A DNA stretch of 64,000 nt from a bacterium (lineage in GTDB: Bacteria; Patescibacteriota; Minisyncoccia; JBBINA01). Positions 1-64,000 of the stretch are shown in pieces. Below the pieces are notes generated by a model. It was not told where the DNA came from. It did not search any database and saw only the letters and a program-made list of their open reading frames with translations. The stretch spans positions 13,961 to 77,960 of the forward strand of contig JBBINA010000001.1 of assembly GCA_037444125.1 (NCBI GenBank), given 5' to 3'. The position numbers were made by a program, and so were the translations under genes. How positions within the stretch are numbered: the stretch's first letter is position 1; each line of letters starts with the position of its first letter.

Positions 1-51
1 CGTTTATATGTTAGCTAAAATCATTAATAAAGCTAAAATTTAAAAAGTTTT

Positions 52-618
52 ATGGCAAAAAAGAAAGATAAAGATTTAGGAGTTAGCAAGAAGCAAGATT
101 TAGACAAAATTGCGGAACTTCAGAATAAGCTCAATGAAATAATGCAAAAATTAAGTCTCCTTGAAGAAGAACATCTTAAAAAGGATCAAAAACTTACTGA
201 GTATCTTGATGGCTGGAAAAGGGCGCAGGCTGACCTTATTAATTATAAACGTGAGGAAAAAGAAAGACTGGAGCAATTTAAATCTTATATTGGCCTTGAG
301 ATAATCAAAAAAATTGTTATTCCAGCACTTGATGACTTGGATAGAGCTGTTGAAAATATTCCTAATGAACTGAGCGAGCATAATTGGGTTAAGGGGTTGA
401 TAGTGGTAAGTAATAATATTGTGGAGAACCTAAAGTCAGTAGGGATAGTTGTTTATGGTCAGCCGGGAGATAATTTTGATCCGAACTATCATGAAGTTCT
501 TTTAACAGAGCAAAAGCCAGAGATGGAGAATAAAATCATCAAGATCGTTGCACGAGGATATAAAACCAGTGAAGGAGTTGTTGTCAGAGCAGCTAAAGTC
601 GTCGTTGGAAAAAAATAA
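52..618 (+). CDS. grpE: GrpE nucleotide exchange factor
   Basis: 188 aa, coiled-coil N-term, GrpE-like core; directly upstream of dnaK. Confidence 0.88.
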   Translation: MAKKKDKDLGVSKKQDLDKIAELQNKLNEIMQKLSLLEEEHLKKDQKLTEYLDGWKRAQADLINYKREEKERLEQFKSYIGLEIIKKIVIPALDDLDRAVENIPNELSEHNWVKGLIVVSNNIVENLKSVGIVVYGQPGDNFDPNYHEVLLTEQKPEMENKIIKIVARGYKTSEGVVVRAAKVVVGKK

Positions 619-822
619 AAACCGAGATTTTGTTTGGAGAGTGTTTGTTTTGGATTCAAGATGAACGAGTTTATAATTTGCGAAGTTTATAATTTGTGAA
701 TAGTAGCTGAGATTTTAAATTTTTAATATTGATAGATTTCTTGTTTTAAGGCGTAAAAGATTTACTTTCAAGAATTTTTAAATATTTAAACATTTTAAAC
801 TTTTAATCTTTAAATTAAAATT

Positions 823-2664
823 ATGGCTAAAATTGTAGGTATTGATTTAGGTACAACTAATTCAGTGGTAGCCGTTATAGAATCTGGAGAACCAAGAATT
901 ATTGAAAATAAAGAAGGGGGCAGAATTACGCCATCGGTAGTAAGTATAACTAAAGCTGGCGAGCGCTTTGTTGGGATATTGGCGAAGCGGCAAGCGGTTA
1001 CTAATCCAGAAAACACAATCTATTCGATTAAGAGATTAATTGGTAGACGGTTTGATGATCCTGAAGTTCAGCATGAAATGAAGATTCTACCTTATAAAAT
1101 TAGACAAGCTAAAAATGGTGGTGTTGAAGTTAAAATGGGAGAACGTTGGTACACGCCACAGGAAATTTCAGCGATGATTTTGCAAAAAATTAAGCATGAT
1201 GTTGAGGATAAGCTTGGCGAAAAAGTTGAAGAAGCGGTGATTACTTGTCCGGCATATTTTGACGATAGCCAAAGGCGTGCTACTAAAGAGGCTGGAGAAA
1301 TAGCTGGGTTTAAAGTCAGGCGTGTTTTTAATGAGCCAACTGCAGCTGCTTTAGCTTATGGCTTTGACAAGAAAAAAGGGGGCAAAATTGTGGTTTATGA
1401 TTTTGGTGGAGGAACTTTTGATGTAACCGTGCTTGAAGTTAGTTCCGATACTATTGAGGTCAAGGCTACAGGTGGCGATACGCATCTTGGCGGAGATGAT
1501 ATAGATCAAGTGTTAATCCATTGGCTCATTAGCGAATTTAAAAAAGAACATGGTATTGATCTTAGTAAAGATGTGATTGCGCTTCAGCGCTTAAAAGATG
1601 CTTCTGAAAAGGCTAAACAAGAGCTTTCTACGCTTCAGGAGGTTGAGATTAACTTGCCTTTTATCACTTCTTCAGAATCAGGGCCTTTACATCTTTTGAA
1701 GAAGTTAACACGGTCAGAACTTGAAAGAATGGTGGTACACTTTATTGATAAGTCAATTGAGGAAACTAAGAAGACAGTTAAAGAAGCCGGTTTAGAAATA
1801 AAAGATATTGATGAGATAGTGCTTGTTGGTGGACAAACCAGGATGCCGCTTATTCAAAAAAAAGTTAAAGAACTATTTGGCAAGGAGCCGAATAAAAGCA
1901 TTAATCCTGATGAAGTAGTGGCTGTTGGCGCGGCAATTCAGGCAGGGATAATGCAGGGTGAAGTAAGAGATGTTTTGCTTTTAGATGTAACTCCCTTATC
2001 CTTAGGAATTGAAACATTAGGTGGTGTTTTTACAGTTTTGATTCCTAAGAATACCACTATTCCGACCAAAAAATCGCAAGTATTTACTACGGCTGCCGAT
2101 GGACAATCGTCAGTTGAAATTCATGTTCTTCAAGGAGAAAGACCTATGGCACAGGACAATAAAACATTGGGTAGGTTTATTCTTGATGGTATCCCGCCAG
2201 CCCCTAGGGGTGTTCCACAAATTGAAGTGACTTTTGATATTGATGCTAATGGTATTTTGCAAGTTTCTGCCGTAGACAAAGGTACGGGGAAGAGTCAAAC
2301 TATTCGTATTGAGGCTTCGACTGGGCTTTCAAAAGAAGAAATTGAAAAAATGAAAAAGGAAGCTGAACTCTATGCTGAAGAAGATAAGAAAAAAAGAGAA
2401 CTAATTGAAACTCAAAACGAAGCTGCTAATCTTATATACAGTGCGGAAAAATCATTAAAAGACTATGAAGGTAAAATTACAGCTGCAGATAAAGAGGAAA
2501 TTCAGCGTGGCATTGATGAACTTAAGAAAGTTGAGAAATCAAGCGATGTTCAGGAAATACGGGAGAAAATGAAGGCGCTTACTGATGTTTTGTTGCGCAT
2601 TGGACAGCAAATTTACAAACAAAACCCGCCGTCAGAAGAAAAAGGAAGCGGTTCTCAGAGGTGA
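823..2664 (+). CDS. dnaK: molecular chaperone DnaK (Hsp70)
   Basis: 613 aa; [18 protein letters not shown], typical Hsp70 C-terminus. Confidence 0.97.
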
Positions 2665-2873
2665 TTAAATCGTGAATTTTGAATCAAAAGTTATTTTAGA
2701 GTATCGTGGTATAGAGTTAAGTGATTTTACGAAACTAATAGTGACAATGTTGCTAATAAAGTTATTGCAGGTTATGTTGTTTCGCCAACACTAGCTTTAT
2801 CCTATCCGTTATTAGCTTTGCACATGATTAAACGCAAGAAGGCGCTCGGCAAGTTTTCGTTATATGATCACGG

Positions 2874-3110
2874 ATGCGGGGGACTGATATTTCTGAGATA
2901 AGTGAAGTTTTTGCTCGAACAATTCAGCATCAAAAAGTTGATGGTGTAATATTGTTTCCTTTGGCTAGACCGAAAACGCTAGTTTCTTGGATTGAAGCAT
3001 TAAGCAGAATGGATATTTCTGTGTCCATCAAGGGATTTACAAGCGAGTTCATTATAGAGAAGACAGCGTTATTGAAATTTATAAACTGGCAGCAAGGTAG
3101 GGTGTTTTAA
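2874..3110 (+). CDS. hypothetical 78-aa ORF, possible remnant of a degraded gene
   Basis: ORF between dnaK and dnaJ; upstream adjacent frame reads ...LYDHGCGG, weakly like SAM-methyltransferase motif I; no start context. Confidence 0.2.
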   Translation: MRGTDISEISEVFARTIQHQKVDGVILFPLARPKTLVSWIEALSRMDISVSIKGFTSEFIIEKTALLKFINWQQGRVF

Positions 3111-3220
3111 GATTCATTGTGCCTCGAGATATAATTTAGCTCTAAAGGTTCATAGCGAAGTTGATAAGATAATTAAAGGGTCAGAATGGTACTTTGTAAA
3201 ATCAGTAGTGTAAAATGAGT

Positions 3221-3251
3221 GCGGCGAGCGTTGGTTCTCGCCGCTTTTATT
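3221..3251 (+). terminator. rho-independent terminator (GCGGCGAG-N8-CTCGCCGC + TTTTATT)
   Basis: 8-bp GC stem followed by T-tract, seen directly. Confidence 0.6.
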
Positions 3252-3324
3252 CAACAGGCAGGTAATAGTATTTTAAACGAGGTTTGTTTATAATGAATTT
3301 ATCTTAATTATTTAGTTAAGGTTT

Positions 3325-4449
3325 GTGAAAAAAGATTACTATGAAATTTTAGGCGTACCTAAAAACGCCTCTCAAGATGAAATTAAGAAGGCGTATTATC
3401 GTTTAGCTCATAAATATCACCCTGATAAAGGCGGCGATGAGGAGAAGTTTAAAGAAATTAATGAAGCCTATCAGGTTTTGTCTAATCCACAGAAACGAAA
3501 ACAATATGATACCTTCGGTCACACTTTTGAAGGTGCTTATGGTCCTGGGCAAGCTGGACAGTATGGGCAAGGTTTTGGCGGTTTTAATTTTGGAGATCTT
3601 GAAGATTTATTAAAAAATTTTGGCTTCAGCGGTTTTGATATTGGTTCGGTTTTTGGTGATTTTTTTGGAGAAGGACAAAGCGGTACATCGTATACAGAAG
3701 AAGATATTTTTGGGCATAGAGCCAAAAGGGGACGCGGACGTGACATAATTGTTAATTTAGAGATTGATCTTAAAGATGTATTTTTTGGTTCAAAAAAAGA
3801 TTTTCAAATTGAAAGATATGAGAAATGTGAGGTTTGTCGTGGGCAAGGATATGATATAGAGGCAGGCGTAGAAATGTGTGGAACTTGTAGAGGGACAGGT
3901 CAAGTGCAAGAGACGCGACGAATGCCGTTTGGTATATTTTCTCAAGTGAGACGATGTTCTTCTTGCGGAGGAGTCGGACGGATTCCCAAAAAGGCGTGTT
4001 CGATATGCCGCGGCCAGGGAAGTATAAAGCAAAAAAAGACAATTAGCATTGATATTCCTGAGGGTATCGATACAAACCAAGTTTTGCAATTAAAAGGTCA
4101 AGGAAATTTCGAAGACGGCCATTATGGTAATTTATTTATAAAAATTTTAGTAAAGAAAGACCCTAATCTTACCCGCAAGGGTTCAGATTTGTTTATGAAG
4201 AAGATGGTTAAGCTGACTGATATATTGTTATCGCGTGAGATTTTTGTAAATTTATTCAATGAGCAGATTCGCATTAAACTTTATCCTCATAATCTCAGTG
4301 AACCATTAATTAAAATTGAAGGTAAAGGTATGCCAAATTTTCAAAGACGAGGTCGTGGCAACTTGTTTGTTAGAATAATTCCCCAAGTTAAAGACCGCTG
4401 GTCGCGTAATGTTTATAAACTCATTGAAGAATTAGATAAGGAGTTGTAA
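3325..4449 (+). CDS. dnaJ: molecular chaperone DnaJ
   Basis: J domain (YYEILGV...HPDK), G/F-rich linker, four CxxCxGxG zinc-finger repeats; GTG start. Confidence 0.95.
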
Positions 4450-4487
4450 AATAAGGGATAAATTTTGAATATCTAAGTAAAATAATA

Positions 4488-4967
4488 ATGATTAATTTTT
4501 TAGTCTCTTATTTTACAACTTATCTAGATTTAGCAATTTTTGTGGCTGCAGTTGTTTTTTTGTCGCCGGTTTTTTTATTAATGGGACAAGCGCGGGTAAC
4601 GGTATTGATATTAGCAAGTTATCTATCGTATGTTTTCTATCTAACTTTTCCCCGCAAAGATTTGTTTATTGATTTGAAGGTTGGTCTATTTTTACCTGGC
4701 ACCGCAGTTATGTTTATCTTGGGAGTGGTAGTGATTGCTTTGTTTTTTTTCTTTACTAATTTTGTTTTAGGCGCTCGGAAAAAGTTTCCCTTAAAGACAC
4801 TAATAGCAGGTTTATTTTTACTGATGTTGTTTTTTTCATTTTATTTTGAGACGGTTGCCCAAAGTTACAAAAATTTCAGCCCTTTTATTCAGTTTGTCTT
4901 TTTTAGCGATTATTCTTCTATCGTATGGCGAGGGATACCTATTTTTTTAATACCATTTTTTTTATAA
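4488..4967 (+). CDS. hypothetical polytopic membrane protein
   Basis: 159 aa, about 4 hydrophobic helices. Confidence 0.45.
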   Translation: MINFLVSYFTTYLDLAIFVAAVVFLSPVFLLMGQARVTVLILASYLSYVFYLTFPRKDLFIDLKVGLFLPGTAVMFILGVVVIALFFFFTNFVLGARKKFPLKTLIAGLFLLMLFFSFYFETVAQSYKNFSPFIQFVFFSDYSSIVWRGIPIFLIPFFL

Positions 4968-4970
4968 AAT

Positions 4971-6083
4971 ATGGAGCATACTGTTATTTATCGTAAATAC
5001 AGACCGACAAAGTTTGCTGATGTGATTGGACAGGATATTATAGTTGAGATTTTAAAAGCTCAAGTTTTTACTAAGCGTATTGGTAATGCTTATTTATTTT
5101 CTGGACAGCATGGAGTAGGTAAAACTACGGTAGCTAGACTTTTTTCCAAAGCAATTAATTGTCAAAATTTTCACCAGAAAGCTGATGTCTGTAATATCTG
5201 CGACAATTGCAAGCATTTTGAATCTACTTCGTTAAGTGATTTTATTGAAATAGATGGAGCGTCTAATCGGGGCATCGATGAGATCCGCAGTATTTCTGAA
5301 CAGATTCGCTATCCACCATCATTTTTGAATTACAAGGTTTATATCATTGACGAGGCCCATATGATTACTCGTCAAGCTTTTAACGCATTTCTTAAGAATC
5401 TTGAGGAGCCGCCGCCTTATGTTGTATTTATATTAGCGACTACCGAGGCTCATAAGCTACCTAAGACGATTTTATCTAGACTTCAGATTTTTGAGTTTAA
5501 AAAAGCTACGAAAGATGATATTAAGCTCAAAATTAAAAAGATTTTGCTTAATGAAAGAGTGGAATATGATGAGGCCGTAGTTGATTATGTTAGTGGATTA
5601 GGTAAAGGTTCTTTTCGTGATGTTGAATCTAGTTTAAATAAAATTCTTTTGTTGAGTTCTAAAAAGTTGACTTTGCCTCAGGTTAAGAAAATTTTGGGCT
5701 TAAGTGATTTCGAGGAGTTGAAAAAATTTATCGAATTTCTATTGGATGCCAAAACAAAAGAGGCACTAACTTTTCTTGATACGCATTTAGTTAAAAAGTC
5801 TCGTGATTTCAAAATCTTTGGTGAGGATTTATTAATGTTTTTGCGCAATATCGTTATTGCTTATTATGGCCGTAACCTTTTTGATCCTCGTGAGTTCACA
5901 GTAGATGAAATCGAGGTGTTAGTTGATTTGGGAAAAAAAGCTGAACTTAGAAAATTTATAAAGTTAATCGATATTTTTAAAGAGGCTTATCAGAATATTT
6001 ATCAATATCCATATCCTCATATTCCTTTTGAAGTGGCGGTGATAGAAGCGAGTAACCTTTTTAAACCTACTTCGGATAGATAG
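4971..6083 (+). CDS. dnaX: DNA polymerase III subunit gamma/tau (short form)
   Basis: KYRPTKFADVIGQ, Walker A GQHGVGKTT, zinc module CNICDNCKH, DEAHM box. Confidence 0.85.
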   Translation: MEHTVIYRKYRPTKFADVIGQDIIVEILKAQVFTKRIGNAYLFSGQHGVGKTTVARLFSKAINCQNFHQKADVCNICDNCKHFESTSLSDFIEIDGASNRGIDEIRSISEQIRYPPSFLNYKVYIIDEAHMITRQAFNAFLKNLEEPPPYVVFILATTEAHKLPKTILSRLQIFEFKKATKDDIKLKIKKILLNERVEYDEAVVDYVSGLGKGSFRDVESSLNKILLLSSKKLTLPQVKKILGLSDFEELKKFIEFLLDAKTKEALTFLDTHLVKKSRDFKIFGEDLLMFLRNIVIAYYGRNLFDPREFTVDEIEVLVDLGKKAELRKFIKLIDIFKEAYQNIYQYPYPHIPFEVAVIEASNLFKPTSDR

Positions 6084-6129
6084 TATATGATTTAATTTGC
6101 GGTTAATATGCATTAATATCATTATCATT

Positions 6130-7506
6130 ATGGAGTCTAAAAATAACAAGAATCTTTTGGAAAAGATAACAGCGCTCTGTAAGAGGCGAGGTTTAGTATT
6201 CCAAGGTTCAGAAATTTACGGTGGCCTTGAATCGATTTATGATTATGGGCCAGTTGGAGTTTTAATCAAAAATAATATTAAAAAATTATGGTGGCGCGAG
6301 TATGTTGAGAAACGAGCCGATATTGTAGGTTTAGACTCGTCAATATTGATGAGGGCAGCTGTTTGGAAAACATCAGGACATTTGGATAGTTTTAATGATC
6401 TAATGGTTGAGTGCATTTCTTGTCAAAAACGTTTTCGTGTTGATCATTTACTTGAGGGTTTTGGGTTTGAATTTAAGAGCGATAAAGATTACTTAAAAAA
6501 AGTTTTGAACGAAAATTCTTGCCCGAATTGTCAAAAGAAGAGTTTTGGCCAAATCGGGTCATTTAATATGATGTTTAAAACTTTTTTTGGACCTTATGAA
6601 AAAACTGAAAATGTTGTTTATTTGAGGCCCGAGACCGCTCAAGGCATTTTCGTTAATTTTAAAAATATTTTAAATTCATATCGATTGAAGCTTCCGTTTG
6701 GAGTGGCACAGATTGGTAAGGCTTTTCGTAATGAAATCACCACTGGCAATTTTTTGTTTAGACTTCGGGAGTTTGAACAAATGGAGTTGGAGTGGTTTAC
6801 TAGACCCGAGGATTCAGGGAAAGATTACGATTATTGGCAAAGAGAGCGTTTGAAATGGTACGAAAGGATTGGATTTAACCCATCTCATTTAAGAATTCGA
6901 CAGCACCAGAAATTAGAGTTAGCACATTATGCTATAGCTTCCTGTGATATAGAATATAAATTTTCTTTTGGCTGGAAAGAGATTGAAGGTATTGCGAATC
7001 GTATAGATTTCGATTTAAAGAGCCACTCACGCCAGACAAAACAAGATTTGACTTATTTTGATGAGCATACAAAAAAAGCTATTACGCCATATATTATTGA
7101 ACCTTCCTGTGGCGTTGATCGAGTGTTTTTAGCTTTATTATTTGATGCTTATTGCGAAGAAGAAGTAAGGGGTAGAAAGCGAGTTTATCTTAGGTTAAGC
7201 AAAGCTATTGCTCCATTTAAAGTTGCTGTTTTTCCTCTTTTATCAAATAATGATATTTTAGTAAAAAAAGCTCGCGAGGTTTACGATTTTCTTAAAGATG
7301 AGATTTATCCTATTATTTTTGATGACTCTGGTTCAATAGGCAAGCGTTATAGACGTATTGACGAAATTGGTGTGCCATATGGGATTACAATTGATCATAT
7401 AACCTTAATTGATACTACCGTAACTATTCGTGAGCGCGATTCAATGAAACAAGAACGTGTTGAGATAAAAGATCTTCTAAAGTGGATTAGGGAAAAATTT
7501 GATTAA
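6130..7506 (+). CDS. glyQS: glycine--tRNA ligase (dimeric class II type)
   Basis: N-term RRGLVFQGSEIYGG, class II motifs; ATG at 6130 preferred over TTG at 6097. Confidence 0.9.
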   Translation: MESKNNKNLLEKITALCKRRGLVFQGSEIYGGLESIYDYGPVGVLIKNNIKKLWWREYVEKRADIVGLDSSILMRAAVWKTSGHLDSFNDLMVECISCQKRFRVDHLLEGFGFEFKSDKDYLKKVLNENSCPNCQKKSFGQIGSFNMMFKTFFGPYEKTENVVYLRPETAQGIFVNFKNILNSYRLKLPFGVAQIGKAFRNEITTGNFLFRLREFEQMELEWFTRPEDSGKDYDYWQRERLKWYERIGFNPSHLRIRQHQKLELAHYAIASCDIEYKFSFGWKEIEGIANRIDFDLKSHSRQTKQDLTYFDEHTKKAITPYIIEPSCGVDRVFLALLFDAYCEEEVRGRKRVYLRLSKAIAPFKVAVFPLLSNNDILVKKAREVYDFLKDEIYPIIFDDSGSIGKRYRRIDEIGVPYGITIDHITLIDTTVTIRERDSMKQERVEIKDLLKWIREKFD

Positions 7507-7740
7507 TTAAGAGCACTTGAAAGTTGCGATTAATTTTTTTTATAAATAAACTGGAAGTATTGCTGAATGCCGTTCTTTTTAAAAAGCTTACGAACGGTCA
7601 GTCAGCAAAATTTACTCATGCCGAGGTGGTGGCGCACGCAAAAACGCTCGATAATATACTTCGACGATACAGGGGAAGGTGGAGACCGTTGGCTATTTAC
7701 CCACCTAATTATCTAACGGTTGAGACCTATTTATTTTTTT

Positions 7741-9027
7741 ATGAATAAATTCGAAAAAATCACCTTTCAAAATGGGCTTGTTTTGCTTTTTGCTGCTGTT
7801 AGAAATGTTGAAACTTTTACTTTTGTTGTGGCAAGTAAAGTTGGTTCAAAGTACGAAACTTTGGATAACAATGGTATTAGTCATTTGCTTGAGCATATGG
7901 TTTTTAAAGGTACAGATAAATTTAAAAATCAACAGGAGCTAAGTTTTGCTTTAGAGAATATCGGTTCAAGTTATAATGCTTTTACGGATAAAGAGGTGAC
8001 GGCTTATTATATTAAGGGCGATTTGAAATATTTTGAAGAAGCAGCCGGGATTTTAGCTTCAATGTATTTGAATCCTCTTTTACCTCAAGAAGAACTTGAA
8101 AAAGAAAAAGCGATTATTCGACAGGAAATTTATATGTATCATGATAACCCGTCACGATATGTTAGCGATTTATTTGAATACACTTTATTTGAAGGGTCAA
8201 GTCTTGGTTTTGAAATTGCTGGTTCAGAAGAAAGTTTATCTAAAATTAATTGGCAGATGTTGACTGATTATTATCAATCAAATTACATTCCCCCTAATAC
8301 TATTATCGTGGTGGCTGGTGGTTTAGACAAGAAGAGAGCTTTAAACGCCATTAAGAAACATTTTATTTTTTCTAAGGCTAGCTTGAAGGTGAAGAGTAAT
8401 CAAACTTTTGAAATACCGATAAGCAGCAAATCGGATATACGGATTCATTATAAAGAGACTAAAGAAGCTCATATTAAAATTGGTTTTCCAGCTTATGCTT
8501 TCAATGATGAAAGAAGATATATTTTGGGTGTTATGTCATGTATTTTGGGTCAAGGTATGGGATCATATCTTTTTTCTAAGATCAGGGAAGAATTGGGACT
8601 TTGTTATTATATTTTTTCTGAAGTTGGTGCCTACAAAGAAACTGGTTTTTTGGGAATTCAAGCTGGTTTAAACAATGATAAGCTTAAGCAAGGCATTATA
8701 GAAACATTTAAGATTTTAAAGAATCTTAGAGACAAAGAAGTGAATCAAAAGGAACTTAGACGCGCCAAAAATTTCTTAATTGGTAATTTCTTATTGAGTC
8801 TGGAGTCAAATTTTCAGCTAGCTAATTTCTATCTTATGCAGGAAGTGGCTGGCTCGCCTAGGATTTTAACGCCTGACGAAGTTATTAAAAAAACTTCTAA
8901 GGTTAGCTCTCAAAATATTAAAGTAATAGCTCGTGATATCATTAAAAGCCATTGTCTTAAAATTGCCTTGGTTGGACAATTTAAAAAAGATGAATTTAAC
9001 GATATAATGAAATTTGTTTTCGAATGA
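7741..9027 (+). CDS. M16 family zinc peptidase (insulinase-like)
   Basis: inverted zinc motif HLLEHMVFKGT; ~430 aa two-domain architecture; ATG 7741 preferred. Confidence 0.8.
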   Translation: MNKFEKITFQNGLVLLFAAVRNVETFTFVVASKVGSKYETLDNNGISHLLEHMVFKGTDKFKNQQELSFALENIGSSYNAFTDKEVTAYYIKGDLKYFEEAAGILASMYLNPLLPQEELEKEKAIIRQEIYMYHDNPSRYVSDLFEYTLFEGSSLGFEIAGSEESLSKINWQMLTDYYQSNYIPPNTIIVVAGGLDKKRALNAIKKHFIFSKASLKVKSNQTFEIPISSKSDIRIHYKETKEAHIKIGFPAYAFNDERRYILGVMSCILGQGMGSYLFSKIREELGLCYYIFSEVGAYKETGFLGIQAGLNNDKLKQGIIETFKILKNLRDKEVNQKELRRAKNFLIGNFLLSLESNFQLANFYLMQEVAGSPRILTPDEVIKKTSKVSSQNIKVIARDIIKSHCLKIALVGQFKKDEFNDIMKFVFE

Positions 9028-9067
9028 GTCTTGTTAAAATGAATTTTTTTGACTATTATAAAATGTT

Positions 9068-10081
9068 ATGCCTGAATCAGTCGAGATTTCATTTAAAACC
9101 ATTGTTAAGACAATTTTATTTCTTGTGGCTATTATTTTTGTTCTTTGGGTTAAAGAGTTGATTATTGTCCTAATTATTTCATTTATCATCGCCTCAGCTT
9201 ATGCACCATTGGTTGAAAAACTTAAAGAGAAAAAGGTGCCGCGGGTTTTAAGTGCTTTGTTGCTTTATTTGGTTACTCTAGCGGTTTTGTCATTTTTAAT
9301 TTATTTGGTTATTCAGCCGTTATCGCAGGAATTTTACCAAATTTCCAAGAATATACCTCAGATAATTAACCAATTTACAACTTCGTCATTTTTTAAGGAA
9401 TACGGCTTAGAATTAAAGGACGCTTTGCTTAATTTATCAACCAAGTTGCAGTCGCTTTCGCTTAACGCGATTAATCTTTTAATTGCTCTTTTGGGAGGAT
9501 TTTTACAAACAGCCGTAGTTTTAGTATTATCTTTTTACCTAACTATTGAAAATAGAGAAATTCAGAGTTTTATTTCCGTTATATTCCCTAAAAAATATCA
9601 GAACTTTTTTTTAAAGATTTGGGTGCGTTCGCAAAAAAAACTAAGCTCCTGGGTTAAGGCACAATTCCTTTTGATGTTAGTTGTTAGTGTTGTTTCTTTT
9701 TTGGGGCTTTCTTTATTGGGTATTCCTTTTGCCTTATCCTTGGCAATTCTTTCTGGTCTTTTTGAAATTATTCCTTATGCTGGGCCAATATTTGCGGCTA
9801 TTGTAGCTATTTTTATCGCTCTTATTTATACCGGACCTTTTTATGCCTTACTTACTTTGATTCTATATTTTTTGATTCAGCAACTAGAGAATTATGTGAT
9901 TGTACCCAAAATTATGGAACGCACTTTTCACTTAAGCCCTGTAATGGTTATTAGCGCTATTTATATTGGCGCCAAACTAGGTGGAGCCATTGGCGGATTT
10001 TTAGCTATTCCAGTTTCACTTCTTATTAGCGAAGGTATAAAAGAATATCAAGAATTAAAGAATGTTGAAAATGATTTATAA
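9068..10081 (+). CDS. AI-2E family transporter (UPF0118/PerM-like)
   Basis: 337 aa, ~8 TM, conserved IPYAGP motif region. Confidence 0.65.
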   Translation: MPESVEISFKTIVKTILFLVAIIFVLWVKELIIVLIISFIIASAYAPLVEKLKEKKVPRVLSALLLYLVTLAVLSFLIYLVIQPLSQEFYQISKNIPQIINQFTTSSFFKEYGLELKDALLNLSTKLQSLSLNAINLLIALLGGFLQTAVVLVLSFYLTIENREIQSFISVIFPKKYQNFFLKIWVRSQKKLSSWVKAQFLLMLVVSVVSFLGLSLLGIPFALSLAILSGLFEIIPYAGPIFAAIVAIFIALIYTGPFYALLTLILYFLIQQLENYVIVPKIMERTFHLSPVMVISAIYIGAKLGGAIGGFLAIPVSLLISEGIKEYQELKNVENDL

Positions 10082-10805
10082 AAGATTTTATATTGAATCA
10101 AAAGATTTTGAGCAATTTTCCTTTAAAGATAATATCGTCGTGTTGATGAATAAGGACTTAAGACATCGACTTTGTCACGTTTTGCGTCTAAAAGCGGGCG
10201 ATGAACTGATTTTGTTTACTGATCAGAGCATTGAGTATTTGGCGACTATTAACGAAGTTACTAAAAATTCTATTGTTTTTAAAATTAAGAGAGTGTTAAA
10301 ATTTGCAAATCATTTGACAAGACAGATTATTGTCTTTTTTTCTTTGATTAAAAAATCTAGATTTGAGTGGGCTTTGGAAAAGTTGACCGAGTTGGGGGTT
10401 TATAAAATTGTTCCCATAGTATGCGCTAGAACCGTAGTAAAGATAGATAAAATTCCTCAACGCTTTAAGAGGATTTTAATTGAAGCTTCTGAACAGTCAG
10501 GGAGGACATCAGTGCCGGCAATAGAAGATCCCTTAACTTTCAGCGAAGCTGTTCGGAAAGTAATCTCTTTTCAAGATGCAATTAATATTCTTTTCGATTC
10601 TAGTGGCGAGAAATTATCCGACTATAATGCTGATTTAAACAAAAAAAGAAAAATTAATATTTTTGTTGGTCCTGAGGGTGGTTTTACAGATGCAGAAATT
10701 ACAGAGGCGACGAGAAATAATTTTGAGATCGTAAAATTATCACCCTTAATTTTAAGAGCCGAAACAGCTGCAATTGTTGGCGCTTATCTGGTTTTAAATT
10801 ATTGA
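10062..10805 (+). CDS. rsmE: 16S rRNA (uracil1498-N3)-methyltransferase RsmE
   Basis: 247 aa; PUA-like N-term, C-term GPEGGFT...LRAETAA matches RsmE; overlaps upstream gene by 20 nt. Confidence 0.85.
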   Translation: MLKMIYKRFYIESKDFEQFSFKDNIVVLMNKDLRHRLCHVLRLKAGDELILFTDQSIEYLATINEVTKNSIVFKIKRVLKFANHLTRQIIVFFSLIKKSRFEWALEKLTELGVYKIVPIVCARTVVKIDKIPQRFKRILIEASEQSGRTSVPAIEDPLTFSEAVRKVISFQDAINILFDSSGEKLSDYNADLNKKRKINIFVGPEGGFTDAEITEATRNNFEIVKLSPLILRAETAAIVGAYLVLNY

Positions 10806-10877
10806 TAATTATGAGAATATTTATAAAAAATGCTCATTTTAAATTTATTCTGAATACAAGAATGAAAAGCAATTTCC

Positions 10878-11789
10878 TTGACAAATAATAAAAATTTCTT
10901 ATTATTTGATTGGCAATTAGCTAGTTCTTTTATAAGAGAGGTGGCGTCAGTGTCGAGAATTAATCTAATTAATCCGCAAGAGTACGATTTTGTCGTGTCG
11001 CGATTAAGGGATTTTTTTAGGCGAAAGAATTTCGTTGAGGTGCCAGTTCAGCATCGTTTAAGCATTTTGGCGGCCTGTGAAGATCCAAGAACTATAGCTA
11101 CTTTTAATTACGCTGGCGCTTTATGGCCATTGCCGCAAACTGGTCAGATGTGGCTTGAATATGAGTTGCTTACAAAACCTGAGGCACGTGGTTATTATTG
11201 TATAAGTACAAGTTTTCGTAACGAGCCGGATCCAATTCCCGGTAGACATGATCTTGTTTTCCCGATGTTTGAATTTGAAACGCATGGCGATATGGAGAAA
11301 TTGATTGCTTTAGAAATAGAGCTTTTGGAGTTTTTAGGATTTGGCAATAAAGGAGATTTTGTTATAAAGGAGTATCAAGAAATTGCTCAAAGATATGGAG
11401 TTGAAGAGCTTGACTCTTCCCATGAAGAGAGGTTATTGGAAGATTTTGGGGCAGTTGTTTTTATAAAGAATTTTCCCGAAATTACTTCGCCCTTTTGGAA
11501 TATGAAAAGAAACAAAAACGGTTCATCTTGTAAAGTTGATGTGGTTCTTTATGGTATCGAGACAATTGGTTCAGCCGAAAGAAGCTGTGATGTTACGGTT
11601 ATGCACGAAAGATTTCATAATATTAGCAATGGAATATACGCGGAACTTCTTTTTGCGCAGTTTACGAGAGAAAGGGTTTTGGAAGAGTTAGAAAATTTTC
11701 TCAGGTTAAAATTTATTACTCGATCTGGCGGTGGAATAGGTATAACACGTTTAATCAGAGCTCTAAAACTTCACGGCATATTAAAATAA
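10878..11789 (+). CDS. class II aminoacyl-tRNA synthetase catalytic-domain paralog without anticodon-binding domain (EpmA/PoxA-like or AsnA-like ligase)
   Basis: motif 1 FFRRKNFVEVPVQ, motif 2 SFRNEPDPIPGRHDLVFPMFEFE, motif 3 GGGIGITRLIRAL; only 303 aa; start codon uncertain (TTG 10878 or GTG about 10938). Confidence 0.7.
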   Translation: MTNNKNFLLFDWQLASSFIREVASVSRINLINPQEYDFVVSRLRDFFRRKNFVEVPVQHRLSILAACEDPRTIATFNYAGALWPLPQTGQMWLEYELLTKPEARGYYCISTSFRNEPDPIPGRHDLVFPMFEFETHGDMEKLIALEIELLEFLGFGNKGDFVIKEYQEIAQRYGVEELDSSHEERLLEDFGAVVFIKNFPEITSPFWNMKRNKNGSSCKVDVVLYGIETIGSAERSCDVTVMHERFHNISNGIYAELLFAQFTRERVLEELENFLRLKFITRSGGGIGITRLIRALKLHGILK

Positions 11790-11796
11790 TGTTGGG

Positions 11797-11825
11797 GAGG
11801 CTAGGCTATGCCTAGCCTTTTTTGT
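11797..11825 (+). terminator. rho-independent terminator (GGCTAGGC-TAT-GCCTAGCC + T6)
   Basis: perfect 8-bp stem, T-tract. Confidence 0.7.
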
Positions 11826-11903
11826 CTTCGAAAATTTTTATTTTTAGGATGGTTTGCTAAAAAAGTTTATTTTTGTTATGATTTTTAGTATTATTAATTT
11901 ACT

Positions 11904-13358
11904 ATGAAGAAAAGGCTTTTTATTTCAACGGCAATTCCTTATGTTAATGCAGCGCCGCATATTGGTTTTGCTTTGGAGATCGTGCAGACAGATGTATTAG
12001 CGCGCTATTATAGAAAAAGAAATTATGAGGTCTTTTTTTTAACAGGCACTGATGAAAATAGTTTGACAAATGTTCGTGCAGCCGAAAAAGAGAAAATAAG
12101 TGTTAAAGAACTAGTTGATCGCAATGCAAAAAAATTTTTGGAACTTAAGGAATTTCTTAATCTTTCATTTGATGATTTTATTAGGACTACCGAAAGTCGG
12201 CATATTAAAGGCGCTCAAAAACTTTGGTTGGCTTGCAAGAAAGATATTTATAAAAAGAAATATCGAGGTTTATATTGTATTGGTTGTGAAAGTTTTTATA
12301 GTGAACGCGAATTGATAGAAGGTTTATGTCCTGAACACAAAATTAAACCAGAAATCATTGAAGAAGAAAATTATTTCTTTAAATTAGCTAACTATGAAGT
12401 TCAGCTTAAGAAGATAATTGAATCAGACGAACTTAAAATTATTCCTCAAATCAGAAAAAATGAGGTTTTGAGTTTTATTAATTCCGGTTTGCAAGATTTT
12501 TGTATTTCTCGTTCTAAAACCCGCGCTAAAAACTGGGGTATTGAAGTGCCGGGCGACTCAGGGCAAGTTATATGGGTTTGGTTTGATGCCTTGAGTAATT
12601 ACATTAATGCACTTGGTTATGCTGACGACGAGACGAAATTTAATAAATGGTGGCAGGATAATTCTAAAAAGATTCATATGATTGGTAAAGGCATTGTTCG
12701 ATTTCATGCCATTTATTGGGCGGCTATGCTTTTATCAGCTAAACTTTCATTACCATCAACGATTTTTGTTCATGGTTATGTGACTCGTGAGGGTTTAAAA
12801 ATGTCAAAAACCATCGGCAATATAGTTGATCCTTTTGAATTAGCCAGAAAATTCAGTTCGGACCCGCTTCGTTATTATCTTTTGCGTGAAATTCCAGCTT
12901 ATCAGGATGGAGATTATTCAGAGAGAAGGTTCCGCGAAATATATAAATCAGAATTACAAAATGCGTTGGGCAATCTTGTTCAGAGAGTAAGTGTTTTGGC
13001 AATTAAAAATAATGTTAAGAAATTAAATAATGTCAGCGTACGTTTTTTGATGAAACAAAAAGAAGTGGCTAGCCGTATTCAAGAGTTACTTGAAGAGATA
13101 AAATTTAACGAAGCTGTTCAAGAAATATTAAGACTAGTTGAAATAGCAAATTTTTATATTGAACAAGAAAAACCATGGTCAAAAAATAAAAAAACTAATC
13201 AAGTAATTTTGAGCAATTTGCTGTTTTTAATTAACGAAATAAACGATCAATTAAGTGTCTTTTTGCCTGAGACTTATAAAAGAATTAGGGAGCGCATTTT
13301 TGTTAAAAATAAAAGAGTGATAGTTACAGTTAAAGAACCGTTGTTTAGGGCAATATAA
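11904..13358 (+). CDS. metG: methionine--tRNA ligase (short form)
   Basis: HIGFALE (HIGH-like), KMSKT, Zn-knuckle CIGCESF...CPEH. Confidence 0.93.
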   Translation: MKKRLFISTAIPYVNAAPHIGFALEIVQTDVLARYYRKRNYEVFFLTGTDENSLTNVRAAEKEKISVKELVDRNAKKFLELKEFLNLSFDDFIRTTESRHIKGAQKLWLACKKDIYKKKYRGLYCIGCESFYSERELIEGLCPEHKIKPEIIEEENYFFKLANYEVQLKKIIESDELKIIPQIRKNEVLSFINSGLQDFCISRSKTRAKNWGIEVPGDSGQVIWVWFDALSNYINALGYADDETKFNKWWQDNSKKIHMIGKGIVRFHAIYWAAMLLSAKLSLPSTIFVHGYVTREGLKMSKTIGNIVDPFELARKFSSDPLRYYLLREIPAYQDGDYSERRFREIYKSELQNALGNLVQRVSVLAIKNNVKKLNNVSVRFLMKQKEVASRIQELLEEIKFNEAVQEILRLVEIANFYIEQEKPWSKNKKTNQVILSNLLFLINEINDQLSVFLPETYKRIRERIFVKNKRVIVTVKEPLFRAI

Positions 13359-13396
13359 AAAGCCTCATAACTATAACTAATTTTATGAAGCTGCAG

Positions 13397-13751
13397 TCAC
13401 TGTTTGTTTGGTTTTTGTGCTAGCTTTAGGATAAGACATTTGATTGTTTTGGGTTTGGTACCGATTGGCCAGAAAAATTGAGCTACATCGGTATGTTTTA
13501 TTTTTGATTTATGCCAACATTTAAATGAAATAGTTACGCCAAAACTAAACTTTATTTTACCGTCGGTTAGTCTTGCTATGACAGTAATGTCTTTAACATT
13601 TTGATCTTCGTGAGAATTTGCTGCATGGCGGATAAATTTCGTTAGATTTTTTTCATTTGGATCAAATTTTTTCAACGCTATCTTCAAGGAATTGACATGC
13701 GTTTCGTGCGTCTAATGGAGAATTCGTTGGGCTTGCGTTTGTTTTTACCAT
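13397..13751 (-). CDS. hypothetical protein interrupted by a frameshift in a homopolymer run
   Basis: 96-aa ORF 13397..13687 plus upstream 29-codon ORF (MVKTNASPTNSPLDARNACQFLEDSVEKI) fuse if the A6/T6 run at 13667-13672 is one nt shorter. Confidence 0.35.
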
Positions 13752-13789
13752 ATTTATTATTTATGTATGCCTCCTTTAGAGCGGAAGTT

Positions 13790-14275
13790 CTAATTGAATT
13801 TCATCTTTAATGGGTATACCGTGATAGCCAATATGGGGAATTTGGGGCTTGAGTTTGCGCGATTCTTTTATGGCATCGGGGTATATTTGTGTTATTCTGA
13901 AGCCGCGTTTTGAAAGAATTGCAAGGCATTTAGATTATCATTAGTGGTTATTAGCCATATTTTGTCTAATTTTCTTTGACGGGCCATTTCGATGATTTTT
14001 TCCAAAACAATACTGCCAAATCCGATATTTTGGATATCACTATTGAGCGTAACTATTTCACAATGTTTATTTTTATTTGGTATGTTAGTACGGCGAGAAC
14101 CTGTTTTGTAAGAGCTTCGAATAATATTAAATTAGGAATTTCTAAAGCGTTAATTATTTTTTTGGCGCCTAACTATTAGAGACGTTTCTCAGTGTTTGGA
14201 AATAAATTTAGCTAATCATTCAGAGTCACCAGCAACTTTGTGGTGGATTAGAACATATTGCGATTTCATATTTCA
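13790..14275 (-). pseudogene. GNAT family N-acetyltransferase, heavily decayed
   Basis: minus-strand fragments ...NIGFGSIVLEKIIEMARQRKLDKIWLITTNDNLNALQFFQNA... and GFRITQIY... resemble GNAT motifs A/B but are split by stops and frameshifts. Confidence 0.4.
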
Positions 14276-14532
14276 CCCCTTATGTTATTATTATAGTGTG
14301 CGGTTATTTTTAAAAATCAAGTTTCACAAATAAAAAATAAAGGAGTTGTAAATTAAATTTAGACATTTACAATAAATTTAAATGATAAATATTGGAAAAT
14401 TTTACCAGAGATTTTTGGGGGCATTTTTTGCATTGGTATTGATATATCTGCCTTTAAAAAAATATTAATCATCAGTGCAAATTTAAATGAACACTCTGCC
14501 GAAGCGGCTGTTGTTACTCAAAGAACGGGGTA

Positions 14533-15948
14533 TTGCTTATGATATTTTTTGATGCTCGTTTAAATCAGCTTAGTTCAAGTATCTTGGGTACCAGTGCGCC
14601 TAGATATGACGGTATTATTTTAACGGAAGGCAATTTGGCTTATGAAGAGAACGGGCAGTTTAAGAGCGTCTTTGATGATAATGAATGGAATATTTTGTAT
14701 ACATTTGAAAACCAGTTTAGAATTAGGGAGCTAGTTATGTATACTTTTCCTACTAGTCGTTATGGCTTGGAGTTTGTTGAGACAAGGCCGGCAGGTATAT
14801 TAGCTCGACTTACGACTTCTGGTAAAGGAATATTGCCCTATGTTCCTGTAGCGGCTTCTTTAGCGATTGAAACTTATGGTTATTTAGCGAGACCTCTTGC
14901 TGGTAATACGCCATTAATAACCGATACTGACGGCCGAATAGCTGTTTCATTATATACAAACGGCAACAGAGAATTTTTAGTTTCTACTTTTGATAACAGC
15001 GTTAATCATCTTCACACTTTATTGTTTATTGACTGATTTTTAAACTGGTTGTTGAAAGGTGATTACTCCATACCTTCAGAGAATTATTTGACTGTTCATA
15101 TAGATGATATATTTATTCCTAACTCAAGTTATTCAGATCCTTCTAGAGATGTTATAATGACAAAAGAAGATTTTATTTATTTTGCCAATTGGGCTCGAGT
15201 GCGGAATTTTAGGCCAAGCCTTTTATTCAATGGTTATGGAGAAAACACGATAGAAGGAAAGACGCTTATTGATACGGTGATGAGTAGTGGAATAGCCTTC
15301 CTTTTTGAATGGATTAATCACACTTACGAACATATTAATTTAGATAATGCTTCGTTTGAGATAATTTATAATGAAATCTATAGAAATTTATCTTTCGCCT
15401 CACGTTACAAATTAACAGGTTTTGACCGTTTTGTTTTAGTCACGGGTGAACATTCGGGATTGAACAATCCTCAGCTTATTGCTGCGGCGCGGAGATTCCG
15501 CATTATAAATATAGGAGATGACGCCTCGGTGAATTTATCATCAAGATCTCTTTAGGGCATAATAACTGTACCGCGTTACCCAACAAATATTTTTGCGACT
15601 ACAGGCACGAGGCATGAGCTAGTAACTGCTTATAATACAATATATGGCACTAATTTAACTTATCCTGAAATACTTGACCGAGAGGCAAGGATTATTATAC
15701 GCCATATTTTACGGAGAGATCCGCGACCTCACTTTTTTCATCAAATCAATTTAGCACAAGATAGAATTATGATTGATTTATTAAACCTGGTTATTGAGAA
15801 GTACTCGTCATTAGATTCAAGACCATTAAAGCAATTGCGGATGAGGGAAATAGGTAAGTTATTTGGCCAAGTTACAATTTTACCTCCTTTAGTTGTAAAC
15901 AAATTGATTGGTATAACAAGGCATTTTGATGCTGATATAATGAAATAA
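14533..15948 (+). pseudogene. single ~470-codon reading frame interrupted by in-frame TGA (15034-15036) and TAG (15553-15555); possible polysaccharide deacetylase-like protein
   Basis: three consecutive open stretches in the same frame; 131 stop-free codons after the TAG; HIDD and HTYEH resemble CE4 motifs only weakly. Confidence 0.55.
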
Positions 15949-15974
15949 ATAAAAGCCTCCTAAGTTATATTGGT

Positions 15975-17452
15975 ATGTCAAAAACTATTTCAATTATAAC
16001 GGAGGGGACTTTTCCTTATGTAACTGGAGGGTTAGGGAGATGGTGTAGTGATCTTGTTTCAGGACTGGTTAATTTTAAATTCAATATTTATGCTTTTACA
16101 GCTACGCGTTATCACGTTTTTCAGTATCCTATAACTAACAATATTGAGGAAATTGTAACTGTTCCCTTGTGGGACGATAATCGTTTTCAGCATTTTTATT
16201 ACAGGAGAAAAATTAAAAAAAAAGACTTCCAGGGAAATTAATTCCCAAAGAAAGTCATATGAAGGAGAGTTTAATTGATCCCCTTTTTAGTCTTATTGGT
16301 CCTCCATATACAACTGAAATAGATATTGATTTTTTTAGAGATATATTAGTTAAACTTCGTGATTTTTTTGATAGCTATGATTATTTTGCGAGTTTTAGTT
16401 CAGGAGTATTATAGGAAGCAGCGCAAGAATTTCTCAATAGTGATGCCTTGATAGATGTTGTTTCTTGTAAGCCAAGCCTTTTTGATTTAAGGCAATTTTT
16501 GGTTATATTGAGCCTTTTTTTATATCCACTTTCTTTTGAGACGGAGTTTAAAACCGATATTTTTCACTCGAGCGTAGCTAGCTCTTTTGGTTTGTTAGGT
16601 GTTATCAACAAGATTATTTATGGAAAACCATTTGTTTTATCCGAACATGGTGTCTATCTTCGTGAGCAATATTATTTTATTAAGCAATCTCGAGTTTTAA
16701 CAAAATTTTTAAAAAAATTTTTACGCTTACTTATATACCGTTTTGTAATTTTGAATTACAATTTTGCTGATAAAATTATTCCGGTGTGTCTCTTTAATAA
16801 ACGTTGGGAACAATATTTGGGAGCAAAAGATGATAAATTGCAGGTTATCTATAATGGTATAAACGATAGCAGTGAGTTTGAATTTTTAAAACAAGAGTAT
16901 GTTAAAGAAAAAACAAGCTTTAATGATATTATATTAGTTGGCGCTTTTTATCCTTTTAAAGACATTGAAACAGCTATTAGGGCCGTAGCTATTGTTAAAA
17001 AACAGGTTCCTAATATTCGTCTCTATATTTTCGGACCAATAAAAGATAAAGACTATTTTTCTTATTGTTTAAGATTAATTAAAAATTTAAGTCTTAAAAA
17101 TAATGTTATTTACCGTGGAGTAGTGAAAGACCTACAAAATTATTTCAAGGTAGGAGGCGTTTTTTTGTCGACAAGCGTTTCAGAAGGCTTTCCTTACTCG
17201 ATTCTGGAAGCTATGTTGTATAAACAGGCAATTGTAAGCACATCTGCAGGTGGTATCCCCGAATTATTAGGTGACTGCGGTCTTTATGTTGAAATGAAAA
17301 ATCCAAACTCTGTCGCCAAAGCATGTCTTAAGCTATTACATAATCAAAGTCTTCGTATTGAATTAGGTTGGCGTGCCCACCAAAGGGCTGTAGAGCGGTT
17401 TTCTTTAAGTAGAATGCTTAAATCTTATGAGTATTTGTATAATTCGCTATGA
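15975..17452 (+). pseudogene. GT4 family glycosyltransferase (PelF-like) disrupted by an A9 frameshift and an in-frame TAG
   Basis: N-term GTFPYVTGGLGRW and C-term GFPYSILEAMLYKQAIVSTSAGGIPELLGD are GT4-like; frames join inside A9 run 16215-16223; in-frame TAG at 16412-16414. Confidence 0.7.
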
Positions 17453-18906
17453 GAAAGATTTTAAATTTTAACAATATAAAGTTATCCGAGAAAAAACTTA
17501 TTGCTCCATATATATTAGACACGGCAGTTAATCTTGAGTTTGCAGGTTACAATGATCAGCAGATAAAAAAGGAATTCGGGTTTTCCAATGTTTTTGAATT
17601 AAGCTATTTTATTCATCAGTATAGGCTTTGCCCTAAACCTTTTTTGGTAAAATCGAATAAATGGCAAGATAAGTTTTTAGCTAGTGATTCGATTAGGTTA
17701 AAAATATTTGAGTGGTTTTATTTTGGTCTAGCTAATTCTTTACTAGCCTTGGTTATTTTTTTTACTCTTTGGTTTACTGAATCAGGACATATTTTAAAAC
17801 CGATTGAAGGTTTAATAATTGTATTGTTGAGTCACATTTTTGCTTCTAGTTGGGCGAGAATACTGATTGTTAAGTTTTCATTTTATAACGATAGACCAAT
17901 AGCTGGTTATGGCGAGAAGACAATTAATCAGTATTATCTTAGGGGCCTATTTGGGATTATAACGGCAGGCATTATTTTGTTTTTTTTGTTTAGCAGAGAT
18001 AATATTTTTACCCTCGTTTTTATAGACATATCTTTATTTTGGCTTAATATAGGATATTTTGTTGCGTTTCGTCAGTTACCAATTTATTTAATAACCTTAG
18101 GTAGTATCTTGTTTCTTGGCAGTATCTATGATCCTTTTGTGCTATTTGGTGTTTTTAATGGCGTTATGATTTTTTATATTTGGCTCAAATATTTAATTAA
18201 CTTGGCGCGTGAACCATTTTCAGTTTATTCCAATTCATTTAGTAATAATTCATTGAATTTATTTTCTTTATTTTTTTTTGCTATTAATTATGGTTTCTTG
18301 CTGTTGATTGATGTCATTGTTTTGTTTTTCTATGGCCAGTTTGATACATATGATATTTTTATTCATCAGTATCTTGCCCATAAGTATTTTGGTATATTTC
18401 CTTTACTTTTGTCGGCGGGTCTTATTGAGGCATTTGGTGTTTATTTTTTTAGCAAGATTATTCGTTTGGAGCGAGTCATAAAAGAAAGCACAGTTATGTT
18501 CAATGAAATAATAAAAAACTATATCCAGACTATTAGCATTTTTTCAATGCTGCACTTTGGTGTAACGATATTAGTATCCTTCATTATTCCATTAAGCAAT
18601 GGTTATTTTAAAGAAGTTTATATTAGTTCAACTATTGGTGTTATGTTTTTGCTTTTGAGTTTGTTTAATTTGAACATTCTTCATTATTTGGGATGGCGTA
18701 AAGATTTGTGGTTTGGTATAGTTAGTTTATTTGTGGGATATGTTTATGGCAGTTTAATGTTTTATAATGTTGCCGCATACGCTGTTGTTTATGGTTTTTT
18801 GATGGCCGGGATTGTCTTTTTTGTCACAACAATGGCTTTGTTGTTGAAAAAAGCTTTACGGTATAGCTACTTAGTTTATTTAACTTCTGTATTGCCAAAG
18901 TTATAA
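17449..18906 (+). CDS. polytopic membrane protein (about 12 TM; candidate polysaccharide exporter/polymerase, PelG-like by architecture only)
   Basis: 485 aa, ~70-aa soluble N-term then multiple TM helices; ATGA overlap with upstream GT4, TAATG overlap with downstream gene. Confidence 0.55.
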   Translation: MRKILNFNNIKLSEKKLIAPYILDTAVNLEFAGYNDQQIKKEFGFSNVFELSYFIHQYRLCPKPFLVKSNKWQDKFLASDSIRLKIFEWFYFGLANSLLALVIFFTLWFTESGHILKPIEGLIIVLLSHIFASSWARILIVKFSFYNDRPIAGYGEKTINQYYLRGLFGIITAGIILFFLFSRDNIFTLVFIDISLFWLNIGYFVAFRQLPIYLITLGSILFLGSIYDPFVLFGVFNGVMIFYIWLKYLINLAREPFSVYSNSFSNNSLNLFSLFFFAINYGFLLLIDVIVLFFYGQFDTYDIFIHQYLAHKYFGIFPLLLSAGLIEAFGVYFFSKIIRLERVIKESTVMFNEIIKNYIQTISIFSMLHFGVTILVSFIIPLSNGYFKEVYISSTIGVMFLLLSLFNLNILHYLGWRKDLWFGIVSLFVGYVYGSLMFYNVAAYAVVYGFLMAGIVFFVTTMALLLKKALRYSYLVYLTSVLPKL

Positions 18907-20111
18907 TGAGGGCTTTTTTATTTATATTAATGATAGTAATGATATTGGTTGGTGTAGCGGTTGGTGATGCTTTTTTAAGTGCAGCGGCTATTTTTGAAAG
19001 GCCGATTCTTCGAGGGCCAAGCAACGGCAAATTAATAAACGAAACTCCTATTATATTTACCTGGTCTAAAATTAAAAACGAGCCTAGATACCAAATTGAT
19101 ATTTCTCTTTCAGCCGATTTTAATAAGATAATAATTACAGAAACAGTTATTGGAAATACTTATACGCTTAGGTTTTTAGATAATGATGGTATATATTATT
19201 GGCGAGTTAAATTAGCAGGGTTAATGTTTTTTTTAGCTCCATGGTCAGAAGTTTATAAATTTACTTATAAAAAAAAATTAAAAGATCAGGTTTTAACTGA
19301 ATTAAGCCAGTCTGAATTTAAACAGCCAATTTTTCGGTTTAGAAACTGGGTATCTTATTATGGCAGCAATAAAATCGAGGAATTAAAAAAGTTCGAGCTT
19401 GTTGTTATTGATGCAGATAAAGATATAGGAAATTATACTGACGAGGAGTTGCGTCAACTCAGAGATTCTGGGTCATTAGTAGTGAGTTATTTAAATATTG
19501 GTTCATGTGAAACCTTTCGTACTTATTGGTATTTGTGTCAAAAGTTTAAACTTAAGCCATATAAAGGGTATTCAGATGAATATTGGATGGATGTGACTAA
19601 TATTGACTATCAAAATTTTATAGTCAATATTTTAGCTAAAAACCTTGTTTCGCAGGGCATAAACGGTTTGTATTTGGATAACATTGATATATATCAGGAA
19701 AGTTTTAACGGAAGGACAATAGCAGAAATCAAGGCAGGATTAGCTAATATTATTGTTGCCTTAAGGAGAACATATCCTGATTTGCTTCTTATTGCTCAAA
19801 ACGGCGTCTACGCTTCTTATGATGATATTTTATATTTTAGTTCAACAATTACTGATTCAAAACCACTTTATACTTTTATTGATGGTGAGTCTCACGAGGA
19901 AGTTTTTACTAATACTAGCGAAACTCAGTCTATAGTAAGTATGCTACAAGATCTTAAGAGCAAAGGTTTGTTTATTTTAAACCTTGAGTATTTGGAAGAC
20001 CTTCAAGATATTGATAGAATAAGAGATATTTATAACCGCTCTATCCAAAACGGGTTTTTGCCATATATTTCAGATGTAAAGCTTGACAAAATTTACCTTT
20101 GGAATTTTTAA
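18906..20111 (+). CDS. secreted GH114-like glycoside hydrolase (endo-alpha-1,4-polygalactosaminidase / PelA-hydrolase / TM1410 family) with N-terminal Ig/FN3-like domain
   Basis: signal/TM N-term; motifs VVSYLNIGSCETFRTYWY and GLYLDNIDIY typical of the GH114 TIM barrel. Confidence 0.65.
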   Translation: MRAFLFILMIVMILVGVAVGDAFLSAAAIFERPILRGPSNGKLINETPIIFTWSKIKNEPRYQIDISLSADFNKIIITETVIGNTYTLRFLDNDGIYYWRVKLAGLMFFLAPWSEVYKFTYKKKLKDQVLTELSQSEFKQPIFRFRNWVSYYGSNKIEELKKFELVVIDADKDIGNYTDEELRQLRDSGSLVVSYLNIGSCETFRTYWYLCQKFKLKPYKGYSDEYWMDVTNIDYQNFIVNILAKNLVSQGINGLYLDNIDIYQESFNGRTIAEIKAGLANIIVALRRTYPDLLLIAQNGVYASYDDILYFSSTITDSKPLYTFIDGESHEEVFTNTSETQSIVSMLQDLKSKGLFILNLEYLEDLQDIDRIRDIYNRSIQNGFLPYISDVKLDKIYLWNF

Positions 20112-20138
20112 GCTACCTTTTGCAATATTTAAATAATA

Positions 20139-20172
20139 AAAAGGAGGTAGATCGTCGCCTCCTTATTTTAAT
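20139..20172 (+). terminator. rho-independent terminator (AAGGAGG-N10-CCTCCTT + ATTTTAA)
   Basis: 7-bp stem 28 nt after the GH114 stop. Confidence 0.55.
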
Positions 20173-20262
20173 GTCATTAACTGTTTTTATTGAATTTATT
20201 AAATAGTAATAACTGCAAATAGTTGAAAACAACAGCAAGTAAGGAAACAACCACTAGTGCCA

Positions 20263-20517
20263 TTAGAGCATGAGTTTGAGCATTATTAAGAGGAGTAGTA
20301 TTGGAATAATTAATAGTTTAGCTAGTATCAAGCCGCGAGTGACACCAAATCGCTTCATAAATATTTTGGCTATTGGATTGCTTTTGTACTCAATATTACC
20401 AGTTTTCCTAAAGAATAAAATGGTGCTGTGAAAATCAAGAACATTCAATATAAGATAATAAATGATTAAAAGCAGTTGGGGCGAAATTCCCCTGGCGTCG
20501 CCAACTAGTATAGACAA
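20263..20517 (-). CDS. hypothetical small membrane protein
   Basis: 84 aa, two hydrophobic helices; isolated on minus strand in an intergenic gap. Confidence 0.3.
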   Translation of the reverse strand: MSILVGDARGISPQLLLIIYYLILNVLDFHSTILFFRKTGNIEYKSNPIAKIFMKRFGVTRGLILAKLLIIPILLLLIMLKLML

Positions 20518-20724
20518 GGTCGTGAAGACTATTATGAAACTATTATGGTAGCGTCGACCATAATAATAATAATAACGACTTTCTTATATTTGATCACCCC
20601 TTTTTATTTTCTAGAGACAGCGCTTCTGATTGATATTATAAATAAAGTATTTGTCAATAACCAAGTAACTTGCAATAATTTTTAGAAGCTATAAAATAAC
20701 AGATAAAATAAAATATCTTTTTAT

Positions 20725-22026
20725 ATGAAGTTTATCTGCGATTTTGAGATTCATTCGCGGTATTCCCGTGCCTGTAGTAAAAATATTAGTCTTGAGGAAA
20801 TAGCTCGTTGGGCTCAGATTAAAGGCATTAAACTTGTTGGCACAGGTGATTTTACGCACCCTTTTTGGTTCAAAGAAATAAAAGAAAAATTGGAGGAAAA
20901 AGAGCGCGGTTTTTTTAGCTTAAAGGAGCAATATATAAAGCTAGCTAATAAAAATAAAGATATTCCCATCGCGATTAAAAAAGACGCTGTGCGGTTTTTA
21001 TTAAGCGCGGAAGTTAATTGTATTTATCATAAGAATCAAAAGTTGCGCAAGGTTCATCATATTATTCTTGCGCCTGATCTTGCAACAGTAGAGAAAATAA
21101 ACGAGTCGTTATCTTGGTATGGCAAATTGGCTAGCGATGGACGACCAATAATTACCCTTAGCTCAAAAGAGCTTTTGAAGAAGCTTTTGGATATAAATGT
21201 CCAGATCTTACTTATCCCGGCGCATTGTTGGACGCCTTGGTTTGGTATTTTTGGTTCGAAGTCCGGTTATGATTCGCTTGAAGAATGCTTTGACGAGTTG
21301 ACTAAATATGTTTATGCGATTGAAACAGGTCTTTCTTCTGACCCTGAGATGAATTGGCGCATTCCTTGGCTTAAGGATGTAGCTATTTTATCAAGCTCTG
21401 ATGCTCATTCTTGCCCAAAGATAGGCCGTGAGGCAACTTGTTTTGATACTGAATTTAGTTATAATGGATTATACGAAGCTATTAAAACAAATAGTTCCTC
21501 AAAAATCGCCTATACGATTGAATTTTTTCCCGAAGAAGGTAAGTATCATTATGATGGACATCGTCATTGCAATATTTCATTGTCTCCCCTAGAAAGTGAA
21601 AAATATGGTGGTATTTGTCCTCATTGCAGTTTACCGTTTACTTTGGGCGTGCTGAATCGTGTGTATAAATTAGGTAAACAGGGGATAATTGAAAAGCCAA
21701 TGAATAGACCGCCATTTTATAAAATAGTTCCGTTAGAAGAAGTACTCTCTGAGGTGTTTGGTTTGCCAGTCGGCTCGAAGACTTTACGGATTAAATATTT
21801 TGAAACTGTGGGGGCGTTGGGTGAAGAATTTAAGATATTACTAGAACTTGATTTTCATGAGATTCAGCAACTAAATGAAAGATTGGCTGAAGCTGTAACT
21901 AAAATAAGAAAGGGTGAAATCGTTATTAAACCAGGCTATGATGGCGTTTTTGGAGTAGTGAGAGTGTTTCCTGAAAGTCAATATGTTGCTGAAGAGGAAA
22001 ATATTTTTCAGGAGCCACTTCTTTAA
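20725..22026 (+). CDS. endonuclease Q-like PHP-domain nuclease with C-terminal zinc ribbon (TIGR00375-like)
   Basis: N-term DFEIHSRYSRACSK...LVGTGDFTHPFW, central HHIIL...PAHCWTPW...SSSDAHS and CPHCSLPF zinc ribbon match the archaeal EndoQ pattern. Confidence 0.7.
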   Translation: MKFICDFEIHSRYSRACSKNISLEEIARWAQIKGIKLVGTGDFTHPFWFKEIKEKLEEKERGFFSLKEQYIKLANKNKDIPIAIKKDAVRFLLSAEVNCIYHKNQKLRKVHHIILAPDLATVEKINESLSWYGKLASDGRPIITLSSKELLKKLLDINVQILLIPAHCWTPWFGIFGSKSGYDSLEECFDELTKYVYAIETGLSSDPEMNWRIPWLKDVAILSSSDAHSCPKIGREATCFDTEFSYNGLYEAIKTNSSSKIAYTIEFFPEEGKYHYDGHRHCNISLSPLESEKYGGICPHCSLPFTLGVLNRVYKLGKQGIIEKPMNRPPFYKIVPLEEVLSEVFGLPVGSKTLRIKYFETVGALGEEFKILLELDFHEIQQLNERLAEAVTKIRKGEIVIKPGYDGVFGVVRVFPESQYVAEEENIFQEPLL

Positions 22027-22038
22027 TGTTTTGAGAAA

Positions 22039-22410
22039 ATGGATGCCAAAAATTTTCAAGTTTCTCAATTTCTTTTAGATGAAATTAGACATAGTTTGAT
22101 CGATTTTTTTACTGATTGGTTTTTGGCTTATCCTAAAAAAATCCTAAAAGGACTTATTTTGAATTTCAAAGAGTTTGATAAATCTTTAGGCTTACAAGCA
22201 ATGGCTAAAAATTGGCTTAATCCTTTGTATCAAGATTACAATATTTGGGGTTATATTATTGGCGTTACAATTAGGACAGTTTATATTTTTATTGGCGGGG
22301 CTAGTTTCTTTGCTATTTATGTTATTGTTGGCTTTTTAATTTTAGCTTTATGGTACGCTTTCCCAATTCTAATATTTATTTTATTTTTTAGAAATCTTTT
22401 TGGGATCTAA
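22039..22410 (+). CDS. hypothetical small membrane protein
   Basis: 123 aa, soluble N-term plus 2 C-terminal TM; 12 nt after the EndoQ-like gene and 2 nt before the Clp-like gene. Confidence 0.45.
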   Translation: MDAKNFQVSQFLLDEIRHSLIDFFTDWFLAYPKKILKGLILNFKEFDKSLGLQAMAKNWLNPLYQDYNIWGYIIGVTIRTVYIFIGGASFFAIYVIVGFLILALWYAFPILIFILFFRNLFGI

Positions 22411-22412
22411 TT

Positions 22413-25049
22413 ATGGATAAAAAGCAATTAGAGAATCTTTATTTTGAAGATTTTTTTACAACACTTTCTTCGGCAGAAAGAAGCACTTTACAGATGTTGG
22501 CGCGGTTTTTTTGGTATTGTGTTTTTGGACTTGGATTTATTTTCTTTATTATCGGATTAAATCAAAGTTTATTTTCGCCCAGACTCCTTGTGTCCCTATT
22601 TTTTGAACGCTCATTTTACTACGCCCTATTTTGGTTAGGCCTTTTTTTGTTGTTGTATTTTTTTCATCACTTCTATAAGAGTCGAAAACCTCGTCTTAAT
22701 TTACGAGAAATTGATCTTGTTTCTGAACTTAAATATAGGAAAATAAATAGCGCTTACTTTTTGGAGCCAGAGACAAAAAATTTTATTATTAATGTATTTG
22801 AGAGGAGCAAAAAAGAACTAATCAAAATTGATTTTAGTTTATTTGAGGCTCTTTTAGAAACTAAGTTTTTTGAGAATGTGCTTGATCATTTGGAAACTAG
22901 TTTAGAAAAAATTAAAAACCGTTATCAAACAGCGCGTAACGAGATTAAAAGATATAAAAATAGCAACGAGCTCTTAATTGATTTTGACGATTTAATAAGA
23001 GAGGCGGTTAATAATGCTTTGGTTTTTGATGACGAGGCTGTTGATTTGACTCATTTAATGGTTGCAATTTTAAAGCGGGAGAATAAATTCTTTAGCGATA
23101 TTTTTTTAGGCGAGAATATTGATTTTGACGATGTTAAGCACGTTTTGTTTTATAAAAAGCTACGGCATAAATATTTATATCTGATTCATAAGTCAAAACC
23201 GCGCCGTATTGAGCATAAGTATATGGATTTGGCTATGACAGCAAAGCCAACTTATTATTTAGATCAATTCTCTCATGACCTAACTGACTTGGCGCGTTAT
23301 GGCATTATTGGCTTTGTGATTGGCCATAAAGACGAAACCGAAGAGTTGATTAATATTTTGAATCTCGATGTTAAAAATAATGCAATGTTGATTGGACCTA
23401 CGGGTATTGGTAAAACAACTATTATTGAAAATTTAGCTTGGCGCGTGTTTCGCGGTACAGTGCCGCCAAAACTGCGTGATAAACGTGTAGTTGCTTTGGA
23501 TACTGGTTCTATTTTAAGTGGCTTAAAGACGCCCGGTGAGTTGCAAGAAAGATTAAGCAAAATCCGTGATGAAATTTTAAATGCCAAAAATTTGATTTTA
23601 GTGATTCCCGATCTTCACGATTTAATGAAGGCTACTTCTATGCAGGCAATTTCTTTGTCTTCTTTCTTTAGCTCTGTTTTTCAGATGACAGATTTCCCAT
23701 TATTGGCGACTACAGATGAGAAGAATTATCATCTTTATATTGAGCCGGACACTGAAATAATTAATGCTTTTAATCAGATTAAAATTAGGGAAATTTCTCC
23801 TGAGGAAGCTTTGTATCTTCTTATGATTGAATCTTTTAAGATTGAAGCTAAGAAAAATGTAGTGATAAGTTATTATGCTTTAAAGGAGACAGTTGAGATT
23901 GCTGTGAAATATATTCATAATCAACCCTTGCCTGGTAAAGCGACCTTATTGCTTTATGATGGTGTGGAAAATGTTTTAGCGCAAGGTAAAAGATTAGTGA
24001 CCAAGGAAAACCTGCGTGAAACTTTTACTAAAAGGACAGGTATACCTATTACCCAGACAAAGGGAGAGGAGAAAAGAATACTGTTGGAACTTGAGCAAAT
24101 TTTACATCAACGTATGGTTGATCAAGAACAGGCCGTTAAGGTTATTGCTGAAGCCTTACGAGAAGCGCGAACCGGCCTTGGTCATGAAAAGGGTCCTATT
24201 GGGACTTTTCTTTTTGTTGGTCCTACAGGCGTTGGAAAAACAGAAATGGCCAAAACTTTAGCTAGTTATTATTTTAAAGGCGAAGATAAAATGCTTCGTT
24301 TTGATATGTCGGAATATCAAACAAATGACGCTATTTATCGATTGATTGGTTATCGTGGTCAAGGCGGGTTTTTAACAGAGGCAGTTAAACAAAACCCATT
24401 TTCATTGGTGCTGTTGGATGAATTTGAAAAAGCCAATCGGGACGTTTTGAATCTTTTTTTGCAAGTTTTTGATGACGGTCGTCTTACTGATGAGCTTGGT
24501 AATGTGGTTGATTTTACTAACACTATTATTATTTGCACTTCTAATGCCCATTCGGTTTTGATTAAGGAGGAATTAGAAAAAGGACGAAATATTCAAGAGT
24601 TAAGAGATATTATGAAACAACGGCTTACTGATTATTTTAAACCAGAACTAATTAATCGATTTGATGAGATTGTGGTTTTTAAGCCATTGAGTTCTGACGA
24701 TATAAGAAAAATTGCCTTACTACAGATTGGGAGACTTTTTTGGCAATTGGAGAATGATAAGGGTTTTAAATTTAAAATAAGCGAACGAGCGCTTAATAGG
24801 ATAGCTCGAGTTGGTTTTGATCCGGTTTATGGGGCTCGTCCGTTAAGACAGGCTATTCGTAAGAAAATAAAAAATTTAATTTCTCTTTTAATTTTACAAG
24901 ATAGGCTTGAGCGAGGTAAACATTATTTGCTTGATTATGAGGAAAATAAAGACTTTTTCGTCATTGACGAAAATCTTAGAACTACTTTAAAATTGGAGGC
25001 GCAGGAGAGAATAAAATCTGCTAAAGAGGAAATAAAGGGTGGCAAATAA
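22413..25049 (+). CDS. ClpC/ClpB-family double AAA+ ATPase with N-terminal transmembrane segments
   Basis: 2-3 N-terminal TM helices, Clp_N-like repeat, D1 Walker A LIGPTGIGKTT, D2 FLFVGPTGVGKTE, LLDEFEKA, sensor/ClpB_D2-small. Confidence 0.85.
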   Translation: MDKKQLENLYFEDFFTTLSSAERSTLQMLARFFWYCVFGLGFIFFIIGLNQSLFSPRLLVSLFFERSFYYALFWLGLFLLLYFFHHFYKSRKPRLNLREIDLVSELKYRKINSAYFLEPETKNFIINVFERSKKELIKIDFSLFEALLETKFFENVLDHLETSLEKIKNRYQTARNEIKRYKNSNELLIDFDDLIREAVNNALVFDDEAVDLTHLMVAILKRENKFFSDIFLGENIDFDDVKHVLFYKKLRHKYLYLIHKSKPRRIEHKYMDLAMTAKPTYYLDQFSHDLTDLARYGIIGFVIGHKDETEELINILNLDVKNNAMLIGPTGIGKTTIIENLAWRVFRGTVPPKLRDKRVVALDTGSILSGLKTPGELQERLSKIRDEILNAKNLILVIPDLHDLMKATSMQAISLSSFFSSVFQMTDFPLLATTDEKNYHLYIEPDTEIINAFNQIKIREISPEEALYLLMIESFKIEAKKNVVISYYALKETVEIAVKYIHNQPLPGKATLLLYDGVENVLAQGKRLVTKENLRETFTKRTGIPITQTKGEEKRILLELEQILHQRMVDQEQAVKVIAEALREARTGLGHEKGPIGTFLFVGPTGVGKTEMAKTLASYYFKGEDKMLRFDMSEYQTNDAIYRLIGYRGQGGFLTEAVKQNPFSLVLLDEFEKANRDVLNLFLQVFDDGRLTDELGNVVDFTNTIIICTSNAHSVLIKEELEKGRNIQELRDIMKQRLTDYFKPELINRFDEIVVFKPLSSDDIRKIALLQIGRLFWQLENDKGFKFKISERALNRIARVGFDPVYGARPLRQAIRKKIKNLISLLILQDRLERGKHYLLDYEENKDFFVIDENLRTTLKLEAQERIKSAKEEIKGGK

Positions 25050-25110
25050 TCTTTTGTCGTAATTATCATAGACCTTTTTTTTGGAATTTGTAAACGTTAG
25101 ATGTTTTCAT

Positions 25111-25138
25111 TTGACTTACTGCATTAATTTTTTATAAT
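25111..25138 (+). promoter_or_regulatory. near-consensus sigma70-type promoter TTGACT-16-TATAAT
   Basis: seen directly; about 350 nt upstream of the next CDS (25489). Confidence 0.5.
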
Positions 25139-25367
25139 ATAGTTTTCTCTGATATTGCGAGCTATAAGCAAACTTTAGTTGACGATGACAAAGCAATTTC
25201 AGAGAAAATTCTTCTTTTGGTGTTGTGAAAAGGAGCAAAACATTTTTGTTGATAGTGTTCTAACAACCTAAAGAAGTTCTTTTGTAACCCCGTGGTCTAA
25301 GTCATAAGACTTTTGACCAGAATGTTGTGAATGACCGTGAAACTTCTGTTGAGGTAGCTAGACAACT

Positions 25368-25410
25368 CCTTGTTTTTTTATATTATTTTTGGAGGTTCGA
25401 TCTCCAAAAA
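25368..25410. repeat. short repeated hairpin element copy R1 (CCTTGTTT...TTTTTGGAGGTTCGATCTCCAAAAA)
   Basis: 8-bp stem TTTTGGAG/CTCCAAAA with 7-nt loop; a related copy at 34043-34098. Confidence 0.4.
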
Positions 25411-25488
25411 TGCGGTGTTATAAATTTAAGTCCTTGACAAATTTTATTTTAGCTTATATAATTAATAAGTAAATTTTGATTTTATTTA

Positions 25489-26340
25489 ATGATTAATAAT
25501 AAAGAAAAAAATCCCAACAAACGAGACTATGAAATACCTGGCGATTTACCTTTGGTTAATGAAGAAGAGGATAATGAAGTTGTAAAAGATAAAACTGAAG
25601 AAACGGTTGATAACGACAAAGTAGATCAAATGCAAGAAAAAGATACATCCATAGAGAGGTTAATCAAAGATGAAGAAATAGCCAAACAAGCTGCTGATTT
25701 TATGCGGCGTACTAGCGAAGACTCCACTGAGATGAGAAGTGCCATGGGTAGCATTAAAGATGTGTTAAAGCTGTTTCTTCCATTGGTTGCTGTTTTCCTG
25801 TTTTTAATACTTATCCTTGTATTTTTGATTTATCGAGTTAATAAAGCTATTTTGAATAACCTAGATTTTTTGCGCCGTGAAGATTTGGGTCAACGCAGTG
25901 GTGTTATTATTGATAAAAGTAATGGTTCAATAGAAGTTGCTATTTTTGATCCAGTGACTAGCGATAAAAAAAAACTAAGGTTTGAGTTGGATAACTTTTC
26001 TGAATTTTCCGAGGTTAATCTTAATTTCTGTTATGTTTGGAAAGAGCATAAGGAAGAGATGGCTCGGATTATGCCTAAACGTCCTTGGTATCCGACGCTT
26101 TTATTATATGTTTTACAGTGGACTTCGATGTCGCCTTCCCTTTATCCGCCGTTTCCATGTGACCGTCAAGAGATTGCTGATCGAGGGATGATTTTTGAAG
26201 ACAAAATAGGTCTTGGCGAATTAAGGAAAAACGACTATGTGATTATAAAGGCTAAGCGTAAAGGGGATAAGTTAAGTATAGCTAAAGTTTGGAAGATTGA
26301 GCCTACATTTTTAATGCCACTTTTGACTAATAAGCAATAA
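25489..26340 (+). CDS. hypothetical protein (acidic N-term, one TM, C-terminal domain)
   Basis: 283 aa ORF, no recognisable motifs. Confidence 0.5.
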   Translation: MINNKEKNPNKRDYEIPGDLPLVNEEEDNEVVKDKTEETVDNDKVDQMQEKDTSIERLIKDEEIAKQAADFMRRTSEDSTEMRSAMGSIKDVLKLFLPLVAVFLFLILILVFLIYRVNKAILNNLDFLRREDLGQRSGVIIDKSNGSIEVAIFDPVTSDKKKLRFELDNFSEFSEVNLNFCYVWKEHKEEMARIMPKRPWYPTLLLYVLQWTSMSPSLYPPFPCDRQEIADRGMIFEDKIGLGELRKNDYVIIKAKRKGDKLSIAKVWKIEPTFLMPLLTNKQ

Positions 26341-26473
26341 AATTAAAATTTTCTTCAAACCGTTATATTTCATTTTGTGCTTGACTTTTGATATATATCT
26401 ATATACACTGGTTTAAGGTTTTTTCTTAGAAAACCAAGGTCGTATTAATTTATCAAGATAAAAATATTTATAG

Positions 26474-26788
26474 ATGAACGTTAAGAATAAAGATGTAGAT
26501 ACTCCTCAGCAGTCAATAGTGAAGGGCGAGTGGAAATGTGCGCAGTGTGAAGGCACAATCAGCGAACTTCCTTTTCAACCTCGGGAAGGATCCAAGGTAT
26601 ACTGCAAAAATTGTTGGCAGGATAGGCGAAGTTTTACTCCTAAGAGGTTTAAAAGCGGACCGCGTCAAACATTTCAGGGGGAATGGAAATGTTCAGATTG
26701 CGGCGCTGCTATTAGCGAACTTCCATTCCAGCCAGCCGAAGACCGTCCAATTTATTGTCGCGATTGCTGGTTAAAAAAAAGAGGCTAA
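26474..26788 (+). CDS. tandem-duplicated CxxC...CxxCW zinc-ribbon protein
   Basis: two ~45-aa repeats GEWKC(A/S)xC..(T/A)ISELPFQP....YC(K/R)(N/D)CW; the underlying DNA repeats are ~65% identical. Confidence 0.6.
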   Translation: MNVKNKDVDTPQQSIVKGEWKCAQCEGTISELPFQPREGSKVYCKNCWQDRRSFTPKRFKSGPRQTFQGEWKCSDCGAAISELPFQPAEDRPIYCRDCWLKKRG

Positions 26789-26813
26789 ACTACATTAAAT
26801 TAAATACAGAAGC

Positions 26814-26846
26814 AAAAAGTGTGTAGTTAAAACTACGCACTTTTTG
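26814..26846. terminator. bidirectional rho-independent terminator between convergent genes
   Basis: A-tract, 10-bp stem GTGTGTAGTT/AACTACGCAC, T-tract. Confidence 0.65.
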
Positions 26847-26891
26847 TTTAGGTTTTTTATGTATTTGGATTCCAGCTTATTTTTAAAAAAA

Positions 26892-29800
26892 TCATTTGGA
26901 AAGTTCTTCTAAATCTTCGGCAATAATTTTAATTTGGTTTTCAAATCTTTCCACTTTGCCTTTAATGATTAAAACATTTTCTTCGCGGAGGCACATATGT
27001 TTTAGCTCGTAGAGGTTGGGAAAAACGATACATTCTGCAGAGCCGGTGAGATCTTCAATACGGCAAAAAGCCATTCGTTTGTTGTTACGCGTCAAGACTT
27101 TTTTTAAATTAGTTATAAGCGCTACTGTTTTGACGGTTTTCAGGTTCGATTGGCGGATTTTCTTTAAACTGTAGCCTAGCGAGAGTTTGTGTTGAAAACT
27201 TTTTAAAGGATGGCCTGAAATATACAATCCTAAAAATTCTTTTTCCCATCGTAGTTTATCGTTTTCATAAGTGTCTTGGTCAGGAAATTTTTCTAGTTTT
27301 AAATTTAATGATTGTTGTTCGTCGAATAGCGTTTCTTGCATACCGATAGTTTCTTTTTCACGGTTCATTTTAAGAAGATAGTCAATATTATATAAAAGCT
27401 GTAGCCTGTTTTCGCCTAATTGGTCAAAGCATCCCGATTTAATCAGGGCTTCAAAACTTTTCTTGTTGAGATCTTTGTGTTTAACCCGCTGAATGAAGTC
27501 AGCCAAGTTTTTAAAATTTCCATTGGCGTTTCTTGTTTCGACAATGCTTTTGGCTAAATTTTCGCCAACATTACGTATGGCTCCTAGGCCAAATCTTATT
27601 TGGAGAACATCACCTTTTTCAATAGGTGTGAAATTTTCATCGCTTTCATTGATATCAGGCGGTAGTACTTCAATATTTAGACGTTTTGTTTCATCAAGAA
27701 GTTGGGCAATTCTTTCTATTTTATAGCCTTCATTAATTAAAAGGGCGCAGATAAAATAAAGTGGGAAGCTAGCTTTAAGGTAAGCAGTGCGATAGGCAAT
27801 AACAGCGTAGCAAGCCGCGTGAGATCTGTTGAAGCCATAGCGCGCGAATGGTATAAACCAGTTCCAGATGCGTTTAGCCACTTGTTCTTTTATTCCATTT
27901 TTTACCATACCTGTAACTAGTTTTTCGCCTTCTTCAATTAGTAGGGATTTTATTTTTTTACCAACGGCTCTTCTTAATTTGTCTGCTTGAGAATAGCTGA
28001 AGCCGGCAAGTTGACGAGCTATCTCTATAAGTTGTTCCTGATAAACGGCAATACCGTAAGTTTTATTTAAGATTGGTTCAAGGCCGGGGTGAAGATATTC
28101 AATTTTTTCGAGTTTGTTTTTGCGATTGATGTAATGTTCAACTTGCCCCGCGTCGAGAGGTCCTGGCCTATAGAGTGATATCATAGCAATAATGTCTTCA
28201 AGTTCTGTGGGTTTAAGTTCAGATAAATATCGGCGCATGCCATCAGATTCAAGTTGAAATACGCCGACAGTAGAGCCATCTTGGAGAATTTCGAAAGTCT
28301 TTTTATCAGTATAGTCATCTTTTTCAATATCAAGGTTAATATTTTTATATTTTTTGATTAAACTTAAGGTATCTTCGATGATGGTTAGATTTCTCAGGCC
28401 AAGAAAGTCCATTTTGAGCAAGCCTATTTCTTCAATCGCTTTCATATCGTATTGGCTAATGATTGTGTTATTTTTGTCTTTTGAATCAGTTGTAGCGTAT
28501 TGTAGTGGTAAATAATTATGTAGCGCCTTATCTGCCATTACGACTCCACAGGCATGTTTTGAAACGTGACGCGCAACTCCTTCAAGATCTATAGCGATGT
28601 CAATTAGTTCGCGAACTTTAGGATCAGAGGTATATTGTTTGCGTAGCTCGGGTATTTCTAATGAAGCTTTTTTTAAAGGATAGTTAGTTGGGATGAGTTT
28701 TGAAATTGAATCACAGAATGAATATGGCAGTCCCAAGATGCGTCCAACGTCTCTTACGGCCTGCTTTGATTTTATTTTTCCGAAAGTAATAATTTGAGCC
28801 ACATTATTTTGTCCATATTTTTGACGAGCATATTCAATTACTTCATCACGGCGTCTATCAGCAAAGTCAATATCAATATCAGGAAAGGTAATTCTTTCTG
28901 GATCTAGGAATCTTTCAAACATAAGGCCATATTTTAAGGGATCAATGTCGGTGATATTTAAGGCATAAGAGACAAGACTGCCGGCTGCCGATCCGCGACC
29001 CGGCCCTACCACGATTCGGTTTTGCTTGGCGTAATTAACGAAATCTTGGACAATCAGCAAGTAAGAGGAGAAACCAGTTTGTTGGATGACTTTAAGTTCA
29101 TAATCGAGACGTTTTTTGATAGTTTGTTTTTGTGTTTTAGTGAGTTGATCGAAATTAAATCGTTTTTTAATGCCAGCATTAGCTAATTTTTTTAAGTAGC
29201 TAAAATCAGTTTCGCCGGGAGGAACTTTAAAAATTGGCATTATTTTTTTCTTTGCCTCAAGGTCAAGATGAATTGAGTCTTTGATAATAGAGGTATTAAC
29301 AAGAGATTCTTCCGGCAGATCGAGCAAATTAATATACTGCATCATTTTTGCTTCATCAGGAAAGGAGAAATCTTCTTTTTTCATAGAAAGCCTTTCTTCT
29401 GGATCGCTTTCATTGGTTTGAATTGCGATTAAAACATCTTGTGCTGTTTTATGGGTTGATTTAATATAATGACTATCATAAGTTAGAACCAGCGGAATTT
29501 TTAAAGATTTGGAAAAATCGATAAGTGCTTTATTGACAATTTGTTGTTCGGGGATATTTGGATGAGGTTGAAGTTCAAGATAAAAATTATTTTTACCGAA
29601 TATGCCATACATTTTATCAATTAACTTTTTAGCTTCATTTATTTTACCAGCCAGTATTGTTTTTGATATTTGGCTATTAAGACATCCTGAAAAACATATA
29701 AGGCCTTCAGAATGTTTAGTTAGAAGTTCAAGGTCGATTCTTGGTTTATAATAAAAGCCTTCCAGCCATGATTTTGTAACTAATTGAATTAAATTATGAT

Positions 29801-30101
29801 AGCCAACAAGATTTTTGGCTAGAATTGTAAGATGGTATCTTTTTTGATCAACTTTGGGAATTTTGCTCGTATAAGAACCCGCCGCCACATAAAATTCGCA
29901 GCCGATGATTGGTTTTATGCCCTTTTCTTTGCAAGCTTTATAAAACTCGATGGCTCCGTATAAGTTGCCATGATCTGTTAGGGCAACGGCGTCCATACCA
30001 AAATCAACGCATCTGTCGATAATATCTTCAATCCGCGAAAGTCCATCAAGGAGGGAATAATTGGAGTGAGTATGAAGATGTATAAAACGAGATTTAGCCA
30101 T
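26892..30101 (-). CDS. dnaE: DNA polymerase III alpha subunit
   Basis: 1069 aa; PHP domain N-term HLHTHSNYSLLDG, polymerase core, OB fold. Confidence 0.97.
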   Translation of the reverse strand: MAKSRFIHLHTHSNYSLLDGLSRIEDIIDRCVDFGMDAVALTDHGNLYGAIEFYKACKEKGIKPIIGCEFYVAAGSYTSKIPKVDQKRYHLTILAKNLVGYHNLIQLVTKSWLEGFYYKPRIDLELLTKHSEGLICFSGCLNSQISKTILAGKINEAKKLIDKMYGIFGKNNFYLELQPHPNIPEQQIVNKALIDFSKSLKIPLVLTYDSHYIKSTHKTAQDVLIAIQTNESDPEERLSMKKEDFSFPDEAKMMQYINLLDLPEESLVNTSIIKDSIHLDLEAKKKIMPIFKVPPGETDFSYLKKLANAGIKKRFNFDQLTKTQKQTIKKRLDYELKVIQQTGFSSYLLIVQDFVNYAKQNRIVVGPGRGSAAGSLVSYALNITDIDPLKYGLMFERFLDPERITFPDIDIDFADRRRDEVIEYARQKYGQNNVAQIITFGKIKSKQAVRDVGRILGLPYSFCDSISKLIPTNYPLKKASLEIPELRKQYTSDPKVRELIDIAIDLEGVARHVSKHACGVVMADKALHNYLPLQYATTDSKDKNNTIISQYDMKAIEEIGLLKMDFLGLRNLTIIEDTLSLIKKYKNINLDIEKDDYTDKKTFEILQDGSTVGVFQLESDGMRRYLSELKPTELEDIIAMISLYRPGPLDAGQVEHYINRKNKLEKIEYLHPGLEPILNKTYGIAVYQEQLIEIARQLAGFSYSQADKLRRAVGKKIKSLLIEEGEKLVTGMVKNGIKEQVAKRIWNWFIPFARYGFNRSHAACYAVIAYRTAYLKASFPLYFICALLINEGYKIERIAQLLDETKRLNIEVLPPDINESDENFTPIEKGDVLQIRFGLGAIRNVGENLAKSIVETRNANGNFKNLADFIQRVKHKDLNKKSFEALIKSGCFDQLGENRLQLLYNIDYLLKMNREKETIGMQETLFDEQQSLNLKLEKFPDQDTYENDKLRWEKEFLGLYISGHPLKSFQHKLSLGYSLKKIRQSNLKTVKTVALITNLKKVLTRNNKRMAFCRIEDLTGSAECIVFPNLYELKHMCLREENVLIIKGKVERFENQIKIIAEDLEELSK

Positions 30102-30104
30102 TTT

Positions 30105-31496
30105 TCAAATGTTTATTTTAATGTTTAATTCACTTAACTGCTTTTTGGAAAGTTTTGAGGGTGCGTCCATAACAGCTGTGCGCCCAGAACTTGTTTGCGG
30201 AAATGCTTGGACTTCTCTGAGAAATTGCTCACCAGTTAAAATCATAATTAATCTTTCTACTCCATGAGCAAGCCCTCCGTGGGGAGGCGCGCCATAAGAA
30301 AAAGCTTCAAGCATATGGCCGAATTGTTCCTGAATAACTTTTTCTTTATAGCCCATTATTTTAAAGACTTTTTTTAGGATTTCGGGCTTGTTAGAGCGTA
30401 TACTGCCGCCGCCGACTTCATAGCCATTACAGATAAGGTCATATTGAGTTGTCAGAATTTTATCTATATTTTTTTCTTTTAAGAGCCAGTCAATATGTTC
30501 AGGTTTCGGTTGAGAAAATGGATTATGGGTGAAGGTCCAGTGACCATCTTTATCCTTTTCAAAAAAAGGAAAATCAATTACCCATGCAAAAGCAAGTAAT
30601 CCTTTTTTCTTTTCTTCTTCATTTCGTAAATCAAATTTATCGGCTTTAAATTTTTTTATAGCTTCCTGGTAAGTGAATATAGGAAATGGCTTTTCTTTAA
30701 TTTTATAATTCAATTTTTCAACGATTGTAGTTATCATTTCTTCATCCAGTTTCATTACATCTTCTCGTTCAACATAACTCATTTCAAGATCGATTTGCGT
30801 ATGTTCAAAACCACGGTCGGCTCTTAAGTCTTCGTCTCTTAGGCAGCGAGCGATTTGAAAATATCTTTCAAAACCAGCGACCATTAAGAGTTGTTTATAT
30901 TGCTGTGGACTTTGGGGTAGAGCAAAAAATTTTCCTGGATGTAGACGTGAGGGCGCTACAAAATCTCGCGCGCCTTCAGGGGTAGATTTGGTTAAAATAG
31001 GTGTTTCAATTTCAATAAAATTTTTTTCAAACAGAAACTCGCGGGCCATTTGGACGAATTGTGAACGTAGTTTGATATTCTTTTGCAGGCGTTGGCGACG
31101 CAAATCAAGATAGCGGTATTTTAATCTTAGCTCTTCGTTAATTTCATAGCCGTCGCTAGTTATACTGAAAGGCAAGTCTTTAGCGGTTGAAAGAATTTGG
31201 AGTTCATTTACTTCGCCTTCAATAGAGCCAGTGTCTAGATTAGGATTAATGGTTTTTCCAGGACGTTTATGAATAATCGCTTTAACTGCGATTATAGATT
31301 CGTTTTTAAGACCATCTATTTTTTCGAAAATTTCTTTTTTGGCAGGAAGGATAACCAGTTGTAGAATTCCTGTCATGTCTCGAAGATCAATGAATTTGAT
31401 TTTTCCATGATCGCGCTGTGAGTTGACAAAACCTGCTAAAACTACTTCTTGATTTACTTTATTTAAGGTCTTCTTGATTAAAATGCGATTTTTCAT
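30105..31496 (-). CDS. aspS: aspartate--tRNA ligase (compact form without GAD insertion)
   Basis: N-term OB fold, FRDEDLRADRGFEHTQID, GGGSIR, GLAHGVERLIMIL; 463 aa. Confidence 0.88.
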   Translation of the reverse strand: MKNRILIKKTLNKVNQEVVLAGFVNSQRDHGKIKFIDLRDMTGILQLVILPAKKEIFEKIDGLKNESIIAVKAIIHKRPGKTINPNLDTGSIEGEVNELQILSTAKDLPFSITSDGYEINEELRLKYRYLDLRRQRLQKNIKLRSQFVQMAREFLFEKNFIEIETPILTKSTPEGARDFVAPSRLHPGKFFALPQSPQQYKQLLMVAGFERYFQIARCLRDEDLRADRGFEHTQIDLEMSYVEREDVMKLDEEMITTIVEKLNYKIKEKPFPIFTYQEAIKKFKADKFDLRNEEEKKKGLLAFAWVIDFPFFEKDKDGHWTFTHNPFSQPKPEHIDWLLKEKNIDKILTTQYDLICNGYEVGGGSIRSNKPEILKKVFKIMGYKEKVIQEQFGHMLEAFSYGAPPHGGLAHGVERLIMILTGEQFLREVQAFPQTSSGRTAVMDAPSKLSKKQLSELNIKINI

Positions 31497-31648
31497 TTTT
31501 TAGTATTGACATATTAGATTTGATTTGTTAGCATTATAGTGTCTTCTAAATCATCTGCCGGCTAACCTCTTTTTCTGGCTGACCTCCTTTCTAGCTTTAT
31601 AGTTCAGCTAGTTTAGGTGTTCTCCCTCCTTCCCTCTCTTTGTTGGGC

Positions 31649-31680
31649 CCGATACTCCACTCGGGCCCTTTATATTTAAT
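31649..31680. other. GC-rich perfect hairpin GGGCCCGA-N8-TCGGGCCC in the pepA-aspS intergenic region
   Basis: 8-bp all-GC stem in AT-rich DNA; T-tract follows on plus strand, polypurine tract on minus strand. Confidence 0.4.
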
Positions 31681-31682
31681 AG

Positions 31683-33161
31683 TTAATTTTTTACAAATTC
31701 GAATAATAACCATACGCCATAGCCAGTTGCCCCTTTTTCTTGCCAGAGAGTATCTTGTGAATAAAAAGCTGTGCCGGCTACATCAAGATGTAAAAAATTA
31801 TAATCTTTGGCAAAAAATTCCAAGAAGGCTGCTGCTGTAATTGCACCGCCGGGTCTTCCGCCTAAATTTTTAATGTGAGCCACCTGAGATTTATTTTGTT
31901 CTCGGTGTTCATCGTATATAGGTAGCTGCCAGACTCGTTCACCTGAAATTGCCGCAGCCCTTTTTATTCTTTTTGCCAATTCCTCATTATTAGTAAATAA
32001 GCCTGATGCCCAATTGCTTAAAGCGATAATACATGCACCAGTCAAAGTAGCTACGGTTATAATGGCTTGGGGATTATAAGTCTTTTTGGCATATTCAATG
32101 GCATCGGCTAGGATGATTCTACCTTCTGCGTCAGTGTCAAGCACTTCGACTGTTTTGCCGCCATATATTTCTAGAATATCGCCCGGCTTAAATGAAGTAT
32201 GACTAGGCATATTTTCAACAATAGGCAGAATAGCTACAAAATTCTTTTTTATGCCAAGAGATTTTAGCAGAAAGGCGCTTGAAGCTACTATACTGCCTCC
32301 TGACATGTCAGATTTCATTTCATCAAGACCTTCACGTGGTTTAATAGAAATACCCCCTGAATCAAAAGTGACTGATTTTCCAATCAAGACTAGAGGTCTT
32401 TCTTTTGGATTAATAATATTTTCAATAATCAGCAGGTGTGGCTCATGGCATGAACCGCGACCAACGCCTAGAATACCGCCAAATTTATTTTTCTCCAGTT
32501 CTGCTTTAGCCATTAATTTAACATTAAGATTAAGCTGCTTAGCAGTTTTAGCTAATTCTTGAGCGAAGGTAGATGGAGTAAGTTTTGAACTGTGTTCGTT
32601 AATATGGTCTTTGGAATAGTTAATCCATTTAATCAATTCGCGGCCAAAATCTAGATTTTTCTCTATTTTACTAATAAGCTTAACGTCTTTGATTAGAAGA
32701 TGAGCTGTTTTGAGAGGTCTAATCTCGTTATTAGCACTAATGTATTTTAAAAATTTATAAAAACCATTATTAATACCTTTTATAATATGAATTAGAGTTT
32801 GGTTGTTGTTTTTGGTAATAGTGAGAAGCGATTTATCAATTACAAGATTAAATTCGTCAATATTTTTTAATTGAAGGTTACGGCCCAATAAAGAAAAAGA
32901 TTTAAACACAGCAAAAGTGTCTGTGTAAATCTCTTTTTTGTCTAGTCCGTAAAGTATGAAAAATCTATTTTCCTGATTTATTGTCGTAAAAATGTCACCA
33001 AGTTTTCCTTTAAAAAAATTCAAAATTTGTTTAGCTGTCATTTGAGAGAAATTAAGCTCGTTTATAAGATATGTTTCGTTAAGGTTATTTTGAAATATAG
33101 GAAATACTGTAGGTAACCGTGGATTTGAAGTTTTGTATGTTTCGACAACAAATTGATTCAT
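31683..33161 (-). CDS. pepA: leucyl aminopeptidase (M17)
   Basis: NTDAEGR-type motif VLDTDAEGRIILADA, MKSDMSGGS. Confidence 0.92.
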   Translation of the reverse strand: MNQFVVETYKTSNPRLPTVFPIFQNNLNETYLINELNFSQMTAKQILNFFKGKLGDIFTTINQENRFFILYGLDKKEIYTDTFAVFKSFSLLGRNLQLKNIDEFNLVIDKSLLTITKNNNQTLIHIIKGINNGFYKFLKYISANNEIRPLKTAHLLIKDVKLISKIEKNLDFGRELIKWINYSKDHINEHSSKLTPSTFAQELAKTAKQLNLNVKLMAKAELEKNKFGGILGVGRGSCHEPHLLIIENIINPKERPLVLIGKSVTFDSGGISIKPREGLDEMKSDMSGGSIVASSAFLLKSLGIKKNFVAILPIVENMPSHTSFKPGDILEIYGGKTVEVLDTDAEGRIILADAIEYAKKTYNPQAIITVATLTGACIIALSNWASGLFTNNEELAKRIKRAAAISGERVWQLPIYDEHREQNKSQVAHIKNLGGRPGGAITAAAFLEFFAKDYNFLHLDVAGTAFYSQDTLWQEKGATGYGVWLLFEFVKN

Positions 33162-33823
33162 AGGTTATAAGTTAGCAACTTAAATAAAAAATTAATAATT
33201 GGAATAATTATCCACGAAAACCAAAAGATAAAAATAAACAAAAGAATAATACCATATTGATTTAATAAAGTTTCGATATGCGCTAGGCGTTGCGGCAAAA
33301 TACCAACTAGAATTTTTGAGCCGTCAAGCGGTGGAATTGGAACAAGATTAAAAATAGCGAGCATCAGATTTATTAAGACAGTCTTTAGTATAAGCCAGCT
33401 AAAGCTATCTTGGATTGAAGTTAACCCAAACATTATTAAAATTCTTAAAATTATGGCGAGACTTATAGCAATGATAATATTGGAGGCTGGCCCTGCCAAA
33501 GCTACAAGCGCTGTGTCACGTTTGGGATTTTTTAAATTATATGGGTTTACTGGTACTGGTTTTGCCCAAGCAAAGAAAAATCCCGAATTGCTAAGTATAA
33601 GTAAAGCCGGTAAAAGGATACTACCAATTGGATCAAGATGTGGCAACGGATTTATGGTTATGCGGCCCATAAGTTTAGCTGTTTTGTCGCCAAGTATTAA
33701 AGCCATTTGTCCGTGGCTAACTTCGTGAATAATAGCTGAAAAAAGCAATATTAAGACAAAAACAATTAAAGAAGTCGCACTATTATCTTGCATTTCCGCA
33801 ATATTTAAAAATTTAATAAGCAT
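33158..33823 (-). CDS. M50 family site-2 protease-like metalloprotease
   Basis: HEVSHG (HExxH) inside a TM helix, polytopic 221 aa; ATGA overlap with pepA. Confidence 0.8.
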   Translation of the reverse strand: MLIKFLNIAEMQDNSATSLIVFVLILLFSAIIHEVSHGQMALILGDKTAKLMGRITINPLPHLDPIGSILLPALLILSNSGFFFAWAKPVPVNPYNLKNPKRDTALVALAGPASNIIIAISLAIILRILIMFGLTSIQDSFSWLILKTVLINLMLAIFNLVPIPPLDGSKILVGILPQRLAHIETLLNQYGIILLFIFIFWFSWIIIPIINFLFKLLTYNL

Positions 33824-33896
33824 AATAGCTTGTAATTGATTTTAACAAAGTTCTGAATTAAAATACAAGAACTAATTGGTTTGGTTATTTATTAAT

Positions 33897-33970
33897 TCCG
33901 GGATCGTCTAATGGCAGGACGCCACGCTCTGGACGTGGAGATTGGGGTTCGAGTCCCTGTCCCGGAGCCA
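33897..33970 (+). tRNA. tRNA-Gln (anticodon CUG), CCA-encoded
   Basis: cloverleaf folded by hand: acceptor TCCGGGA/TCCCGGA with U1:A72 typical of bacterial tRNA-Gln, D stem GTCT/GGAC, anticodon stem CCACG/CGTGG, loop CTCTGGA, T arm TGGGG-TTCGAGT-CCCTG, GCCA end. Confidence 0.85.
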
Positions 33971-34042
33971 GAGAATACGATACGAACATGGATTTTTGAG
34001 AAAAGAATTTTTGTTCGCCTTTTGATGGTAGCAGAGTAGTGC

Positions 34043-34098
34043 CCTTGTTTGAATCGAGAAGAATTTTGTTTTATATTTCGGAGGTCGATCTCTAAAAA
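34043..34098. repeat. short repeated hairpin element copy R2 (CCTTGTTT...TTTCGGAGGTCGATCTCTAAAAA)
   Basis: related to copy at 25368-25410; lies between tRNA-Gln and the hsp20 terminator. Confidence 0.4.
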
Positions 34099-34111
34099 CA
34101 TAAAAAAACAT

Positions 34112-34139
34112 AAAAATCCCCGAAAAAAGGGGATTTTTA
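34112..34139. terminator. bidirectional terminator (ATCCCC-gaaaaaa-GGGGAT, flanked by A- and T-tracts)
   Basis: 30 nt downstream of the hsp20 stop on the minus strand. Confidence 0.65.
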
Positions 34140-34167
34140 TGTTTATTATTTTATTATTTGTTTTATT

Positions 34168-34605
34168 TTATTTTGTGTTTTTGATTTTTATTTTAATCTT
34201 GGAAGGTGGCTTGACTGCTAATTTTGGCATTACGATTTTAAGAACGCCTTTATCGTAAGTGGCTTCCGTTGCCTTTTCTTTTACTTCTGTTGGCAATCGT
34301 ACAATTCTTTCAAACGAACTTTTCTTGATTTCTTTTTTCCAGTAGTTTCTTTTCTTTTCTTCTTTTTCTTCATCAGCTTTGCCACTTACTTTTAGAATGC
34401 CGTTTTCAACAGAAATATCAATTTTTTCAGGATCAAAATCGGGGATATTTAATTCAGCCACGACTTCCTTATCAGTTTCATAGAGATTCATTGCTGGCAT
34501 AGCCAAATTTTTGCTTGAAAATACAGGCAGAAACCAGTCGTCATCTTCAAAGAATTTCTCTAAGTCGAAAGGTTGTTTCCATGGGATTAGCGACATATTT
34601 TTCAC
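34168..34605 (-). CDS. Hsp20/alpha-crystallin family small heat-shock protein
   Basis: alpha-crystallin domain, C-term ...GVLKIVMPK; strong SD AAGGAGGTG. Confidence 0.9.
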   Translation of the reverse strand: MKNMSLIPWKQPFDLEKFFEDDDWFLPVFSSKNLAMPAMNLYETDKEVVAELNIPDFDPEKIDISVENGILKVSGKADEEKEEKKRNYWKKEIKKSSFERIVRLPTEVKEKATEATYDKGVLKIVMPKLAVKPPSKIKIKIKNTK

Positions 34606-34708
34606 CTCCTTTCAAACTTATCTAAATAGCTTTTATGCCAAAATTATAAAAAACTTTTACTAAATTTTTAGTCTCTATATTATATTTTAAAATTTTTGAT
34701 GGCTAAAG

Positions 34709-34737
34709 TCAAGAAGAATTTAAAATATCTTCTTGAA
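34709..34737. promoter_or_regulatory. perfect 9-bp inverted repeat TCAAGAAGA-N11-TCTTCTTGA (candidate operator) between divergent hsp20 and cupin genes
   Basis: overlaps a TATAAT-containing putative hsp20 promoter on the minus strand; matches neither CIRCE nor HAIR consensus. Confidence 0.4.
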
Positions 34738-34781
34738 CATTTATAATTTTGTTATGTTAAAATAATTTGTAATCAAATTTT

Positions 34782-35177
34782 ATGAGAGGTTTTATAGCCG
34801 ATATAAAAAAGGAAACATTAATTAATAGTAGTTTTCGTAAGGTTTTATACACAGGTAAAAATAGTCAGCTAGTAATAATGAGTTTAAAACCAAAAGAAGA
34901 AATCGGCATGGAAATATTTTCAAAAAATGATCAGTTTTTTCGCTTCGAAAAGGGTTGGGGTAAATGTATTGATGGCACTATTTATGAAGTTGGAAGTGGT
35001 ATTGCGGTAATAGTTCCTGCGGGAGCTATGCATAATATTATAAATATTTCGGAAAATGAAGAGCTTAAGTTTTATACAATTTATTCTCCTCCTCATCATA
35101 AAGATGGTATTGTAAGAAGCACAAAAGAAGAAACAGAAGCAAGCGAGGCAGAATTTGATGGTATTACCTCGGAATAA
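34782..35177 (+). CDS. cupin domain protein
   Basis: 131 aa; two-His cupin motif region GAMHNIIN. Confidence 0.65.
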   Translation: MRGFIADIKKETLINSSFRKVLYTGKNSQLVIMSLKPKEEIGMEIFSKNDQFFRFEKGWGKCIDGTIYEVGSGIAVIVPAGAMHNIINISENEELKFYTIYSPPHHKDGIVRSTKEETEASEAEFDGITSE

Positions 35178-35462
35178 TGAAGAAAGAACCAAACTTAATT
35201 TAAGAATTTAGGTTTTTAATTGTATTTTTCGCATAAGGTTTTCAGTATCTATTTATTACGGCGGTTTTAGTCTTTTTTGATGATTTTACCTTTTTGGTTA
35301 TTTGACGAAGGTGTAAACCATTTTTGTGGAAACATATTTTTATTTATTTTGTGTTTTCTATTTTGATTATTAATATTTGCTTATTTTTATAACCAAGATT
35401 ATTTATCAAGATTTTGTTTACTTAGAAGAGATTCATGAATTATTTGTTTATTAAGCGTTTTT

Positions 35463-35867
35463 ATGAAAAATAAAGATATTATAAAACAGGAACACAAAGA
35501 AGTTGAAAAAAACTTTATTATATTAAATTTAGGTTTGGGGGAGCGTAATAAATTTATTTTGATAAAAACTCGACAAAGAAATGATGTATGTCAATATTTT
35601 GTCATTGGCGACATTACTCAATACCATCAGCATGTATATCTGTATAATAAAGCAAAAACCAATATCGTAGGTGAAATTTTAGAGACTTGCGGAGGTTTGT
35701 TGGATATCACTAAAACCAAAAATGGCATTATCGGGAGGATTTGGGGTAAAAGCAATGTTTATTACGGATATAAAAAAATCGAACTCGAACGGCTATCTAA
35801 GTTAATAAAGGCGCGTTTGGGTTTTAACGAGCTTGAAATTGAAGAGTCAAAACCATATTCACTTTAG
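35463..35867 (+). CDS. hypothetical protein
   Basis: 134 aa ORF, no motif recognised. Confidence 0.4.
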   Translation: MKNKDIIKQEHKEVEKNFIILNLGLGERNKFILIKTRQRNDVCQYFVIGDITQYHQHVYLYNKAKTNIVGEILETCGGLLDITKTKNGIIGRIWGKSNVYYGYKKIELERLSKLIKARLGFNELEIEESKPYSL

Positions 35868-36040
35868 CGACTTAATTTAATTTCTTATCTTAAAAGATAG
35901 GAAAATAAAAGTTCAGCAGCGTTGATGGTTTTTAAGGTGGTGTTATTTAATGTATTTTGTGTTCTTTTTTGTTTTTTTAAAAAATATTTGATAAATTAGG
36001 CTATGTGTACCCTAAACAGCATTACTAAAGGAGGTAAAAT

Positions 36041-37047
36041 ATGCCTATACGAATTGGTCTGAATGGTTTTGGGCGGACAGCGCGGACTTTTTTTAGAATT
36101 GTAAGCGAAAGTCCATCGGTTGAGCTTGAGGTTGTAGCTATTAATGTAAAAAGTCAAAGCCCAGAGCAAGCAGCTTATTTACTTAAATATGATTCAGTAT
36201 ATGGACGATACTCCAAAGATGTATTGTATAACGATAAAACCATCAAAATAGAAGGTTGCGAAGTTCCGATTCTACAGGTTTCAGACCCGGCAGAAGTTCC
36301 TTGGTTTAAGTTTGATGTAGATATAGTTGTCGAAGCAACTGGGAAGTTTAGATCATTTGATAAAGCAGCTAAACATCTTGCCAGCGGTGGAGTTAAAAAA
36401 GTGCTTATTACTGCGCCGGCAAAAGGCGATATTCCCACTATTGTCTTTGGGGTTAATGACAATATTTATAACAAAAAGAGGTATCATATAATTTCAGCTG
36501 TTTCTTGTACTACTAATTGTTTGGCACCTGTGGCTTTATTTTACATAAAGAGTTTGGAATAAAAAGGGGTTTAATGACTACGGTTCATGCTTATACTGGT
36601 AGTCAAAATTTAGTGGATAGCAGTAACGAAGATATGGTTGAAGGCCGGGCGGCGGCTGTCAATATTATTCCGACAACAACAGGAGCGGCTAGCGTCATAG
36701 GTTTAGTAATCCCGGAACTGAAGGATAAACTTGATGGTATGGCTTTTCGCGTGCCCGTTCCTACAGGATCAGTGATTGACCTAGTAGTGGAATTAGAGAA
36801 GAAGGTTCTTGTTGAAGAGGTTAATAATATTTTTAAGCAATACGCTTTTGGTCAATTTAAGAAAACACTTGGTATTTCTGAGTGGCCATTAGTTTCCTCA
36901 GATTGTATTGGCGATAGCAGATCTGCCATTGTTGATTTAAGCTCAACTAAGATTATTGATGGAGACTTTTTAAAAGTAGTAGCTTTTTATGATAATGAGT
37001 GGGGTTATTCTGCGAGACTTGTTGATATTGCTAAAATGCTTTTATAA
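36041..37047 (+). CDS. gapA: glyceraldehyde-3-phosphate dehydrogenase, interrupted by a 1-nt frameshift near 36535-36545
   Basis: GLNGFGR, SCTTNCLAP then frame switch, then GLMTTVHAYT; two overlapping ORFs 36041..36562 and 36517..37047; strong SD AAAGGAGGT. Confidence 0.85.
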
Positions 37048-37232
37048 AAAATTGGGTAGTAAATTTAATAAATTGACCTGCTGTTTATGAGTTTTATTAG
37101 CGAGGTATAATGATTGCAATCTGGAAGAACAAGACAGCAGGGCAATTTTTAAATACTTTCGTTAAATTAAATACTATATAGTTAAGTCCGTTAAAGTGTA
37201 TTAAAGTAACTACAAAGGAGGGCTGGTTCTTT

Positions 37233-38279
37233 ATGGTAGAAGTAAGTTATAGTAAAGTAAATATGTGGTTTTTTTGCCAAAGAATGTTTTGGTATGTTTA
37301 TGTAAAGAAGCAAAAAATGCCAGCCCCAGTAGCTTTAGTTTTTGGAGATGCTATTCATAGAGCTATTGAGTGGTTATATAAGGGCGATCCGCGTCAGAAA
37401 TTAAAAAGACTTAATAATGGCTATTCGCAGCTTTATTTTAAGTCGGCTGAATCATTTGTTAATTTTTGGAAATTTTTGTGGCGGGAATTTAATAAAGGTA
37501 AAAATGCTAATCCTGCAATACTTGGAACACAGCCTTATGAAATAATTAAGTTTTCAAGTAACAATTCTTACGCTATTAAAGAAGAGTATTATACGTTGCA
37601 AAACTTCGGCTCGTCTTTATTGAGGTATTACTATAATACTCATAGTAAAAAAGGACCTTTTCCGATCGAAGTAGAGAAAACTTTTTGTATTCCTTTAGGA
37701 GCTGTAAGGAGAAGTTTAGAAGGAGTAAGATTGAAAGGCGTTTTTGATCAAATATGGCGCGATCAAAAAGGAAACTATATTTTAGTAGATTTTAAAACCG
37801 GCTGGCGTTTTTATTCAATTCAAGATCCTCAAGCGCAGCTGCCTTTACATAAAGATTTCCAGTTAAGCCTCTATAGTTTAGCTTTTAGATATATTTATAA
37901 AACTGAAGAAAGTTGTATTATTTGGTACCCTTTGCATTACGAGAGAGATAATAAAAATGGCAACATTAATTATTGGAAGCCGGTACCGACTTTTAGAACA
38001 AAATCTGATCACGAACGCGCTTTAGACAGAATTGAAGCTTTTATAAAGGGAATTAATCTGAATTATTTTGAGCGTACGAGCGATCCAAACCGTTGCCGGC
38101 ATTGCTCTTTTTTTAAATCGTGCTGGGGAGAAGAAATTATGGTTACGCGACCTTTAGAAGTTAGCGAATTGCCGACGATTTCTATTAAAGAGCAAATTTA
38201 CAATTTAAAAGAAAAAGTAAGTTGTATGGATCCATTGATTAGCGAGCCACGACTTAAACTCAAACCGCGTCAGTATTAG
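37233..38279 (+). CDS. stand-alone Cas4-like PD-(D/E)XK nuclease with Fe-S cysteines (DUF83/RecB-family)
   Basis: N-term YSKVNMWFFCQRMFWYVYV, GDAIHRAIE, ILVDFKTG (D..K), QLSLYSLAF, C-term CRHCSFFKSC; strong SD. Confidence 0.72.
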   Translation: MVEVSYSKVNMWFFCQRMFWYVYVKKQKMPAPVALVFGDAIHRAIEWLYKGDPRQKLKRLNNGYSQLYFKSAESFVNFWKFLWREFNKGKNANPAILGTQPYEIIKFSSNNSYAIKEEYYTLQNFGSSLLRYYYNTHSKKGPFPIEVEKTFCIPLGAVRRSLEGVRLKGVFDQIWRDQKGNYILVDFKTGWRFYSIQDPQAQLPLHKDFQLSLYSLAFRYIYKTEESCIIWYPLHYERDNKNGNINYWKPVPTFRTKSDHERALDRIEAFIKGINLNYFERTSDPNRCRHCSFFKSCWGEEIMVTRPLEVSELPTISIKEQIYNLKEKVSCMDPLISEPRLKLKPRQY

Positions 38280-38295
38280 TGTAAATATTGGTTGG

Positions 38296-38333
38296 GCCTG
38301 CAAGGATAGTTTTATCTTGCAGGCTGTTTTTAT
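38296..38333 (+). terminator. rho-independent terminator (GCCTGCAAG-N11-CTTGCAGGC + T-tract), followed by a second weaker hairpin+T-tract about 38345-38395
   Basis: seen directly. Confidence 0.7.
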
Positions 38334-38421
38334 AAAACAAAATAGGCCCGTGAAGTTTGATTATTTACGGGTCTTTTATTTCGTTTTTAACTGCTATAAT
38401 ATCTTTTTTATATTTTTGTAA

Positions 38422-39259
38422 GTGAATACATATTTTAAAATAAGTTTAAAAATTTTTTTCATTGTTGGCGGTTTATTTTTTGGTTTTGTAGGTGAGTTTA
38501 GTACAGGACAATTGGTTCATTTGTCATCAGACTTTGATTTAGAAGTTGTTTCTTTCATCACTTCTCAAAATACTCGTCGAGTTGTTCGAAATCAGGACAA
38601 AAAGATATACGGCGCAATTGTGCTGCATCGTTTATTAGCTAAACCAATTATTACCGAAATCTTGAACGAAGTAGCGCAAATTTTTAAATTGCAGAAATGA
38701 ACACCTAATCAGGTTATACTCTTTTCTCCGAATCATTTTTTAACTGGAAAGTATCCTATAATTGGCACAAGCTTTGATTGGAAGACAAAATTTGGCATTG
38801 TTCAAAGCGACAAAATTGAGACTGCTGTTTTTGGTTTAACTATTAAGCGTGAGTATCTCGATTTGAAAAATAAGCCTATAGAAGAGTTTTCTGCCGGTGA
38901 TTTAGTAAAGATAAAATTGATCGTTAATTCCCGTAATAATGAAAAATTAATTTACATTATTATCGAGGATTTCTTACCATCTAGTTTTGCTCCTCAAAAT
39001 CCGCGATTAGAGAACGGGAGTGAACGAGAACGTCGGTGGTGGGGGTACGAAATGGATATAAGAGATGAACGTGTGGTTTTTTGTGGACAATCTTTGGAAT
39101 GACATACATATATTTGACTATATAGCGCGCGTCAACTTTAGAGGCGAGTTTGAGGTGTCAGCTCCGCAGGTTCAAATGATGTATGTGCCTACAAATTATG
39201 GCTTTGGTAGTGCTAAAAAAAATGATTATAAATTAAATTTTTTCAATTGGGTTTTTTGA
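38422..39259 (+). pseudogene. C-terminal remnant of an alpha-2-macroglobulin family protein (A2M receptor-binding/MG10-like region)
   Basis: IIEDFLPSSFAPQNPRLEN matches the A2M C-terminal LPAGxExEN motif; in-frame TGA at 38698-38700, frameshift in T6 run 39077-39082; the N-terminal >1000 aa expected for A2M are absent. Confidence 0.5.
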
Positions 39260-39368
39260 GGTTGGGGCTTCAAAAATTATTTCATAACAGTCATATTGAC
39301 AGAAGTAATTTTATACATTAAAATATAGATAGAGCTCACTAAAACAAATTTATAAAGGAGTGATAGTG

Positions 39369-40583
39369 ATGAAGAGGTTTGTATGCTTGGTCGGTTTGCT
39401 CCCGTTTTTTGCTGGCATTAGCGCGGCGGCGCAGGTTCCGTGGGTTTTTGAGCGTCCGGGATTTGGCGGCGGACTTGATGTGAATATAATTAAATCCGGG
39501 CAATTCGTTGAAATCAGAACTACCCATGAAGCATTTCTTTGTGTTTATGGATTTTCGCTTGACCAAAAGATTATTGATTATAATGACCAGGTACCTGTGG
39601 CGGTATTAAGATACGCTGGATCTAAAACATTATTAAATCCTAAAAACGCAGTTTGGCTGCAAGTTATTGCTGTAAAGACTAGTCCAGTTTTTGAATGTGA
39701 TTCGCAACACTTAAGTTTCTTTAGAACACCTAATGAACTTAGTGATTGGATGCAGGTTTTAGCTAGAAGCATTCAAGAGTATGGCGTTTCTCTGTGGGCG
39801 GCTAGATTTATTTATTTAGGATCTGCGCAAGGTGAAGGAGCAAAAATTCAAGGAGCAGTGGAAAATCAAAACCCGACGCCCCTTGTTACTTGGAAGCCAC
39901 AGATTCCTTTTGTGGGCCAAGAAGTTATTTTCGATGCTTCTAATTCGTATGATTCAGATGGTGGGATTATTTGGGTAGGTTGGGATTTTGGTGATGATGG
40001 CATTTTTGATACTACTGGAACAAGCTTAAGCGTTAGTTTTCGTTTTCAATCTGCTGGTTATCAAAAAGTTAGGTTGACCTTAAAAGATAATCGCGGCGGG
40101 CAAGCTAGTACAGTTTTAACACTAAGGGTAAACCCCCTAAGAGCTGAGGAAGTTTTCAGTTATACGATTAATGCTGAGTGTGTAATTATTGATAGCGGCG
40201 GCGCCAAAGAATATGTCCTAGTAGAAAGCAAATATTATTCATTTAATGCCGGTTCTTCCAGTTTTCGAAGTATCGGTTGGGATTTTAATTTGGATGGACG
40301 AAATGACAGCCAGGCTGTGGCTATTATGTCTTTCCCTAAGGGAGTGCGGTATATTGCTATTAACGGTATAAATAGTACAGGTGAATATCGAGGCGAGCAG
40401 ATTAAGTTAAAGGTTGTCACCGTTTCAGAACTTTCGGTTTATTGTAGGGTAGATAAGATTTATCAACCACCCAGCAAACCATCAAAAACCCCTGTCCCCA
40501 TTAATTTTAAGACAATTGTGGCCGTTTTTATGGTTCTGCAAGTAGTAGGCATTGTTATTTGGGGAATTATTAATAAGAGTTAA
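39369..40583 (+). CDS. cell-surface PKD-domain protein with signal peptide and C-terminal TM anchor
   Basis: signal peptide, PKD motif FDASNSYDSDGGI..VGWDFGDDG, C-terminal hydrophobic anchor; SD AAGGAG 8 nt before ATG 39369. Confidence 0.7.
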   Translation: MKRFVCLVGLLPFFAGISAAAQVPWVFERPGFGGGLDVNIIKSGQFVEIRTTHEAFLCVYGFSLDQKIIDYNDQVPVAVLRYAGSKTLLNPKNAVWLQVIAVKTSPVFECDSQHLSFFRTPNELSDWMQVLARSIQEYGVSLWAARFIYLGSAQGEGAKIQGAVENQNPTPLVTWKPQIPFVGQEVIFDASNSYDSDGGIIWVGWDFGDDGIFDTTGTSLSVSFRFQSAGYQKVRLTLKDNRGGQASTVLTLRVNPLRAEEVFSYTINAECVIIDSGGAKEYVLVESKYYSFNAGSSSFRSIGWDFNLDGRNDSQAVAIMSFPKGVRYIAINGINSTGEYRGEQIKLKVVTVSELSVYCRVDKIYQPPSKPSKTPVPINFKTIVAVFMVLQVVGIVIWGIINKS

Positions 40584-40608
40584 GTTAAATATTTAGTTTG
40601 TAGCTTGA

Positions 40609-40640
40609 CGGAAGGAGTAGTTGTCCTTCCGTTTTTTGTT
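40609..40640 (+). terminator. rho-independent terminator (CGGAAGGA-N8-TCCTTCCG + T6)
   Basis: seen directly. Confidence 0.7.
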
Positions 40641-40647
40641 TACCCTC

Positions 40648-40675
40648 TTGACATTTTTATATGGTATGCTAGAAT
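40648..40675 (+). promoter_or_regulatory. sigma70-type promoter TTGACA-16-TAGAAT with TG extended -10
   Basis: seen directly; drives a ~150-nt leader ending in a hairpin/T-tract before CDS 40841. Confidence 0.55.
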
Positions 40676-40840
40676 AAAAACGTGAAAGTCCGAACCAACT
40701 CGATTATATTATAAAGATTTAGGTTTAAGGTGGTATTAGCAGGACGAGCGTTCGAACTTTTTTATTTTGTTCTCTGAAATTGGAATCTCGGGTGGCAATC
40801 CAAACAAACACAAATCAATCTTAAGGAGGATTGATAACCC

Positions 40841-41155
40841 ATGGCTCGAAAAACTGTTCAGCCCGGAGCTGTTCGTCAGACAATGACTTTGGAGGAGCCG
40901 ATTACTGTGGTTCAGTTGTCAGAAATCGACTCCGTAGGTTACTATGTTAACACGCAAACTGGTCTTGGTTTGCGGGTTGACAAGAATCTTCTTCAAGCCC
41001 TGAACATCGGCGGCCATGCTTTCGGACGTTTTGAGGCTAGCCCCGAAAATCAGGGATTGCTGCAGTTTGCCAAAATCAGTGGGGATCCGTTTATCCCCAG
41101 CGACGAAGCGGCTTTGCGCGCCGCTCGCGCTAGTCTGCCGGTCGCCTTCCAGTAG
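40841..41155 (+). CDS. hypothetical 104-aa protein in a compositionally foreign (~52% GC) gene
   Basis: strong SD AAGGAGG-10-ATG, GC-rich codons, followed by two terminators (GCGGGCT-t-AGCCCGC; CCCCAGCTTG-gtaca-CAAGCTGGGG+T5 at 41213-41245). Confidence 0.6.
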   Translation: MARKTVQPGAVRQTMTLEEPITVVQLSEIDSVGYYVNTQTGLGLRVDKNLLQALNIGGHAFGRFEASPENQGLLQFAKISGDPFIPSDEAALRAARASLPVAFQ

Positions 41156-41323
41156 TAAAATAGCGGGCTTAGCCCGCATCGTTTAGTCAAAAGCGCCACC
41201 CGAGGTTTCTTGCCCCAGCTTGGTACACAAGCTGGGGTTTTTCTTTATTCTAGAAAACTTGCGTCCTTAATATATTAGGTTTAGAATATTAGAGTTAGAA
41301 ATAAATTATAATTAATTTTACTT

Positions 41324-41686
41324 ATGGTTAATAAAATTTTTCTCGCCTCGGGAATTTTGGTTATTGTTATAATAGTTATAATAATTGTAGTAATTTTTAT
41401 GATAAAACAAAAAACTGAGAAATCGAATAGTTTTAGTAATTTGCCTATGGCAAATAAGGTAGTTGATTTTGCAGCCAAAGAATTAAAAGTTGGCCCCAAA
41501 GAAATTACGATCATTGAAATAAAAGAAGCCGAATGGCCTGATGCTTGTCTCGGCTTAGTAAAAGCCGGCGAGTTTTGTGCTCAAGTTATAACGCCGGGTT
41601 ATAGTGTCCTACTTCGCGCAAGGTCTATAGAGTATCGTTATCGTACAGATAAAGAGGGCATAGTTATTATTCAAGATACAAGATAA
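41324..41686 (+). CDS. hypothetical membrane-anchored protein
   Basis: N-terminal TM helix then ~80-aa domain with 2 Cys. Confidence 0.45.
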   Translation: MVNKIFLASGILVIVIIVIIIVVIFMIKQKTEKSNSFSNLPMANKVVDFAAKELKVGPKEITIIEIKEAEWPDACLGLVKAGEFCAQVITPGYSVLLRARSIEYRYRTDKEGIVIIQDTR

Positions 41687-41735
41687 ATAATAAGGCTAAT
41701 TAAAATTCTTTTGCCTTTTGCTTAACATATGTCTA

Positions 41736-41764
41736 TTGACATATTTATCTTTATGTGTTAATAT
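41736..41764 (+). promoter_or_regulatory. sigma70-type promoter TTGACA-17-TAATAT
   Basis: seen directly, ~50 nt upstream of ATG 41816. Confidence 0.5.
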
Positions 41765-41815
41765 ATATAAGTTAAGGTTGTTCATTAAAAAACAAGATTT
41801 AAAGAGGTGAAAGCA

Positions 41816-42229
41816 ATGGCGCGATATCGACAGAAGTTTACGCCTGAGTGTGTTGACAGTTGGTGGGAGGCCCTTGATGATTATCCGGAGACTATGCGGT
41901 TTCTGTGGGCTGTTATTAATCATTATAATTGCGGCGATATAGAAGATGCAGTTGATACATTTAAAAGAAATTTTGGTTTAAAACACTTTAGCCACAATGA
42001 TTTTGAGTTTTTGATGAGCGGTAGGTTGCCAGCACATATTGATACGCGGCTTAATCTTGATACCATTCCTAGCAACAGATGGAATCCCGAACGAGAGGCA
42101 ATGCACGAGTTTATAGCCGAAAAATTGTGTGAAGTTCTGTCAGAAACTTTTCGGTCGCCTTGCAGCGAGAAAGAACGAGAGCGCTGGAAGGTTCTTAGAA
42201 GACTTTGGATAGCGTTTTTAAAGTTATAG
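41816..42229 (+). CDS. hypothetical protein (elevated GC ~43%)
   Basis: 137 aa from the ATG preceded by AAGAGGTG. Confidence 0.5.
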   Translation: MARYRQKFTPECVDSWWEALDDYPETMRFLWAVINHYNCGDIEDAVDTFKRNFGLKHFSHNDFEFLMSGRLPAHIDTRLNLDTIPSNRWNPEREAMHEFIAEKLCEVLSETFRSPCSEKERERWKVLRRLWIAFLKL

Positions 42230-42267
42230 AAATGGTCGTAGGAATGAAACCTTAAAGGAGGTTTCAA

Positions 42268-42762
42268 ATGGCAAAAATTGTTCTTGTAATTGGGATGATA
42301 TGTGGTTTTCTTGCGATTATATTTTTTTGGCAAGGCGGAGTTTTTGAACAGGATCGAGAACTTCGATTTAACTTTAACTTGCCGACAAATTTTGAGGTTT
42401 TCGAGCCAACTTCTGTGAGGTCGCATACTATGACTGATATACCTTTGGAAGAAGAGGCATTTTGGGAAAAATCTCAAAATAAATTAGTATTCGTTATTTA
42501 CCAACCGCGGTGTAGCAAGGATGATTTATGGTTTTTGGAATATGCGTTTTACGAGGGAAGCGTCCGGTTTTACACAAGAAAAGAAATTGTTTTAAGTTCT
42601 ATTTGGTGTCAGAATTTTGGATTTGTGCCAAAATTAGATAAAGGTGTTTTGATTTTTAGCCAAGAGCGGGTTGAATATTTTGTTTATTTCCTCGGGGTGG
42701 TTTTCTTGGTTGTTTTCGTAGTATTTGCTTCGATAGTGTTACTGGTACCATTGTTGGGCTAG
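42268..42762 (+). CDS. hypothetical membrane protein
   Basis: N- and C-terminal TM helices; strong SD AAAGGAGGT; followed by terminator GGCCTGTCC-N14-GGACAGGCC+T5 (42772-42808). Confidence 0.5.
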   Translation: MAKIVLVIGMICGFLAIIFFWQGGVFEQDRELRFNFNLPTNFEVFEPTSVRSHTMTDIPLEEEAFWEKSQNKLVFVIYQPRCSKDDLWFLEYAFYEGSVRFYTRKEIVLSSIWCQNFGFVPKLDKGVLIFSQERVEYFVYFLGVVFLVVFVVFASIVLLVPLLG

Positions 42763-42832
42763 TTGTCTAGTGGCCTGTCCGCAGTTGATTTTGTGGACAG
42801 GCCTTTTTAATATTTTAAAAACCAGATTAAAA

Positions 42833-43749
42833 TCAATCGGCGAAAATAGCTAAAACTAGCGGCACGGCGATTAGCGAAAAAATCGTTGAAGTAAGTATAG
42901 CCATACTTACTGCTTTTGTGTCAAGATTAAATCTTTGTGCTATGACGAATGTGGTTACTGCTGTTGGCATAGAGGATAAAAGCAGAGGAATCCTAATATC
43001 CGGAGTTCTAAAGACAAATAGGGCAATTAAGACTGTTATAAAGGGAAATAAAAGCATTTTGGTTATACTTATTATTAAGATTAAACTCATATTTTTTGTT
43101 TGAAATTTGCCGTATAAAAACTACCCAACAAAAAAAGGGCTAGTGGCGAGGCGGTTTGGCCGAGCATATTAAGGGTTTTTTGGAAGGCTTGTTCTAATTG
43201 AGTATCTGTTTTGACGAAACTTAAGACGGCGCCAATTGCAATCGAAATAACCAGCGGATTCTTGGCAAATTCAAATACTTCGTTTTGAATATTATTTTGA
43301 TGTTTATCGTGCCAGTAGTAAATGACAAATATTGAAGTCAAAATTGGAATTACCAAATAAAGATTGCCGATAATAGCGGCTGTGGGTAGGTGATTTTTCC
43401 CGAATCCAAATTCAACCAGCGGAAAGCCCATATAGATTGTATTGCCGGTAATGGCAGCAAGAAATAGGGCAGATTTGAGACTGTTTTTAATTTTAGCAAT
43501 TGATAGGACAAAAAAAACAATAAGTGAAAAAACAAAAAGCGTTATTAAGCCAAAAACAAAATGCCGATGAAGATTTGTGTCGGTTAGGTTAAGGTTCCAT
43601 AAGCTGACTATTACTAGTGCTGGAAGCGAAACATAATAGGCAAAAATATTTAAAATATGGACCCAGGAGTTGTCGGCAAGTTTAAGTTTTCGAAAGAGCC
43701 AGCCGGCGAAAATTATAAGAAATAGAGGCAGAGAAATAAAAAATGGCAT
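42833..43749 (-). CDS. auxin efflux carrier (AEC) family transporter, split by a 1-nt frameshift in the central loop
   Basis: ORFs 43087..43749 and 42833..43090 overlap in ATGA; they fuse if the A6/T6 run at 43093-43098 is one nt longer; two 5-TM halves typical of the AEC/Mem_trans family. Confidence 0.7.
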
Positions 43750-43853
43750 AATTAATGGAAATTAGAGGGAATGGTTAATCATTATACCGAAAGGATTAAA
43801 AATTAAAAGCAGAAAGTTGATTTTTTAAATTTTGGGTGTTTATAATTTAAATT

Positions 43854-44411
43854 ATGAAGAGAATATATTTTGGGGTTATAGCCGTAACTATTTTAATCAG
43901 CTTGGCAGCTGTTTTAAATATTAATCGAAAGTTTTCCCAAACAGATTTAATTTCTAAAAATAATAATATGAAAATTTCAAGCCCGGTTTTTTTAAATAGC
44001 GAAACCATACCGGCAAAATATACTTGCGATGGCGAAAATGTTAATCCTCCTCTCCTAATTGAAGGAGCGCCGCTTGAAGCTAAAAGTCTAGTTTTAATTG
44101 TTGATGATCCGGATGCGCCTATGGGGACTTGGACCCATTGGACTGTTTGGAATATAAATCCAGACACGAGAGAAATTTCAGAAAACAGCGTTCCTCCGGG
44201 CGCAGTTCAGGGAAAAACAAGTTTTGGAAAACCAGGTTATGGCGGACCATGCCCGCCTTCGGGAACACATCGTTATTTTTTTAGAGTATACGCTCTAGAT
44301 AAATTGTTAGATTTGAGTTCAACGGCTACTATTAATGATATTAAAAGAGCCATGCAAAATCATATATTAGATAGTGGCGAATTTTTTGGCATCTACTCGC
44401 GCAAAAAATAA
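43854..44411 (+). CDS. YbhB/YbcL (PEBP/Raf-kinase-inhibitor-like) family protein with signal peptide
   Basis: DPDAP...WTHW motif. Confidence 0.85.
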   Translation: MKRIYFGVIAVTILISLAAVLNINRKFSQTDLISKNNNMKISSPVFLNSETIPAKYTCDGENVNPPLLIEGAPLEAKSLVLIVDDPDAPMGTWTHWTVWNINPDTREISENSVPPGAVQGKTSFGKPGYGGPCPPSGTHRYFFRVYALDKLLDLSSTATINDIKRAMQNHILDSGEFFGIYSRKK

Positions 44412-44482
44412 AAAAATTGATATATATTTTACAACCTGCTATAATGATAAAAATAGGATTTAATACCTAAATAAAAAAATAT

Positions 44483-46258
44483 ATGAAGCGTTTATTTGGA
44501 ATATTAAGCACAGTGCTTTTATTAATTGCAGTCGCAAAAGTGGTTTTTGCTGGTAATGATCTCCAACCAGTTGAGTTTGCGACTGGACGTATTATTCTAA
44601 AGTTCAAAAATAATGTTGGCCTAGGTGAGCAAATATCTTTATTCAAAAAACTTGGCTTAGAAAAAATCGACATTTTTAAAAAATTGGACTATCAGCTTAT
44701 GAAAGTAAAGCCCGGCAGTGAACAGAATTTAATTGCGCAATTGAGAGATAATCCTTTAGTTGATAAAGTTGAGCTTGACGGAGTTGTTAGAGTATTTATG
44801 ACAACAAATGATCCTTTAATTTCGCAGCAGTGGGGTCTTTTTAAAGCCAAATTTGCTGATCCAGGTACAAGTGCCTGGGATATTAATAAAGGTAGTACAT
44901 CTATTAAAATTGCTATTTTAGATACAGGGATAGATCAAAATCATGAAGATTTAGTGAGCAAGATTGTGGTAAATAAGAATTTTACCACCAGTTCAACTGT
45001 TGATGATTTATATGGTCATGGCACTCATGTGGCGGGTATTGCCGCGGCAGTAATTAATAATAATATTGGCGTGGCCGGTTCTGGTTATAATTCAGTACTA
45101 ATGAATGTTAAGGTATTGGATGATCGTGGCTCTGGTTATTACTCATGGGTGGCTAATGGTATTATCTGGGCTGTTGATAATGGCGCTAAGGTGATTAATA
45201 TGAGTTTGGGCGGTTCAATGGCTTCGTCAATTTTGGAGGATGCTATTAATTATGCCTGGAGTAAGGGTGCGGTAGTAGTGGCAGCAGCGGGTAATGATGG
45301 TTCTGATGCTCCCAGTTACCCAGCTTATTATACTAATGCGATTGCCGTTGCCGCTACAGATAGTAGTGATTTGAAAACTAGTTGGTCAAATTATGGTAGT
45401 TGGGTTGATGTGGCTGCGCCAGGTTCTTCGATTTATTCAACTTTACCTAATCATAGCAATCGAATTGGCAAAAGAAACTATGGCTCACTTTCAGGTACTT
45501 CTATGGCTGCGCCTTATGTGGCAGGCTTGGCTGGATTAGTTTGGGCGAGTGGTTTATGTTCGAATAATACTTGCGTAAGGAATCAAATAGAATCGACCAG
45601 TGATTCAGTTCCTGGTACTGGATTATATTGGACCTATGGTCGTATTAATGCACTTAATGCTTTAGGTGGAGTTAGTCTGCCTCAGCATTATGCCCTTGAA
45701 GTATTCAAAAATGGCAATGGCAATGGTAGTGTTATAAGCGAACCCTTAGGTATTGATTGTGGCGGTGATTGCGTGGAAGAATATTTGGGAGTAACAGTTG
45801 TCAGCTTGACCGCCATAGCTGATAGCGATTCAGTTTTTGTTGGATGGTCTGGTGATTGTACAGGTACAGAAAATGTATGTGTTTTGGTTTTAGATTCAAA
45901 TAGCCAAGTTAAAGCTACATTCAACAACATAAATTCGCCAAGTCCAACGAGTATGGTTGTGCAGTCAGTTGACTATGTTAAATACGGTGGTCGTCAAAAT
46001 AACCGGAATATAGATATCATCATTTCTGTGGTAGATAATTTAGGTGGCCCGTTAGAAGGTGCAGCTCTTTCAATACTTTTAACCAATACTACTTGGGGCA
46101 TTAGTTGGAGCGGTAAAGGTACAACGAATAGTAATGGGAAGGTAACTTTTACCTTAAAAAACGCGTTTTCGGGTTGTTATGTTGTAACCGTGACTGAATT
46201 AGTTAAATCTGGTTTATCATGGGATAACATTACGCCACCTAACGGTGTTTGCAAGTAA
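44483..46258 (+). CDS. secreted subtilisin-like serine protease (S8) with C-terminal extension
   Basis: signal peptide, I9-like propeptide, catalytic triad motifs ILDTGID, HGTHVAG, GTSMAAPYVAG. Confidence 0.92.
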   Translation: MKRLFGILSTVLLLIAVAKVVFAGNDLQPVEFATGRIILKFKNNVGLGEQISLFKKLGLEKIDIFKKLDYQLMKVKPGSEQNLIAQLRDNPLVDKVELDGVVRVFMTTNDPLISQQWGLFKAKFADPGTSAWDINKGSTSIKIAILDTGIDQNHEDLVSKIVVNKNFTTSSTVDDLYGHGTHVAGIAAAVINNNIGVAGSGYNSVLMNVKVLDDRGSGYYSWVANGIIWAVDNGAKVINMSLGGSMASSILEDAINYAWSKGAVVVAAAGNDGSDAPSYPAYYTNAIAVAATDSSDLKTSWSNYGSWVDVAAPGSSIYSTLPNHSNRIGKRNYGSLSGTSMAAPYVAGLAGLVWASGLCSNNTCVRNQIESTSDSVPGTGLYWTYGRINALNALGGVSLPQHYALEVFKNGNGNGSVISEPLGIDCGGDCVEEYLGVTVVSLTAIADSDSVFVGWSGDCTGTENVCVLVLDSNSQVKATFNNINSPSPTSMVVQSVDYVKYGGRQNNRNIDIIISVVDNLGGPLEGAALSILLTNTTWGISWSGKGTTNSNGKVTFTLKNAFSGCYVVTVTELVKSGLSWDNITPPNGVCK

Positions 46259-46307
46259 AAATTTTCCAAGATTGCTTTAAACAGGTATTTATTATATTAT
46301 TGTTTTT

Positions 46308-46697
46308 ATGAAGATTTTATTTACTGTCTTATTGTCAATTATTTATCTCTTGTTTGCAATTTTTGGTTTAGCTATACAAAGTTTCGATAATACACATCAT
46401 CTAGCAGGGAGGTGTTTGTCTGTAATTATTAATGGCTATGGTTGTCCTAACCCAACTGATGATTATGGTTCGGCTAATTTCCATATTAAGGCTTTTAAGA
46501 CATTTTCAATGGGTTTCGTGGATGATTGGGGCTTTGAAAATGTAAAGTTGGCTTTTTTTATCATATTAGTTTTTGTGTTTTTAGTAAGCGCTAGTAGATT
46601 TTTTCAAAAATTTGTTTCCACGGCATTATTTATCTATAATTTAACTTTCCTATCCTGGTTATCTTTATTTCGGCTTAGTCCAACTTTAAAGCATTGA
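46308..46697 (+). CDS. hypothetical membrane protein
   Basis: 129 aa, hydrophobic N and C segments. Confidence 0.35.
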   Translation: MKILFTVLLSIIYLLFAIFGLAIQSFDNTHHLAGRCLSVIINGYGCPNPTDDYGSANFHIKAFKTFSMGFVDDWGFENVKLAFFIILVFVFLVSASRFFQKFVSTALFIYNLTFLSWLSLFRLSPTLKH

Positions 46698-46779
46698 TCA
46701 GGGAAACCTAGTTGTTAGGTTGTCTTCTGGTCAATAAAGACCTTTTTAGAAAGGTTTTTTTAACTTTTGAGCTAATTTT

Positions 46780-47280
46780 ATGAATAAACTAAAAAATGTA
46801 GGATTGTATATAGCCTGTATCGGATTGCTTATTACGTTTTTATTGTGGTTGGGCAAGCCAGGCGAATCAGTTGATTCGGGGCAAGTAAATAAAAATCCCA
46901 CCGAGGTATTCCAAACAAATGAGCGAGAATTTGATTTTGGCACAATTTCTATGGCTAAAGGTAAGGTTAGGCACACTTTTGTATTAACGAATAAGACTGC
47001 CAGCGATATTATCCTTAAGAAAATATATACTTCTTGTATGTGTACTACAGCTTTTTATGTAAGTAATCGTAAGCGATATGGACCTTTTGGTATGCCTGGC
47101 CATGGTTTGACTCCAAGCATTAATGAGCAAATTGAATCAGGTCAATCTTTTAATCTTGAAGTGGAGTTTGATCCAGCGGCTCATGGCTCGGCTGGAATTG
47201 GAGCTGTTAAGAGAATAGTTTATCTTGAAACAGTGGCAGGAAGGCAAGAGATAGTGGTTCGGGCCATAGTTACACCTTAG
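46780..47280 (+). CDS. DUF1573 domain protein
   Basis: N-terminal anchor; FDFGTI...V.H.F.LTN...IILKKIYTSCMCTT pattern typical of DUF1573. Confidence 0.65.
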   Translation: MNKLKNVGLYIACIGLLITFLLWLGKPGESVDSGQVNKNPTEVFQTNEREFDFGTISMAKGKVRHTFVLTNKTASDIILKKIYTSCMCTTAFYVSNRKRYGPFGMPGHGLTPSINEQIESGQSFNLEVEFDPAAHGSAGIGAVKRIVYLETVAGRQEIVVRAIVTP

Positions 47281-47335
47281 TTATGAGTAATGTTTTATAT
47301 TTTATGCGTTCCATTTTAAAATTTAACCTGTATTT

Positions 47336-48214
47336 ATGAAAGATAAATTTCTAATCATAAGATTGATTTTAGCCGCGGTAGTTATTGTTACCGTTAGTAT
47401 AGCGGTGAAAAATTCAATTCTTAAATCAAGTAAAGTGAATACCAGTGATACTTTATCTTTAGAGCAACAGGATAAGGTTTTGCCTTTAGAGGGCGTTGTT
47501 TTGCCAATTTCTTGGCGCGATCTTGGGAAGAAATTAGTAGATAGCGGCACTATTGATTTGGAAAAATTCCAGGCGCTTTATAAAACAAGCGGAGAACAAG
47601 AGGAATTAATTAAAAAACTTCTTACTCAATCATTTGATGAAGCTTTAGTGATGACTCAAAACAATTCGGGCGTCTTGCTGAATATACTCTGGGCTTTTGG
47701 TTTAGCGAATAAAAATAGAATTCTTGAAGAGGGGCCAATTATGGATTCTAAATACGGCGGTGCCGGCAGGTTTGCTTCTACGGGCGGTTGGACTTTAGCC
47801 AAAGGTAACCCAATGAATCATTATTCTAAACATAGGTTTATAGTTTTGACCGAACAACAACAAGAGTTAGTTGAGAGAGTTTCAAAAAATATTTATCGAC
47901 CGTGCTGTAGCAATGCAACGTATTTCCCAGATTGTAATCATGGTATGGCAATGTTGGGACTGCTTGAGTTAATGGCGGCAAATAATGTTGCTGAAGACAA
48001 AATCTATCAAATAGCTTTAAAAGTTAATTCTTATTGGTTTCCTTCGACTTATTTAACTCTTAGTAAATATTTCGAAAGTAAAGGAATTGCTTGGGATAAT
48101 ATTGATCCTAAAGAAGTGCTTGGTTATAATTTCTCAAGTGCTGCAGGTTATCAGCGTGTGTTGGCCGAGATTGAACCGGTTAGAGAACAGGGTGGAGGAA
48201 GTTGTGGGGTTTAA
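47336..48214 (+). CDS. hypothetical secreted cysteine-rich protein
   Basis: N-terminal anchor; RPCCSNATYFPDCNHG cluster, C-terminal GGGSCGV. Confidence 0.5.
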   Translation: MKDKFLIIRLILAAVVIVTVSIAVKNSILKSSKVNTSDTLSLEQQDKVLPLEGVVLPISWRDLGKKLVDSGTIDLEKFQALYKTSGEQEELIKKLLTQSFDEALVMTQNNSGVLLNILWAFGLANKNRILEEGPIMDSKYGGAGRFASTGGWTLAKGNPMNHYSKHRFIVLTEQQQELVERVSKNIYRPCCSNATYFPDCNHGMAMLGLLELMAANNVAEDKIYQIALKVNSYWFPSTYLTLSKYFESKGIAWDNIDPKEVLGYNFSSAAGYQRVLAEIEPVREQGGGSCGV

Positions 48215-48257
48215 ACATTCATTGTAATCTTAAATATTTTTAACTATAATTAAACTT

Positions 48258-49055
48258 ATGAGCATCGATAAATTTAAAATAAGGACTGGCTTTATAGTTG
48301 GTCTAGGAATTATTTTTATTCTTTTTTTTCTTGTTCTTAAATATAATAATTCGACAACTCAAACTTTATGGAACTTGAGTCAAGGAGGTAAATGGTTATT
48401 GCCTTTGGTTTTAACTTCAGCAGTTATTGATAGTGTTAATCCTTGTGCTATTTCAGTATTATTGTTAACTGTTGCCTTTCTTTTTAGCATTGGTAGGTTA
48501 AGAGCCAATATTTTGCGTGTGGGTAGTTCCTATATTTTGGGGTTATTAATTGTTTATGTATTGATTGGTTTAGGGATTTTGCAGGCGCTTCATTTTTTTA
48601 ACACACCCAACTTTATGGCTAAACTGGGGGCGATGTTGCTTATTGTTTTAGGTGTGATTAACTTAATTAATCACTATATACCTAGTTTCCCTATCAAACT
48701 TAAAATTCCAGTAGCTTCTCATAAGACAATGGGTATTTTGATGGAAAAAGCGTCGATTCCAACCGCTTTTTTGTTGGGCGGTTTAGTTGGATTATGCGAA
48801 TTTCCCTGCACCGGCGGACCTTATCTTATGGTTTTGGGTTTACTACATGATAAAGTGACTTATTACAAAGGTCTTGTTTATCTTATAATCTATAATTTGA
48901 TTTTTATTACGCCGTTAGTCATTATTCTGCTGCTAGCAAGCGATAAGATAGTGCTTGATAAATTGGCTCAATGGAAAAAAGAAAAAACAGGTATGCTTAA
49001 GTTAATCAGCGGTATTGCGATGATTTTTTTAGGGATTTTGATTTTTCTCATTTAA
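48258..49055 (+). CDS. CcdA/DsbD-like thiol-disulfide transporter (cytochrome c biogenesis DsbD_2 family)
   Basis: polytopic; conserved Cys motifs NPCA and FPCTGGPY. Confidence 0.72.
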   Translation: MSIDKFKIRTGFIVGLGIIFILFFLVLKYNNSTTQTLWNLSQGGKWLLPLVLTSAVIDSVNPCAISVLLLTVAFLFSIGRLRANILRVGSSYILGLLIVYVLIGLGILQALHFFNTPNFMAKLGAMLLIVLGVINLINHYIPSFPIKLKIPVASHKTMGILMEKASIPTAFLLGGLVGLCEFPCTGGPYLMVLGLLHDKVTYYKGLVYLIIYNLIFITPLVIILLLASDKIVLDKLAQWKKEKTGMLKLISGIAMIFLGILIFLI

Positions 49056-49101
49056 CCATTTACTTGAAGATTGTTAACTAATTAATAAATAAGCAAATTT
49101 T

Positions 49102-49608
49102 ATGAACGATAATAATCAAAAATTTAATGAGCTTTTAAAAAAAATTGATCAACTGAAAAAAACTGGCGAAATTGATTTGTCTATGGAGGAAGATTTAAGT
49201 GTGGCAGTGATGAATCTTATTAGTTTAGAGGAGCACTTCTTTTTTACAGGTTCAAAAACTGGCAAAACCGAATATTATGATTTTCTCAACGAAACGAGGC
49301 AAATTAGGAAGGATTTACTTGGTCGATTGATTGATAAAAAAAAGCATGAGGGCGAGACTTGGTGTATTAGTAAACACTTATTAGCGACAACGATGCGTCT
49401 GATGGAAGTTGGAACAAAATATCAGCAGGATGGCAAAAAAGACGAAGCCAAAAAAATATTTGCTTATGCTTATAAAATATATACTTTATTTTGGGGTTTA
49501 AGATTGCAACTAATTGATGTTTCAGGTATTAAAAAAGTTGCTCAAGAGGAAAAACCATGGAGTCTGGAAGATATTGTTAACAAGTTAGTGGATTGTTGTG
49601 ACGAATAA
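49102..49608 (+). CDS. hypothetical protein
   Basis: 168 aa ORF. Confidence 0.45.
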   Translation: MNDNNQKFNELLKKIDQLKKTGEIDLSMEEDLSVAVMNLISLEEHFFFTGSKTGKTEYYDFLNETRQIRKDLLGRLIDKKKHEGETWCISKHLLATTMRLMEVGTKYQQDGKKDEAKKIFAYAYKIYTLFWGLRLQLIDVSGIKKVAQEEKPWSLEDIVNKLVDCCDE

Positions 49609-49664
49609 ATAAAAAATATAAAGTTAATTGGTAGTTAAAAACATGAATTGAAATTAGACGAATT

Positions 49665-50921
49665 ATGATTAAGAATATTGAAAAATTAGGCGTTTCCGAA
49701 GAAAGAAAGAAGCTTTTAGAGATTCTTGATTATGGTCTTGAATGCACGCGACCGAAGGAAGCTGTGAAAAGATCTTTAAGTTTGCAAGGAGATTATCTTT
49801 TTATACAGGGAGTGAATTTCGATTTGACAAAATTCAAAAGTATTTGTGTTATTGGGATCGGCAAATCGTCTGGTCAAGCCTGCGAAGCACTAGAGGAAAT
49901 ATTGGGTGAAAAGTTATCTTTTGGTTACTGTATTGATGTTGTGCCAGCTAGCCTAAGAACAATAGCTTTAACTATCGGTGAACATAAGACTCTTGTTAAA
50001 AGGAATTTTTCTTTTTCCAATGCTGTGGTTTCGTCTTTGAGAAATTTAGAGAAAGATGATTTGGTTATTGCAATTATTTCGGGCGGAGGATCGGCTTTGT
50101 TTAGTTATCCTTACGACAGCGAACATATTGTAGGGCGGTTTTTGTTTGAAAAGTTAACCCAACAAGGTGCTAAAATTCAAGAAATTAATACAGTCCGCAA
50201 ACATTTGTCATTAGTTAAGGGAGGCGGTTTAGCAAAAATTGTTTATCCAGCCACACTGATTGGGCTTATTTTTTCCGATGTGCCGGGCGATGATATAAGT
50301 TTTGTTGCTTCTGGACCGACAGTTAAGGACCAAACTACTGTTAAGGATGCTATGGCTATATTAGATAAATATAATATTAATGAGAAAATTGAATTTATTG
50401 AAACGCCAAAAGATGATAAATATTTTGAAAGAGTTTTTAATTTTTTAGTTTGTTCAAATGGAATTACTTTAACAGCAATGAAGAAAAAGGCAGAAGATTT
50501 AGGGTTGAAGGCGCGCATATGGAGGCGAGATTTTGAAGCTGATGCGGATTTAGCCGCAAAGATTTTATTAGATGAAACTGAACCAGGCGAGCTACTTTTG
50601 GCTGGAGGCGAAACTACAGTTAGAATAAGAGGTGGTGGTGTTGGCGGACGAAACCAACAGTTGGTCTTGTCAGCCCTTAAAGTTATAAAAGTTGGAGAGA
50701 TTGTTATTTCCTGTGCTTCCGACGGTTATGATAATAGCGATGCTGCCGGGGCAATTGCGGATTATATTACTTTAGAGAAAGCAAATCAACTCAATTTGGA
50801 TATTCAGTCATATATTTCAAATAATGACTCTTTTAATTTTTTTTCTAAAACAGGCGATCAAATTATAAGCGGTCTCACCGGTATAAATATTTCTGATCTT
50901 TTTTTAATTTATAAAAAATAA
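49665..50921 (+). CDS. glycerate 2-kinase (MOFRL family)
   Basis: ISGGGSALF, INTVRKHLSLVKGG, LLAGGETTVRIRGGGVGGRNQQLVLSA, GLTGINISDL match TM1585-type glycerate kinase. Confidence 0.82.
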   Translation: MIKNIEKLGVSEERKKLLEILDYGLECTRPKEAVKRSLSLQGDYLFIQGVNFDLTKFKSICVIGIGKSSGQACEALEEILGEKLSFGYCIDVVPASLRTIALTIGEHKTLVKRNFSFSNAVVSSLRNLEKDDLVIAIISGGGSALFSYPYDSEHIVGRFLFEKLTQQGAKIQEINTVRKHLSLVKGGGLAKIVYPATLIGLIFSDVPGDDISFVASGPTVKDQTTVKDAMAILDKYNINEKIEFIETPKDDKYFERVFNFLVCSNGITLTAMKKKAEDLGLKARIWRRDFEADADLAAKILLDETEPGELLLAGGETTVRIRGGGVGGRNQQLVLSALKVIKVGEIVISCASDGYDNSDAAGAIADYITLEKANQLNLDIQSYISNNDSFNFFSKTGDQIISGLTGINISDLFLIYKK

Positions 50922-50923
50922 TT

Positions 50924-53401
50924 ATGGATAAATTGAGGGAATTTGTCCTTTGGTTTGACCAGGTAGGAATAGAAGATACGCCGCTTGTTGGCGGTAAAAA
51001 CGCAGCTTTAGGCGAGATGTATCGAAATCTTACGCCGATGGGCATTAAAGTGCCTAATGGCTTTGCCGTAACTAGTTATGCTTATAACTACTTTATTGAG
51101 CAAAATGATTTAAAGAAAGCTATTTATGATATTTTGAAGGATCTTGATACTCATAATATAAGACAGCTACAACAATGTGGTCAGCAAGTAAGAAATTTGA
51201 TTTTAACCGGCTCATTTCCGGAGGATCTAAAGAATGCCATCTGGAAGGCTTATGACGATTTGGGTTTGTGTTATTTTAAAGATCCGGACGTGGCTGTGCG
51301 TTCATCAGCTACAGCAGAAGATTTGCCTGATGCTTCTTTCGCTGGCGAACAAGAGACATACCTTAATGTAAGAGGTAAAGAAAAATTGCTTTTAGCGGTT
51401 AAAAAGTGTTTTGCGTCCTTATTTACAGATAGGGCTATTTCTTATAGGAATGATAAGAAATTTGATCATTTTAAAATTGCGCTTTCGGTAGGTGTTCAAA
51501 AAATGGTGCGTTCGGATCTAGCGGGTTCTGGCGTTGCCTTTACACTTGATACTGAAACTGGTTTTGACAAGGTTATTGTTATAAATGGTGCTTATGGGTT
51601 GGGAGAATTAATTGTTCAGGGCCAAGTTATTCCAGATGAATGGATTGTTTATAAAGAAGCACTTAAAAAGGGGTATAAAGCTATTATTGCAAAAAGTCTT
51701 GGTGAAAAGTCTAAAAAAATTATTTATGGAAAAGAAAGGCAAACTGAGTTAGTTGATGTCTCTTCGGCTGATTATGTTAAGTTTGTTTTAACAGACGAGG
51801 AAGTTTTAAAATTAGCTAAGTGGTGCAGTCTCATTGAAGAACATTTTTCCCAGAAGCGAGGCAAATTTCAACCAATGGATATTGAATGGGCTAAAGATGG
51901 GGAGATTAACGAACTTTTTATTGTGCAAGCAAGGCCAGAAACAGTGCATTCAACTAAACAGAAGAATGTTCTTGAAGAATACAAGCTAGAAGTTAAGGGC
52001 AAAGAATTACTTCGTGGCATTGCTGTTGGTACTAAAATTGCCACGGGCAAAGTCCGTATTATAAAAGATGTTGAGAAAATTCATGATTTCCAAAAAGGCG
52101 AAATTTTGGTCACTGAAATTACTGATCCAGACTGGGAGCCAATTATGAAAATCGCCTCAGGTATTATTACTGACAAAGGTGGTAGGACAAGTCACGCCGC
52201 TATTGTCTCGCGGGAACTTGGTATACCTTGTATTGTTGGTGCTCAGCGGGCGACATCTGTTTTAAAAACAGGTCAAATGATAACTATGGATTGTTCTTCG
52301 GGGGTAGAAGGTGTTATTTTTGATAAAATTCTAGATTACAAGATTATAAAACATGACCTTGGAATTATTCCTGAAACCAGGACCCATGTTATGGTGAATA
52401 TTGGTTCGCCGGCTGAGGCTTTTAAGAATCATTTTTTACCAGTTAAAGGCGTAGGGCTTGCCCGGGAAGAATTCATTTTAGCCAGCCACATAAGGATACA
52501 CCCCAATGTCTTAATTGATTATTTTGAATTAAAAGAGCGTTCTAAAAAATTAAGCCTGAAGTCGCAGAAATTAAAATTTGAAGCGATGTTAAAAGAAATT
52601 GAAAGTTTAACTGCTGGTTATGAAGATAAAAGACAATATTATGTTGATAAATTAGCCTATGGAATTGCCAAAATAGGCGTGGCTTTTGCGCCTTATCAGG
52701 TAATTGTTAGATTTTCTGATTTTAAGACCAATGAATACCGAACGCTTTTAGGCGGAGAGTTATATGAACCTCATGAAGAAAATCCAATGATTGGTTGGCG
52801 GGGCGCCTCGCGTTACTATGATCCGAAATTCGCCGAGGCGTTTAAATTAGAAGTCAAAGCTATTAAAAAGGTGCGCGAAGAAATGGGTGTTACCAATATT
52901 GTGCCTATGATTCCATTCGTTAGAACAGTCGAGGAAGTTAAGAGGGTTATTGAAATAATGAGGCAAGGCGGTTTAGAACGTGATGTTCAGCATATAAATT
53001 CTTGTCATAAACAAGTTCAGGACTGCGACCATTTCCGTATCTATATGATGTGTGAAGTGCCGTCAAATGTTATTTTGGCTGATGAGTTTTTGGAGCTGGT
53101 TGATGGTTATTCAATTGGTTCAAATGACTTGACTCAGTTGACTCTTGGTTTGGATCGTGATGCTGGAATTTTAGCGCATATTGGAAATGAAAACAATGAA
53201 GCCGTAAAGATTTTTATCAGACAGGTTATTAAAAAATGTTTGGAAAAACATAAATACATCGGCATTTGTGGTCAAGCGCCTTCAGATATTGAAGGTTATG
53301 CTGAGTTTCTGGTAAAGGGGGGTATTGAATCAATTAGTTTAAATCCTGACACAGTCATTAAAACAATTTTAAAAATTAGTCAAATTGAGAAATCAATATA
53401 G
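50924..53401 (+). CDS. ppsA: phosphoenolpyruvate synthase (pyruvate, water dikinase)
   Basis: N-term PPDK_N pattern, phospho-His motif GGRTSHAAIVSRELGIPCIVG, C-terminal PEP-utilising TIM barrel. Confidence 0.92.
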   Translation: MDKLREFVLWFDQVGIEDTPLVGGKNAALGEMYRNLTPMGIKVPNGFAVTSYAYNYFIEQNDLKKAIYDILKDLDTHNIRQLQQCGQQVRNLILTGSFPEDLKNAIWKAYDDLGLCYFKDPDVAVRSSATAEDLPDASFAGEQETYLNVRGKEKLLLAVKKCFASLFTDRAISYRNDKKFDHFKIALSVGVQKMVRSDLAGSGVAFTLDTETGFDKVIVINGAYGLGELIVQGQVIPDEWIVYKEALKKGYKAIIAKSLGEKSKKIIYGKERQTELVDVSSADYVKFVLTDEEVLKLAKWCSLIEEHFSQKRGKFQPMDIEWAKDGEINELFIVQARPETVHSTKQKNVLEEYKLEVKGKELLRGIAVGTKIATGKVRIIKDVEKIHDFQKGEILVTEITDPDWEPIMKIASGIITDKGGRTSHAAIVSRELGIPCIVGAQRATSVLKTGQMITMDCSSGVEGVIFDKILDYKIIKHDLGIIPETRTHVMVNIGSPAEAFKNHFLPVKGVGLAREEFILASHIRIHPNVLIDYFELKERSKKLSLKSQKLKFEAMLKEIESLTAGYEDKRQYYVDKLAYGIAKIGVAFAPYQVIVRFSDFKTNEYRTLLGGELYEPHEENPMIGWRGASRYYDPKFAEAFKLEVKAIKKVREEMGVTNIVPMIPFVRTVEEVKRVIEIMRQGGLERDVQHINSCHKQVQDCDHFRIYMMCEVPSNVILADEFLELVDGYSIGSNDLTQLTLGLDRDAGILAHIGNENNEAVKIFIRQVIKKCLEKHKYIGICGQAPSDIEGYAEFLVKGGIESISLNPDTVIKTILKISQIEKSI

Positions 53402-53442
53402 TAGATAGAGAATGATTATAGCTTTAATTTGACTAGGATAAA

Positions 53443-53922
53443 GTGGTAAATTCTGAAAATTTTAATAAAATTATGATTTTTCTAGGAGCCGACCATCGAG
53501 GATTTAAATTAAAAGAGGTTTTAAAGAGTTGGCTTAAGGCCCAAGGAGTTGCTTTTGAGGATTTGGGAGCTTTTAGTTTTAATCCCGACGATGACTATAA
53601 TGATTTTGCTTTGGCGGTAGCAAAAAAAGTGGCAGAGAGGCCTGAAGAAGGCAGAGGAGTTTTAATTTGCGGTTCAGGTATTGGCGTTGATATTGTTGCT
53701 AATAAAGTAAAAGGCGTAAAATCATCTTTAGTTTGGCGCAAAGAGTTGGCCGATTACCGTAAATATTATGGCGCAAATGTTTTATCATTGCCAGCAGATT
53801 TTTTGACTGAAAGCGAAGCCATTGAAATTGTGAAAATCTGGTTAAATACCAAAGAGCTTTTACAGGAAGAAAAATATAAAAGGCGACGACAGAAAATCAA
53901 AGAACTTGAGGATGGGCAATGA
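53443..53922 (+). CDS. rpiB: ribose-5-phosphate isomerase B
   Basis: GADHRGF, ICGSGIGVDIVANK; ATG at 53473 is the more likely start. Confidence 0.85.
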   Translation: MVNSENFNKIMIFLGADHRGFKLKEVLKSWLKAQGVAFEDLGAFSFNPDDDYNDFALAVAKKVAERPEEGRGVLICGSGIGVDIVANKVKGVKSSLVWRKELADYRKYYGANVLSLPADFLTESEAIEIVKIWLNTKELLQEEKYKRRRQKIKELEDGQ

Positions 53923-54080
53923 GGATTTAGTCCAAAAACTTTAATTTAATTAGCCAGAGAATTTCAGTATAAAAACAGGACAACTTCAACTTGATATCTA
54001 ATTTGCATTTGGTTTTTGAAATGGTAAAATTATTAGTAATACAGTATTAAGAAAATAGGATTTAATTTGTAATTTTTTCT

Positions 54081-54344
54081 ATGGCCGAGGATTATAAAGA
54101 AGTTTTAGTGGGCGAAATTATTCATTATTATGGTCATATTGGCGTAGGTATCGTGAAACTGGAAGGAGCGCTTAGGGTTGGCGATAAGATTCATATTAAA
54201 GGGCATTCGGATGATTTTGAGCAAGTGGTTGAGTCAATGCAAGTGGAGCATAAGCCTGTTGATTCAGCTAAGAAGGGTGAAGTCGTTGGTGTAAAAGTTG
54301 TCCAAAAAGTGCATGAAGGTGATAAAGTATATTTGGTTAAATGA
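54081..54344 (+). CDS. small beta-barrel protein resembling EF-Tu domain 2
   Basis: 87 aa; G(V)GIVKLEG.LRVGDKIHIKG pattern. Confidence 0.45.
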   Translation: MAEDYKEVLVGEIIHYYGHIGVGIVKLEGALRVGDKIHIKGHSDDFEQVVESMQVEHKPVDSAKKGEVVGVKVVQKVHEGDKVYLVK

Positions 54345-54708
54345 GCTGAATTTTTTCAGTCAGTCTGCGTTAATTATAGCAGATTTATGTTTACCAAAAA
54401 TTTTTTGATTGTTTTAATCTCCGTTATGGTTATTATTAATAATGGTATTATTTTGTTAGCTACGAGTTTTATTTTGAAGTCAAAATTTTAGTTTTAAAAA
54501 AAATAGTTTTATGATTTTGTTGAGCCAGTTTTATATTTTATTTCTTTTTATTCTATACTTGAAAACTTGACCGATTTTTAATCAATAAGATAGCAATTCC
54601 AAGATAGTAATTTTAAAATTTACGCATATTTTTAAACAATTCTGTACCAAACATAAAAAGATATGTTTTATTTTAATAGCATATTAAATTATATATAGCT
54701 AAGAAAGA

Positions 54709-55134
54709 ATGGTTTATTATATTTTTAGTTTTACCATTGTTTTAATCAGCGCTTTTTTACTGATTAAACTTGATATGACGTCCTACAGTAATTTAGGACT
54801 GGCTATTTTGGTTATATTTTTGGCAAGCATGCTTTTTTCTATAGCTTATACAGCTTATGTTACGAATGTGAGGGATTGGGATAAGAAAATTAAAGAAGTT
54901 GGTTGGGACAAATTAAGCCGGCAGGACAGAATAAAGCTTACAACAGAAACTTTGTTAGTTGTCGGTCTTTTAATAGTTACGGCAATTTATATTAAGGAGA
55001 GATTTTTTGAGCGAGAAGTTGGTTTTGGCAACTTTTTAAGCACCACATTTTTAGTTATTTCTGCAAGAGTTTATATAGAGTATAGACTTATACTCGCAAT
55101 CAGAGCAAAAATAAAAAAGCCAGAAGTTGTTTGA
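54709..55134 (+). CDS. hypothetical membrane protein
   Basis: 141 aa, 4 predicted TM. Confidence 0.4.
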   Translation: MVYYIFSFTIVLISAFLLIKLDMTSYSNLGLAILVIFLASMLFSIAYTAYVTNVRDWDKKIKEVGWDKLSRQDRIKLTTETLLVVGLLIVTAIYIKERFFEREVGFGNFLSTTFLVISARVYIEYRLILAIRAKIKKPEVV

Positions 55135-55521
55135 AACCTCTCAACAGAAGTTTTGAAGTTTTGATATGTTTCACAACATTCTGGCTCCATCAATGGAATT
55201 ACGAAAGAACTTCTTTGGAGTTGCTCTAGGAGAATGAACAAAAAGTTTTGGCTTTAATCGCAACATCCAAAGAATAGTTTTCTCTGAAGTTGCTAACACC
55301 GAGTCAACAAAATGTTTCACTTTCAGACACAACATTCAGAGAAATAATATTATAAGGTAATTTAAATTATAAAGTCAAATAAAACAAATTTTTAAAAATT
55401 TGACTAGATAATTTAGGTATAATAAAATTATATTGTATGTCTGTATAAAATTGTTTAACTTAATTTATTTGCAACATTTTATTTATGCCTCAGGCAGCAA
55501 AAACTCGGGTAAATATTATGC

Positions 55522-56509
55522 GTGGCTTACGGTTTAGCGATTGTTACAGGTATAACAGCTTTTGCCATAGCATATACTAATTTAACGGGTTCTCTTTCTA
55601 CGACTATTAATACTTCAAGTATTTATGGTTTAACTATAGAGGGAATAAAAGATTTAGTTTGGAATCCTGCTATCAATTACAAATATTCGGCTGTTGGCAC
55701 TAGTTCAAGAAATGGCAAAATAACATATTACTTTGAGTGGAGCGATGGTATTTTTTTAACAAGACCTTAAAAGCTGATAGCGGCAAACGAGTATTTATAA
55801 AAAGAAGGTTTCCTGCGCCAGGAGCTTACTGGCTTAAAGTTACAGCTGCAGATCAATATGGAGCTAAAGCGCAAAAAGTTGGAGGATCTTTTACGGTAAC
55901 AAATCAAAATCCAAGAGTAAATTTTTACGGCTTTGATTTAAGTTATTATCGCGATAAAACTTACTCATTTGCTATTGAAATGTTAGAGGATAAATTTGAT
56001 AGGATTGTAAGTTATAGCTGTAGTTGGCATGATAGTATATCTTGTGGTTCTCCTTCTGTTACAGGAAATGGCAAAAAATACTTTATAAAACCGATAGGGA
56101 GTTTAAAAATGCTGGCGCTTTCAGAGTTAATTACGAAGCCACTGATTCTTACGGAGGATGGAGGATTTAGTAGTGGCAGCAAAACAATTTTTGTAGCCCC
56201 AAATAGACCTCCCGTCATTTCTATTAATGTCCTACTGTTATAACTAGGGGTGGAATGGGGACATGGTATTATAGATGTTCGTGACGGAGAGGATAGTGTC
56301 CAAAATACCATTACAGAACTAGAGTGTAAGTGATCAGATGGGGTTAATTGTAGCAATGTACCATTTCCAGGGTTTAACGAGGTTTTATTTCAAGAAGTTA
56401 GGAGTTTTTCTAAAACAGGACTTTTAAGCTAACAGTAAGGGCAACAGATAATGAAGGTGCCGTAACAAGTAAAATTTATTCAGTGACAGTAACTGAATTA
56501 ACGCCATAG
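55522..56509 (+). pseudogene. PKD-repeat surface protein, degraded by multiple frameshifts
   Basis: PKD-like segments (ITYYFEWSDG..., YWLKVTAADQYGAKA, LTVRATDNEGAVTSKIYSVTVTE) spread over three frames; first shift inside the T7 run 55751-55757. Confidence 0.55.
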
Positions 56510-56543
56510 ATTTTATTTTTAATATTTTAAATATTTAAATATT

Positions 56544-57548
56544 ATGAAAATTGGATTTTTTGAGTTGGAGGGATGGGAAGAAGAAATAATTAAAAAAAAC
56601 CTGTCCAACGATGAGTTGTTTTTTTCAAAGGAAAAAATTGATCAAAATAGTTTAGCTTTTCAAAAAGATTGCGAAGGGATTTCAATTTTTGTTAATTCAA
56701 AAATTAATGCTGAAGTTTTGCAAAATTTTCCTAAATTGAAATTTATCACTACGCGTTCGACAGGTTATGACCATATTGATTTAAAAGCATGTTCTGAAAA
56801 AAATATTGTTGTCGCTTATGTGCCGGGTTATGGCGACAATACTGTGGCTGAATTTGCTTTTGGTTTAATACTTAATTTAACGCGTAAGATTTATCATGCT
56901 ATTGATCAAATAAAAGAGCATGGTTCGTTTTCACTTGAAGGCATGAGGGGAATTGATTTAAAAGGAAAGACTTTAGGCGTCATAGGAACCGGCAGAATTG
57001 GTAAAGAAGTAATTAAAATTGCCAAAGGATTTTCGATGAATATTATTGCCCATGATATTTATCCTGATTTTAAATACGCTCAAGAAATGAATTATTCTTA
57101 TCTTGATCTTAACGGGCTTCTAAAAAATTCAGATATTATTACTATTCATACTCCATATTTACCCCAGACTCATCATTTGATCAATAAACAAAACATTAAC
57201 TTTATTAAAAGAGGTGCTTACCTTATTAATACCGCTCGCGGCCCAATTGTTGAAACAGAGGCTTTGGTAGAGGCTCTTAAGCAGGGAATTCTTATGGGTG
57301 CAGGCCTTGATGTTTTGGAAGAAGAAGGCGAGGTGAAGGATGAGCTCAATTTTTTAGCTAAAAACCACCCTCGCGAGCAAACGCTTAAAAATATGCTTTA
57401 TAACCATATTTTAATGGAAATACCAAATGTTCTTATCACCCCCCATAACGCTTTTAATACTCAAGAAGCCTTAGAAAGGATTTTAAGGACGACGATTGAT
57501 AACATAAAAAGTTTTAAAAACAATGCGCCTATAAACTTGGTTAAGTAA
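56544..57548 (+). CDS. D-isomer-specific 2-hydroxyacid dehydrogenase (D-lactate dehydrogenase LdhA-like)
   Basis: NAD motif GVIGTGRIGKEV, catalytic R/E/H context, LdhA-like N-terminus. Confidence 0.85.
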   Translation: MKIGFFELEGWEEEIIKKNLSNDELFFSKEKIDQNSLAFQKDCEGISIFVNSKINAEVLQNFPKLKFITTRSTGYDHIDLKACSEKNIVVAYVPGYGDNTVAEFAFGLILNLTRKIYHAIDQIKEHGSFSLEGMRGIDLKGKTLGVIGTGRIGKEVIKIAKGFSMNIIAHDIYPDFKYAQEMNYSYLDLNGLLKNSDIITIHTPYLPQTHHLINKQNINFIKRGAYLINTARGPIVETEALVEALKQGILMGAGLDVLEEEGEVKDELNFLAKNHPREQTLKNMLYNHILMEIPNVLITPHNAFNTQEALERILRTTIDNIKSFKNNAPINLVK

Positions 57549-57555
57549 TAAGCTT

Positions 57556-58761
57556 ATGCAGATAAAAAGTATAGTTATCAGGCAAATTTTTGATTCTCGG
57601 GGAGAGCCTACTCTTGATTTTGAAATCCAAGATTATCGAGGGAATATAGTATTTTCGCAAATCCCGCGAGGTAAAAGTATTGGTTCTAATGAGGTTCAAT
57701 CTTTTGATTATGAACATGCTAAGAAAGTAGTCGCAGAAACGGTTTTGCCCAAAATCCAAAATTTGGATTTTAAAAATGTATCAGATTTTGATAATTTTTT
57801 GATTGAATTAGATGGAACAGTCTTTAAATCAAAATTAGGCGGCAATGTTATGCTTGGACTTTCAATTGGTTTCGCTAAGATATTAGCTAATAACTTAGGT
57901 AAGCAATTATACTTGGTTTTGCAAGAAGAGTTTTTCAGAGAAGGAGCTTTGGATATTAGTCAACCAGTGATTCTGGCTAATTTTATCAATGGCGGCGCCC
58001 ATGCTAAAAACAATTTAAGTTTTCAGGAATATTTAGTCTTGGGGTTTATGCGGGATTCGGTTGGCAGTACGATTAATAAATTAATAAGGTTATATCAAGA
58101 GTTGGAAAAATATCTAACAGAGTATTGTCATACGGATATTGTTCCTATAGGTGATGAAGCAGGCTATTCGATTAATTTTAAAAACAACCTTGAGCCACTA
58201 GAGATTCTTGAGGTTTTAATTAAAAAAAATCATTTAGAAAAATATTTTAAGCTTGGCCTTGATGTGGCTGCTAGCCATTTTTATCGGGACGGTTTTTATT
58301 TTATTGATAACAAAAAATATGACTCCAATGAACTATTAGGATATTATGAGGAGATGTTTAAAAAATTTTCTCTACTTTATTCTATTGAGGATCCATTTTT
58401 TGAAGGCGATCAAGAAGGTTTTAAGAGCTTAATGCATCTTTACGGCGATACAAAGTTGATTATTGGAGATGACCTTACAGCTACTAATGTTAATTTGATT
58501 ACACGGGCTCATACTGACAAAATGATAAACGGGTTAATTATAAAGCCTAATCAGATAGGGACTATAACTGAAACAGCTATTGCTTTAAAAACGGCCAGCC
58601 AATATAATATGAAATCGATTGTATCGCATCGTTCAGGCGAAACCGAGGACAATTTTATTATTGACTTAGCCAAAGCTGCCGGAGCTTTTGGTGTTAAAAT
58701 CGGTGCGCCGGCTCGCGAAAGAATTTTAAAATATAATCAATTAATAAGATTATATGAATAA
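57556..58761 (+). CDS. eno: enolase (divergent)
   Basis: N-term IRQIFDSRGEPTLDFEI, C-term SHRSGETEDNFIIDLA...KIGAPARERILKYNQLIR. Confidence 0.85.
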   Translation: MQIKSIVIRQIFDSRGEPTLDFEIQDYRGNIVFSQIPRGKSIGSNEVQSFDYEHAKKVVAETVLPKIQNLDFKNVSDFDNFLIELDGTVFKSKLGGNVMLGLSIGFAKILANNLGKQLYLVLQEEFFREGALDISQPVILANFINGGAHAKNNLSFQEYLVLGFMRDSVGSTINKLIRLYQELEKYLTEYCHTDIVPIGDEAGYSINFKNNLEPLEILEVLIKKNHLEKYFKLGLDVAASHFYRDGFYFIDNKKYDSNELLGYYEEMFKKFSLLYSIEDPFFEGDQEGFKSLMHLYGDTKLIIGDDLTATNVNLITRAHTDKMINGLIIKPNQIGTITETAIALKTASQYNMKSIVSHRSGETEDNFIIDLAKAAGAFGVKIGAPARERILKYNQLIRLYE

Positions 58762-59125
58762 AAATTTATCAACTTACTTTATAATTATTTGTTTTATTGT
58801 TTTGATTGTGGGATTATTTATTTGGAAGCAAAAAGCGCAAAAGCCTGATCCGAGAGCCGAGGTTTTAGCTAAATGTTTAGCTGAAAATAAGGCGGCAATG
58901 TATGGCGCCTATTGGTGTAGTCATTGCCAAAACCAAAAGAATATGTTTGGGGCCGCCTTTAAATATGTGCCATATATTGAATGCACTGAGGAAACTCAGA
59001 AATGTGTTGATGCCGATGTCAAAGGGTATCCTACTTGGATTTTCGCTAGTGGTCAAAAATTAGAAGGCGTACAAAGTTTTGATAAATTAGCCGAGACAGC
59101 TGGTTGTGATTTGCCAGCTTTTTAA
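58754..59125 (+). CDS. membrane-anchored thioredoxin-like protein (resembles the VKOR-associated Trx domain)
   Basis: TM anchor; YGAYWCSHCQNQK CxxC motif, ...YIEC..., GYPTW. Confidence 0.65.
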   Translation: MNKNLSTYFIIICFIVLIVGLFIWKQKAQKPDPRAEVLAKCLAENKAAMYGAYWCSHCQNQKNMFGAAFKYVPYIECTEETQKCVDADVKGYPTWIFASGQKLEGVQSFDKLAETAGCDLPAF

Positions 59126-59318
59126 TATTGCTGTTTCTAACTAGCCTAATGTTTCGGAACATATAAAATCGAAACAAATAAAATTCTGGAAAATTATTGG
59201 CATTTGTTTAAGACACTATTATACTACTAAAGCTGGAACTTCAAGAAGAAAATGAATAAAGAAATAAAAATTTTTGCAAAGCGCGGAGGAGCGCTTTTTA
59301 ATTTTTGAATTAATTTCT

Positions 59319-61889
59319 ATGAAAAAGTATTTTGGCGTTATAACTTTTAGTTTATTTAGTTTTATTATATTTGGCTCTATCTCAGTTTTGGCAGCAGGGC
59401 CAAGTTGGGATATTTCTGGTACTTGGAATATTGTTTTTGATGTTGGAGGTACTCCTTATCTACATACAATGAATGTAACTTTATTTAATACATTAACTGG
59501 GGAGTTTATAGCTAATGGATTTTATAATCCCGACCCTTCATATACTTGGAACGCCACCGGAACTGTTTCCTCGAACTTAGTATCTTTTCATGTAGTTTAC
59601 ACTGGAACTAACTCTGGCTATAGTTTCGATGTGGCGGGCACTATCGCTGGCGATGGTTTCTCGATGTCGGGCGTGTGGGATTTAGGTACTTGGGCAGGAA
59701 CTGGTCAAGCCACGGGATTAGCGCGGTTGACTGTCAACAAAGTCGTAATCAATGATAATGGTGGTAGTAATAGCGTAGATGATTTTGACTTATTTATTAA
59801 TGGCAACCCAGTTTTAAATGGTTCGTCAACAATAGTCATCGTAGGTACATATATAGTAAGCGAAACTCCAGTTTTAGGTTATGTCGGAACCATTGGCGGT
59901 GATTGTGATTCTCAAGGCGTAATTGTTTTGTCGCCGGGAGATGATAAAATTTGTACGATTACAAATGATGATGAACCGGGACATATAATTGTTCAAAAGA
60001 CTACCCACCCCTCTAGCGAACAAACAGAATTCGCCATCAGCGCTACTGGTACTGGAGCGGTTTTAAATGGTGAAAATGGCACCACAACTGATGCTATTGA
60101 TTATGAGTATTTAGTAAATGCAGGAACTTATTTCGTAACGGAGACAGTACCAGCGGGATGGATAATGCTTAGCAATAGCTGTCAGGACATGGTTATAGAA
60201 ATTGGCCAGACACTTTTTTGCGAAATTGTCAACTTGAAACTGGGGGAGATTCACGGGGTTAAATTTGAAGATTTAAATGGAAATGGGCAGAAAGATCAGG
60301 GCGAGCCTGGGATGTCAGGTTGGACAATTTATCTTGACTCAAATAATAATGGACAATTCGATTTAGGAGAAATTTCTACACAGACAAGTCAAAATGGCAG
60401 TTATGCGTTTACGAACTTGATGCCTGGGCAATATAATGTTAGAGAGGTATTGCCAGCAAGCGGCTGGAGCCAAACTTTGCCAGTGAATAATGGTAAATAT
60501 GTTGTTGATATTTTTCCTGGCACTATTTCTCAAGATAATGATTTTGGCAATTTTCAATGGAATCTTATTACCGGTTTTAAATGGCATGATCTTAATGGTG
60601 ATGGTATTTGGCAACAAAATGAGCCACCACTTGAAGGTTGGCCAATTGAACTTCATAGAATTATTCAGCGCGATCCGCAGGGAAGTCCAATTGAAACTGA
60701 ACTAGTTGCTTTAACTTTAACCGGTGGCGACGGGAGTTTTAGATTATATGGGACGGGAGTTGCCCATTTTGGCTATGGCCTTAAAGAGAAAAGGCGGGAA
60801 GGCTGGATACAAACCGCACCAGAAGTTTCGTCATTTTTTGATGTATTTTTTGAAGTATTTGTAACCCAGAGCGGACAAACCCATACGACTGATAATCAAC
60901 AAAGATCTCTGAATTTTGGCAATTTTGAACTTAATAAAATTACAGGTTATAAGTGGGAAGATATAAATGGCGATGGCATCTGGCAGCAGGGCGAACCGCC
61001 AATTTCATTGTGGAAAATTAAGCTTGATGGCAAAGATCGAGATGGCAATATTATTCATCGAGAAACCTTTACTGATATTAATGGCAGATTTTCTTTCTTT
61101 GATGTATTTGTAAATTTTCAAAATGAGCCTTATAAGATTACGGAAGAAAACAAAAATGGTTGGATAGGGACTTATCCAACGAGTTCTTTCTTTGATGTGT
61201 TTGTTGAATTGAGCGGCGTAGAACATACCACTGATCATAACAACTTGCCTCTTTATTTTGGTAATTTCAGATTGGGAGAAATTCGTGGAACAAAATTTGA
61301 AGATGTTGATAGAAATGGTAGAAGAGGTTCCGCAGAGCCAGGGCTTGCGGGTTGGACTATTCAGTTAACTGGATTTGATGAAATTACCCAACAGAATGTT
61401 AATCTGGCTACGACCACTGACTATAATGGAAGATATTCTTTTACCGGTTTGACCAAAGGCACCTATACAGTTACCGAAGTAGGACAACAAGGTTGGAGCC
61501 AGACTGCTCCTTCTTCTGGGAGTTATACTTTAACCATTGATACAAGCGGACGCGTTTATGCGGGCAAGGACTTTGGCAATTTTAGGCTAAAAAATTTCCA
61601 TGGACGTAAGTACCATGATGTTAACCGTAATCGTAGATATGATAATGGCGAGCCGTTGCTTCAGGGTTGGACTATTGAATTAATGGATATGATGGGGGGT
61701 GCGCGGCTGCGTACAACCACAGATATTAATGGCGAGTATGTGTTTCTAAATGTTATGCCGGGAAAATATTTTCTTCGCGAAATAGTTGAGCCGGGTTGGA
61801 AGGCTTGGAGTCCGAGAACAGGATTTTATCTTTTGAAGCCTCAAAGTTCAGATACTTTGTCTTATGATTTTGGGAATATTCCTTTATAG
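59319..61889 (+). CDS. large secreted surface protein with about five SdrD-B-like/prealbumin-fold repeats
   Basis: signal peptide; repeated units G.KFEDLNGNG..D.GEPG..GWTI.L......T.T...G.Y.F..L..G.Y.V.E; ATG 59319 preferred over 59274. Confidence 0.75.
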   Translation: MKKYFGVITFSLFSFIIFGSISVLAAGPSWDISGTWNIVFDVGGTPYLHTMNVTLFNTLTGEFIANGFYNPDPSYTWNATGTVSSNLVSFHVVYTGTNSGYSFDVAGTIAGDGFSMSGVWDLGTWAGTGQATGLARLTVNKVVINDNGGSNSVDDFDLFINGNPVLNGSSTIVIVGTYIVSETPVLGYVGTIGGDCDSQGVIVLSPGDDKICTITNDDEPGHIIVQKTTHPSSEQTEFAISATGTGAVLNGENGTTTDAIDYEYLVNAGTYFVTETVPAGWIMLSNSCQDMVIEIGQTLFCEIVNLKLGEIHGVKFEDLNGNGQKDQGEPGMSGWTIYLDSNNNGQFDLGEISTQTSQNGSYAFTNLMPGQYNVREVLPASGWSQTLPVNNGKYVVDIFPGTISQDNDFGNFQWNLITGFKWHDLNGDGIWQQNEPPLEGWPIELHRIIQRDPQGSPIETELVALTLTGGDGSFRLYGTGVAHFGYGLKEKRREGWIQTAPEVSSFFDVFFEVFVTQSGQTHTTDNQQRSLNFGNFELNKITGYKWEDINGDGIWQQGEPPISLWKIKLDGKDRDGNIIHRETFTDINGRFSFFDVFVNFQNEPYKITEENKNGWIGTYPTSSFFDVFVELSGVEHTTDHNNLPLYFGNFRLGEIRGTKFEDVDRNGRRGSAEPGLAGWTIQLTGFDEITQQNVNLATTTDYNGRYSFTGLTKGTYTVTEVGQQGWSQTAPSSGSYTLTIDTSGRVYAGKDFGNFRLKNFHGRKYHDVNRNRRYDNGEPLLQGWTIELMDMMGGARLRTTTDINGEYVFLNVMPGKYFLREIVEPGWKAWSPRTGFYLLKPQSSDTLSYDFGNIPL

Positions 61890-61970
61890 GTGTTTGCCTA
61901 AAAACCAGTCATAGTAAAAGAACTGAAGAAGCTATGGTAATTGATGTTTTTTTGTTATAATGTTTTAAAT

Positions 61971-62819
61971 ATGGCAGAACAGGAAAATAAATTTGAAGGA
62001 ATAAAAAAACCCGAGAGGTTGTTTAGCAATTACGAGAGACTGGAAGTTGACTTTTTAAATGCCCTTGAACATCAAGACGAAAAAGACATTTGCAAATTAC
62101 AAGAAAGATTTAATTGTGAATTTAATGAGGATCTTGAAGGAGTGAAGGTCTTATTTGGTTTTAGAAAATATGCCTTAGCTGAGAAAAGATTACTGGATTT
62201 TCGCCAAGGGCAGGCAGAAGAAATTTCTTCTACTATTTATAAGGAATTGACCGAATATGAGTTTACTATTGTGGACTACTTAATAAAAATTTATAAAAGA
62301 CCAGAAGAAGCAAGGAACCTTTGGAGTATTTTAGAGAAAATGAGTAAAGTTTATGGCATTCATAGTAGATTTGAGCAATTTAAAAGAGGAGTCATAGGAC
62401 AAGTAACAGTTTATAAAATTCTTGAAAAGCTTGGTAGAAAACCTCAACTTTCTAGCCCTGAAGAAGACGCCTATAGGGCTATTGACCTTTGGTCGTATGA
62501 TGATACGGCAGTACAGATAAAGACAAGTATTCATATCACTGAACCAGTAATAATTGGAATTAGCGAAGCGGAAGAAATTGCCTTTCCAGTTGTTCGAGTG
62601 AAAGATGAACAGAAGAATTATGAAGAGTTCTATAACTCTAAATTTTTCCAAGAAACCAGACGTTTTAAAACAAAATTAAACAAATATGCCCATAAAGTGC
62701 ATAAAAATCTTAAAGGGTATCTTATTATAGTACCAATCGATGAAAAATATGTTGACCTAGATACTGGCGAGCCAAAGCCAAGTCTCGTCGAATTTTTTGG
62801 AAAAATTATAAGTCGTTAG
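61971..62819 (+). CDS. hypothetical protein
   Basis: 282 aa from ATG 61971 (ORF opens at 61941); no confident motif, weak D...QIK resemblance to nuclease folds. Confidence 0.45.
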   Translation: MAEQENKFEGIKKPERLFSNYERLEVDFLNALEHQDEKDICKLQERFNCEFNEDLEGVKVLFGFRKYALAEKRLLDFRQGQAEEISSTIYKELTEYEFTIVDYLIKIYKRPEEARNLWSILEKMSKVYGIHSRFEQFKRGVIGQVTVYKILEKLGRKPQLSSPEEDAYRAIDLWSYDDTAVQIKTSIHITEPVIIGISEAEEIAFPVVRVKDEQKNYEEFYNSKFFQETRRFKTKLNKYAHKVHKNLKGYLIIVPIDEKYVDLDTGEPKPSLVEFFGKIISR

Positions 62820-62859
62820 TCTATTAATAATTTCGACTTATATTATAATAAGGTATATT

Positions 62860-64000
62860 ATGGAATTTTTTTTAACTATTTTGGGAACCGTTTTGGTGCT
62901 TGCAAGTATTGTTTTTATATTGAAAAAACCAATTGTTGGTTTTCTTGCTTCTTACTTTAAGGTTGTTTTTGATGAAAACTTTAGGTTAGTTGAGGAGAAA
63001 ACAAAATCAATTTTTAAAGAGGAGCGCGAACGCTTGCTTGAGCAGTATAAATCCAAAGAGCAGCTTTTGGAAGAGAGGTTAAAGAAAGGGGAACAATTTA
63101 TTGAGCTAAAAGAAGATACCATCAGAGAGTTAGTTTTAAAAATTAATGAAGAGTTGCGTCGACATCAGAAAAAACTAGAAGAAGTTGAAAAAGAACGAAT
63201 AACTGAATTTAATACCCTTAAAAATGTCATAGAAGAACATAAGTTAGTTACTGACAAGTTGCATATTACCACGAGAGATCTTAAAAATATTTTGTCAAAC
63301 AATCAGTTGAGAGGGAAATATGGCGAAGAAGTTGCCGAGAATTTACTTAAGTCAGTTGGTTTTGTCAAAGGACAAAATTATGTTGTTAATGAGATGCAAG
63401 ATACGGTTTCAACCCGACCGGATTTTACGATTTTACTGCCGGATAAAACCAAGATTAATGTTGACGCCAAATTTCCTTTGCAGGCGTTGATAAAATTTCA
63501 GGAGACGGATGACAAAAGAGAACAAGACCGTTATATTAAAGATTTTGCCCAAGATGTGAGGCAGAAAATTAAAGAAATCACTACGCGCGACTATATTAAT
63601 CCTGAGGAAAAGACCGTTGATTTTGTAATTATGTTTGTGCCCAATGAAATGATTTTCAGTTTTATTTACGACAAGTTGCCTGATGTTTGGAATGAAGCGA
63701 TTAAGAAAAAAGTAATTTTAGCCGGCCCTTTCAGTTTTACTGCGATTTTACGGATGGTTTACCAGTCTTATAAGAATTTTAAATATCAGGAGAATTTATA
63801 CGAAATTATTAAACTTATTAAAGCTTTCGAGCTTGAGTATACCAAATTTTCACAGGAGTTGGATAAACTTGGTGATAGACTTTCTTCGACTGTGAATCAA
63901 TACGAAGTTGTATCTTTAACTCGGACTAAAAAATTGACAGGCATAGTGGAAAAGATAAGGGGAGAAGAAATTTTACCAGCACCAGAAAGACGTCAGGATG
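62860..64000 (+). CDS. rmuC: DNA recombination protein RmuC (partial, runs off window end)
   Basis: N-terminal TM, long coiled coil, then RmuC-like region NQLRGKYGEEVAENLLKSVGF...; no stop before 64000. Confidence 0.78.
   Translation, partial: MEFFLTILGTVLVLASIVFILKKPIVGFLASYFKVVFDENFRLVEEKTKSIFKEERERLLEQYKSKEQLLEERLKKGEQFIELKEDTIRELVLKINEELRRHQKKLEEVEKERITEFNTLKNVIEEHKLVTDKLHITTRDLKNILSNNQLRGKYGEEVAENLLKSVGFVKGQNYVVNEMQDTVSTRPDFTILLPDKTKINVDAKFPLQALIKFQETDDKREQDRYIKDFAQDVRQKIKEITTRDYINPEEKTVDFVIMFVPNEMIFSFIYDKLPDVWNEAIKKKVILAGPFSFTAILRMVYQSYKNFKYQENLYEIIKLIKAFELEYTKFSQELDKLGDRLSSTVNQYEVVSLTRTKKLTGIVEKIRGEEILPAPERRQD

Follow-up and report, generated by a model that had tools for sequence, protein, structure and literature searches.

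An endonuclease Q gene beside a two-gene membrane AAA+ module in Patescibacteria

The locus analysed here raises the question of whether a DNA repair nuclease and a membrane-bound AAA+ ATPase, encoded by closely spaced genes, belong to one functional unit. The window, i.e., the whole stretch of DNA that was analysed, is 64 kb long. The first-pass annotation had proposed that an endonuclease Q (EndoQ)-like nuclease, a small membrane protein and a membrane-anchored double AAA+ unfoldase form a coupled DNA/protein-processing module. The three open reading frames were confirmed on the same strand, with spacers of 12 nt (TAA...ATG) between the EndoQ gene and the small gene and 2 nt between the small gene and the ATPase gene, as had been described. 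The features are as follows.

20651..20679, + strand: promoter-like site ahead of the EndoQ gene, TG-extended TTGTCA-17-AATAAT (consensus scan, 10/12 matches)
20725..22026, + strand: endonuclease Q family nuclease, 433 aa (TIGR00375 and 5zb8/7k30 matches, NCBI names of close homologues)
22039..22410, + strand: small partner protein, 123 aa (hydropathy, AF2, homologue alignment)
22413..25049, + strand: membrane-anchored Hsp100/Clp-derived double AAA+ ATPase, 878 aa (Pfam, NCBIfam, alignments, AF2, structure matches)
22506..22670, + strand: transmembrane hairpin of the ATPase, residues 32-50 and 68-86 (hydropathy, AF2, family conservation)
22758..23171, + strand: Clp_N-like double-repeat N-domain of the ATPase, residues ~116-253 (hhalign)
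23259..23972, + strand: degenerate first AAA+ ring, D1 (alignment to ClpB 1qvr, family alignment, census)
24195..24926, + strand: intact second AAA+ ring, D2, with D2-small (Pfam AAA_2 at residues 595-753, ClpB_D2-small at residues 759-838, alignments, census)

The promoter-like site is a pattern match only, as the count of such sites in the region (29) is close to the mean for shuffled sequence (24.5). In our best reading, which we judge evenly balanced between right and wrong, the locus would hold two things co-transcribed by happenstance, a repair nuclease and a two-gene membrane module.

The endonuclease Q family nuclease

The first gene product is composed of a PHP-type catalytic domain, a zinc finger of the form HxxC...CxxC and a C-terminal domain, and its assignment as an EndoQ-like PHP nuclease was upheld. 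It matched TIGR00375 end to end (E 1.5e-53, profile positions 3-372 of 374), with a score of 182.5 that is below the curated (trusted) cut-off of 326.6, and it matched the P. furiosus EndoQ structures 5zb8/7k30 with an E value of 5e-53. The homology to the P. furiosus enzyme and to B. pumilus EndoQ extends over the full length, through the PHP core, the zinc-binding domain and the C-terminal domain, and the aligned conserved positions are D6, H10, E96 (AEV), H111 (VHH), H167 (PAH), and D226 and H228 (SDAH). The metal-ligand positions are kept except for one, E8, where PfuEndoQ has His8; a His occupies the equivalent position in 112/120 close homologues. The protein also differs from known EndoQ in that its zinc finger starts with HxxC instead of CxxC, as in all 120 of the 120 homologues, and in that its host is a bacterium without PCNA. 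The gene is not new, because its close homologues in candidate-phyla genomes already carry the NCBI name 'endonuclease Q family protein', and it represents a family already known in these bacteria. By homology to the archaeal enzyme, the product is predicted to be an ordinary EndoQ-family repair nuclease, which would nick DNA 5' of uracil, hypoxanthine or abasic sites.

The small membrane protein and the double AAA+ ATPase

The small partner protein consists of an N-terminal helix of ~57 residues, a loop with an invariant P-L-Y-x-D-Y sequence and a C-terminal hydrophobic hairpin (residues ~73-120). The hydropathy profile showed two hydrophobic segments at the C-terminal end, in agreement with the two transmembrane segments annotated previously, and the AF2 model had a pLDDT of 82. 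The residues W27, P62, Y64, D66, G71, G75, R79 and W105 are invariant in the family, which comprises at least 348 homologous clusters, all unnamed or generically named save for two stray JGI labels. No match was found in the Pfam, NCBIfam or PADLOC families, and the small partner represents an unannotated family.

The ATPase was confirmed as a Clp-family double AAA+ protein from its matches to AAA_2 (E 1e-51), ClpB_D2-small (E 6e-19) and ClpB 1qvr (E 2.5e-115). All of the NCBIfam Clp models scored far under their cut-offs (477 versus 1232 for ClpB and 420 versus 993 for ClpA). The domain order is a transmembrane hairpin, Clp_N, a degenerate D1, an intact D2 and D2-small. The two hydrophobic helices of the hairpin gave Wimley-White octanol values of -15.1 and -18.4 kcal/mol, and AF2 placed helices at residues 20-53 and 68-90. 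The hairpin is followed by the positively charged sequence HHFYKSRKPR, with a net charge of +3 past the second helix. The hairpin is conserved across 149 representative sequences, and homologues sharing as little as 34% identity also have it. A misplaced start codon does not account for the helices: the ATG lies 2 nt past the preceding stop codon, the first helix lies beyond the next Met (M29), and homologues share the hairpin. The N-terminal helices, noted at first pass as a topology unusual for Clp proteins, are thus a real property of the family. Pfam Clp_N matches were weak or faint in the relatives. The hhalign comparison of 102 family N-domains with 60 canonical Clp N-domains gave a probability of 98.8% (E 1.2e-16, 139 aligned columns).

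The motifs of the two rings were compared with those of canonical Clp proteins, in the window ATPase and in a census of 149 transmembrane-bearing family members and 102 cytosolic Clp proteins. In D1, the Walker A motif of the window protein is retained as GPTGIGKT. Where canonical Clp proteins have IDELH at Walker B and KYRG in the pore loop, the window protein has IPDLH and KTPG, and with INAFNQ instead of ERRFQ it has also lost the arginine-finger pair. These losses are general in the family: the Walker B 'DE' was found in 5/149 members, the arginine finger in 23/149 and the pore-loop aromatic in 7/149, as compared with 100/102 cytosolic Clp proteins in each case. In D2, the window protein has Walker A (GPTGVGKT), Walker B (LLDEFEKA), sensor-1 (TSN) and GARPLR, and the ring is intact family-wide, with Walker A in 146/149, Walker B in 146/149, sensor-1 TSN in 142/149 and the GARP motif present. 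The D2 pore loop is shortened and variable across the family, and its aromatic residue is present in 25/149 members versus 100/102 cytosolic Clp proteins. In the window ATPase the loop is six residues shorter (GYRGQGG) and retains a Tyr, which is found in the GYRG/GYKG loop of the window subclade and is aligned by HMMER to the GYVG loop of ClpB. The pore loops of the family are neither conserved nor basic and often contain Asp or Glu, with a conserved Asp in clade A (SPDGK). From these motifs, D1 may bind nucleotide yet is predicted to be unable to hydrolyse it, and D2 is predicted to be fully competent. In addition, the alignment to ClpB showed no middle domain in the ATPase (residues 516 to 529, versus 387 to 521 of ClpB), and the IGF/LGF loop for ClpP docking is absent: compared with a Saccharibacteria ClpC, in which LGF is present, the ATPase has a deletion of 13 residues.

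The pair could be read as a conventional threading unfoldase or disaggregase moved to the membrane, which would extract or disaggregate membrane proteins via the D2 pore, like FtsH without its protease or like Msp1/Skd3; this is essentially the 'membrane-anchored unfoldase' of the first-pass annotation. The complete D2 catalytic motifs, the Tyr of the window subclade and the retained Clp_N domain are consistent with it, as are the superposition of the D1-D2 core on substrate-bound ClpC/ClpB (TM ~0.84, normalised to target), the grpE-dnaK-dnaJ genes within the 64-kb window and the surface-protein genes that precede the pair in clade C (see below). However, D1 appears dead, there is neither a middle domain for DnaK-dependent activation nor a ClpP loop, and with aromatics so rare in both pore loops, and the D2 loop so short and variable, a Tyr-dependent function would not survive in most members. 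The anchor stands, the term unfoldase is doubtful, and we consider threading quite unlikely as the function of the pair. For the window ATPase itself, with the Tyr in its shortened loop (GYRG), threading is possible. The clpP gene, whose presence the first-pass annotation had suggested checking, was not found within the 64-kb window, nor was clpX or a second Clp gene.

Our leading explanation, held with moderate confidence, is that the pair is an AAA+ remodeller tethered to the membrane, independent of both ClpP and DnaK and with some Torsin-like features, and that the EndoQ adjacency is old gene order. The transmembrane hairpin of the ATPase would anchor it with its two ends on the cytoplasmic side. 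The protein retains Clp_N, a domain for adaptor or substrate binding, and would most likely assemble into a ring that sits at the membrane's inner face alongside the small protein. ATP hydrolysis by D2 alone would then remodel or release a membrane-proximal protein client. With the tyrosines of both pore loops mostly gone from the family, a Torsin-like, non-processive switch seems more likely than ClpB-like threading. Coupling to DnaK is unlikely because the ClpB middle domain is missing, and coupling to the ClpP protease is unlikely because the docking loop is missing.

Pairing and gene neighbourhood

The small gene and the ATPase gene were adjacent in 35/35 assessable non-redundant loci, with the small gene always directly upstream and the two genes overlapping or separated by ≤10 nt in 32/35. 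All of the loci with a taxon label are from Patescibacteria, bacteria with tiny cells. The two genes are an obligate two-gene unit, which is undescribed. The earlier proposal of a gene trio holds for this pair, but not for EndoQ as a constant member: the gene upstream of the pair encodes EndoQ in 8/34 loci, family-4 UDG in 15/34 and neither in 11/34. A uracil-targeting enzyme is thus directly upstream in 23/34 loci, often 2-40 nt away, and the same slot is held by two non-homologous initiators of uracil repair. PolX, NUDIX or Ogt was found downstream in 20/27 loci, and in 22/26 loci where both flanks could be assessed, one or more repair genes adjoin the pair. The identities of UDG family 4, PolX and Ogt were confirmed.

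These neighbours would fit a module that is a functional part of base-excision repair, in which a membrane-tethered AAA+ machine is co-expressed with the uracil-repair initiator and PolX. Such a machine might recycle product-bound enzymes (family-4 UDG on abasic sites, EndoQ on nicks, suicide-alkylated Ogt and trapped PolX lyase intermediates), or might tether the nucleoid or the site of repair to the membrane. Besides the counts above, the tight spacing on either side of the pair speaks for it, as does the replacement of one enzyme by its analogue at L042, a locus within the UDG clade where EndoQ sits in the UDG slot. In the window and at L019 and L020, the trio is still together after separation from PolX and rplT, which hints at selection on the EndoQ-pair link in this lineage. 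A UvrD-PD-(D/E)XK helicase-nuclease gene lies downstream of the pair at one clade C locus (L037), and membrane-associated base-excision repair has a mitochondrial precedent (PMC2836570).

On the other hand, a single insertion, inherited from the ancestor that clades A and B share, could account for all of these associations. The convergent rplT, used as a control, lies ≤7 kb away in 15/17 clade A/B loci, and because the rplT operon is an equally conserved neighbour, conserved adjacency here is weak evidence of shared function. The repair block EndoQ...PolX-NUDIX-Ogt-rplT also exists in loci that lack the pair and have unrelated genes at its position; at L048 and L049, GreA, HD, MFS, zinc-finger or LPG synthase genes lie between EndoQ and PolX. 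Conversely, the pair occurs without repair genes at the clade C loci L015, L017, L037, L040 and L044 and at L021, and it was retained at L007-L009 where EndoQ was lost. In clade C, it directly follows genes for very large putative surface proteins that contain M48 or alpha-2-macroglobulin domains. Short gaps are the rule in these compact genomes, and the ATPase pore loops, with the Asp of clade A, do not favour a repair function. We regard a role of the pair in base-excision repair as unlikely. The adjacency of the three genes was confirmed, while their connection with repair may reflect a gene order passed on by descent. The EndoQ link is limited to part of the family of the pair, and the tie to DNA repair is suggestive. 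With the membrane remodeller as the preferred reading, the adjacency would reflect an old, stable block, [UDG4 or EndoQ]...PolX-NUDIX-Ogt followed by the convergent rplT operon, with the pair lying inside the repair-gene block in 2/3 of its clades.

Patescibacteria are thought to rely on scavenged nucleic acids, and the pair might also be a nucleic-acid motor or channel-associated translocase for DNA uptake or export, FtsK/SpoIIIE- or PTEX-like, with the repair enzymes cleaning imported DNA. A pore enclosed by a ring ATPase with two membrane hairpin proteins is conceivable, Lys or Arg is present in the shortened D2 loop of 85/149 members, and repair genes adjoin the pair. However, the pore loops are not conserved and are often acidic, each of the two hairpins has an external loop of just a few residues, known DNA translocases show no resemblance, and competence genes were not found near the examined loci, all of which makes this function very improbable.

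Comparison with known AAA+ systems

The ATPase shares the order Clp_N, D1, D2 and D2-small with ClpB/Hsp104 (T. thermophilus ClpB 1qvr and E. coli ClpB). The D2 region is close to that of ClpB (E 2.6e-88 for residues 529-841), which likewise has no ClpP-docking loop. Unlike ClpB, the ATPase carries a transmembrane hairpin at its N-terminal end and lacks the coiled-coil middle domain, its D1 has lost Walker B, the arginine fingers and the pore-loop Tyr, and its D2 pore loop is six residues shorter. The best structural matches were ClpC proteins of S. aureus, M. tuberculosis and B. subtilis (TM ~0.84 over the D1-D2 core). ClpA is similar in overall length and has no long middle domain, and a single HMMER stretch aligned residues 283-845 with ClpA 169-740. 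From both ClpC and ClpA, the ATPase differs in the absence of the IGF/LGF loop and of a UVR or short middle domain, in its apparently dead D1 and in its membrane anchor.

The D2 region also matched the profile of DolB, the ClpB-like ATPase of the Dodola defence system in PADLOC (E 3.8e-34). This assignment was rejected, as the similarity is that of a generic ClpB D2, a DolA partner is missing and the surrounding genes have housekeeping roles. The five neighbouring proteins matched no other PADLOC defence family.

FtsH, a bacterial membrane-proximal quality-control machine, likewise has a two-helix membrane anchor at its N-terminus ahead of a cytoplasmic AAA+ ring. The single AAA domain of FtsH is of the classic clade and is fused to an M41 metalloprotease, and its two helices are separated by a periplasmic domain, whereas the ATPase has two Clp-type rings, no protease domain and a very short external loop.

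Torsin, of the eukaryotic ER and nuclear envelope, belongs to the Clp/Hsp100 clade, associates with the membrane through an N-terminal hydrophobic region, has no aromatic pore loops and has a membrane-spanning partner, LAP1 or LULL1 (PMC5425593); in the ATPase family these features are common or largely so. The analogy falls short at the arginine finger: Torsin is a single AAA+ domain whose finger is supplied by the cofactor, but D2 keeps its own (GARPLR). The small partner, a 123-aa helical hairpin, also differs from LAP1 in having no AAA+ fold. The likeness would be one of mechanism and not of membership, with the evidence of common descent limited to the shared Clp clade. In both systems a degenerate AAA+ scaffold would stand beside an active one, in trans (LAP1) for Torsin and in cis (D1) for the ATPase.

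The three-gene locus and its endonuclease Q gene

The first-pass annotation had proposed an operon of an endonuclease Q (EndoQ) gene, a gene for a 2-TM protein and a gene for a membrane-anchored Clp-like unfoldase. The three open reading frames were confirmed on the plus strand, with spacers of 12 nt and 2 nt. The small membrane protein gene and the TM-Clp ATPase gene are called the pair below, and the EndoQ gene with the pair is called the trio.

Genes and promoter-like sites of the locus
20725-22026, plus strand: EndoQ gene, 433 aa
22039-22410, plus strand: small partner gene, 123 aa
22413-25049, plus strand: TM-Clp ATPase gene, 878 aa
20651-20679: promoter-like site upstream of the EndoQ gene, pattern match only
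25434-25462: perfect sigma-70 consensus TTGACA-17-TATAAT before the next gene, pattern match only

No convincing terminator was seen between the three genes in the signal scan, and the missing internal terminators and the promoter-like sites are consistent with a three-gene transcript. The window has a G+C content of about 33% and carries grpE-dnaK-dnaJ, several aminoacyl-tRNA synthetase genes, dnaE and glycolytic genes. The names on homologues of all three proteins are Parcubacteria, Paceibacterota and other Patescibacteria, which points to a member of the candidate phyla radiation as the probable source.

Several features of the surroundings were recorded. The ATPase gene is followed by a spacer of 440 nt (25050-25488), which is unusually long for a compact genome and ends in the consensus at 25434-25462; it gave no Rfam match. 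A tblastn search of the window, including this spacer, found no remnants of PolX, uracil-DNA glycosylase (UDG), NUDIX or Ogt. Downstream on the plus strand lie the genes for a 283-aa single-pass membrane protein without a family (25489-26340) and for a 104-aa protein with two CxxC-x17-CxxC treble-clef zinc fingers (26474-26788; TIGR04272/PF23477). Both are also located 3' of the ATPase gene in the 77%-identical relative L019 (10684-11997), and a homologue of the zinc-finger protein is encoded directly 3' of EndoQ in L049 (7541-7723), a locus without the pair. A strong 18-bp hairpin with a T-run (26810-26849, plus strand), between the zinc-finger gene and the convergent dnaE (26892-30101, minus strand), is probably a bidirectional terminator. 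A putative 84-aa ORF with two hydrophobic segments and no family match (20263-20517, minus strand) is divergent from the EndoQ gene and sits in the 613-nt gap after a GH114/TIGR01370-like glycoside hydrolase gene (18906-20111). The glyceraldehyde-3-phosphate dehydrogenase sequence is divided between two plus-strand ORFs that overlap (36041-36562 and 36517-37047), one with Gp_dh_N and the other with Gp_dh_C; a frameshift, a pseudogene or an error in the assembly could account for this.

The assignment of the first gene to EndoQ was supported by an end-to-end match to TIGR00375 (E 1.5e-53, profile positions 3-372 of 374), which at 182.5 bits lies below the curated cut-off of 326.6, and by the solved P. 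furiosus EndoQ structures, for which a match of E 5e-53 covers residues 89-420 as well as the N-terminal PHP motif. A plain PHP phosphoesterase was ruled out by this full-length match, in which the zinc finger and the C-terminal domain are included. In addition, PF27218 (MJ0043_C) has a precomputed match on P0270, a protein identical to the gene product. Residue conservation was read from an alignment of the 120 closest homologues. D6, H10, E (AEV), H (VHH), H (PAH), E (ETG) and D/H (SDAH) were invariant in 120/120, and all of them are present in the window protein; on the basis of the alignment they are the putative metal-ligand positions. Residue 8, the first position of the N-terminal HxH-type motif, is Glu in the window protein (DFEIHS) and His in PfuEndoQ (H8); 112 of the 120 homologues have His and 7 have Glu. 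The four zinc-finger ligands, H279-x2-C282 ... C298-x2-C301, form an HxxC...CxxC pattern that is invariant in all 120 homologues, whereas the corresponding pattern in PfuEndoQ is CxxC...CxxC.

EndoQ is known from Euryarchaeota and a few bacteria, e.g., Bacillus pumilus (PMC6202378). More than 8000 homologues of the window protein were found at E < 1e-20. Those at about 50% identity are labelled 'endonuclease Q family protein' by NCBI, and many homologues with this label are from Staskawiczbacteria, Paceibacterota and Parcubacteria. Judged from its sequence, the gene product is an EndoQ family protein, predicted to cleave 5' of dU, dI or abasic sites, already known and not novel, and because the family is already annotated in these lineages, the gene adds little novelty to the locus.

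The small protein and the TM-Clp ATPase

The 123-aa small protein matched no family in Pfam, NCBIfam or PADLOC. A profile search collected at least 348 clusters at 90% identity, which are mostly unnamed or 'hypothetical protein' and belong to Patescibacteria wherever they are named. W27, P62, L63, Y64, D66, G71, G75, R79 and W105 are invariant. The structural model consists of two long helices, i.e., a long N-terminal helix and, after a PLYxDY loop, a long hydrophobic C-terminal helix across both hydrophobic segments, and its fold search gave no matches in the PDB. Loci gathered via the small protein alone came from 12 species-representative genomes and 25 metagenome contigs, and with further loci gathered via ATPase relatives they were pooled to 35 non-redundant assessable loci. 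The ATPase gene was located directly 3' of the small gene in 35/35, with an overlap or a gap of at most 10 nt in 32 of them. The small protein is an obligate partner gene of the ATPase.

The ATPase has a Clp_N domain, two AAA+ modules (D1 and D2) and a D2-small domain, as in the broad Hsp100/Clp class 1. Clp_N was located at residues ~116-253 by profile-profile comparison (hhalign, probability 98.8%, E 1.2e-16), D1 aligns to the ClpB D1 at E 6e-30, and D2 and D2-small are close to ClpB, with Pfam AAA_2 and ClpB_D2-small matches. Two hydrophobic helices (residues 32-50 and 68-86; octanol-scale values of -15.1 and -18.4 kcal/mol) precede Clp_N, and a basic stretch after the second one places the ATPase body, by the positive-inside rule, on the predicted cytoplasmic side. 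The AF2 model (pLDDT 81) contains the same two helices and an all-helical N-domain, and its D1-D2 core superposes on ClpC and ClpB in Foldseek. Transmembrane helices arising from a wrong start codon were ruled out, as the hairpin and the preceding motif LYFxDP are conserved across the family. D1 has 'PD' in place of 'DE' in Walker B (IPDLH), has lost the arginine-finger pair, and carries KTPG at the pore loop where a canonical Clp has KYRG. D2 retains Walker A, Walker B, sensor-1 and the arginine finger (GARPLR), and its pore loop, GYRGQGG, is six residues shorter.

A search of 1.8 billion representatives with ATPase residues 1-531 gave 375 clusters at E < 1e-30. From these, 149 members with N-terminal hydrophobic segments and no middle domain were compared with 102 cytosolic Clp proteins.

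Motif census, TM family versus cytosolic Clp proteins
D1 Walker B 'DE': 5/149 versus 100/102
D1 arginine finger: 23/149 versus 100/102
D1 pore-loop aromatic: 7/149 versus 100/102
D2 pore-loop aromatic: 25/149 versus 100/102
D2 Walker A (GPTGVGKT): 146/149 versus 78/102, most others being conservative variants
D2 Walker B 'DE': 146/149 versus 102/102

This census suggests that the TM-Clp family is a single-motor Clp derivative, and by its motifs the family appears to be mostly without the residues that grip a polypeptide. The typical D2 loop is G-S-P-D-G-K-x-x-G, and the subclade of the window belongs to the minority that retains the D2-loop Tyr. The family comprises at least 149 clusters at 50% identity, and where a taxon is given for a member, it is Patescibacteria. 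In a separate Clp-like group (P0171, P0198, P0200, P0210, P0218 and P0235), 3-5 hydrophobic segments are present at the N-terminus, the Walker B of D1 is intact (DE), and APPGHRGAEE is an example of the D2 loops; thus, membrane-anchored Clp relatives are more diverse than the family studied here.

Repair genes around the pair

The gene immediately upstream of the pair, assessed at 34 loci, was EndoQ in 8, family-4 UDG (UDG4) in 15 and neither in 11. Within 5 kb downstream, PolX (fused to PHP or NUDIX), a NUDIX hydrolase or an Ogt-like protein was encoded at 20/27 loci, and at least one repair gene flanked the pair at 22/26 loci. A rough neighbour-joining tree of the ATPases gave three clades. 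Clade A is UDG-linked, with a single member (L042) having EndoQ instead; clade B includes the window and is EndoQ-linked, with EndoQ lost in L007-L009; and repair genes are absent around the pair in clade C.

The same upstream slot is held by two unrelated enzymes, both of which initiate uracil repair, and the trio is still together after separation from PolX in the window, L019 and L020, as would be expected if the pair were functionally coupled to repair. However, the pair in clade C is located 3' of giant ORFs with M48 or alpha-2-macroglobulin domains, with a stop/start overlap in L015, and in the Wolfebacteria genome L021 it is flanked by genes for a mechanosensitive channel on one side and an MFS protein on the other. 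Furthermore, among three loci collected from EndoQ homologues (~52% identity), two had the repair block without the pair. The order in these blocks is EndoQ ... PolX-PHP - NUDIX - (Ogt), then the convergent rplT-rpmI-infC operon, and GreA, an HD protein, MFS, a CxxC zinc-finger protein or LPG synthase is encoded between EndoQ and PolX. As a control, the unrelated rplT operon was looked for and lay in convergent orientation no more than 7 kb away in 15/17 loci of clades A and B; its conservation as a neighbour is equal to or higher than that of the repair genes. The pair-less blocks and this control indicate that the region is a frozen block of gene order, and one insertion of the pair in the clade A/B ancestor could explain most of the counts. 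We regard functional coupling of the pair to repair as doubtful. The earlier description of the genes as a module not described as a unit holds for the pair and is unproven for the trio. The connection of a sizeable and structurally unusual AAA+ family to repair is intriguing and unproven.

Other differences between the clades were observed. PolX of the EndoQ-linked clade (L001 10578-12011, L003 10601-12112 and L007-L009) no longer has the PHP nuclease domain at its C-terminus, which was lost, and carries a NUDIX hydrolase fusion instead; in the UDG-linked clade PolX has kept PHP, and NUDIX is encoded by a gene of its own. The swap of domains goes along with the switch in repair initiator, with the exception of L022, which has EndoQ upstream and has kept PolX-PHP. 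The clade C ATPases of L015 (10353-13100) and L017 (10386-13097) have an extra N-terminal CxxC...CxxC zinc ribbon. The giant ORFs before clade C ATPases encode 1533-1743 aa (L015 5394-9995, L040 2255-6976 and L044 901-6132); one of the three has an M48 peptidase domain, one has alpha-2-macroglobulin domains, and one is without a family.

Proposed action and comparison with known systems

Hsp100/Clp machines are cytosolic threading motors. The new element here is the small-protein/TM-Clp pair, an Hsp100/Clp variant without a family model in Pfam or NCBIfam. No description of the family or operon was found in the literature searched, whose coverage was partial (EndoQ with Patescibacteria/CPR; membrane-anchored ClpB/Hsp100; CPR ClpB with transmembrane; Patescibacteria LexA/SOS). 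The pair represents a large unannotated Hsp100/Clp branch rebuilt by membrane anchoring, a dead D1, loss of the elements for coupling to DnaK and ClpP and, across the family, loss of the tyrosines in the pore loops, and accompanied by an obligate small membrane partner. Two genes that are labelled 'hypothetical' and are common in a phylum about which little is understood thus gain an identity.

We propose that the ATPase would form a hexameric ring tethered to the cytoplasmic membrane face by the hairpins of both the ATPase and its partner, with ATP hydrolysis confined to D2 and with neither ClpP docking nor DnaK coupling. Clients may be recognized via Clp_N and/or the N-terminal helix of the partner. 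The loss of both pore-loop tyrosines in most family members favours remodelling or release in a non-processive step, similar to the one proposed for Torsins. The window protein may still act by classical threading, since the tyrosine of its GYRG is retained. A DNA motor or translocase is unlikely, because the pore loops are variable and often acidic.

ClpB (TIGR03346) has a coiled-coil middle domain in D1 and two active rings with pore-loop tyrosines, whereas the window ATPase lacks the middle domain (~125 ClpB residues are unmatched), its D1 is degenerate and its D2 loop is shortened. None of the 149 family members compared has a linker as long as 45 residues, and the ATPase scored 477.4 bits against the ClpB curated cut-off of 1232.1. 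ClpA, ClpC, ClpE and ClpX have an IGF/LGF loop for ClpP docking, but the ATPase has a 13-residue deletion where the Saccharibacteria ClpC P0096 carries LGF, and the median length of this region is 34 residues in the TM family versus 41 in the cytosolic Clp proteins. A ClpP-dependent protease subunit was ruled out by the missing docking loop. FtsH ends in an M41 zinc metalloprotease, whereas the C-terminus of the ATPase is ClpB_D2-small, and no peptidase family was found among its Pfam matches. With regard to Dodola (DolA and DolB), D2 matches DolB at E 3.8e-34 in a generic ClpB-like manner; PADLOC gave no match for the four neighbouring proteins, and the DolA partner was not found. An anti-phage defence system was ruled out, as the DolB match is generic and the partner genes have no PADLOC matches.

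Torsins are membrane-associated members of the Clp clade without aromatic pore loops, and they depend on membrane-spanning partners that have a degenerate AAA+ scaffold (PMC5425593). A Torsin has a single AAA+ module without its own arginine finger and is activated by an arginine of the cofactor, whereas the window ATPase has two AAA+ modules with GARPLR in D2. Since an arginine finger is present in D2 itself, the analogy holds in part, and the resemblance is to be read as functional only. The pair might be a bacterial counterpart of Torsin and its cofactor, a non-threading membrane-tethered AAA+ switch integrated with uracil repair and base-excision repair (BER) in Patescibacteria, which we consider distinctly improbable as a whole. 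Such a switch might release UDG4, EndoQ, PolX or Ogt from DNA products or, alternatively, might control nucleoid-membrane contact at repair sites. If the link to uracil repair is functional, bacterial BER would have in the pair its first accessory factor that is both ATP-dependent and tethered to the membrane. The pair also offers a bacterial system for asking how a Clp-type ring acts without threading, which is an open problem for the eukaryotic Torsins.

Follow-up and report, generated by a model that had tools for sequence, protein, structure and literature searches.

A probable plasticity zone downstream of tRNA-Gln, with Shine-Dalgarno-led genes set in a bacterial backbone without Shine-Dalgarno sites

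The region between about 33.9 and 42.8 kb was analyzed within a 64-kb stretch of DNA (the window) from an uncultivated, deep-branching bacterium of ~34% GC. The left anchor was tRNA-Gln(CUG) at 33897–33970 on the plus strand (ARAGORN; Rfam tRNA, 55.8 bits), and this gene, with anticodon CTG, was found at the left edge, where the preliminary description had placed it. About 22 nt 3′ of the tRNA (to ~33992) still aligned with the related contig L011 in the alignment of L011 and L014. The hsp20 cassette (34106–34611, minus strand; Pfam HSP20, 2.6e-18) comprised the Shine-Dalgarno (SD) motif AAGGAGG at 34605–34611, a CDS of 142 aa at 34168–34596 with the ATG at 34596, and a bidirectional terminator hairpin at 34106–34144. 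The codon-usage likelihood of hsp20 relative to the backbone had a z value of -2.7. The cupin-domain gene (34782–35177, plus strand) matched Pfam Cupin_2 below the cutoff and PHROG 13536 (4e-24); it lacked an SD, its leader was of the backbone type, and its codon use was backbone-like. o35463 (35463–35867, plus strand), a 134-aa orphan with a backbone-type leader and without an SD, had no match in Pfam, PHROG or PADLOC.

A type I GAPDH (gapA) pseudogene occupied 36028–37047 on the plus strand, with AAGGAGG at 36028–36034 and the ATG at 36041. The gene had been described as frameshifted, which was borne out by Pfam: Gp_dh_N lay in 36041–36562 and Gp_dh_C in 36517–37047 in another frame. The 1-nt frameshift was located near 36535–36545, between ...CLAPVA and ILHKEFGI..., and was also present in a second (Logan) assembly. 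The cassette of a Cas4-like PD-(D/E)XK nuclease (37215–38333, plus strand) had its SD at 37215–37221, its CDS at 37233–38279, and a GC hairpin with a T-run at ~38296–38333. The protein matched PDDEXK_1 (1e-16), Cas_Cas4 just under the Pfam cutoff, Cas4 in PADLOC (5e-9) and a PHROG exonuclease, and a C-x2-C-x5-C motif was read from the translation. No CRISPR/cas context and no repeat arrays were found around it.

The next gene, o38422 (38422–39259, plus strand), had a backbone-type leader without an SD and was an alpha-2-macroglobulin-like (A2M) remnant. An N-terminal hydrophobic segment was fused in frame to the C-terminal MG10 domain, and three-frame translation revealed an in-frame stop at 38698–38700 and a frameshift near 39065–39100. 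The presence of such a remnant, previously claimed, was supported by bMG10 pieces at 38863–39259 in two frames (Pfam). It is a native-style gene that has been largely deleted. Several pseudogenes were also seen in the backbone, so that decayed genes are not specific to the island. The PKD-domain surface-protein cassette (39296–40633, plus strand; PKD_4, 4e-12; GC 0.40) consisted of a TTGACA-17-TAAAAT promoter at 39296–39324, an AAGGAG SD, a CDS at 39369–40583 encoding a signal peptide, the PKD domain and a C-terminal TM segment, and a terminator at 40607–40633.

The o40841 cassette (40648–41238, plus strand) began with the promoter TTGACA-16-TAGAAT (with TG) at 40648–40675, which was followed by a 165-nt leader, an SD at 40823–40829, a CDS of 104 aa at 40841–41155, and terminators at 41163–41177 and 41212–41238. 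Its GC content was 53.0%, in agreement with the ORF of about 52% GC noted earlier; its GC3 was 0.53 (z = +9.3 relative to the backbone), and its codon likelihood had a z value of -5.4. o40841 is the most clearly foreign piece of the region. It had no homologue in Pfam, PHROGs, PADLOC, GenBank phages, plasmids or JGI metagenomes, and its AF2 model was unusable (pLDDT 40). o41324 (41324–41686, plus strand; 120 aa, N-terminal TM segment) lacked an SD and was of the backbone type in leader and codon use. The last unit, o41816–o42268 (41736–42803, plus strand), was led by the promoter TTGACA-17-TAATAT at 41736–41764. It contained o41816 (41816–42229, 137 aa; SD AAGAGGTGA; GC3 z = +4.3) and o42268 (42268–42762, 164 aa; AAGGAGG at 42255–42261; GC3 z = +2.3), and the o42268 protein had a TM segment at either end. 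The right limit of the SD-led DNA was a 13-bp, GC-rich terminator at 42772–42803. On the right flank were an AEC-family (Mem_trans, Pfam) transporter at 42833–43749 on the minus strand, which was split into ORFs of 220 and 85 aa, and the genes for PEBP (43854) and subtilisin (44483), all without an SD. The right boundary of the zone was drawn solely from signals inside the window.

The translation signals of the region were compared with those of the backbone. The 30 nt upstream of the 56 ORFs listed were A/T-rich and without an SD in the backbone, where leaders had 15% GC over -20 to -1 and were rich in A from -3 to -10, and where position -1 was a T in 23 of 31 genes. The SD score was the best duplex with the anti-SD (ACCUCCUUU) that any in-frame start within the initial 60 nt of an ORF gave; it was computed for 54 ORFs (11 island and 43 backbone genes), and a duplex energy of -7 kcal/mol or lower denoted a strong SD. 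Strong SDs occurred in 7/11 island genes (33.9–42.8 kb) and 0/43 backbone genes (Fisher p = 1.9e-6), and the energies also differed between the two sets (Mann–Whitney p = 0.003). The values (in kcal/mol) were -13.2 for hsp20, -13.0 for gapA, -12.4 for o42268, -12.3 for the Cas4-like gene, -11.1 for o40841, -8.3 for PKD and -7.1 for o41816. Annotation-free scans concurred. AAGGAGG was present 14 times in the window, and all five island copies were placed 6–11 nt upstream of a long ORF's first ATG, whereas none of the nine copies outside preceded the first start of an ORF. When every start codon with at least 50 codons after it was scanned, a strong SD combined with a first-ATG start occurred in the island only; the outside matches were internal TTG or GTG codons. 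Hence, the contrast between an SD-rich island and an SD-less backbone, for which SD scoring of the contig had been proposed and which was scored here on the window ORFs, is real. The stronger statement that nearly every island gene has an SD was too broad, since the cupin gene (34782), o35463, the A2M remnant and o41324 all had backbone-type leaders.

The composition of the region was two-tiered. The GC content and codon use of the left two-thirds were backbone-like, and foreign values were confined to the right third. According to GC3 and codon use, o40841, o41816, o42268 and hsp20 were outliers relative to the backbone, and the SD-led orphans reached 42–53% GC with foreign codon use; gapA, the Cas4-like gene, the cupin gene and o41324 were non-outliers. 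The presence of both kinds among the zone genes indicates at least two classes of age or donor. Strong terminators (stems ≥10 bp long that include ≥5 GC pairs) were found at 34106, 40607, 41212 and 42772 in the island, compared with none in the backbone stretches 1–20000 and 44001–64000, which confirmed the canonical GC-stem terminators of the preliminary description. As to its near-consensus sigma70 promoters, three of the seven TTGACA-N16-18-TANNNT sites in the window lay in the island, each 45–165 nt upstream of an SD-led gene. Promoter-like sites overall were not commoner than in shuffles and also occurred at backbone genes. The median spacer was 179 nt in the zone and 55 nt in the backbone (p = 0.02).

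The contig was derived from a metagenome, and translation signals that differ so sharply from those of the flanks could denote DNA of an SD-using organism that was mis-joined during assembly or binning. However, a second assembler (Logan, run SRR11582170) reproduced the 20.7 kb that span both junctions, the differences being 3 SNPs and no indels, and hence the join was not an assembler artefact. Moreover, backbone lay on both sides, SD-less backbone-like genes were interleaved with the SD-led ones, the left two-thirds had the GC and codon use of the backbone, and many separate mis-joins would be required. A chimera was considered highly improbable.

The relationships of gapA were informative about origin. 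Its best homologues were full-length proteins of Candidatus Bipolaricaulota/Acetothermia with 67–70% identity; for comparison, the best outside matches of the backbone proteins were at most 47% (pepA) and 59% (DnaK) identical. In the NJ tree, the window protein was sister to the Bipolaricaulota clade inside a wider Acetothermia group. At the sequence level, the ancestry of gapA is of the Bipolaricaulota type; because the nearest relative was only 70% identical, the comparison pinpointed no donor. Vertical descent from a Bipolaricaulota-related ancestor may be regarded as a formal alternative to import.

It is also conceivable that the region is native and that a few genes in a lineage that normally ignores SDs keep them as a regulatory device, for instance stress or accessory genes read only by ribosomes with an exposed anti-SD, as for rpsU in Flavobacteriia. 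The strongest SD belonged to a stress gene, hsp20, and gapA and the Cas4-like gene combined native-like codon use with perfect SDs. Furthermore, a precedent exists in Bacteroidia, in which, according to the available portions of the source papers, ribosomes without bS21 translate the SD-bearing rpsU at a higher rate (PMC13000453, PMC9976891). This explanation was nevertheless judged improbable. The SD-led set included a pseudogene (gapA, itself of the Bipolaricaulota type) and orphans of 42–53% GC with foreign codon use, and the hsp20 leader had no thermometer-like structure (z = 0.43). In addition, the related contig L011 had core genes without an SD and three ORFs with strong SDs, and these ORFs, one of which had 48% GC, were missing at the corresponding positions of the window and were not conserved genes. 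Two of these L011 ORFs (ins1 and ins2) also had a TTGACA promoter and GC-rich hairpins, and a further SD-led orphan was located just past the window (L021, 19424–19975).

The only known relatives were five contigs (L011-13, L014 and L020) from three lineages, with pepA identities of 74%, 55% and 76%. The M50-pepA-asnS-dnaE synteny was kept on the other side of tRNA-Gln, and all five contigs ended 0–24 nt after its 3′ end. The junction thus appears to be a variable point in the clade, observed as contig breaks only. Breaks exactly at the tRNA end, as in L014 and L020, can also be caused by k-mers shared among co-assembled species. A single integrative island or prophage remnant, inserted site-specifically at the tRNA-Gln 3′ end with later loss of integrase and att, could account for the position beside the tRNA; breaks at or just past the 3′ end are expected in a de Bruijn graph from attL/attR duplication or a mixed occupied and empty population, and the Cas4-like nuclease, hsp20 and the cupin protein matched PHROG families. 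However, the Cas4-like protein had no match in IMG/VR or GenBank phages, and o40841 had none in the latter. No integrase, excisionase, transposase or other mobility gene, no phage structural or conjugation gene and no att repeat were found, and the tRNA 3′ end did not recur anywhere in the 64 kb, even with 2–3 mismatches allowed; the earlier remark that integrase and att duplication were missing therefore held. Owing to the interleaving, the two-part composition and the lack of integrase, att and mobility genes, the single-island model is not supported and is unlikely. Of the island proposed earlier, horizontally acquired and beside a tRNA, the foreign SD-led genes stood, but one integrated block of 9 kb did not.

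The region at ~33.99–42.83 kb, which follows tRNA-Gln(CUG), is probably a plasticity zone in which foreign expression cassettes have accumulated. It is a mosaic: interspersed among the SD-led cassettes (hsp20, gapA, Cas4-like, PKD, o40841 and o41816–o42268) are genes that lack an SD and resemble the backbone (cupin, o35463, the A2M remnant and o41324). The dichotomy in SD use, the make-up of the cassettes, the mosaic composition and the decay of gapA were observed directly. The foreign origin of the SD-led genes is well supported as an interpretation of sequence, because of the SD contrast, the Bipolaricaulota affinity of gapA, the atypical GC3 and codon use of four genes, and the accessory nature of SD-led genes also in a related genome; likewise, the six island proteins looked up had no relative of at least 90% identity among about 15 billion proteins. 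The genes of the host start translation from A/U-rich leaders without an SD, and at least five foreign cassettes would have entered at different times from SD-using bacteria. Most of them probably brought along a promoter (sigma-70-type), an SD (AAGGAGG-type) and an intrinsic terminator (GC-rich), and the SD motifs would be the translation signals of the donors. Pairing with these SDs may still be within the capacity of the host ribosome, as it is for most bacterial ribosomes, which would explain why the SDs persist; alternatively, there may not yet have been time for them to erode. It is suggested that the cassettes were taken up as DNA piece by piece and recombined into the zone, either illegitimately or with the help of homology, and that no tRNA-targeting integrase was involved. 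Against this reading, no mobility gene or att repeat accounts for the arrival of the DNA. The backbone-like composition of gapA and the Cas4-like gene reflects either low-GC donors or old residents with SDs under selection, and the latter would weaken a recent import of both. Relatives without SDs could also have been the source of the SD-less zone genes, which would then be imports too.

The zone shares with tRNA-associated genomic islands of the pathogenicity-island type its position immediately 3′ of a tRNA, accessory and partly atypical cargo, pseudogenes, and a junction that varies in related populations. However, it has no tyrosine or serine integrase, tRNA 3′-end direct repeat or mobility genes, and it is interleaved with native-style genes and so is not one element. 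Integrase-less hypervariable islands near tRNA genes are known from streamlined genomes and were reportedly described in Prochlorococcus by Coleman et al. in 2006. Those flexible islands resemble the zone in that a tRNA-anchored variable region of a small-genome, low-GC organism contains strain-specific genes for accessory functions and surface proteins, with no mobility apparatus evident, but here one genome of the lineage was available and hypervariability was inferred from contig breaks. To our knowledge, foreign genes recognizable by their translation signal are not a described feature of the Prochlorococcus islands. The type I GAPDH of Bipolaricaulota (67–70% identity) is likewise preceded by an AGGAGG-type SD and, in the two lineages looked up, resides in SD-using genomes of 57–58% GC in the conserved housekeeping context pdxST-uma2-gapA...dnaG-rpoD, whereas the window copy is frameshifted, has 38% GC instead of ~57% and stands alone among unrelated genes. 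As far as the accessible parts of the papers describe, Bacteroidia (Flavobacterium johnsoniae) have a genome-wide absence of SDs, A/U-rich leaders and a handful of strong-SD genes (PMC7797042, PMC6847099, PMC13000453), as does the present host. The likeness concerns leaders and SDs, and the host is not placed in Bacteroidia. In Bacteroidia, the gene that bears an SD is rpsU, which is conserved, belongs to the core and has an autoregulatory role, whereas the SD-bearing genes here form a cluster of accessory genes, in part decayed and in part of foreign composition. A plasticity zone is a known kind of feature and the import of foreign genes an ordinary event, which is marked here by an unusually clean SD signal, a neat marker of imports.

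The translation-initiation signals of the genes in the zone at about 33.9–42.8 kb, which follows tRNA-Gln and is referred to here as the island, were compared with those of all other genes in the window (the backbone). The Shine-Dalgarno (SD) score was the best anti-SD duplex over any in-frame start within the first 60 nt, which was chosen to bias the comparison against the hypothesis. A duplex of −7 kcal/mol or stronger was found for 7 of the 11 island genes, whereas none of the 43 backbone genes had one (Fisher p = 1.9e-6), and the duplex reached −11 to −13 kcal/mol in five of the seven. Two annotation-free checks agreed with this result. All five AAGGAGG heptamers in the island were located 6–11 nt upstream of the first ATG of a long ORF, whereas none of the nine outside it preceded an ORF's first start. 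When every start codon with at least 50 codons after it was scanned, a strong SD followed by an ATG that was the ORF's first start occurred in the island only, and the strong-SD matches elsewhere were internal TTG or GTG codons. The backbone leaders were A/T-rich and had no purine tract, with 15% GC at positions −20 to −1, an A-rich segment upstream and T at position −1 in 23 of 31 genes. The SD contrast between island and backbone that had been proposed in the preliminary description is therefore real and statistically strong. Its statement that nearly every island gene carries an SD held for the seven genes only; the cupin gene (34782), the ORFs starting at 35463 and 41324 (o35463 and o41324) and the alpha-2-macroglobulin (A2M) remnant (38422) had none.

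Three further motifs were observed outside the island. An orphan SD motif, AAGGAGGTAAAATTGTAA, at 15883–15905 (minus strand) shares its SD and spacer with the gapA start but leads directly into a stop codon, and a second orphan AAGGAGG is located at 13770 (minus strand) beside the remnant of a GNAT acetyltransferase gene. Both may be relics of other decayed imports. The perfect AAGGAGG...CCTCCTT inverted repeat with a T-rich tail at 20141–20164, just past the gene at 18906–20111, is probably a terminator hairpin and not a pair of SDs.

The window has about 34% GC and a steady positive GC skew, and nearly all of its genes are on the plus strand. The backbone includes grpE-dnaK-dnaJ, dnaX, a dimeric-type glyS, metG and clpB, as well as dnaE, asnS/aspS, pepA and an M50 protease gene on the minus strand, and the genes of a PEBP protein, a subtilisin and glycerate 2-kinase, with ppsA, rpiB and eno. 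Only three relatives of pepA were found in 5.8 billion protein clusters (76%, 74% and 55% identity), all others being at 47% or less, and the best DnaK match among 1.8 billion representatives was 59%. A pepA scan of 185,579 species genomes gave only 35–41% matches in unrelated phyla and no synteny partner. By these sequence comparisons, the host is a rare, deep-branching lineage. Several backbone enzymes were of types typical of archaea, namely glyS (6097–7506; dimeric type, PRK04173), a PHP protein (20725–22026; TIGR00375/MJ0043 family) and glycerate 2-kinase (49665–50921; nearest models from Thermoplasma and Thermoproteus). This fits a reduced, deep-branching bacterium and does not place the host. 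A 31-nt tandem duplication (2.1 copies) at 25439–25503 spans a TTGACA...TATAAT promoter-like site just upstream of the gene at 25489. Decayed or split genes were also observed, including the GNAT acetyltransferase remnant in two frames on the minus strand at about 13780–14005 (within 13358–14533), a PelF-like GT4 glycosyltransferase in three pieces (15975–17452), an AEC transporter in two pieces at the right flank of the island (42833–43749), an 87-aa fragment resembling EF-Tu domain 2 (54081–54344) and a split PHO4 transporter just past the window (17050–17966 of L021, a host sequence that extends past the 3' end of the window). Pseudogenes are thus not specific to the island.

The island is a chain of small transcription units that are each complete in themselves. 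Those led by an SD comprise hsp20 (minus strand), gapA, a Cas4-like nuclease gene, a PKD protein gene, o40841 and o41816 with o42268. Several of them have a near-consensus promoter and most have a strong terminator; the spacers have a median of 179 nt in the island vs 55 nt in the backbone. The cupin gene, o35463 and o41324 are interspersed among these units, with leaders and codon use of the backbone type. The A2M remnant was confirmed by MG10 fragments; this SD-less stub of a native-style gene consists of the ORF at 38422 and of MG10 fragments that lie in the same frame, which is disrupted by a stop and a frameshift. Bacterial A2M has a full multi-MG-domain architecture that includes a thioester domain and spans at least about 1500 aa, whereas only the C-terminal MG10 domain, interrupted by the stop and the frameshift within 840 nt, was detectable here.

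The composition of the island was found to have two tiers. GC3 was atypical for o40841 (0.53, z = +9), which at 53% GC is the high-GC ORF described earlier, and for o41816 (z = +4.3) and o42268 (z = +2.3), and hsp20, with host-like GC, was atypical in codon use only (likelihood z = −2.7). gapA and the Cas4-like gene were indistinguishable from the backbone, and the cupin gene, o35463 and o41324 were likewise not atypical. The proposed difference in composition from the host was thus retained for the first four genes and not for the other five. The canonical GC-stem terminators were also found, with four long GC-rich terminators in the island vs none in the backbone stretches scanned (1–20000 and 44001–64000). 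As to the near-consensus sigma-70 promoters, three of the seven exact TTGACA-N16-18-TANNNT sites in the window were located 45–165 nt upstream of SD-led genes, whereas sigma-70-like promoters taken together were not in excess there (65 found in the island vs 60 expected from shuffles). The sigma-70-type promoters of the foreign cassettes resemble those of the backbone (for example, at 25434 and 44417), so the transcription signals are compatible and the translation signal alone differs. An RNA thermometer in the hsp20 leader was considered and rejected, as its fold was no better than that of shuffles; the fold of the o40841 leader was likewise unremarkable. Only the tRNA was returned by the Rfam scan of the window at gathering thresholds, and when the island and the asnS leader were scanned by E-value, all matches were sub-threshold. 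The AlphaFold2 model of o40841, which was built with no alignment, had a pLDDT of 40 and was unusable.

The origin of the SD-led genes was explored mainly through gapA. Its product is a type I GAPDH, with Gp_dh_N and Gp_dh_C domains and the catalytic SCTTNC motif read from the translation. The frameshift reported for gapA was confirmed, as the N and C domains are in different frames in two assemblies. The reconstructed GAPDH (335 aa) had 67–70% identity to 330-aa proteins that form a tight clade; other Acetothermia sequences followed at 58–60%, and then those of cyanobacteria, Thermomicrobium and others at 51–55%. The named members of the top clusters were Candidatus Bipolaricaulota/Acetothermia, and in a neighbor-joining tree the window GAPDH was the long-branched sister of the 330-aa clade within the wider Acetothermia group. 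Judged from these relationships, gapA is Bipolaricaulota-type, with the close donor not among the sampled sequences. In the two Bipolaricaulota lineages looked up, gapA is in a conserved housekeeping neighborhood with 57–58% GC, and strong SDs precede about half of the genes there, among them gapA. The 38% GC and perfect SD of the present pseudogene argue against slow amelioration, and point to a low-GC donor or to a gene that long remained resident and functional while its SD was under selection.

The Cas4-like protein has a PD-(D/E)XK core (PDDEXK_1, 1e-16), matched the PADLOC Cas4 models at 5e-9 and scored 22.5 bits against Pfam Cas_Cas4, under the 22.7 cutoff. Its translation has the cysteines of an Fe-S cluster, with C15 and a C-x2-C-x5-C motif near residue 290. 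No repeat array was present in the 64 kb and no cas genes were present among the neighbors, and the protein is best called a standalone Cas4-like nuclease. It had no match in JGI metagenomes, GenBank phages or IMG/VR, and o40841 had none in JGI metagenomes, GenBank phages or PLSDB plasmids. For the six island proteins that were searched, no relative of at least 90% identity was present among about 15 billion sequences. Of the proposed horizontal acquisition, there is good support for a foreign origin of the SD-led genes; their arrival as one block at the tRNA is not supported.

The adjacency to the tRNA was itself verified: tRNA-Gln is at 33897–33970, and the hsp20 terminator, with which the island features begin, is at 34106. 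As had been stated, there was neither an integrase nor an att duplication. No integrase, recombinase or remnant of one was detected among the island ORFs with Pfam, PHROGs and PADLOC; the tRNA 3' end (22 nt or 14 nt, with 3 or 2 mismatches allowed) occurred once in the 64 kb; and no bounding repeat was found around the island. Phage structural, packaging and lysis genes were likewise absent, the PHROG matches being only a generic hsp20, an exonuclease and a cupin family of unknown function. Nothing supports an integrase-mediated insertion. The interleaving of SD-led and SD-less genes and the two-tier composition do not fit a single imported block, whereas the mosaic does fit small insertions made repeatedly into a tolerant region. 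The mosaic structure suggests that DNA would have entered piecemeal by illegitimate recombination.

The junction was further evaluated in relatives. The order tRNA-Gln, M50, pepA, asnS, dnaE was kept in all five relative contigs bearing pepA (five sequencing runs, three lineages), and all five end 0–24 nt past tRNA-Gln. L020 ends exactly at the tRNA 3' end and L014 1 nt past it, and L011, L012 and L013 end 24 nt past it, stopping at one and the same base in the three samples. These 24 nt can be aligned with the window, so that the variable DNA has its left edge near 33,992. The identical stop is not explicable by tRNA k-mers shared between species, and indicates that alternative continuations probably exist within the population. 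The sequences thus support a variable junction after tRNA-Gln, in which the contig ends would mark the branch point and not its downstream content.

An assembly artifact was also considered. The Logan assembly of SRR11582170, which may share reads with the window assembly, agreed with the window over 20.7 kb spanning both junctions, with the gapA frameshift present in both; three SNPs and not a single indel separated the two. Furthermore, the interleaved backbone-type genes make a chimeric join implausible. The SNPs are at 42698, 36566 and 25316, two of them within the island and one altering o42268, which suggests some strain heterogeneity in the sample.

SD-led accessory genes were also found beyond the island. 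The core genes of the relatives L011 (six genes) and L014 had no SD, like the window backbone. Amid the SD-less core genes of L011, between dnaE and a zinc-finger gene (7310–8640) and between a 274-aa gene and clpB (10065–10550), there are three ORFs that are absent from the corresponding positions of the window. Those at 7463–7804 and 8040–8447 (the latter with 48% GC) have a strong SD, a TTGACA promoter and GC-rich hairpins, and the third, at 10065–10535 on the minus strand, has a strong SD; none of the three had a Pfam match, and no homology was found between o40841 and the ORF at 8040–8447. About 3 kb past the 3' end of the window, at L021 19424–19975, an ORF of 183 aa with no Pfam match is preceded by GGCGAGGTGATTTT-ATG (−8.3 kcal/mol). 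Its neighbors are SD-less, and it is another isolated SD-led accessory gene. The ORFs in L011 support the pattern independently, and together with the one in L021 they suggest that the link between an SD and accessory status characterizes the clade and not this locus alone.

The pepA-asnS/aspS leader was observed to be long and conserved in the clade (window 31497–31682, minus strand; L011 2316–2674; L020 2271–2498). In L011 and L020, a GC-rich stem, CCCGCCGG...CCGGCGGG, encloses a GAAAGGAGGTT motif; conserved TTTAGAAGA and TAATATGTCAA come next, immediately ahead of the start codon. Two AAGGAGG motifs are present in the window leader. The leader matched no Rfam family and is not a T-box. It may be a cis-regulatory RNA that has gone unrecognized, in which an SD-like sequence is conserved within an SD-less lineage.

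In most bacteria, the 16S rRNA keeps a free anti-SD. If this is so in the host, the SD-led mRNAs would be translated by ordinary SD pairing, and the native mRNAs would use unstructured A/U-rich leaders. Alternatively, the host ribosome may be SD-blind or lack a usable anti-SD, so that the SD-led imports would constitute a translational class of their own. An SD-blind ribosome, as in Bacteroidia, would translate them poorly and leave them liable to decay. The backbone has the features of SD-blind Bacteroidia, genes mostly without an SD (0 of 43 with one) and A/U-rich leaders. According to two papers, the Bacteroidia ribosome is SD-blind (PMC7797042, PMC13000453). Lineages of this type retain the anti-SD in the 16S rRNA, where it is sequestered by bS21, bS18 and bS6. 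No rRNA was found in the window with Rfam, no rpsU, rpsR or rpsF was found with Pfam and NCBIfam in most ORFs, and there were no translation-apparatus genes among the gene calls in the 4.8 kb extension past the window. The reading in which an SD-blind or anti-SD-deficient ribosome sets the SD-led imports apart was considered improbable. Under it, the imports would either be silent, a translational barrier to foreign genes that would explain their decay here (gapA), or be translated only under conditions in which the anti-SD is exposed. Under conditional translation, hsp20 would be the prototype of a stress-specific, SD-dependent regulon, and SD motifs would both mark recent gene transfer in general and act as a regulatory switch in a deep bacterial lineage not studied before.

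The island is a clean natural example in which translation-initiation signals betray foreign ancestry. Compositional methods would miss most of the SD-led set, since the GC of gapA, the Cas4-like gene and hsp20 is host-like. A scan for SDs in SD-less lineages could serve as an additional, composition-independent detector of horizontal transfer, and could help in asking whether such imports are expressed. The island also adds to what is known of gene flow into a reduced-genome bacterial lineage that has been sampled very poorly, in which one import was a Bipolaricaulota-type gene of central metabolism that is now decaying. Otherwise its content is ordinary, comprising small accessory and surface proteins, orphans and pseudogenes. 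The island belongs to a known class, the integrase-less plasticity zone at a tRNA gene, within which it is set apart by its unusually legible SD marker.

Follow-up and report, generated by a model that had tools for sequence, protein, structure and literature searches.

A candidate attenuator leader and a covarying 5′UTR–3′UTR helix in the mRNA of an orphan bacterial protein family

Introduction

Stem-loops at the 5′ terminus stabilize bacterial mRNAs, as in the ompA, ermC and aprE leaders, and the terminators of transcription attenuators are usually compact hairpins formed from the 3′ strand. Only a few bacterial mRNAs studied by experiment, hbs and icaR among them, are known to have a conserved helix that joins the 5′ UTR to the 3′ UTR. 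In the Bacillus subtilis hbs mRNA, a 14-nt complementarity that lies just past a 5′UTR hairpin and just before the terminator restricts cleavage by RNase Y, and the pairing overlaps a mapped RNase Y site (PMC5737220). This effect was demonstrated with compensatory mutants (Braun, Durand and Condon 2017, PMC5737220), and the hairpins of the hbs 5′ UTR also shape RNase access (PMC5737220). In Staphylococcus aureus, intramolecular 5′–3′ UTR pairing is reported to control translation of the icaR mRNA (Ruiz de los Mozos et al. 2013, PMC3868564).

Here we describe the gene for a 104-aa orphan protein in a bacterial window, the 64,000-nt (64-kb) stretch of DNA that was analysed. The original prediction treated this gene as a foreign accessory cassette. 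Our analysis indicates that the gene is chromosomal and vertically passed on, and that its mRNA looks tightly controlled and stabilized rather than like a product of foreign DNA.

Results

The 104-aa ORF follows a PD-(D/E)XK gene and a PKD-domain gene and precedes a gene for a small transmembrane (TM) protein. This gene order is the same in three diverged relatives, and in the L001–L009 lineages the 104-aa gene is flanked by the PKD gene and the TM-protein gene. The 5′ boundary of the cassette is the intrinsic terminator of the PKD gene (40607–40633, + strand), which the terminator scan identified as a 10-bp stem followed by TTTTTGTTT; L001 and L006 have an equivalent hairpin with another sequence. 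A terminator closes the PKD gene, and the downstream gene is served by a separate conserved promoter, from which we conclude that the 104-aa gene is monocistronic. Genomic context varies among distant lineages of the family, where linkage to the TM-protein gene is absent. Housekeeping genes in the surrounding window include those for DnaK, aminoacyl-tRNA synthetases, ClpB, DnaE and PPDK, and no integrase or transposase was found near the ORF among the window ORFs or in the loci of the relatives.

A near-consensus σ70-type promoter, TTGACA-16-TAGAAT, occupies positions 40648–40675 of the + strand (−35 at 40648–40653, −10 at 40670–40675), in agreement with the original prediction. It scored 11/12, and a TG at 40667–40668 makes it an extended −10 promoter. 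L001 and L006 share an invariant −35 box and a conserved −10 box, and equivalent TTGACA/TATGnTATAAT promoters were found in L016, L014 and L017. A housekeeping-type promoter of this sequence would be expected to fire strongly. The transcription start used throughout, 40682, is a prediction from the −10 box. An inverted repeat between the −10 region and sequence past the terminator was not conserved.

Pairwise comparisons of the ORF (40841–41155, + strand, 104 aa) gave 16/7/46, 21/11/48 and 14/6/52 differences at the first, second and third codon positions. The ORF is truly coding, since third-position differences dominate, and these differences place the protein under strong purifying selection. 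Family members are 93–104 aa long and share a conserved G-x-Y-V-N-x-x-x-G motif and a C-terminal L-P-V-x-F. This very rare family comprises 11 clusters in a collection of 5.8 billion proteins. A profile search against 1.8 billion representatives contributed only two true relatives, its other matches being repetitive proteins, and a genome scan and a metagenome scan gave one locus each, a Candidatus Fraserbacteria MAG. The original prediction of a protein with no recognizable family holds, as the protein had no match in Pfam, NCBIfam, PHROG, PADLOC or PDB, including a PDB-sequence profile. An AF2 model built from 11 sequences reached a pLDDT of 81 and a pTM of 0.71 (an input of three sequences gave an unusable pLDDT of 43), and this predicted structure had no fold match in PDB or BFVD. 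Inspection of the amino acid sequence indicated a roughly charge-neutral protein with no TM segment or signal peptide. The gene encodes a very rare small protein that is probably highly expressed.

The ORF is a striking composition outlier. Its GC content is 0.530 and its GC3 0.533, compared with 0.349 ± 0.027 and 0.285 ± 0.030 for 51 window ORFs, which puts its GC3 more than 8 SD above the mean; it is also the sole 315-nt stretch with GC ≥ 0.50 in a window of 34.7% GC. The predicted contrast of 52% against 34% GC is therefore real, at 53% in a 34.7% GC window. On one explanation this composition marks an accessory gene acquired recently from a phage, plasmid or genomic island, perhaps with a toxin or immunity function. 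The rarity and patchiness of the family, which is spread over lineages of very different GC, would fit such an origin, as would the unlike genomic contexts among distant lineages. However, the slot is syntenic in three diverged relatives without mobility genes, and the high GC3 was retained (0.50–0.54 in three lineages) despite saturated synonymous divergence, with 32% of third positions invariant. ORF GC is 0.48–0.55 in nine lineages whose loci span 0.33 to 0.58 GC. No relatives were found in IMG/VR, among INPHARED phages or among PLSDB plasmids, PADLOC gave no match, and all PHROG matches had E ≥ 0.015. With housekeeping genes as neighbours as well, the proposed phage or plasmid origin is unsupported. 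The suggested toxin or immunity role fared no better: the gene is monocistronic with no partner gene, PADLOC, PHROG and Pfam gave no match, tandem RNA repeats of a ToxIN-like module were looked for in the leader and not found, and a charge-neutral protein lacking a TM segment and a signal peptide also argues against it. We consider import highly improbable and largely refuted. An ancient transfer between phyla is possible, yet it would not make the gene part of an accessory island. The GC richness would instead be kept by selection on RNA and protein composition.

The leader extends ~159 nt from the predicted start to the ATG. In its MFE and centroid folds, a hairpin followed by a U-run (the T form, 40685–40768, + strand) begins 2–3 nt from the predicted transcription start. 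Here AAAGU.CGAAC (40685–40695) pairs with GUUCG.ACUUU (40750–40760) around one conserved C.A mismatch, and CUCG (40699–40702) pairs with CGAG (40746–40749). The hairpin arms, AAAGTCCGAACCAACTCGA on the 5′ side (40685–40703) and GGACGAGCGTTCGAACTTTTT on the 3′ side (40742–40762), are each unique in the 64 kb, and the U-run T6AT4 spans 40758–40768 (T6 at 40758–40763, then A and T4). The AAAGTCCGAAC/GTTCGAACTTT hairpin and T6AT4 run of the original prediction are thus real.

In three lineages the 5′ arm is invariant at 19/19 positions and the 3′ arm at ~20/21, compared with 35% of the apical part of the hairpin, 32% of third codon positions and 15% of the spacer; the arms are essentially invariant amid scrambled neighbouring sequence. 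L016, whose protein is 40% identical, has the same layout, with AGAAAGUC.CGAGCU and AGUUCG.GAUUUUUU followed by U8. The U-runs across lineages read U6AU4, U6, U5AU5 and U8GU5. A G+C-containing hairpin with an immediate U-run between promoter and SD is therefore conserved in the homologous loci of L001, L006 and L016. Folding recovered the hairpin in the MFE and centroid structures, but the isolated leader is no more stable than its shuffled counterparts (z = +1.1), and it stands out through conservation rather than through folding energy. Covariation in the leader is thin: only two lineages, the window clade and L016, are effectively independent, and RNAalifold gave no leader pair with changes on both sides.

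Folding of co-transcriptional prefixes revealed an alternative structure, P1/P2 (40688–40745, + strand). P1 pairs GUCC (40688–40691) with GGAC (40742–40745) and occupies the 5′ strand of the T form, and P2 pairs ACCA.CU (40694–40700) with AG.UGGU (40728–40734) below a variable apex. The prefix folds contained P1 and P2 in the window, L001 and L006, and GUCAC/GUGAC in L016. Predicted energies were −6.4 to −14.8 kcal/mol for P1/P2 and −9 to −15.5 kcal/mol for the T form, which is not the MFE structure in L001. P1 is short (4 bp in the window clade, 4–5 bp over four lineages), and its exclusivity with the T form is a thermodynamic prediction. Most homologues of group B, which have a higher GC content, contain a P1-like helix (seen in L014, L017 and L012), AGUCAU/GUGACU, without a U-run; the group-B P1/P2 element is GGAUAUCCAGUCUUCGUAUCC, and these leaders begin with a ~15-nt single-stranded 5′ tail.

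These features are consistent with an attenuator. Two alternative folds of the first ~85 nt could both use the 5′ strand AAAGUCC, P1/P2 being completed first during transcription. The longer hairpin with its U-run would act as an intrinsic terminator, such that the fold present when polymerase reaches the U-run would decide whether the ORF is transcribed. The effector seems more likely to be a protein, for example the gene's own product or a CsrA-type GGA-binder, than a small molecule; an autoregulatory role for the 104-aa protein is a guess. Of the tightly regulated, attenuator-like leader that had been predicted, the invariant arms and U-run, the shared layout of L016 and the alternative fold speak in favour.

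The same hairpin might instead be a 5′-terminal stabilizer of a message expressed constitutively and at a high level, with no attenuation. A T form that begins 0–3 nt from the predicted 5′ end would block 5′-end-dependent decay, and the U-run would mainly pair with the 5′ GAAAG or serve as an AU-rich nuclease or S1 site. Consistent with this possibility, the T-form helix extends to the predicted +1 in the window and in L016, and the hairpin is atypical as an intrinsic terminator, since it encloses a large internal insert of ~50 nt and was not called by the consensus terminator scan. The clamp, structured CDS and strong terminator described below would all favour stability, and the hbs 5′UTR hairpins provide a precedent for shaping RNase access. 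However, the U-runs exceed what pairing with AAAG needs and are kept in both independent lineages. Moreover, the conserved stem mismatch and a near-isoenergetic fold on the same 5′ strand would be superfluous in a simple stabilizer, and the group-B leaders retain P1 behind their single-stranded tail. We therefore regard a pure stabilizer as a serious but rather doubtful explanation.

Alternatively, P1/P2 could be the aptamer of a new small-molecule riboswitch, which would act through a terminator in low-GC lineages and through translation or some other expression platform in those that are Fraserbacteria-like. The motif GAAAGUC(A/C) and a P1-type helix open the leader in most family members, the predicted folds let P1 or the terminator form but not both, and very long 5′ UTRs (120–183 nt) precede this tiny gene in all lineages. 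Several observations argue against a riboswitch. The interior of the domain differs between groups, with P2 missing in L021 and L022 and variable junction nucleotides. A covariance model of the group-A leader did not detect the group-B leaders, and it found no second copy before other genes in the 64-kb window or the loci. The regulated gene hints at no metabolite. Rfam 15 returned nothing relevant for the window at the gathering threshold, for 40500–41400 at E ≤ 10 or for seven homologous loci at E ≤ 0.1, the sub-threshold matches being terminator-like noise only, such as NsiR1 and anti-hemB. The leader that had been called riboswitch-like is thus not a known riboswitch, and we consider a new one unlikely by a wide measure.

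Other candidate features of the leader were rejected. Leader-peptide attenuation was considered for a 10-codon GTG-AAA-GTC... frame in the window and a 33-aa ORF in L006/L007, but these lie in different frames and also start at or before the predicted transcription start. Short strings that resemble SRP, RNase P or T-box hairpins (GAAAGUCC and GGUGGUA) had no Rfam support, and complementarity between the 5′ arm and ORF positions 41021–41030 was lost in orthologues and is attributed to chance.

Folding of the whole transcript paired positions 40782–40796 (GGAAUCUCGGGUGGC) with 41195–41209 (GCCACCCGAGGUUUC), both on the + strand, in the MFE and centroid structures. The 3′ arm of this clamp ends 2 nt short of the terminator stem. 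The clamp was found in the MFE and centroid folds of four low-GC lineages (the window, L001, L006 and L016) as an ungapped helix of 15–16 bp, which at most 1 of 200 shuffles matched in each lineage; the ungapped-helix test was used because RNAduplex allows long loops and was uninformative against shuffles. The position of the clamp is fixed, 41–44 nt before the AUG and 30–37 nt before the 3′ end, and in the window 44 nt separate the end of its 5′ arm from the AUG and ~25–26 nt separate it from the SD. Covariation was assessed in four sequences from two deep lineages, out to the 40%-identical homologue L016. In this set 96.9% of cells were paired and 8 of 16 pairs were changed on both sides (0 of 500 shuffles), with slid controls reaching at most 52%. 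Since the window clamp contains two G.U pairs, the helix works solely as RNA of the + strand. In group B the clamp is interrupted in L014 and L017 and was not found in L011, L012, L019 or L022. In the full-length transcript, this 15-bp helix would fasten the 5′ UTR, ~44 nt before the AUG, to the 3′ UTR right before the terminator. Together with the 5′-terminal hairpin, the SD hairpin and the GC-enriched structured CDS, it would by analogy limit access of endo- and exonucleases.

Between the clamp and the ORF lie a CA-rich linker and a hairpin that contains the SD sequence. The linker (AUCCAAACAAACACAA, 40799–40813, + strand) is unpaired in the predicted folds and 75% invariant in three lineages, with equivalents AAAACAACAACCAAAUC in L016 and CCCAACAC in group B. 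The SD hairpin (40814–40835, + strand) pairs AUCAAUC(UU) with (AG)GAUUGAU and is 85% invariant in the window clade. The strong SD of the original prediction, AAGGAGG at 40823–40829, covers the loop and the first part of the 3′ arm. The hairpin has a predicted energy of −8.1 kcal/mol, and equivalents in L001, L016 and L014 have energies of −7.2 to −7.7 kcal/mol; the stems vary in sequence (AUCAAUC/GAUUGAU, UCUCC/GGAGA and ACUUCU/AGAAGU).

Of the tandem terminators proposed downstream of the ORF, the distal one is a canonical intrinsic terminator (41212–41246, + strand) consisting of GCCCCAGCUUGG-UACAC-CAAGCUGGGGU followed by UUUUCUUU. The scan assigned it 11 pairs, 7 of them G-C. The 11-bp stem lies at 41212–41238, ahead of the U-run, and L001 and L006 retain the stem GCCCCAGC/GCUGGGGC. 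In contrast, the supposed first terminator, GCGGGC-UUA-GCCCGC at 41163–41177 (+ strand), is a plain hairpin, as ATCGTTTAGT rather than a U-run follows it on the + strand; the terminator scan flagged it solely on the − strand. Its counterparts at this position are GCGGACUU/AAGUCCGU in L001 and GACAU/AUGUU in L006; a hairpin is thus retained although just 12.5% of the sequence is invariant. L016 shares the whole layout of promoter, hairpin with U8, clamp, SD hairpin and terminator.

Whole-transcript folding gave z-scores of −5.2, −8.8 and −7.3. In the window clade the CDS exceeded synonymous-codon shuffles in structure (z = −2.0, −3.2 and −6.4). This excess structure was absent in L016 and in group B (L017 and L019 excepted from the comparison). 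Because group B has no U-run, intact clamp or excess CDS structure, the attenuation and clamp mechanism may be specific to the window clade. The z-scores of −5 to −9 and the synonymous sites that favour extra structure in that clade raise the possibility that the clamped GC-rich body of ~450 nt also functions as a structured RNA, for example a scaffold or a sponge for a GGA-binding regulator. The closing helix beside the terminator recalls the closure of stable non-coding RNAs, and GGA motifs occur in hairpin loops (the P2 apex of L001, UUGAAGGAAUUCAA, and the SD loop). On the other hand, the protein is under strong purifying selection, the excess CDS structure is not family-wide, and no conserved internal RNA motif was identified. 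A dual-function RNA is thus very unlikely.

Discussion

The cassette appears to be a self-contained monocistronic transcription unit of the chromosome that encodes a small cytoplasmic member of an orphan protein family. The design of its mRNA seems to favour strong yet gated expression and a long life. We think it is best read as an attenuator-gated, stable mRNA clamped in the manner of hbs, a reading in which our confidence is evenly poised. A bolder proposal, which we offer as speculation and think unlikely to hold in full, is that the GAAAGUC-P1/P2 leader, clamp and SD hairpin form an undescribed cis-regulatory RNA architecture dedicated to one orphan family and conserved from a Candidatus Fraserbacteria genome to uncultivated low-GC lineages. 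According to this proposal, the protein or a GGA-binder would sense the leader and set the level of read-through, the CDS would be selected as a structured RNA, and the whole would constitute an autoregulated, quasi-circular, dual-purpose mRNA.

The clamp is backed by comparative evidence alone, 8 of 16 pairs being compensated across 60% protein divergence, and it therefore provides an evolutionary test that such clamps are selected. Here the clamp is combined with a terminator-type leader switch and with a CDS of ~50% GC in genomes of 33–39% GC, which cautions against taking every GC-outlier ORF to be foreign. The protein is a defined structural and functional target, with a confident predicted structure that has no PDB or BFVD match, in poorly known uncultivated lineages.

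The leader resembles the terminator/antiterminator attenuators and riboswitch platforms of low-GC bacteria in its strong promoter, its structured leader and its hairpin with a U-run far before the SD. As in those attenuators, a competing fold is predicted to sequester one terminator strand, and the form with a U-run belongs to low-GC genomes, those of higher GC having P1 without one. It differs in that the terminator shares the 5′ strand of P1 and hence encloses the whole sensor domain, in that it has no Rfam match or conserved ligand-type core, and in that no leader peptide is conserved, the reading frames differing between lineages. Like the 5′-terminal stabilizers of ompA, ermC and aprE, the leader has a stable helix within a few nt of the 5′ end, here predicted from the −10 box; unlike them, this helix runs out into a long U-run and competes with an alternative fold.

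In icaR the 3′ UTR reportedly pairs with the SD region. The 5′ arm of the present clamp lies ~25 nt before the SD, which it does not touch; direct occlusion of the ribosome-binding site is therefore not the mechanism here. What the two share is a 5′UTR–3′UTR helix within one bacterial mRNA (PMC3868564). The hbs mRNA differs from the present one in several respects. The 104-aa protein is unrelated to HU (no Pfam match), the leader adds a hairpin with a U-run and the alternative P1/P2 fold, and the CDS is a GC outlier with excess structure. In addition, the hbs pairing lies over a mapped RNase Y site, whereas the present clamp is known from sequence. The likenesses to hbs are nevertheless extensive. 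Both mRNAs are monocistronic, encode a protein of ~90–100 aa and have a strong SD and a hairpin-bearing 5′ UTR, and in both the 5′UTR–3′UTR helix occupies the same two places, here with 15–16 bp.

Organization of the 104-aa gene transcription unit

The original prediction described a 104-aa ORF with its own signals, most of which were recovered. A consensus promoter is present on the + strand, with TTGACA (40648–53) and TAGAAT (40670–75) separated by a 16-nt spacer; TGc before the −10 box makes it an extended −10 promoter, and it scored 11/12. The upstream PKD-domain gene (39360–40583; Pfam PKD) ends in its own terminator at 40607–40633, found by the terminator scan. The transcription start was placed ~7 nt past the −10 box (~40682), and the leader length of ~159 nt is counted from there. 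The strong Shine-Dalgarno (SD) sequence is AAGGAGG (40823–29), upstream of the ATG at 40841. Only one of the two proposed tandem terminators held up, the canonical terminator detected by the scan at 41212–41246, whereas GCGGGCTTAGCCCGC (41163–77) is a 3′UTR hairpin (hairpin 1) and not a first terminator because it has no U-run on the + strand. The downstream gene, encoding a small TM protein (41324–41686), has a separate promoter (TTGCGT-17-TAGAAT, 41256–41284) that is kept in L001 and L006, the loci of two diverged relatives sharing the gene slot, and thus the 104-aa gene is monocistronic. A 15-nt inverted repeat with 87% complementarity flanks the whole cassette (40664–40678 in the −10 region; 41244–41258 past the terminator), but it is absent from L001 and L006 and is probably a chance occurrence in AT-rich DNA.

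Coding status, composition and origin of the ORF

The ORF (40841–41155) is GC-rich as predicted. Its GC content is 0.530 and its GC3 0.533, compared with means of 0.349 ± 0.027 and 0.285 ± 0.030 for the 51 ORFs of the window, and it is the only 315-nt stretch with GC ≥ 0.50 in the 64 kb. Two close homologues of the protein (83% and 79% identity) occupy the same slot, in which a PD-(D/E)XK gene, a PKD gene, the 104-aa gene and a small TM-protein gene follow one another. Pairwise nucleotide differences among the window, L001 and L006 at codon positions 1/2/3 were 16/7/46, 21/11/48 and 14/6/52, indicating that the frame is translated and under purifying selection; second positions were 88% and third positions 32% invariant.

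A foreign origin, from phage or plasmid, or a toxin/immunity role had been suggested. However, GC3 is 0.50–0.54 in these three lineages and 0.26–0.40 in adjacent genes, and since a neutrally imported gene would be expected to lose its bias in an AT-rich genome over such heavy synonymous change, the comparison indicates that the composition is maintained. Across nine lineages the ORF GC was 0.48–0.55, independent of locus GC (0.33–0.58). The window genes are those of an ordinary chromosome (DnaK, aminoacyl-tRNA synthetases, ClpB, DnaE, PPDK), and no relatives of the protein were found in IMG/VR, INPHARED phages or PLSDB plasmids. On these sequence comparisons the foreign/toxin interpretation is not supported, and we judge it wrong.

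Other features of the window were noted. Between the PD-(D/E)XK gene (37233–38279) and the PKD gene lies ~1 kb in which all ORFs (38422–39259) are short and degenerate, with lengths of 92, 79 and 64 aa, and the second of these has a weak bMG10 (alpha-2-macroglobulin) match; the equivalent gap is ~260–340 nt in L001 and L006, and this region is probably a decayed gene remnant. A Mem_trans (PF03547) carrier on the − strand (42833–43749) consists of two overlapping ORFs (43087–43749, 220 aa; 42833–43090, 85 aa), for which a frameshift, a gene split in two and programmed coupling are all conceivable. Glyceraldehyde-3-phosphate dehydrogenase (~36041–37047, placed by the L010 gene table with an offset of 35840) is divided into two ORFs 11 nt apart, Gp_dh_N of 173 aa and Gp_dh_C of 157 aa, and may be frameshifted or split.

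The protein itself has no recognizable family, as stated originally: Pfam, NCBIfam, PHROGs, PADLOC and a PDB-sequence profile all gave no match. When 1.8 billion representatives were searched exhaustively with a profile, two further true relatives emerged, and iterated search enlarged the family to 11 clusters of 93–104 aa, in which G-x-Y-V-N-x-x-x-G and, at the C-terminus, L-P-V-x-F are conserved. In a set of 185,579 species-representative genomes, the family occurs in a single one, a Candidatus Fraserbacteria MAG. The AlphaFold model (11 sequences) confidently predicts a small alpha/beta domain with a disordered N-terminus of ~20 aa (pLDDT 81, pTM 0.71). The gene is solitary in every lineage, with a 5′UTR of 120–183 nt, and the neighbors of distant members are mutually unrelated (Asp23, a cold-shock gene, copper ATPase, SecA). 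In two homologous loci, L011 (5380–5485, 5546–6127) and L020 (420–508, 633–1151), a conserved basic ORF of ~30 aa (MKLKDRKMPVKQENNRPGNNRPANKKPGTGGRKS / MRLQEKKEPVKSDSSKPDNQKPGTGGPKK) and then an Asp23-family gene lie behind the family gene, and in L014 a cold-shock-domain gene follows. Such neighbors weakly hint at a stress context, which we regard as a lead only.

A conserved leader with predicted competing folds

The leader opens with AAAGTCCGAACCAACTCGA (40685–40703), which pairs with GGACGAGCGTTCGAAC (40742–57) immediately ahead of T6AT4, in agreement with the structured leader originally described. Conservation was also found: the 5′ arm was invariant at 19/19 and the 3′ arm at about 20/21 positions over the three lineages, with invariance of 35% in the apex, 15% in the spacer past the U-run and 12.5% in the 3′UTR hairpin 1 region. 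L016, the locus of a homologue with 40% protein identity, has the same design in partly changed sequence (AGAAAGUC.CGAGCU / AGUUCG.GAUUUUUU, then U8), with the single internal mismatch equally placed.

When the nascent leader was folded before the 3′ arm is made, a P1 helix around a P2 hairpin was predicted in all four low-GC lineages (window, L001, L006 and L016), with P1 pairing GUCC/GGAC in the window and GUCAC/GUGAC in L016. The 5′ strand is common to P1 and the terminator fold, and predicted energies were similar, at −6.4 to −14.8 kcal/mol for P1/P2 and −9 to −15.5 for the terminator fold. Among the higher-GC homologues (group B), most leaders contain a P1-like helix AGUCAU/GUGACU after GAAA and several an inner hairpin GGAUAU-CCAGUCUUC-AUAUCC; all group-B leaders examined lack the U-run. 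Neither a conserved leader peptide across the lineages compared nor a second leader copy in the window or homologous loci was found.

The Rfam scan matched no family in the window leader or homologous leaders. The sole gathering-level match in the 64 kb was a tRNA gene (33897–33967, +, 55.8 bits). The leader alone folded no better than shuffles (z = +1.1); what argues for it is its conservation together with the competing-fold geometry. An attenuator-like leader is plausible but unproven.

A covarying helix joins the 5′ and 3′ UTRs

Absent from the original description was a long-range helix, or clamp, in which GGAAUCUCGGGUGGC (40782–96) pairs with GCCACCCGAGGUUUC (41195–41209), ending 2 nt ahead of the terminator stem. 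Since the window helix contains two G·U pairs, it functions only as + strand RNA. The clamp appeared in the MFE and centroid whole-transcript folds of the window, L001 and L006 and in the MFE fold of L016 (GAUUUCUCUGGCAAGA / UCUUGCCAGAGAGAUU). The longest 5′UTR–3′UTR helix without gaps measured 15–16 bp in each of the four lineages, a length matched by at most 1/200 shuffles per lineage, and was located 41–44 nt ahead of AUG and 30–37 nt from the 3′ end. Structural alignment showed 96.9% of cells paired and both sides changed in 8/16 pairs; none of 500 shuffles reached this pairing and compensation, and slid controls gave ≤52%. Arm invariance over three lineages was 88% and 73%. In group B the clamp is interrupted in L014 (7+5 bp) and L017 (6+5 bp), and no equivalent was detectable in L011, L012, L019 or L022. 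The noteworthy result is this covarying clamp, which encloses a small orphan gene whose composition is maintained.

The SD sequence, ~26 nt downstream of the clamp pairing and left free by it, sits in a predicted hairpin of −7 to −8 kcal/mol, 85% invariant over three lineages, with stems that vary by lineage (AUCAAUC/GAUUGAU, UCUCC/GGAGA, ACUUCU/AGAAGU) and a loop that carries AAGG or AGGA. GGA motifs in hairpin loops suggest a CsrA-type binder, as a lead only. Whole transcripts folded far better than shuffles (z = −5.2, −8.8 and −7.3 for the window, L001 and L006). The native CDS was also more structured than synonymous-codon shuffles holding protein and codon usage constant (z = −2.0, −3.2 and −6.4 in the window clade), an excess absent in L016 and group B.

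Four group-B 3′UTRs share the motif AGACACAC-YU-GGUWAAGUUCAYC (L014 5283–5381, L017 577–674, L019 951–1016, L022 1652–1750) and a near-identical terminator GACCCTCATGAG...CTCATGAGGGTC despite diverged proteins. In L017, ACGUAGG is found at the 5′ end and again in the 3′UTR.

Proposed mechanism and known precedents

The original observation was essentially right. In the best-supported reading, a strong housekeeping promoter would drive the unit, a leader switch between P1/P2 and the terminator, presumably set by an effector, would gate read-through by termination at the U-run, and the 5′-terminal hairpin, terminator-adjacent clamp, SD hairpin and structured, GC-enriched CDS would restrict nuclease access in the full-length mRNA, with a presumed effect on its stability. 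The cassette would then combine two elements of known kind, a leader attenuator and an hbs-type long-range interaction, as judged from few lineages.

The closest experimentally defined precedent for the clamp comes from B. subtilis: in its hbs mRNA, a 14-nt stretch just 3′ of a 5′UTR hairpin pairs with a stretch just 5′ of the terminator and restrains RNase Y cleavage, as proven by compensatory mutants (PMC5737220). A second known case is the icaR 5′/3′UTR interaction, described in its source as controlling mRNA translation (PMC3868564); compared with that account, the clamp lies upstream of the SD sequence and leaves it free.
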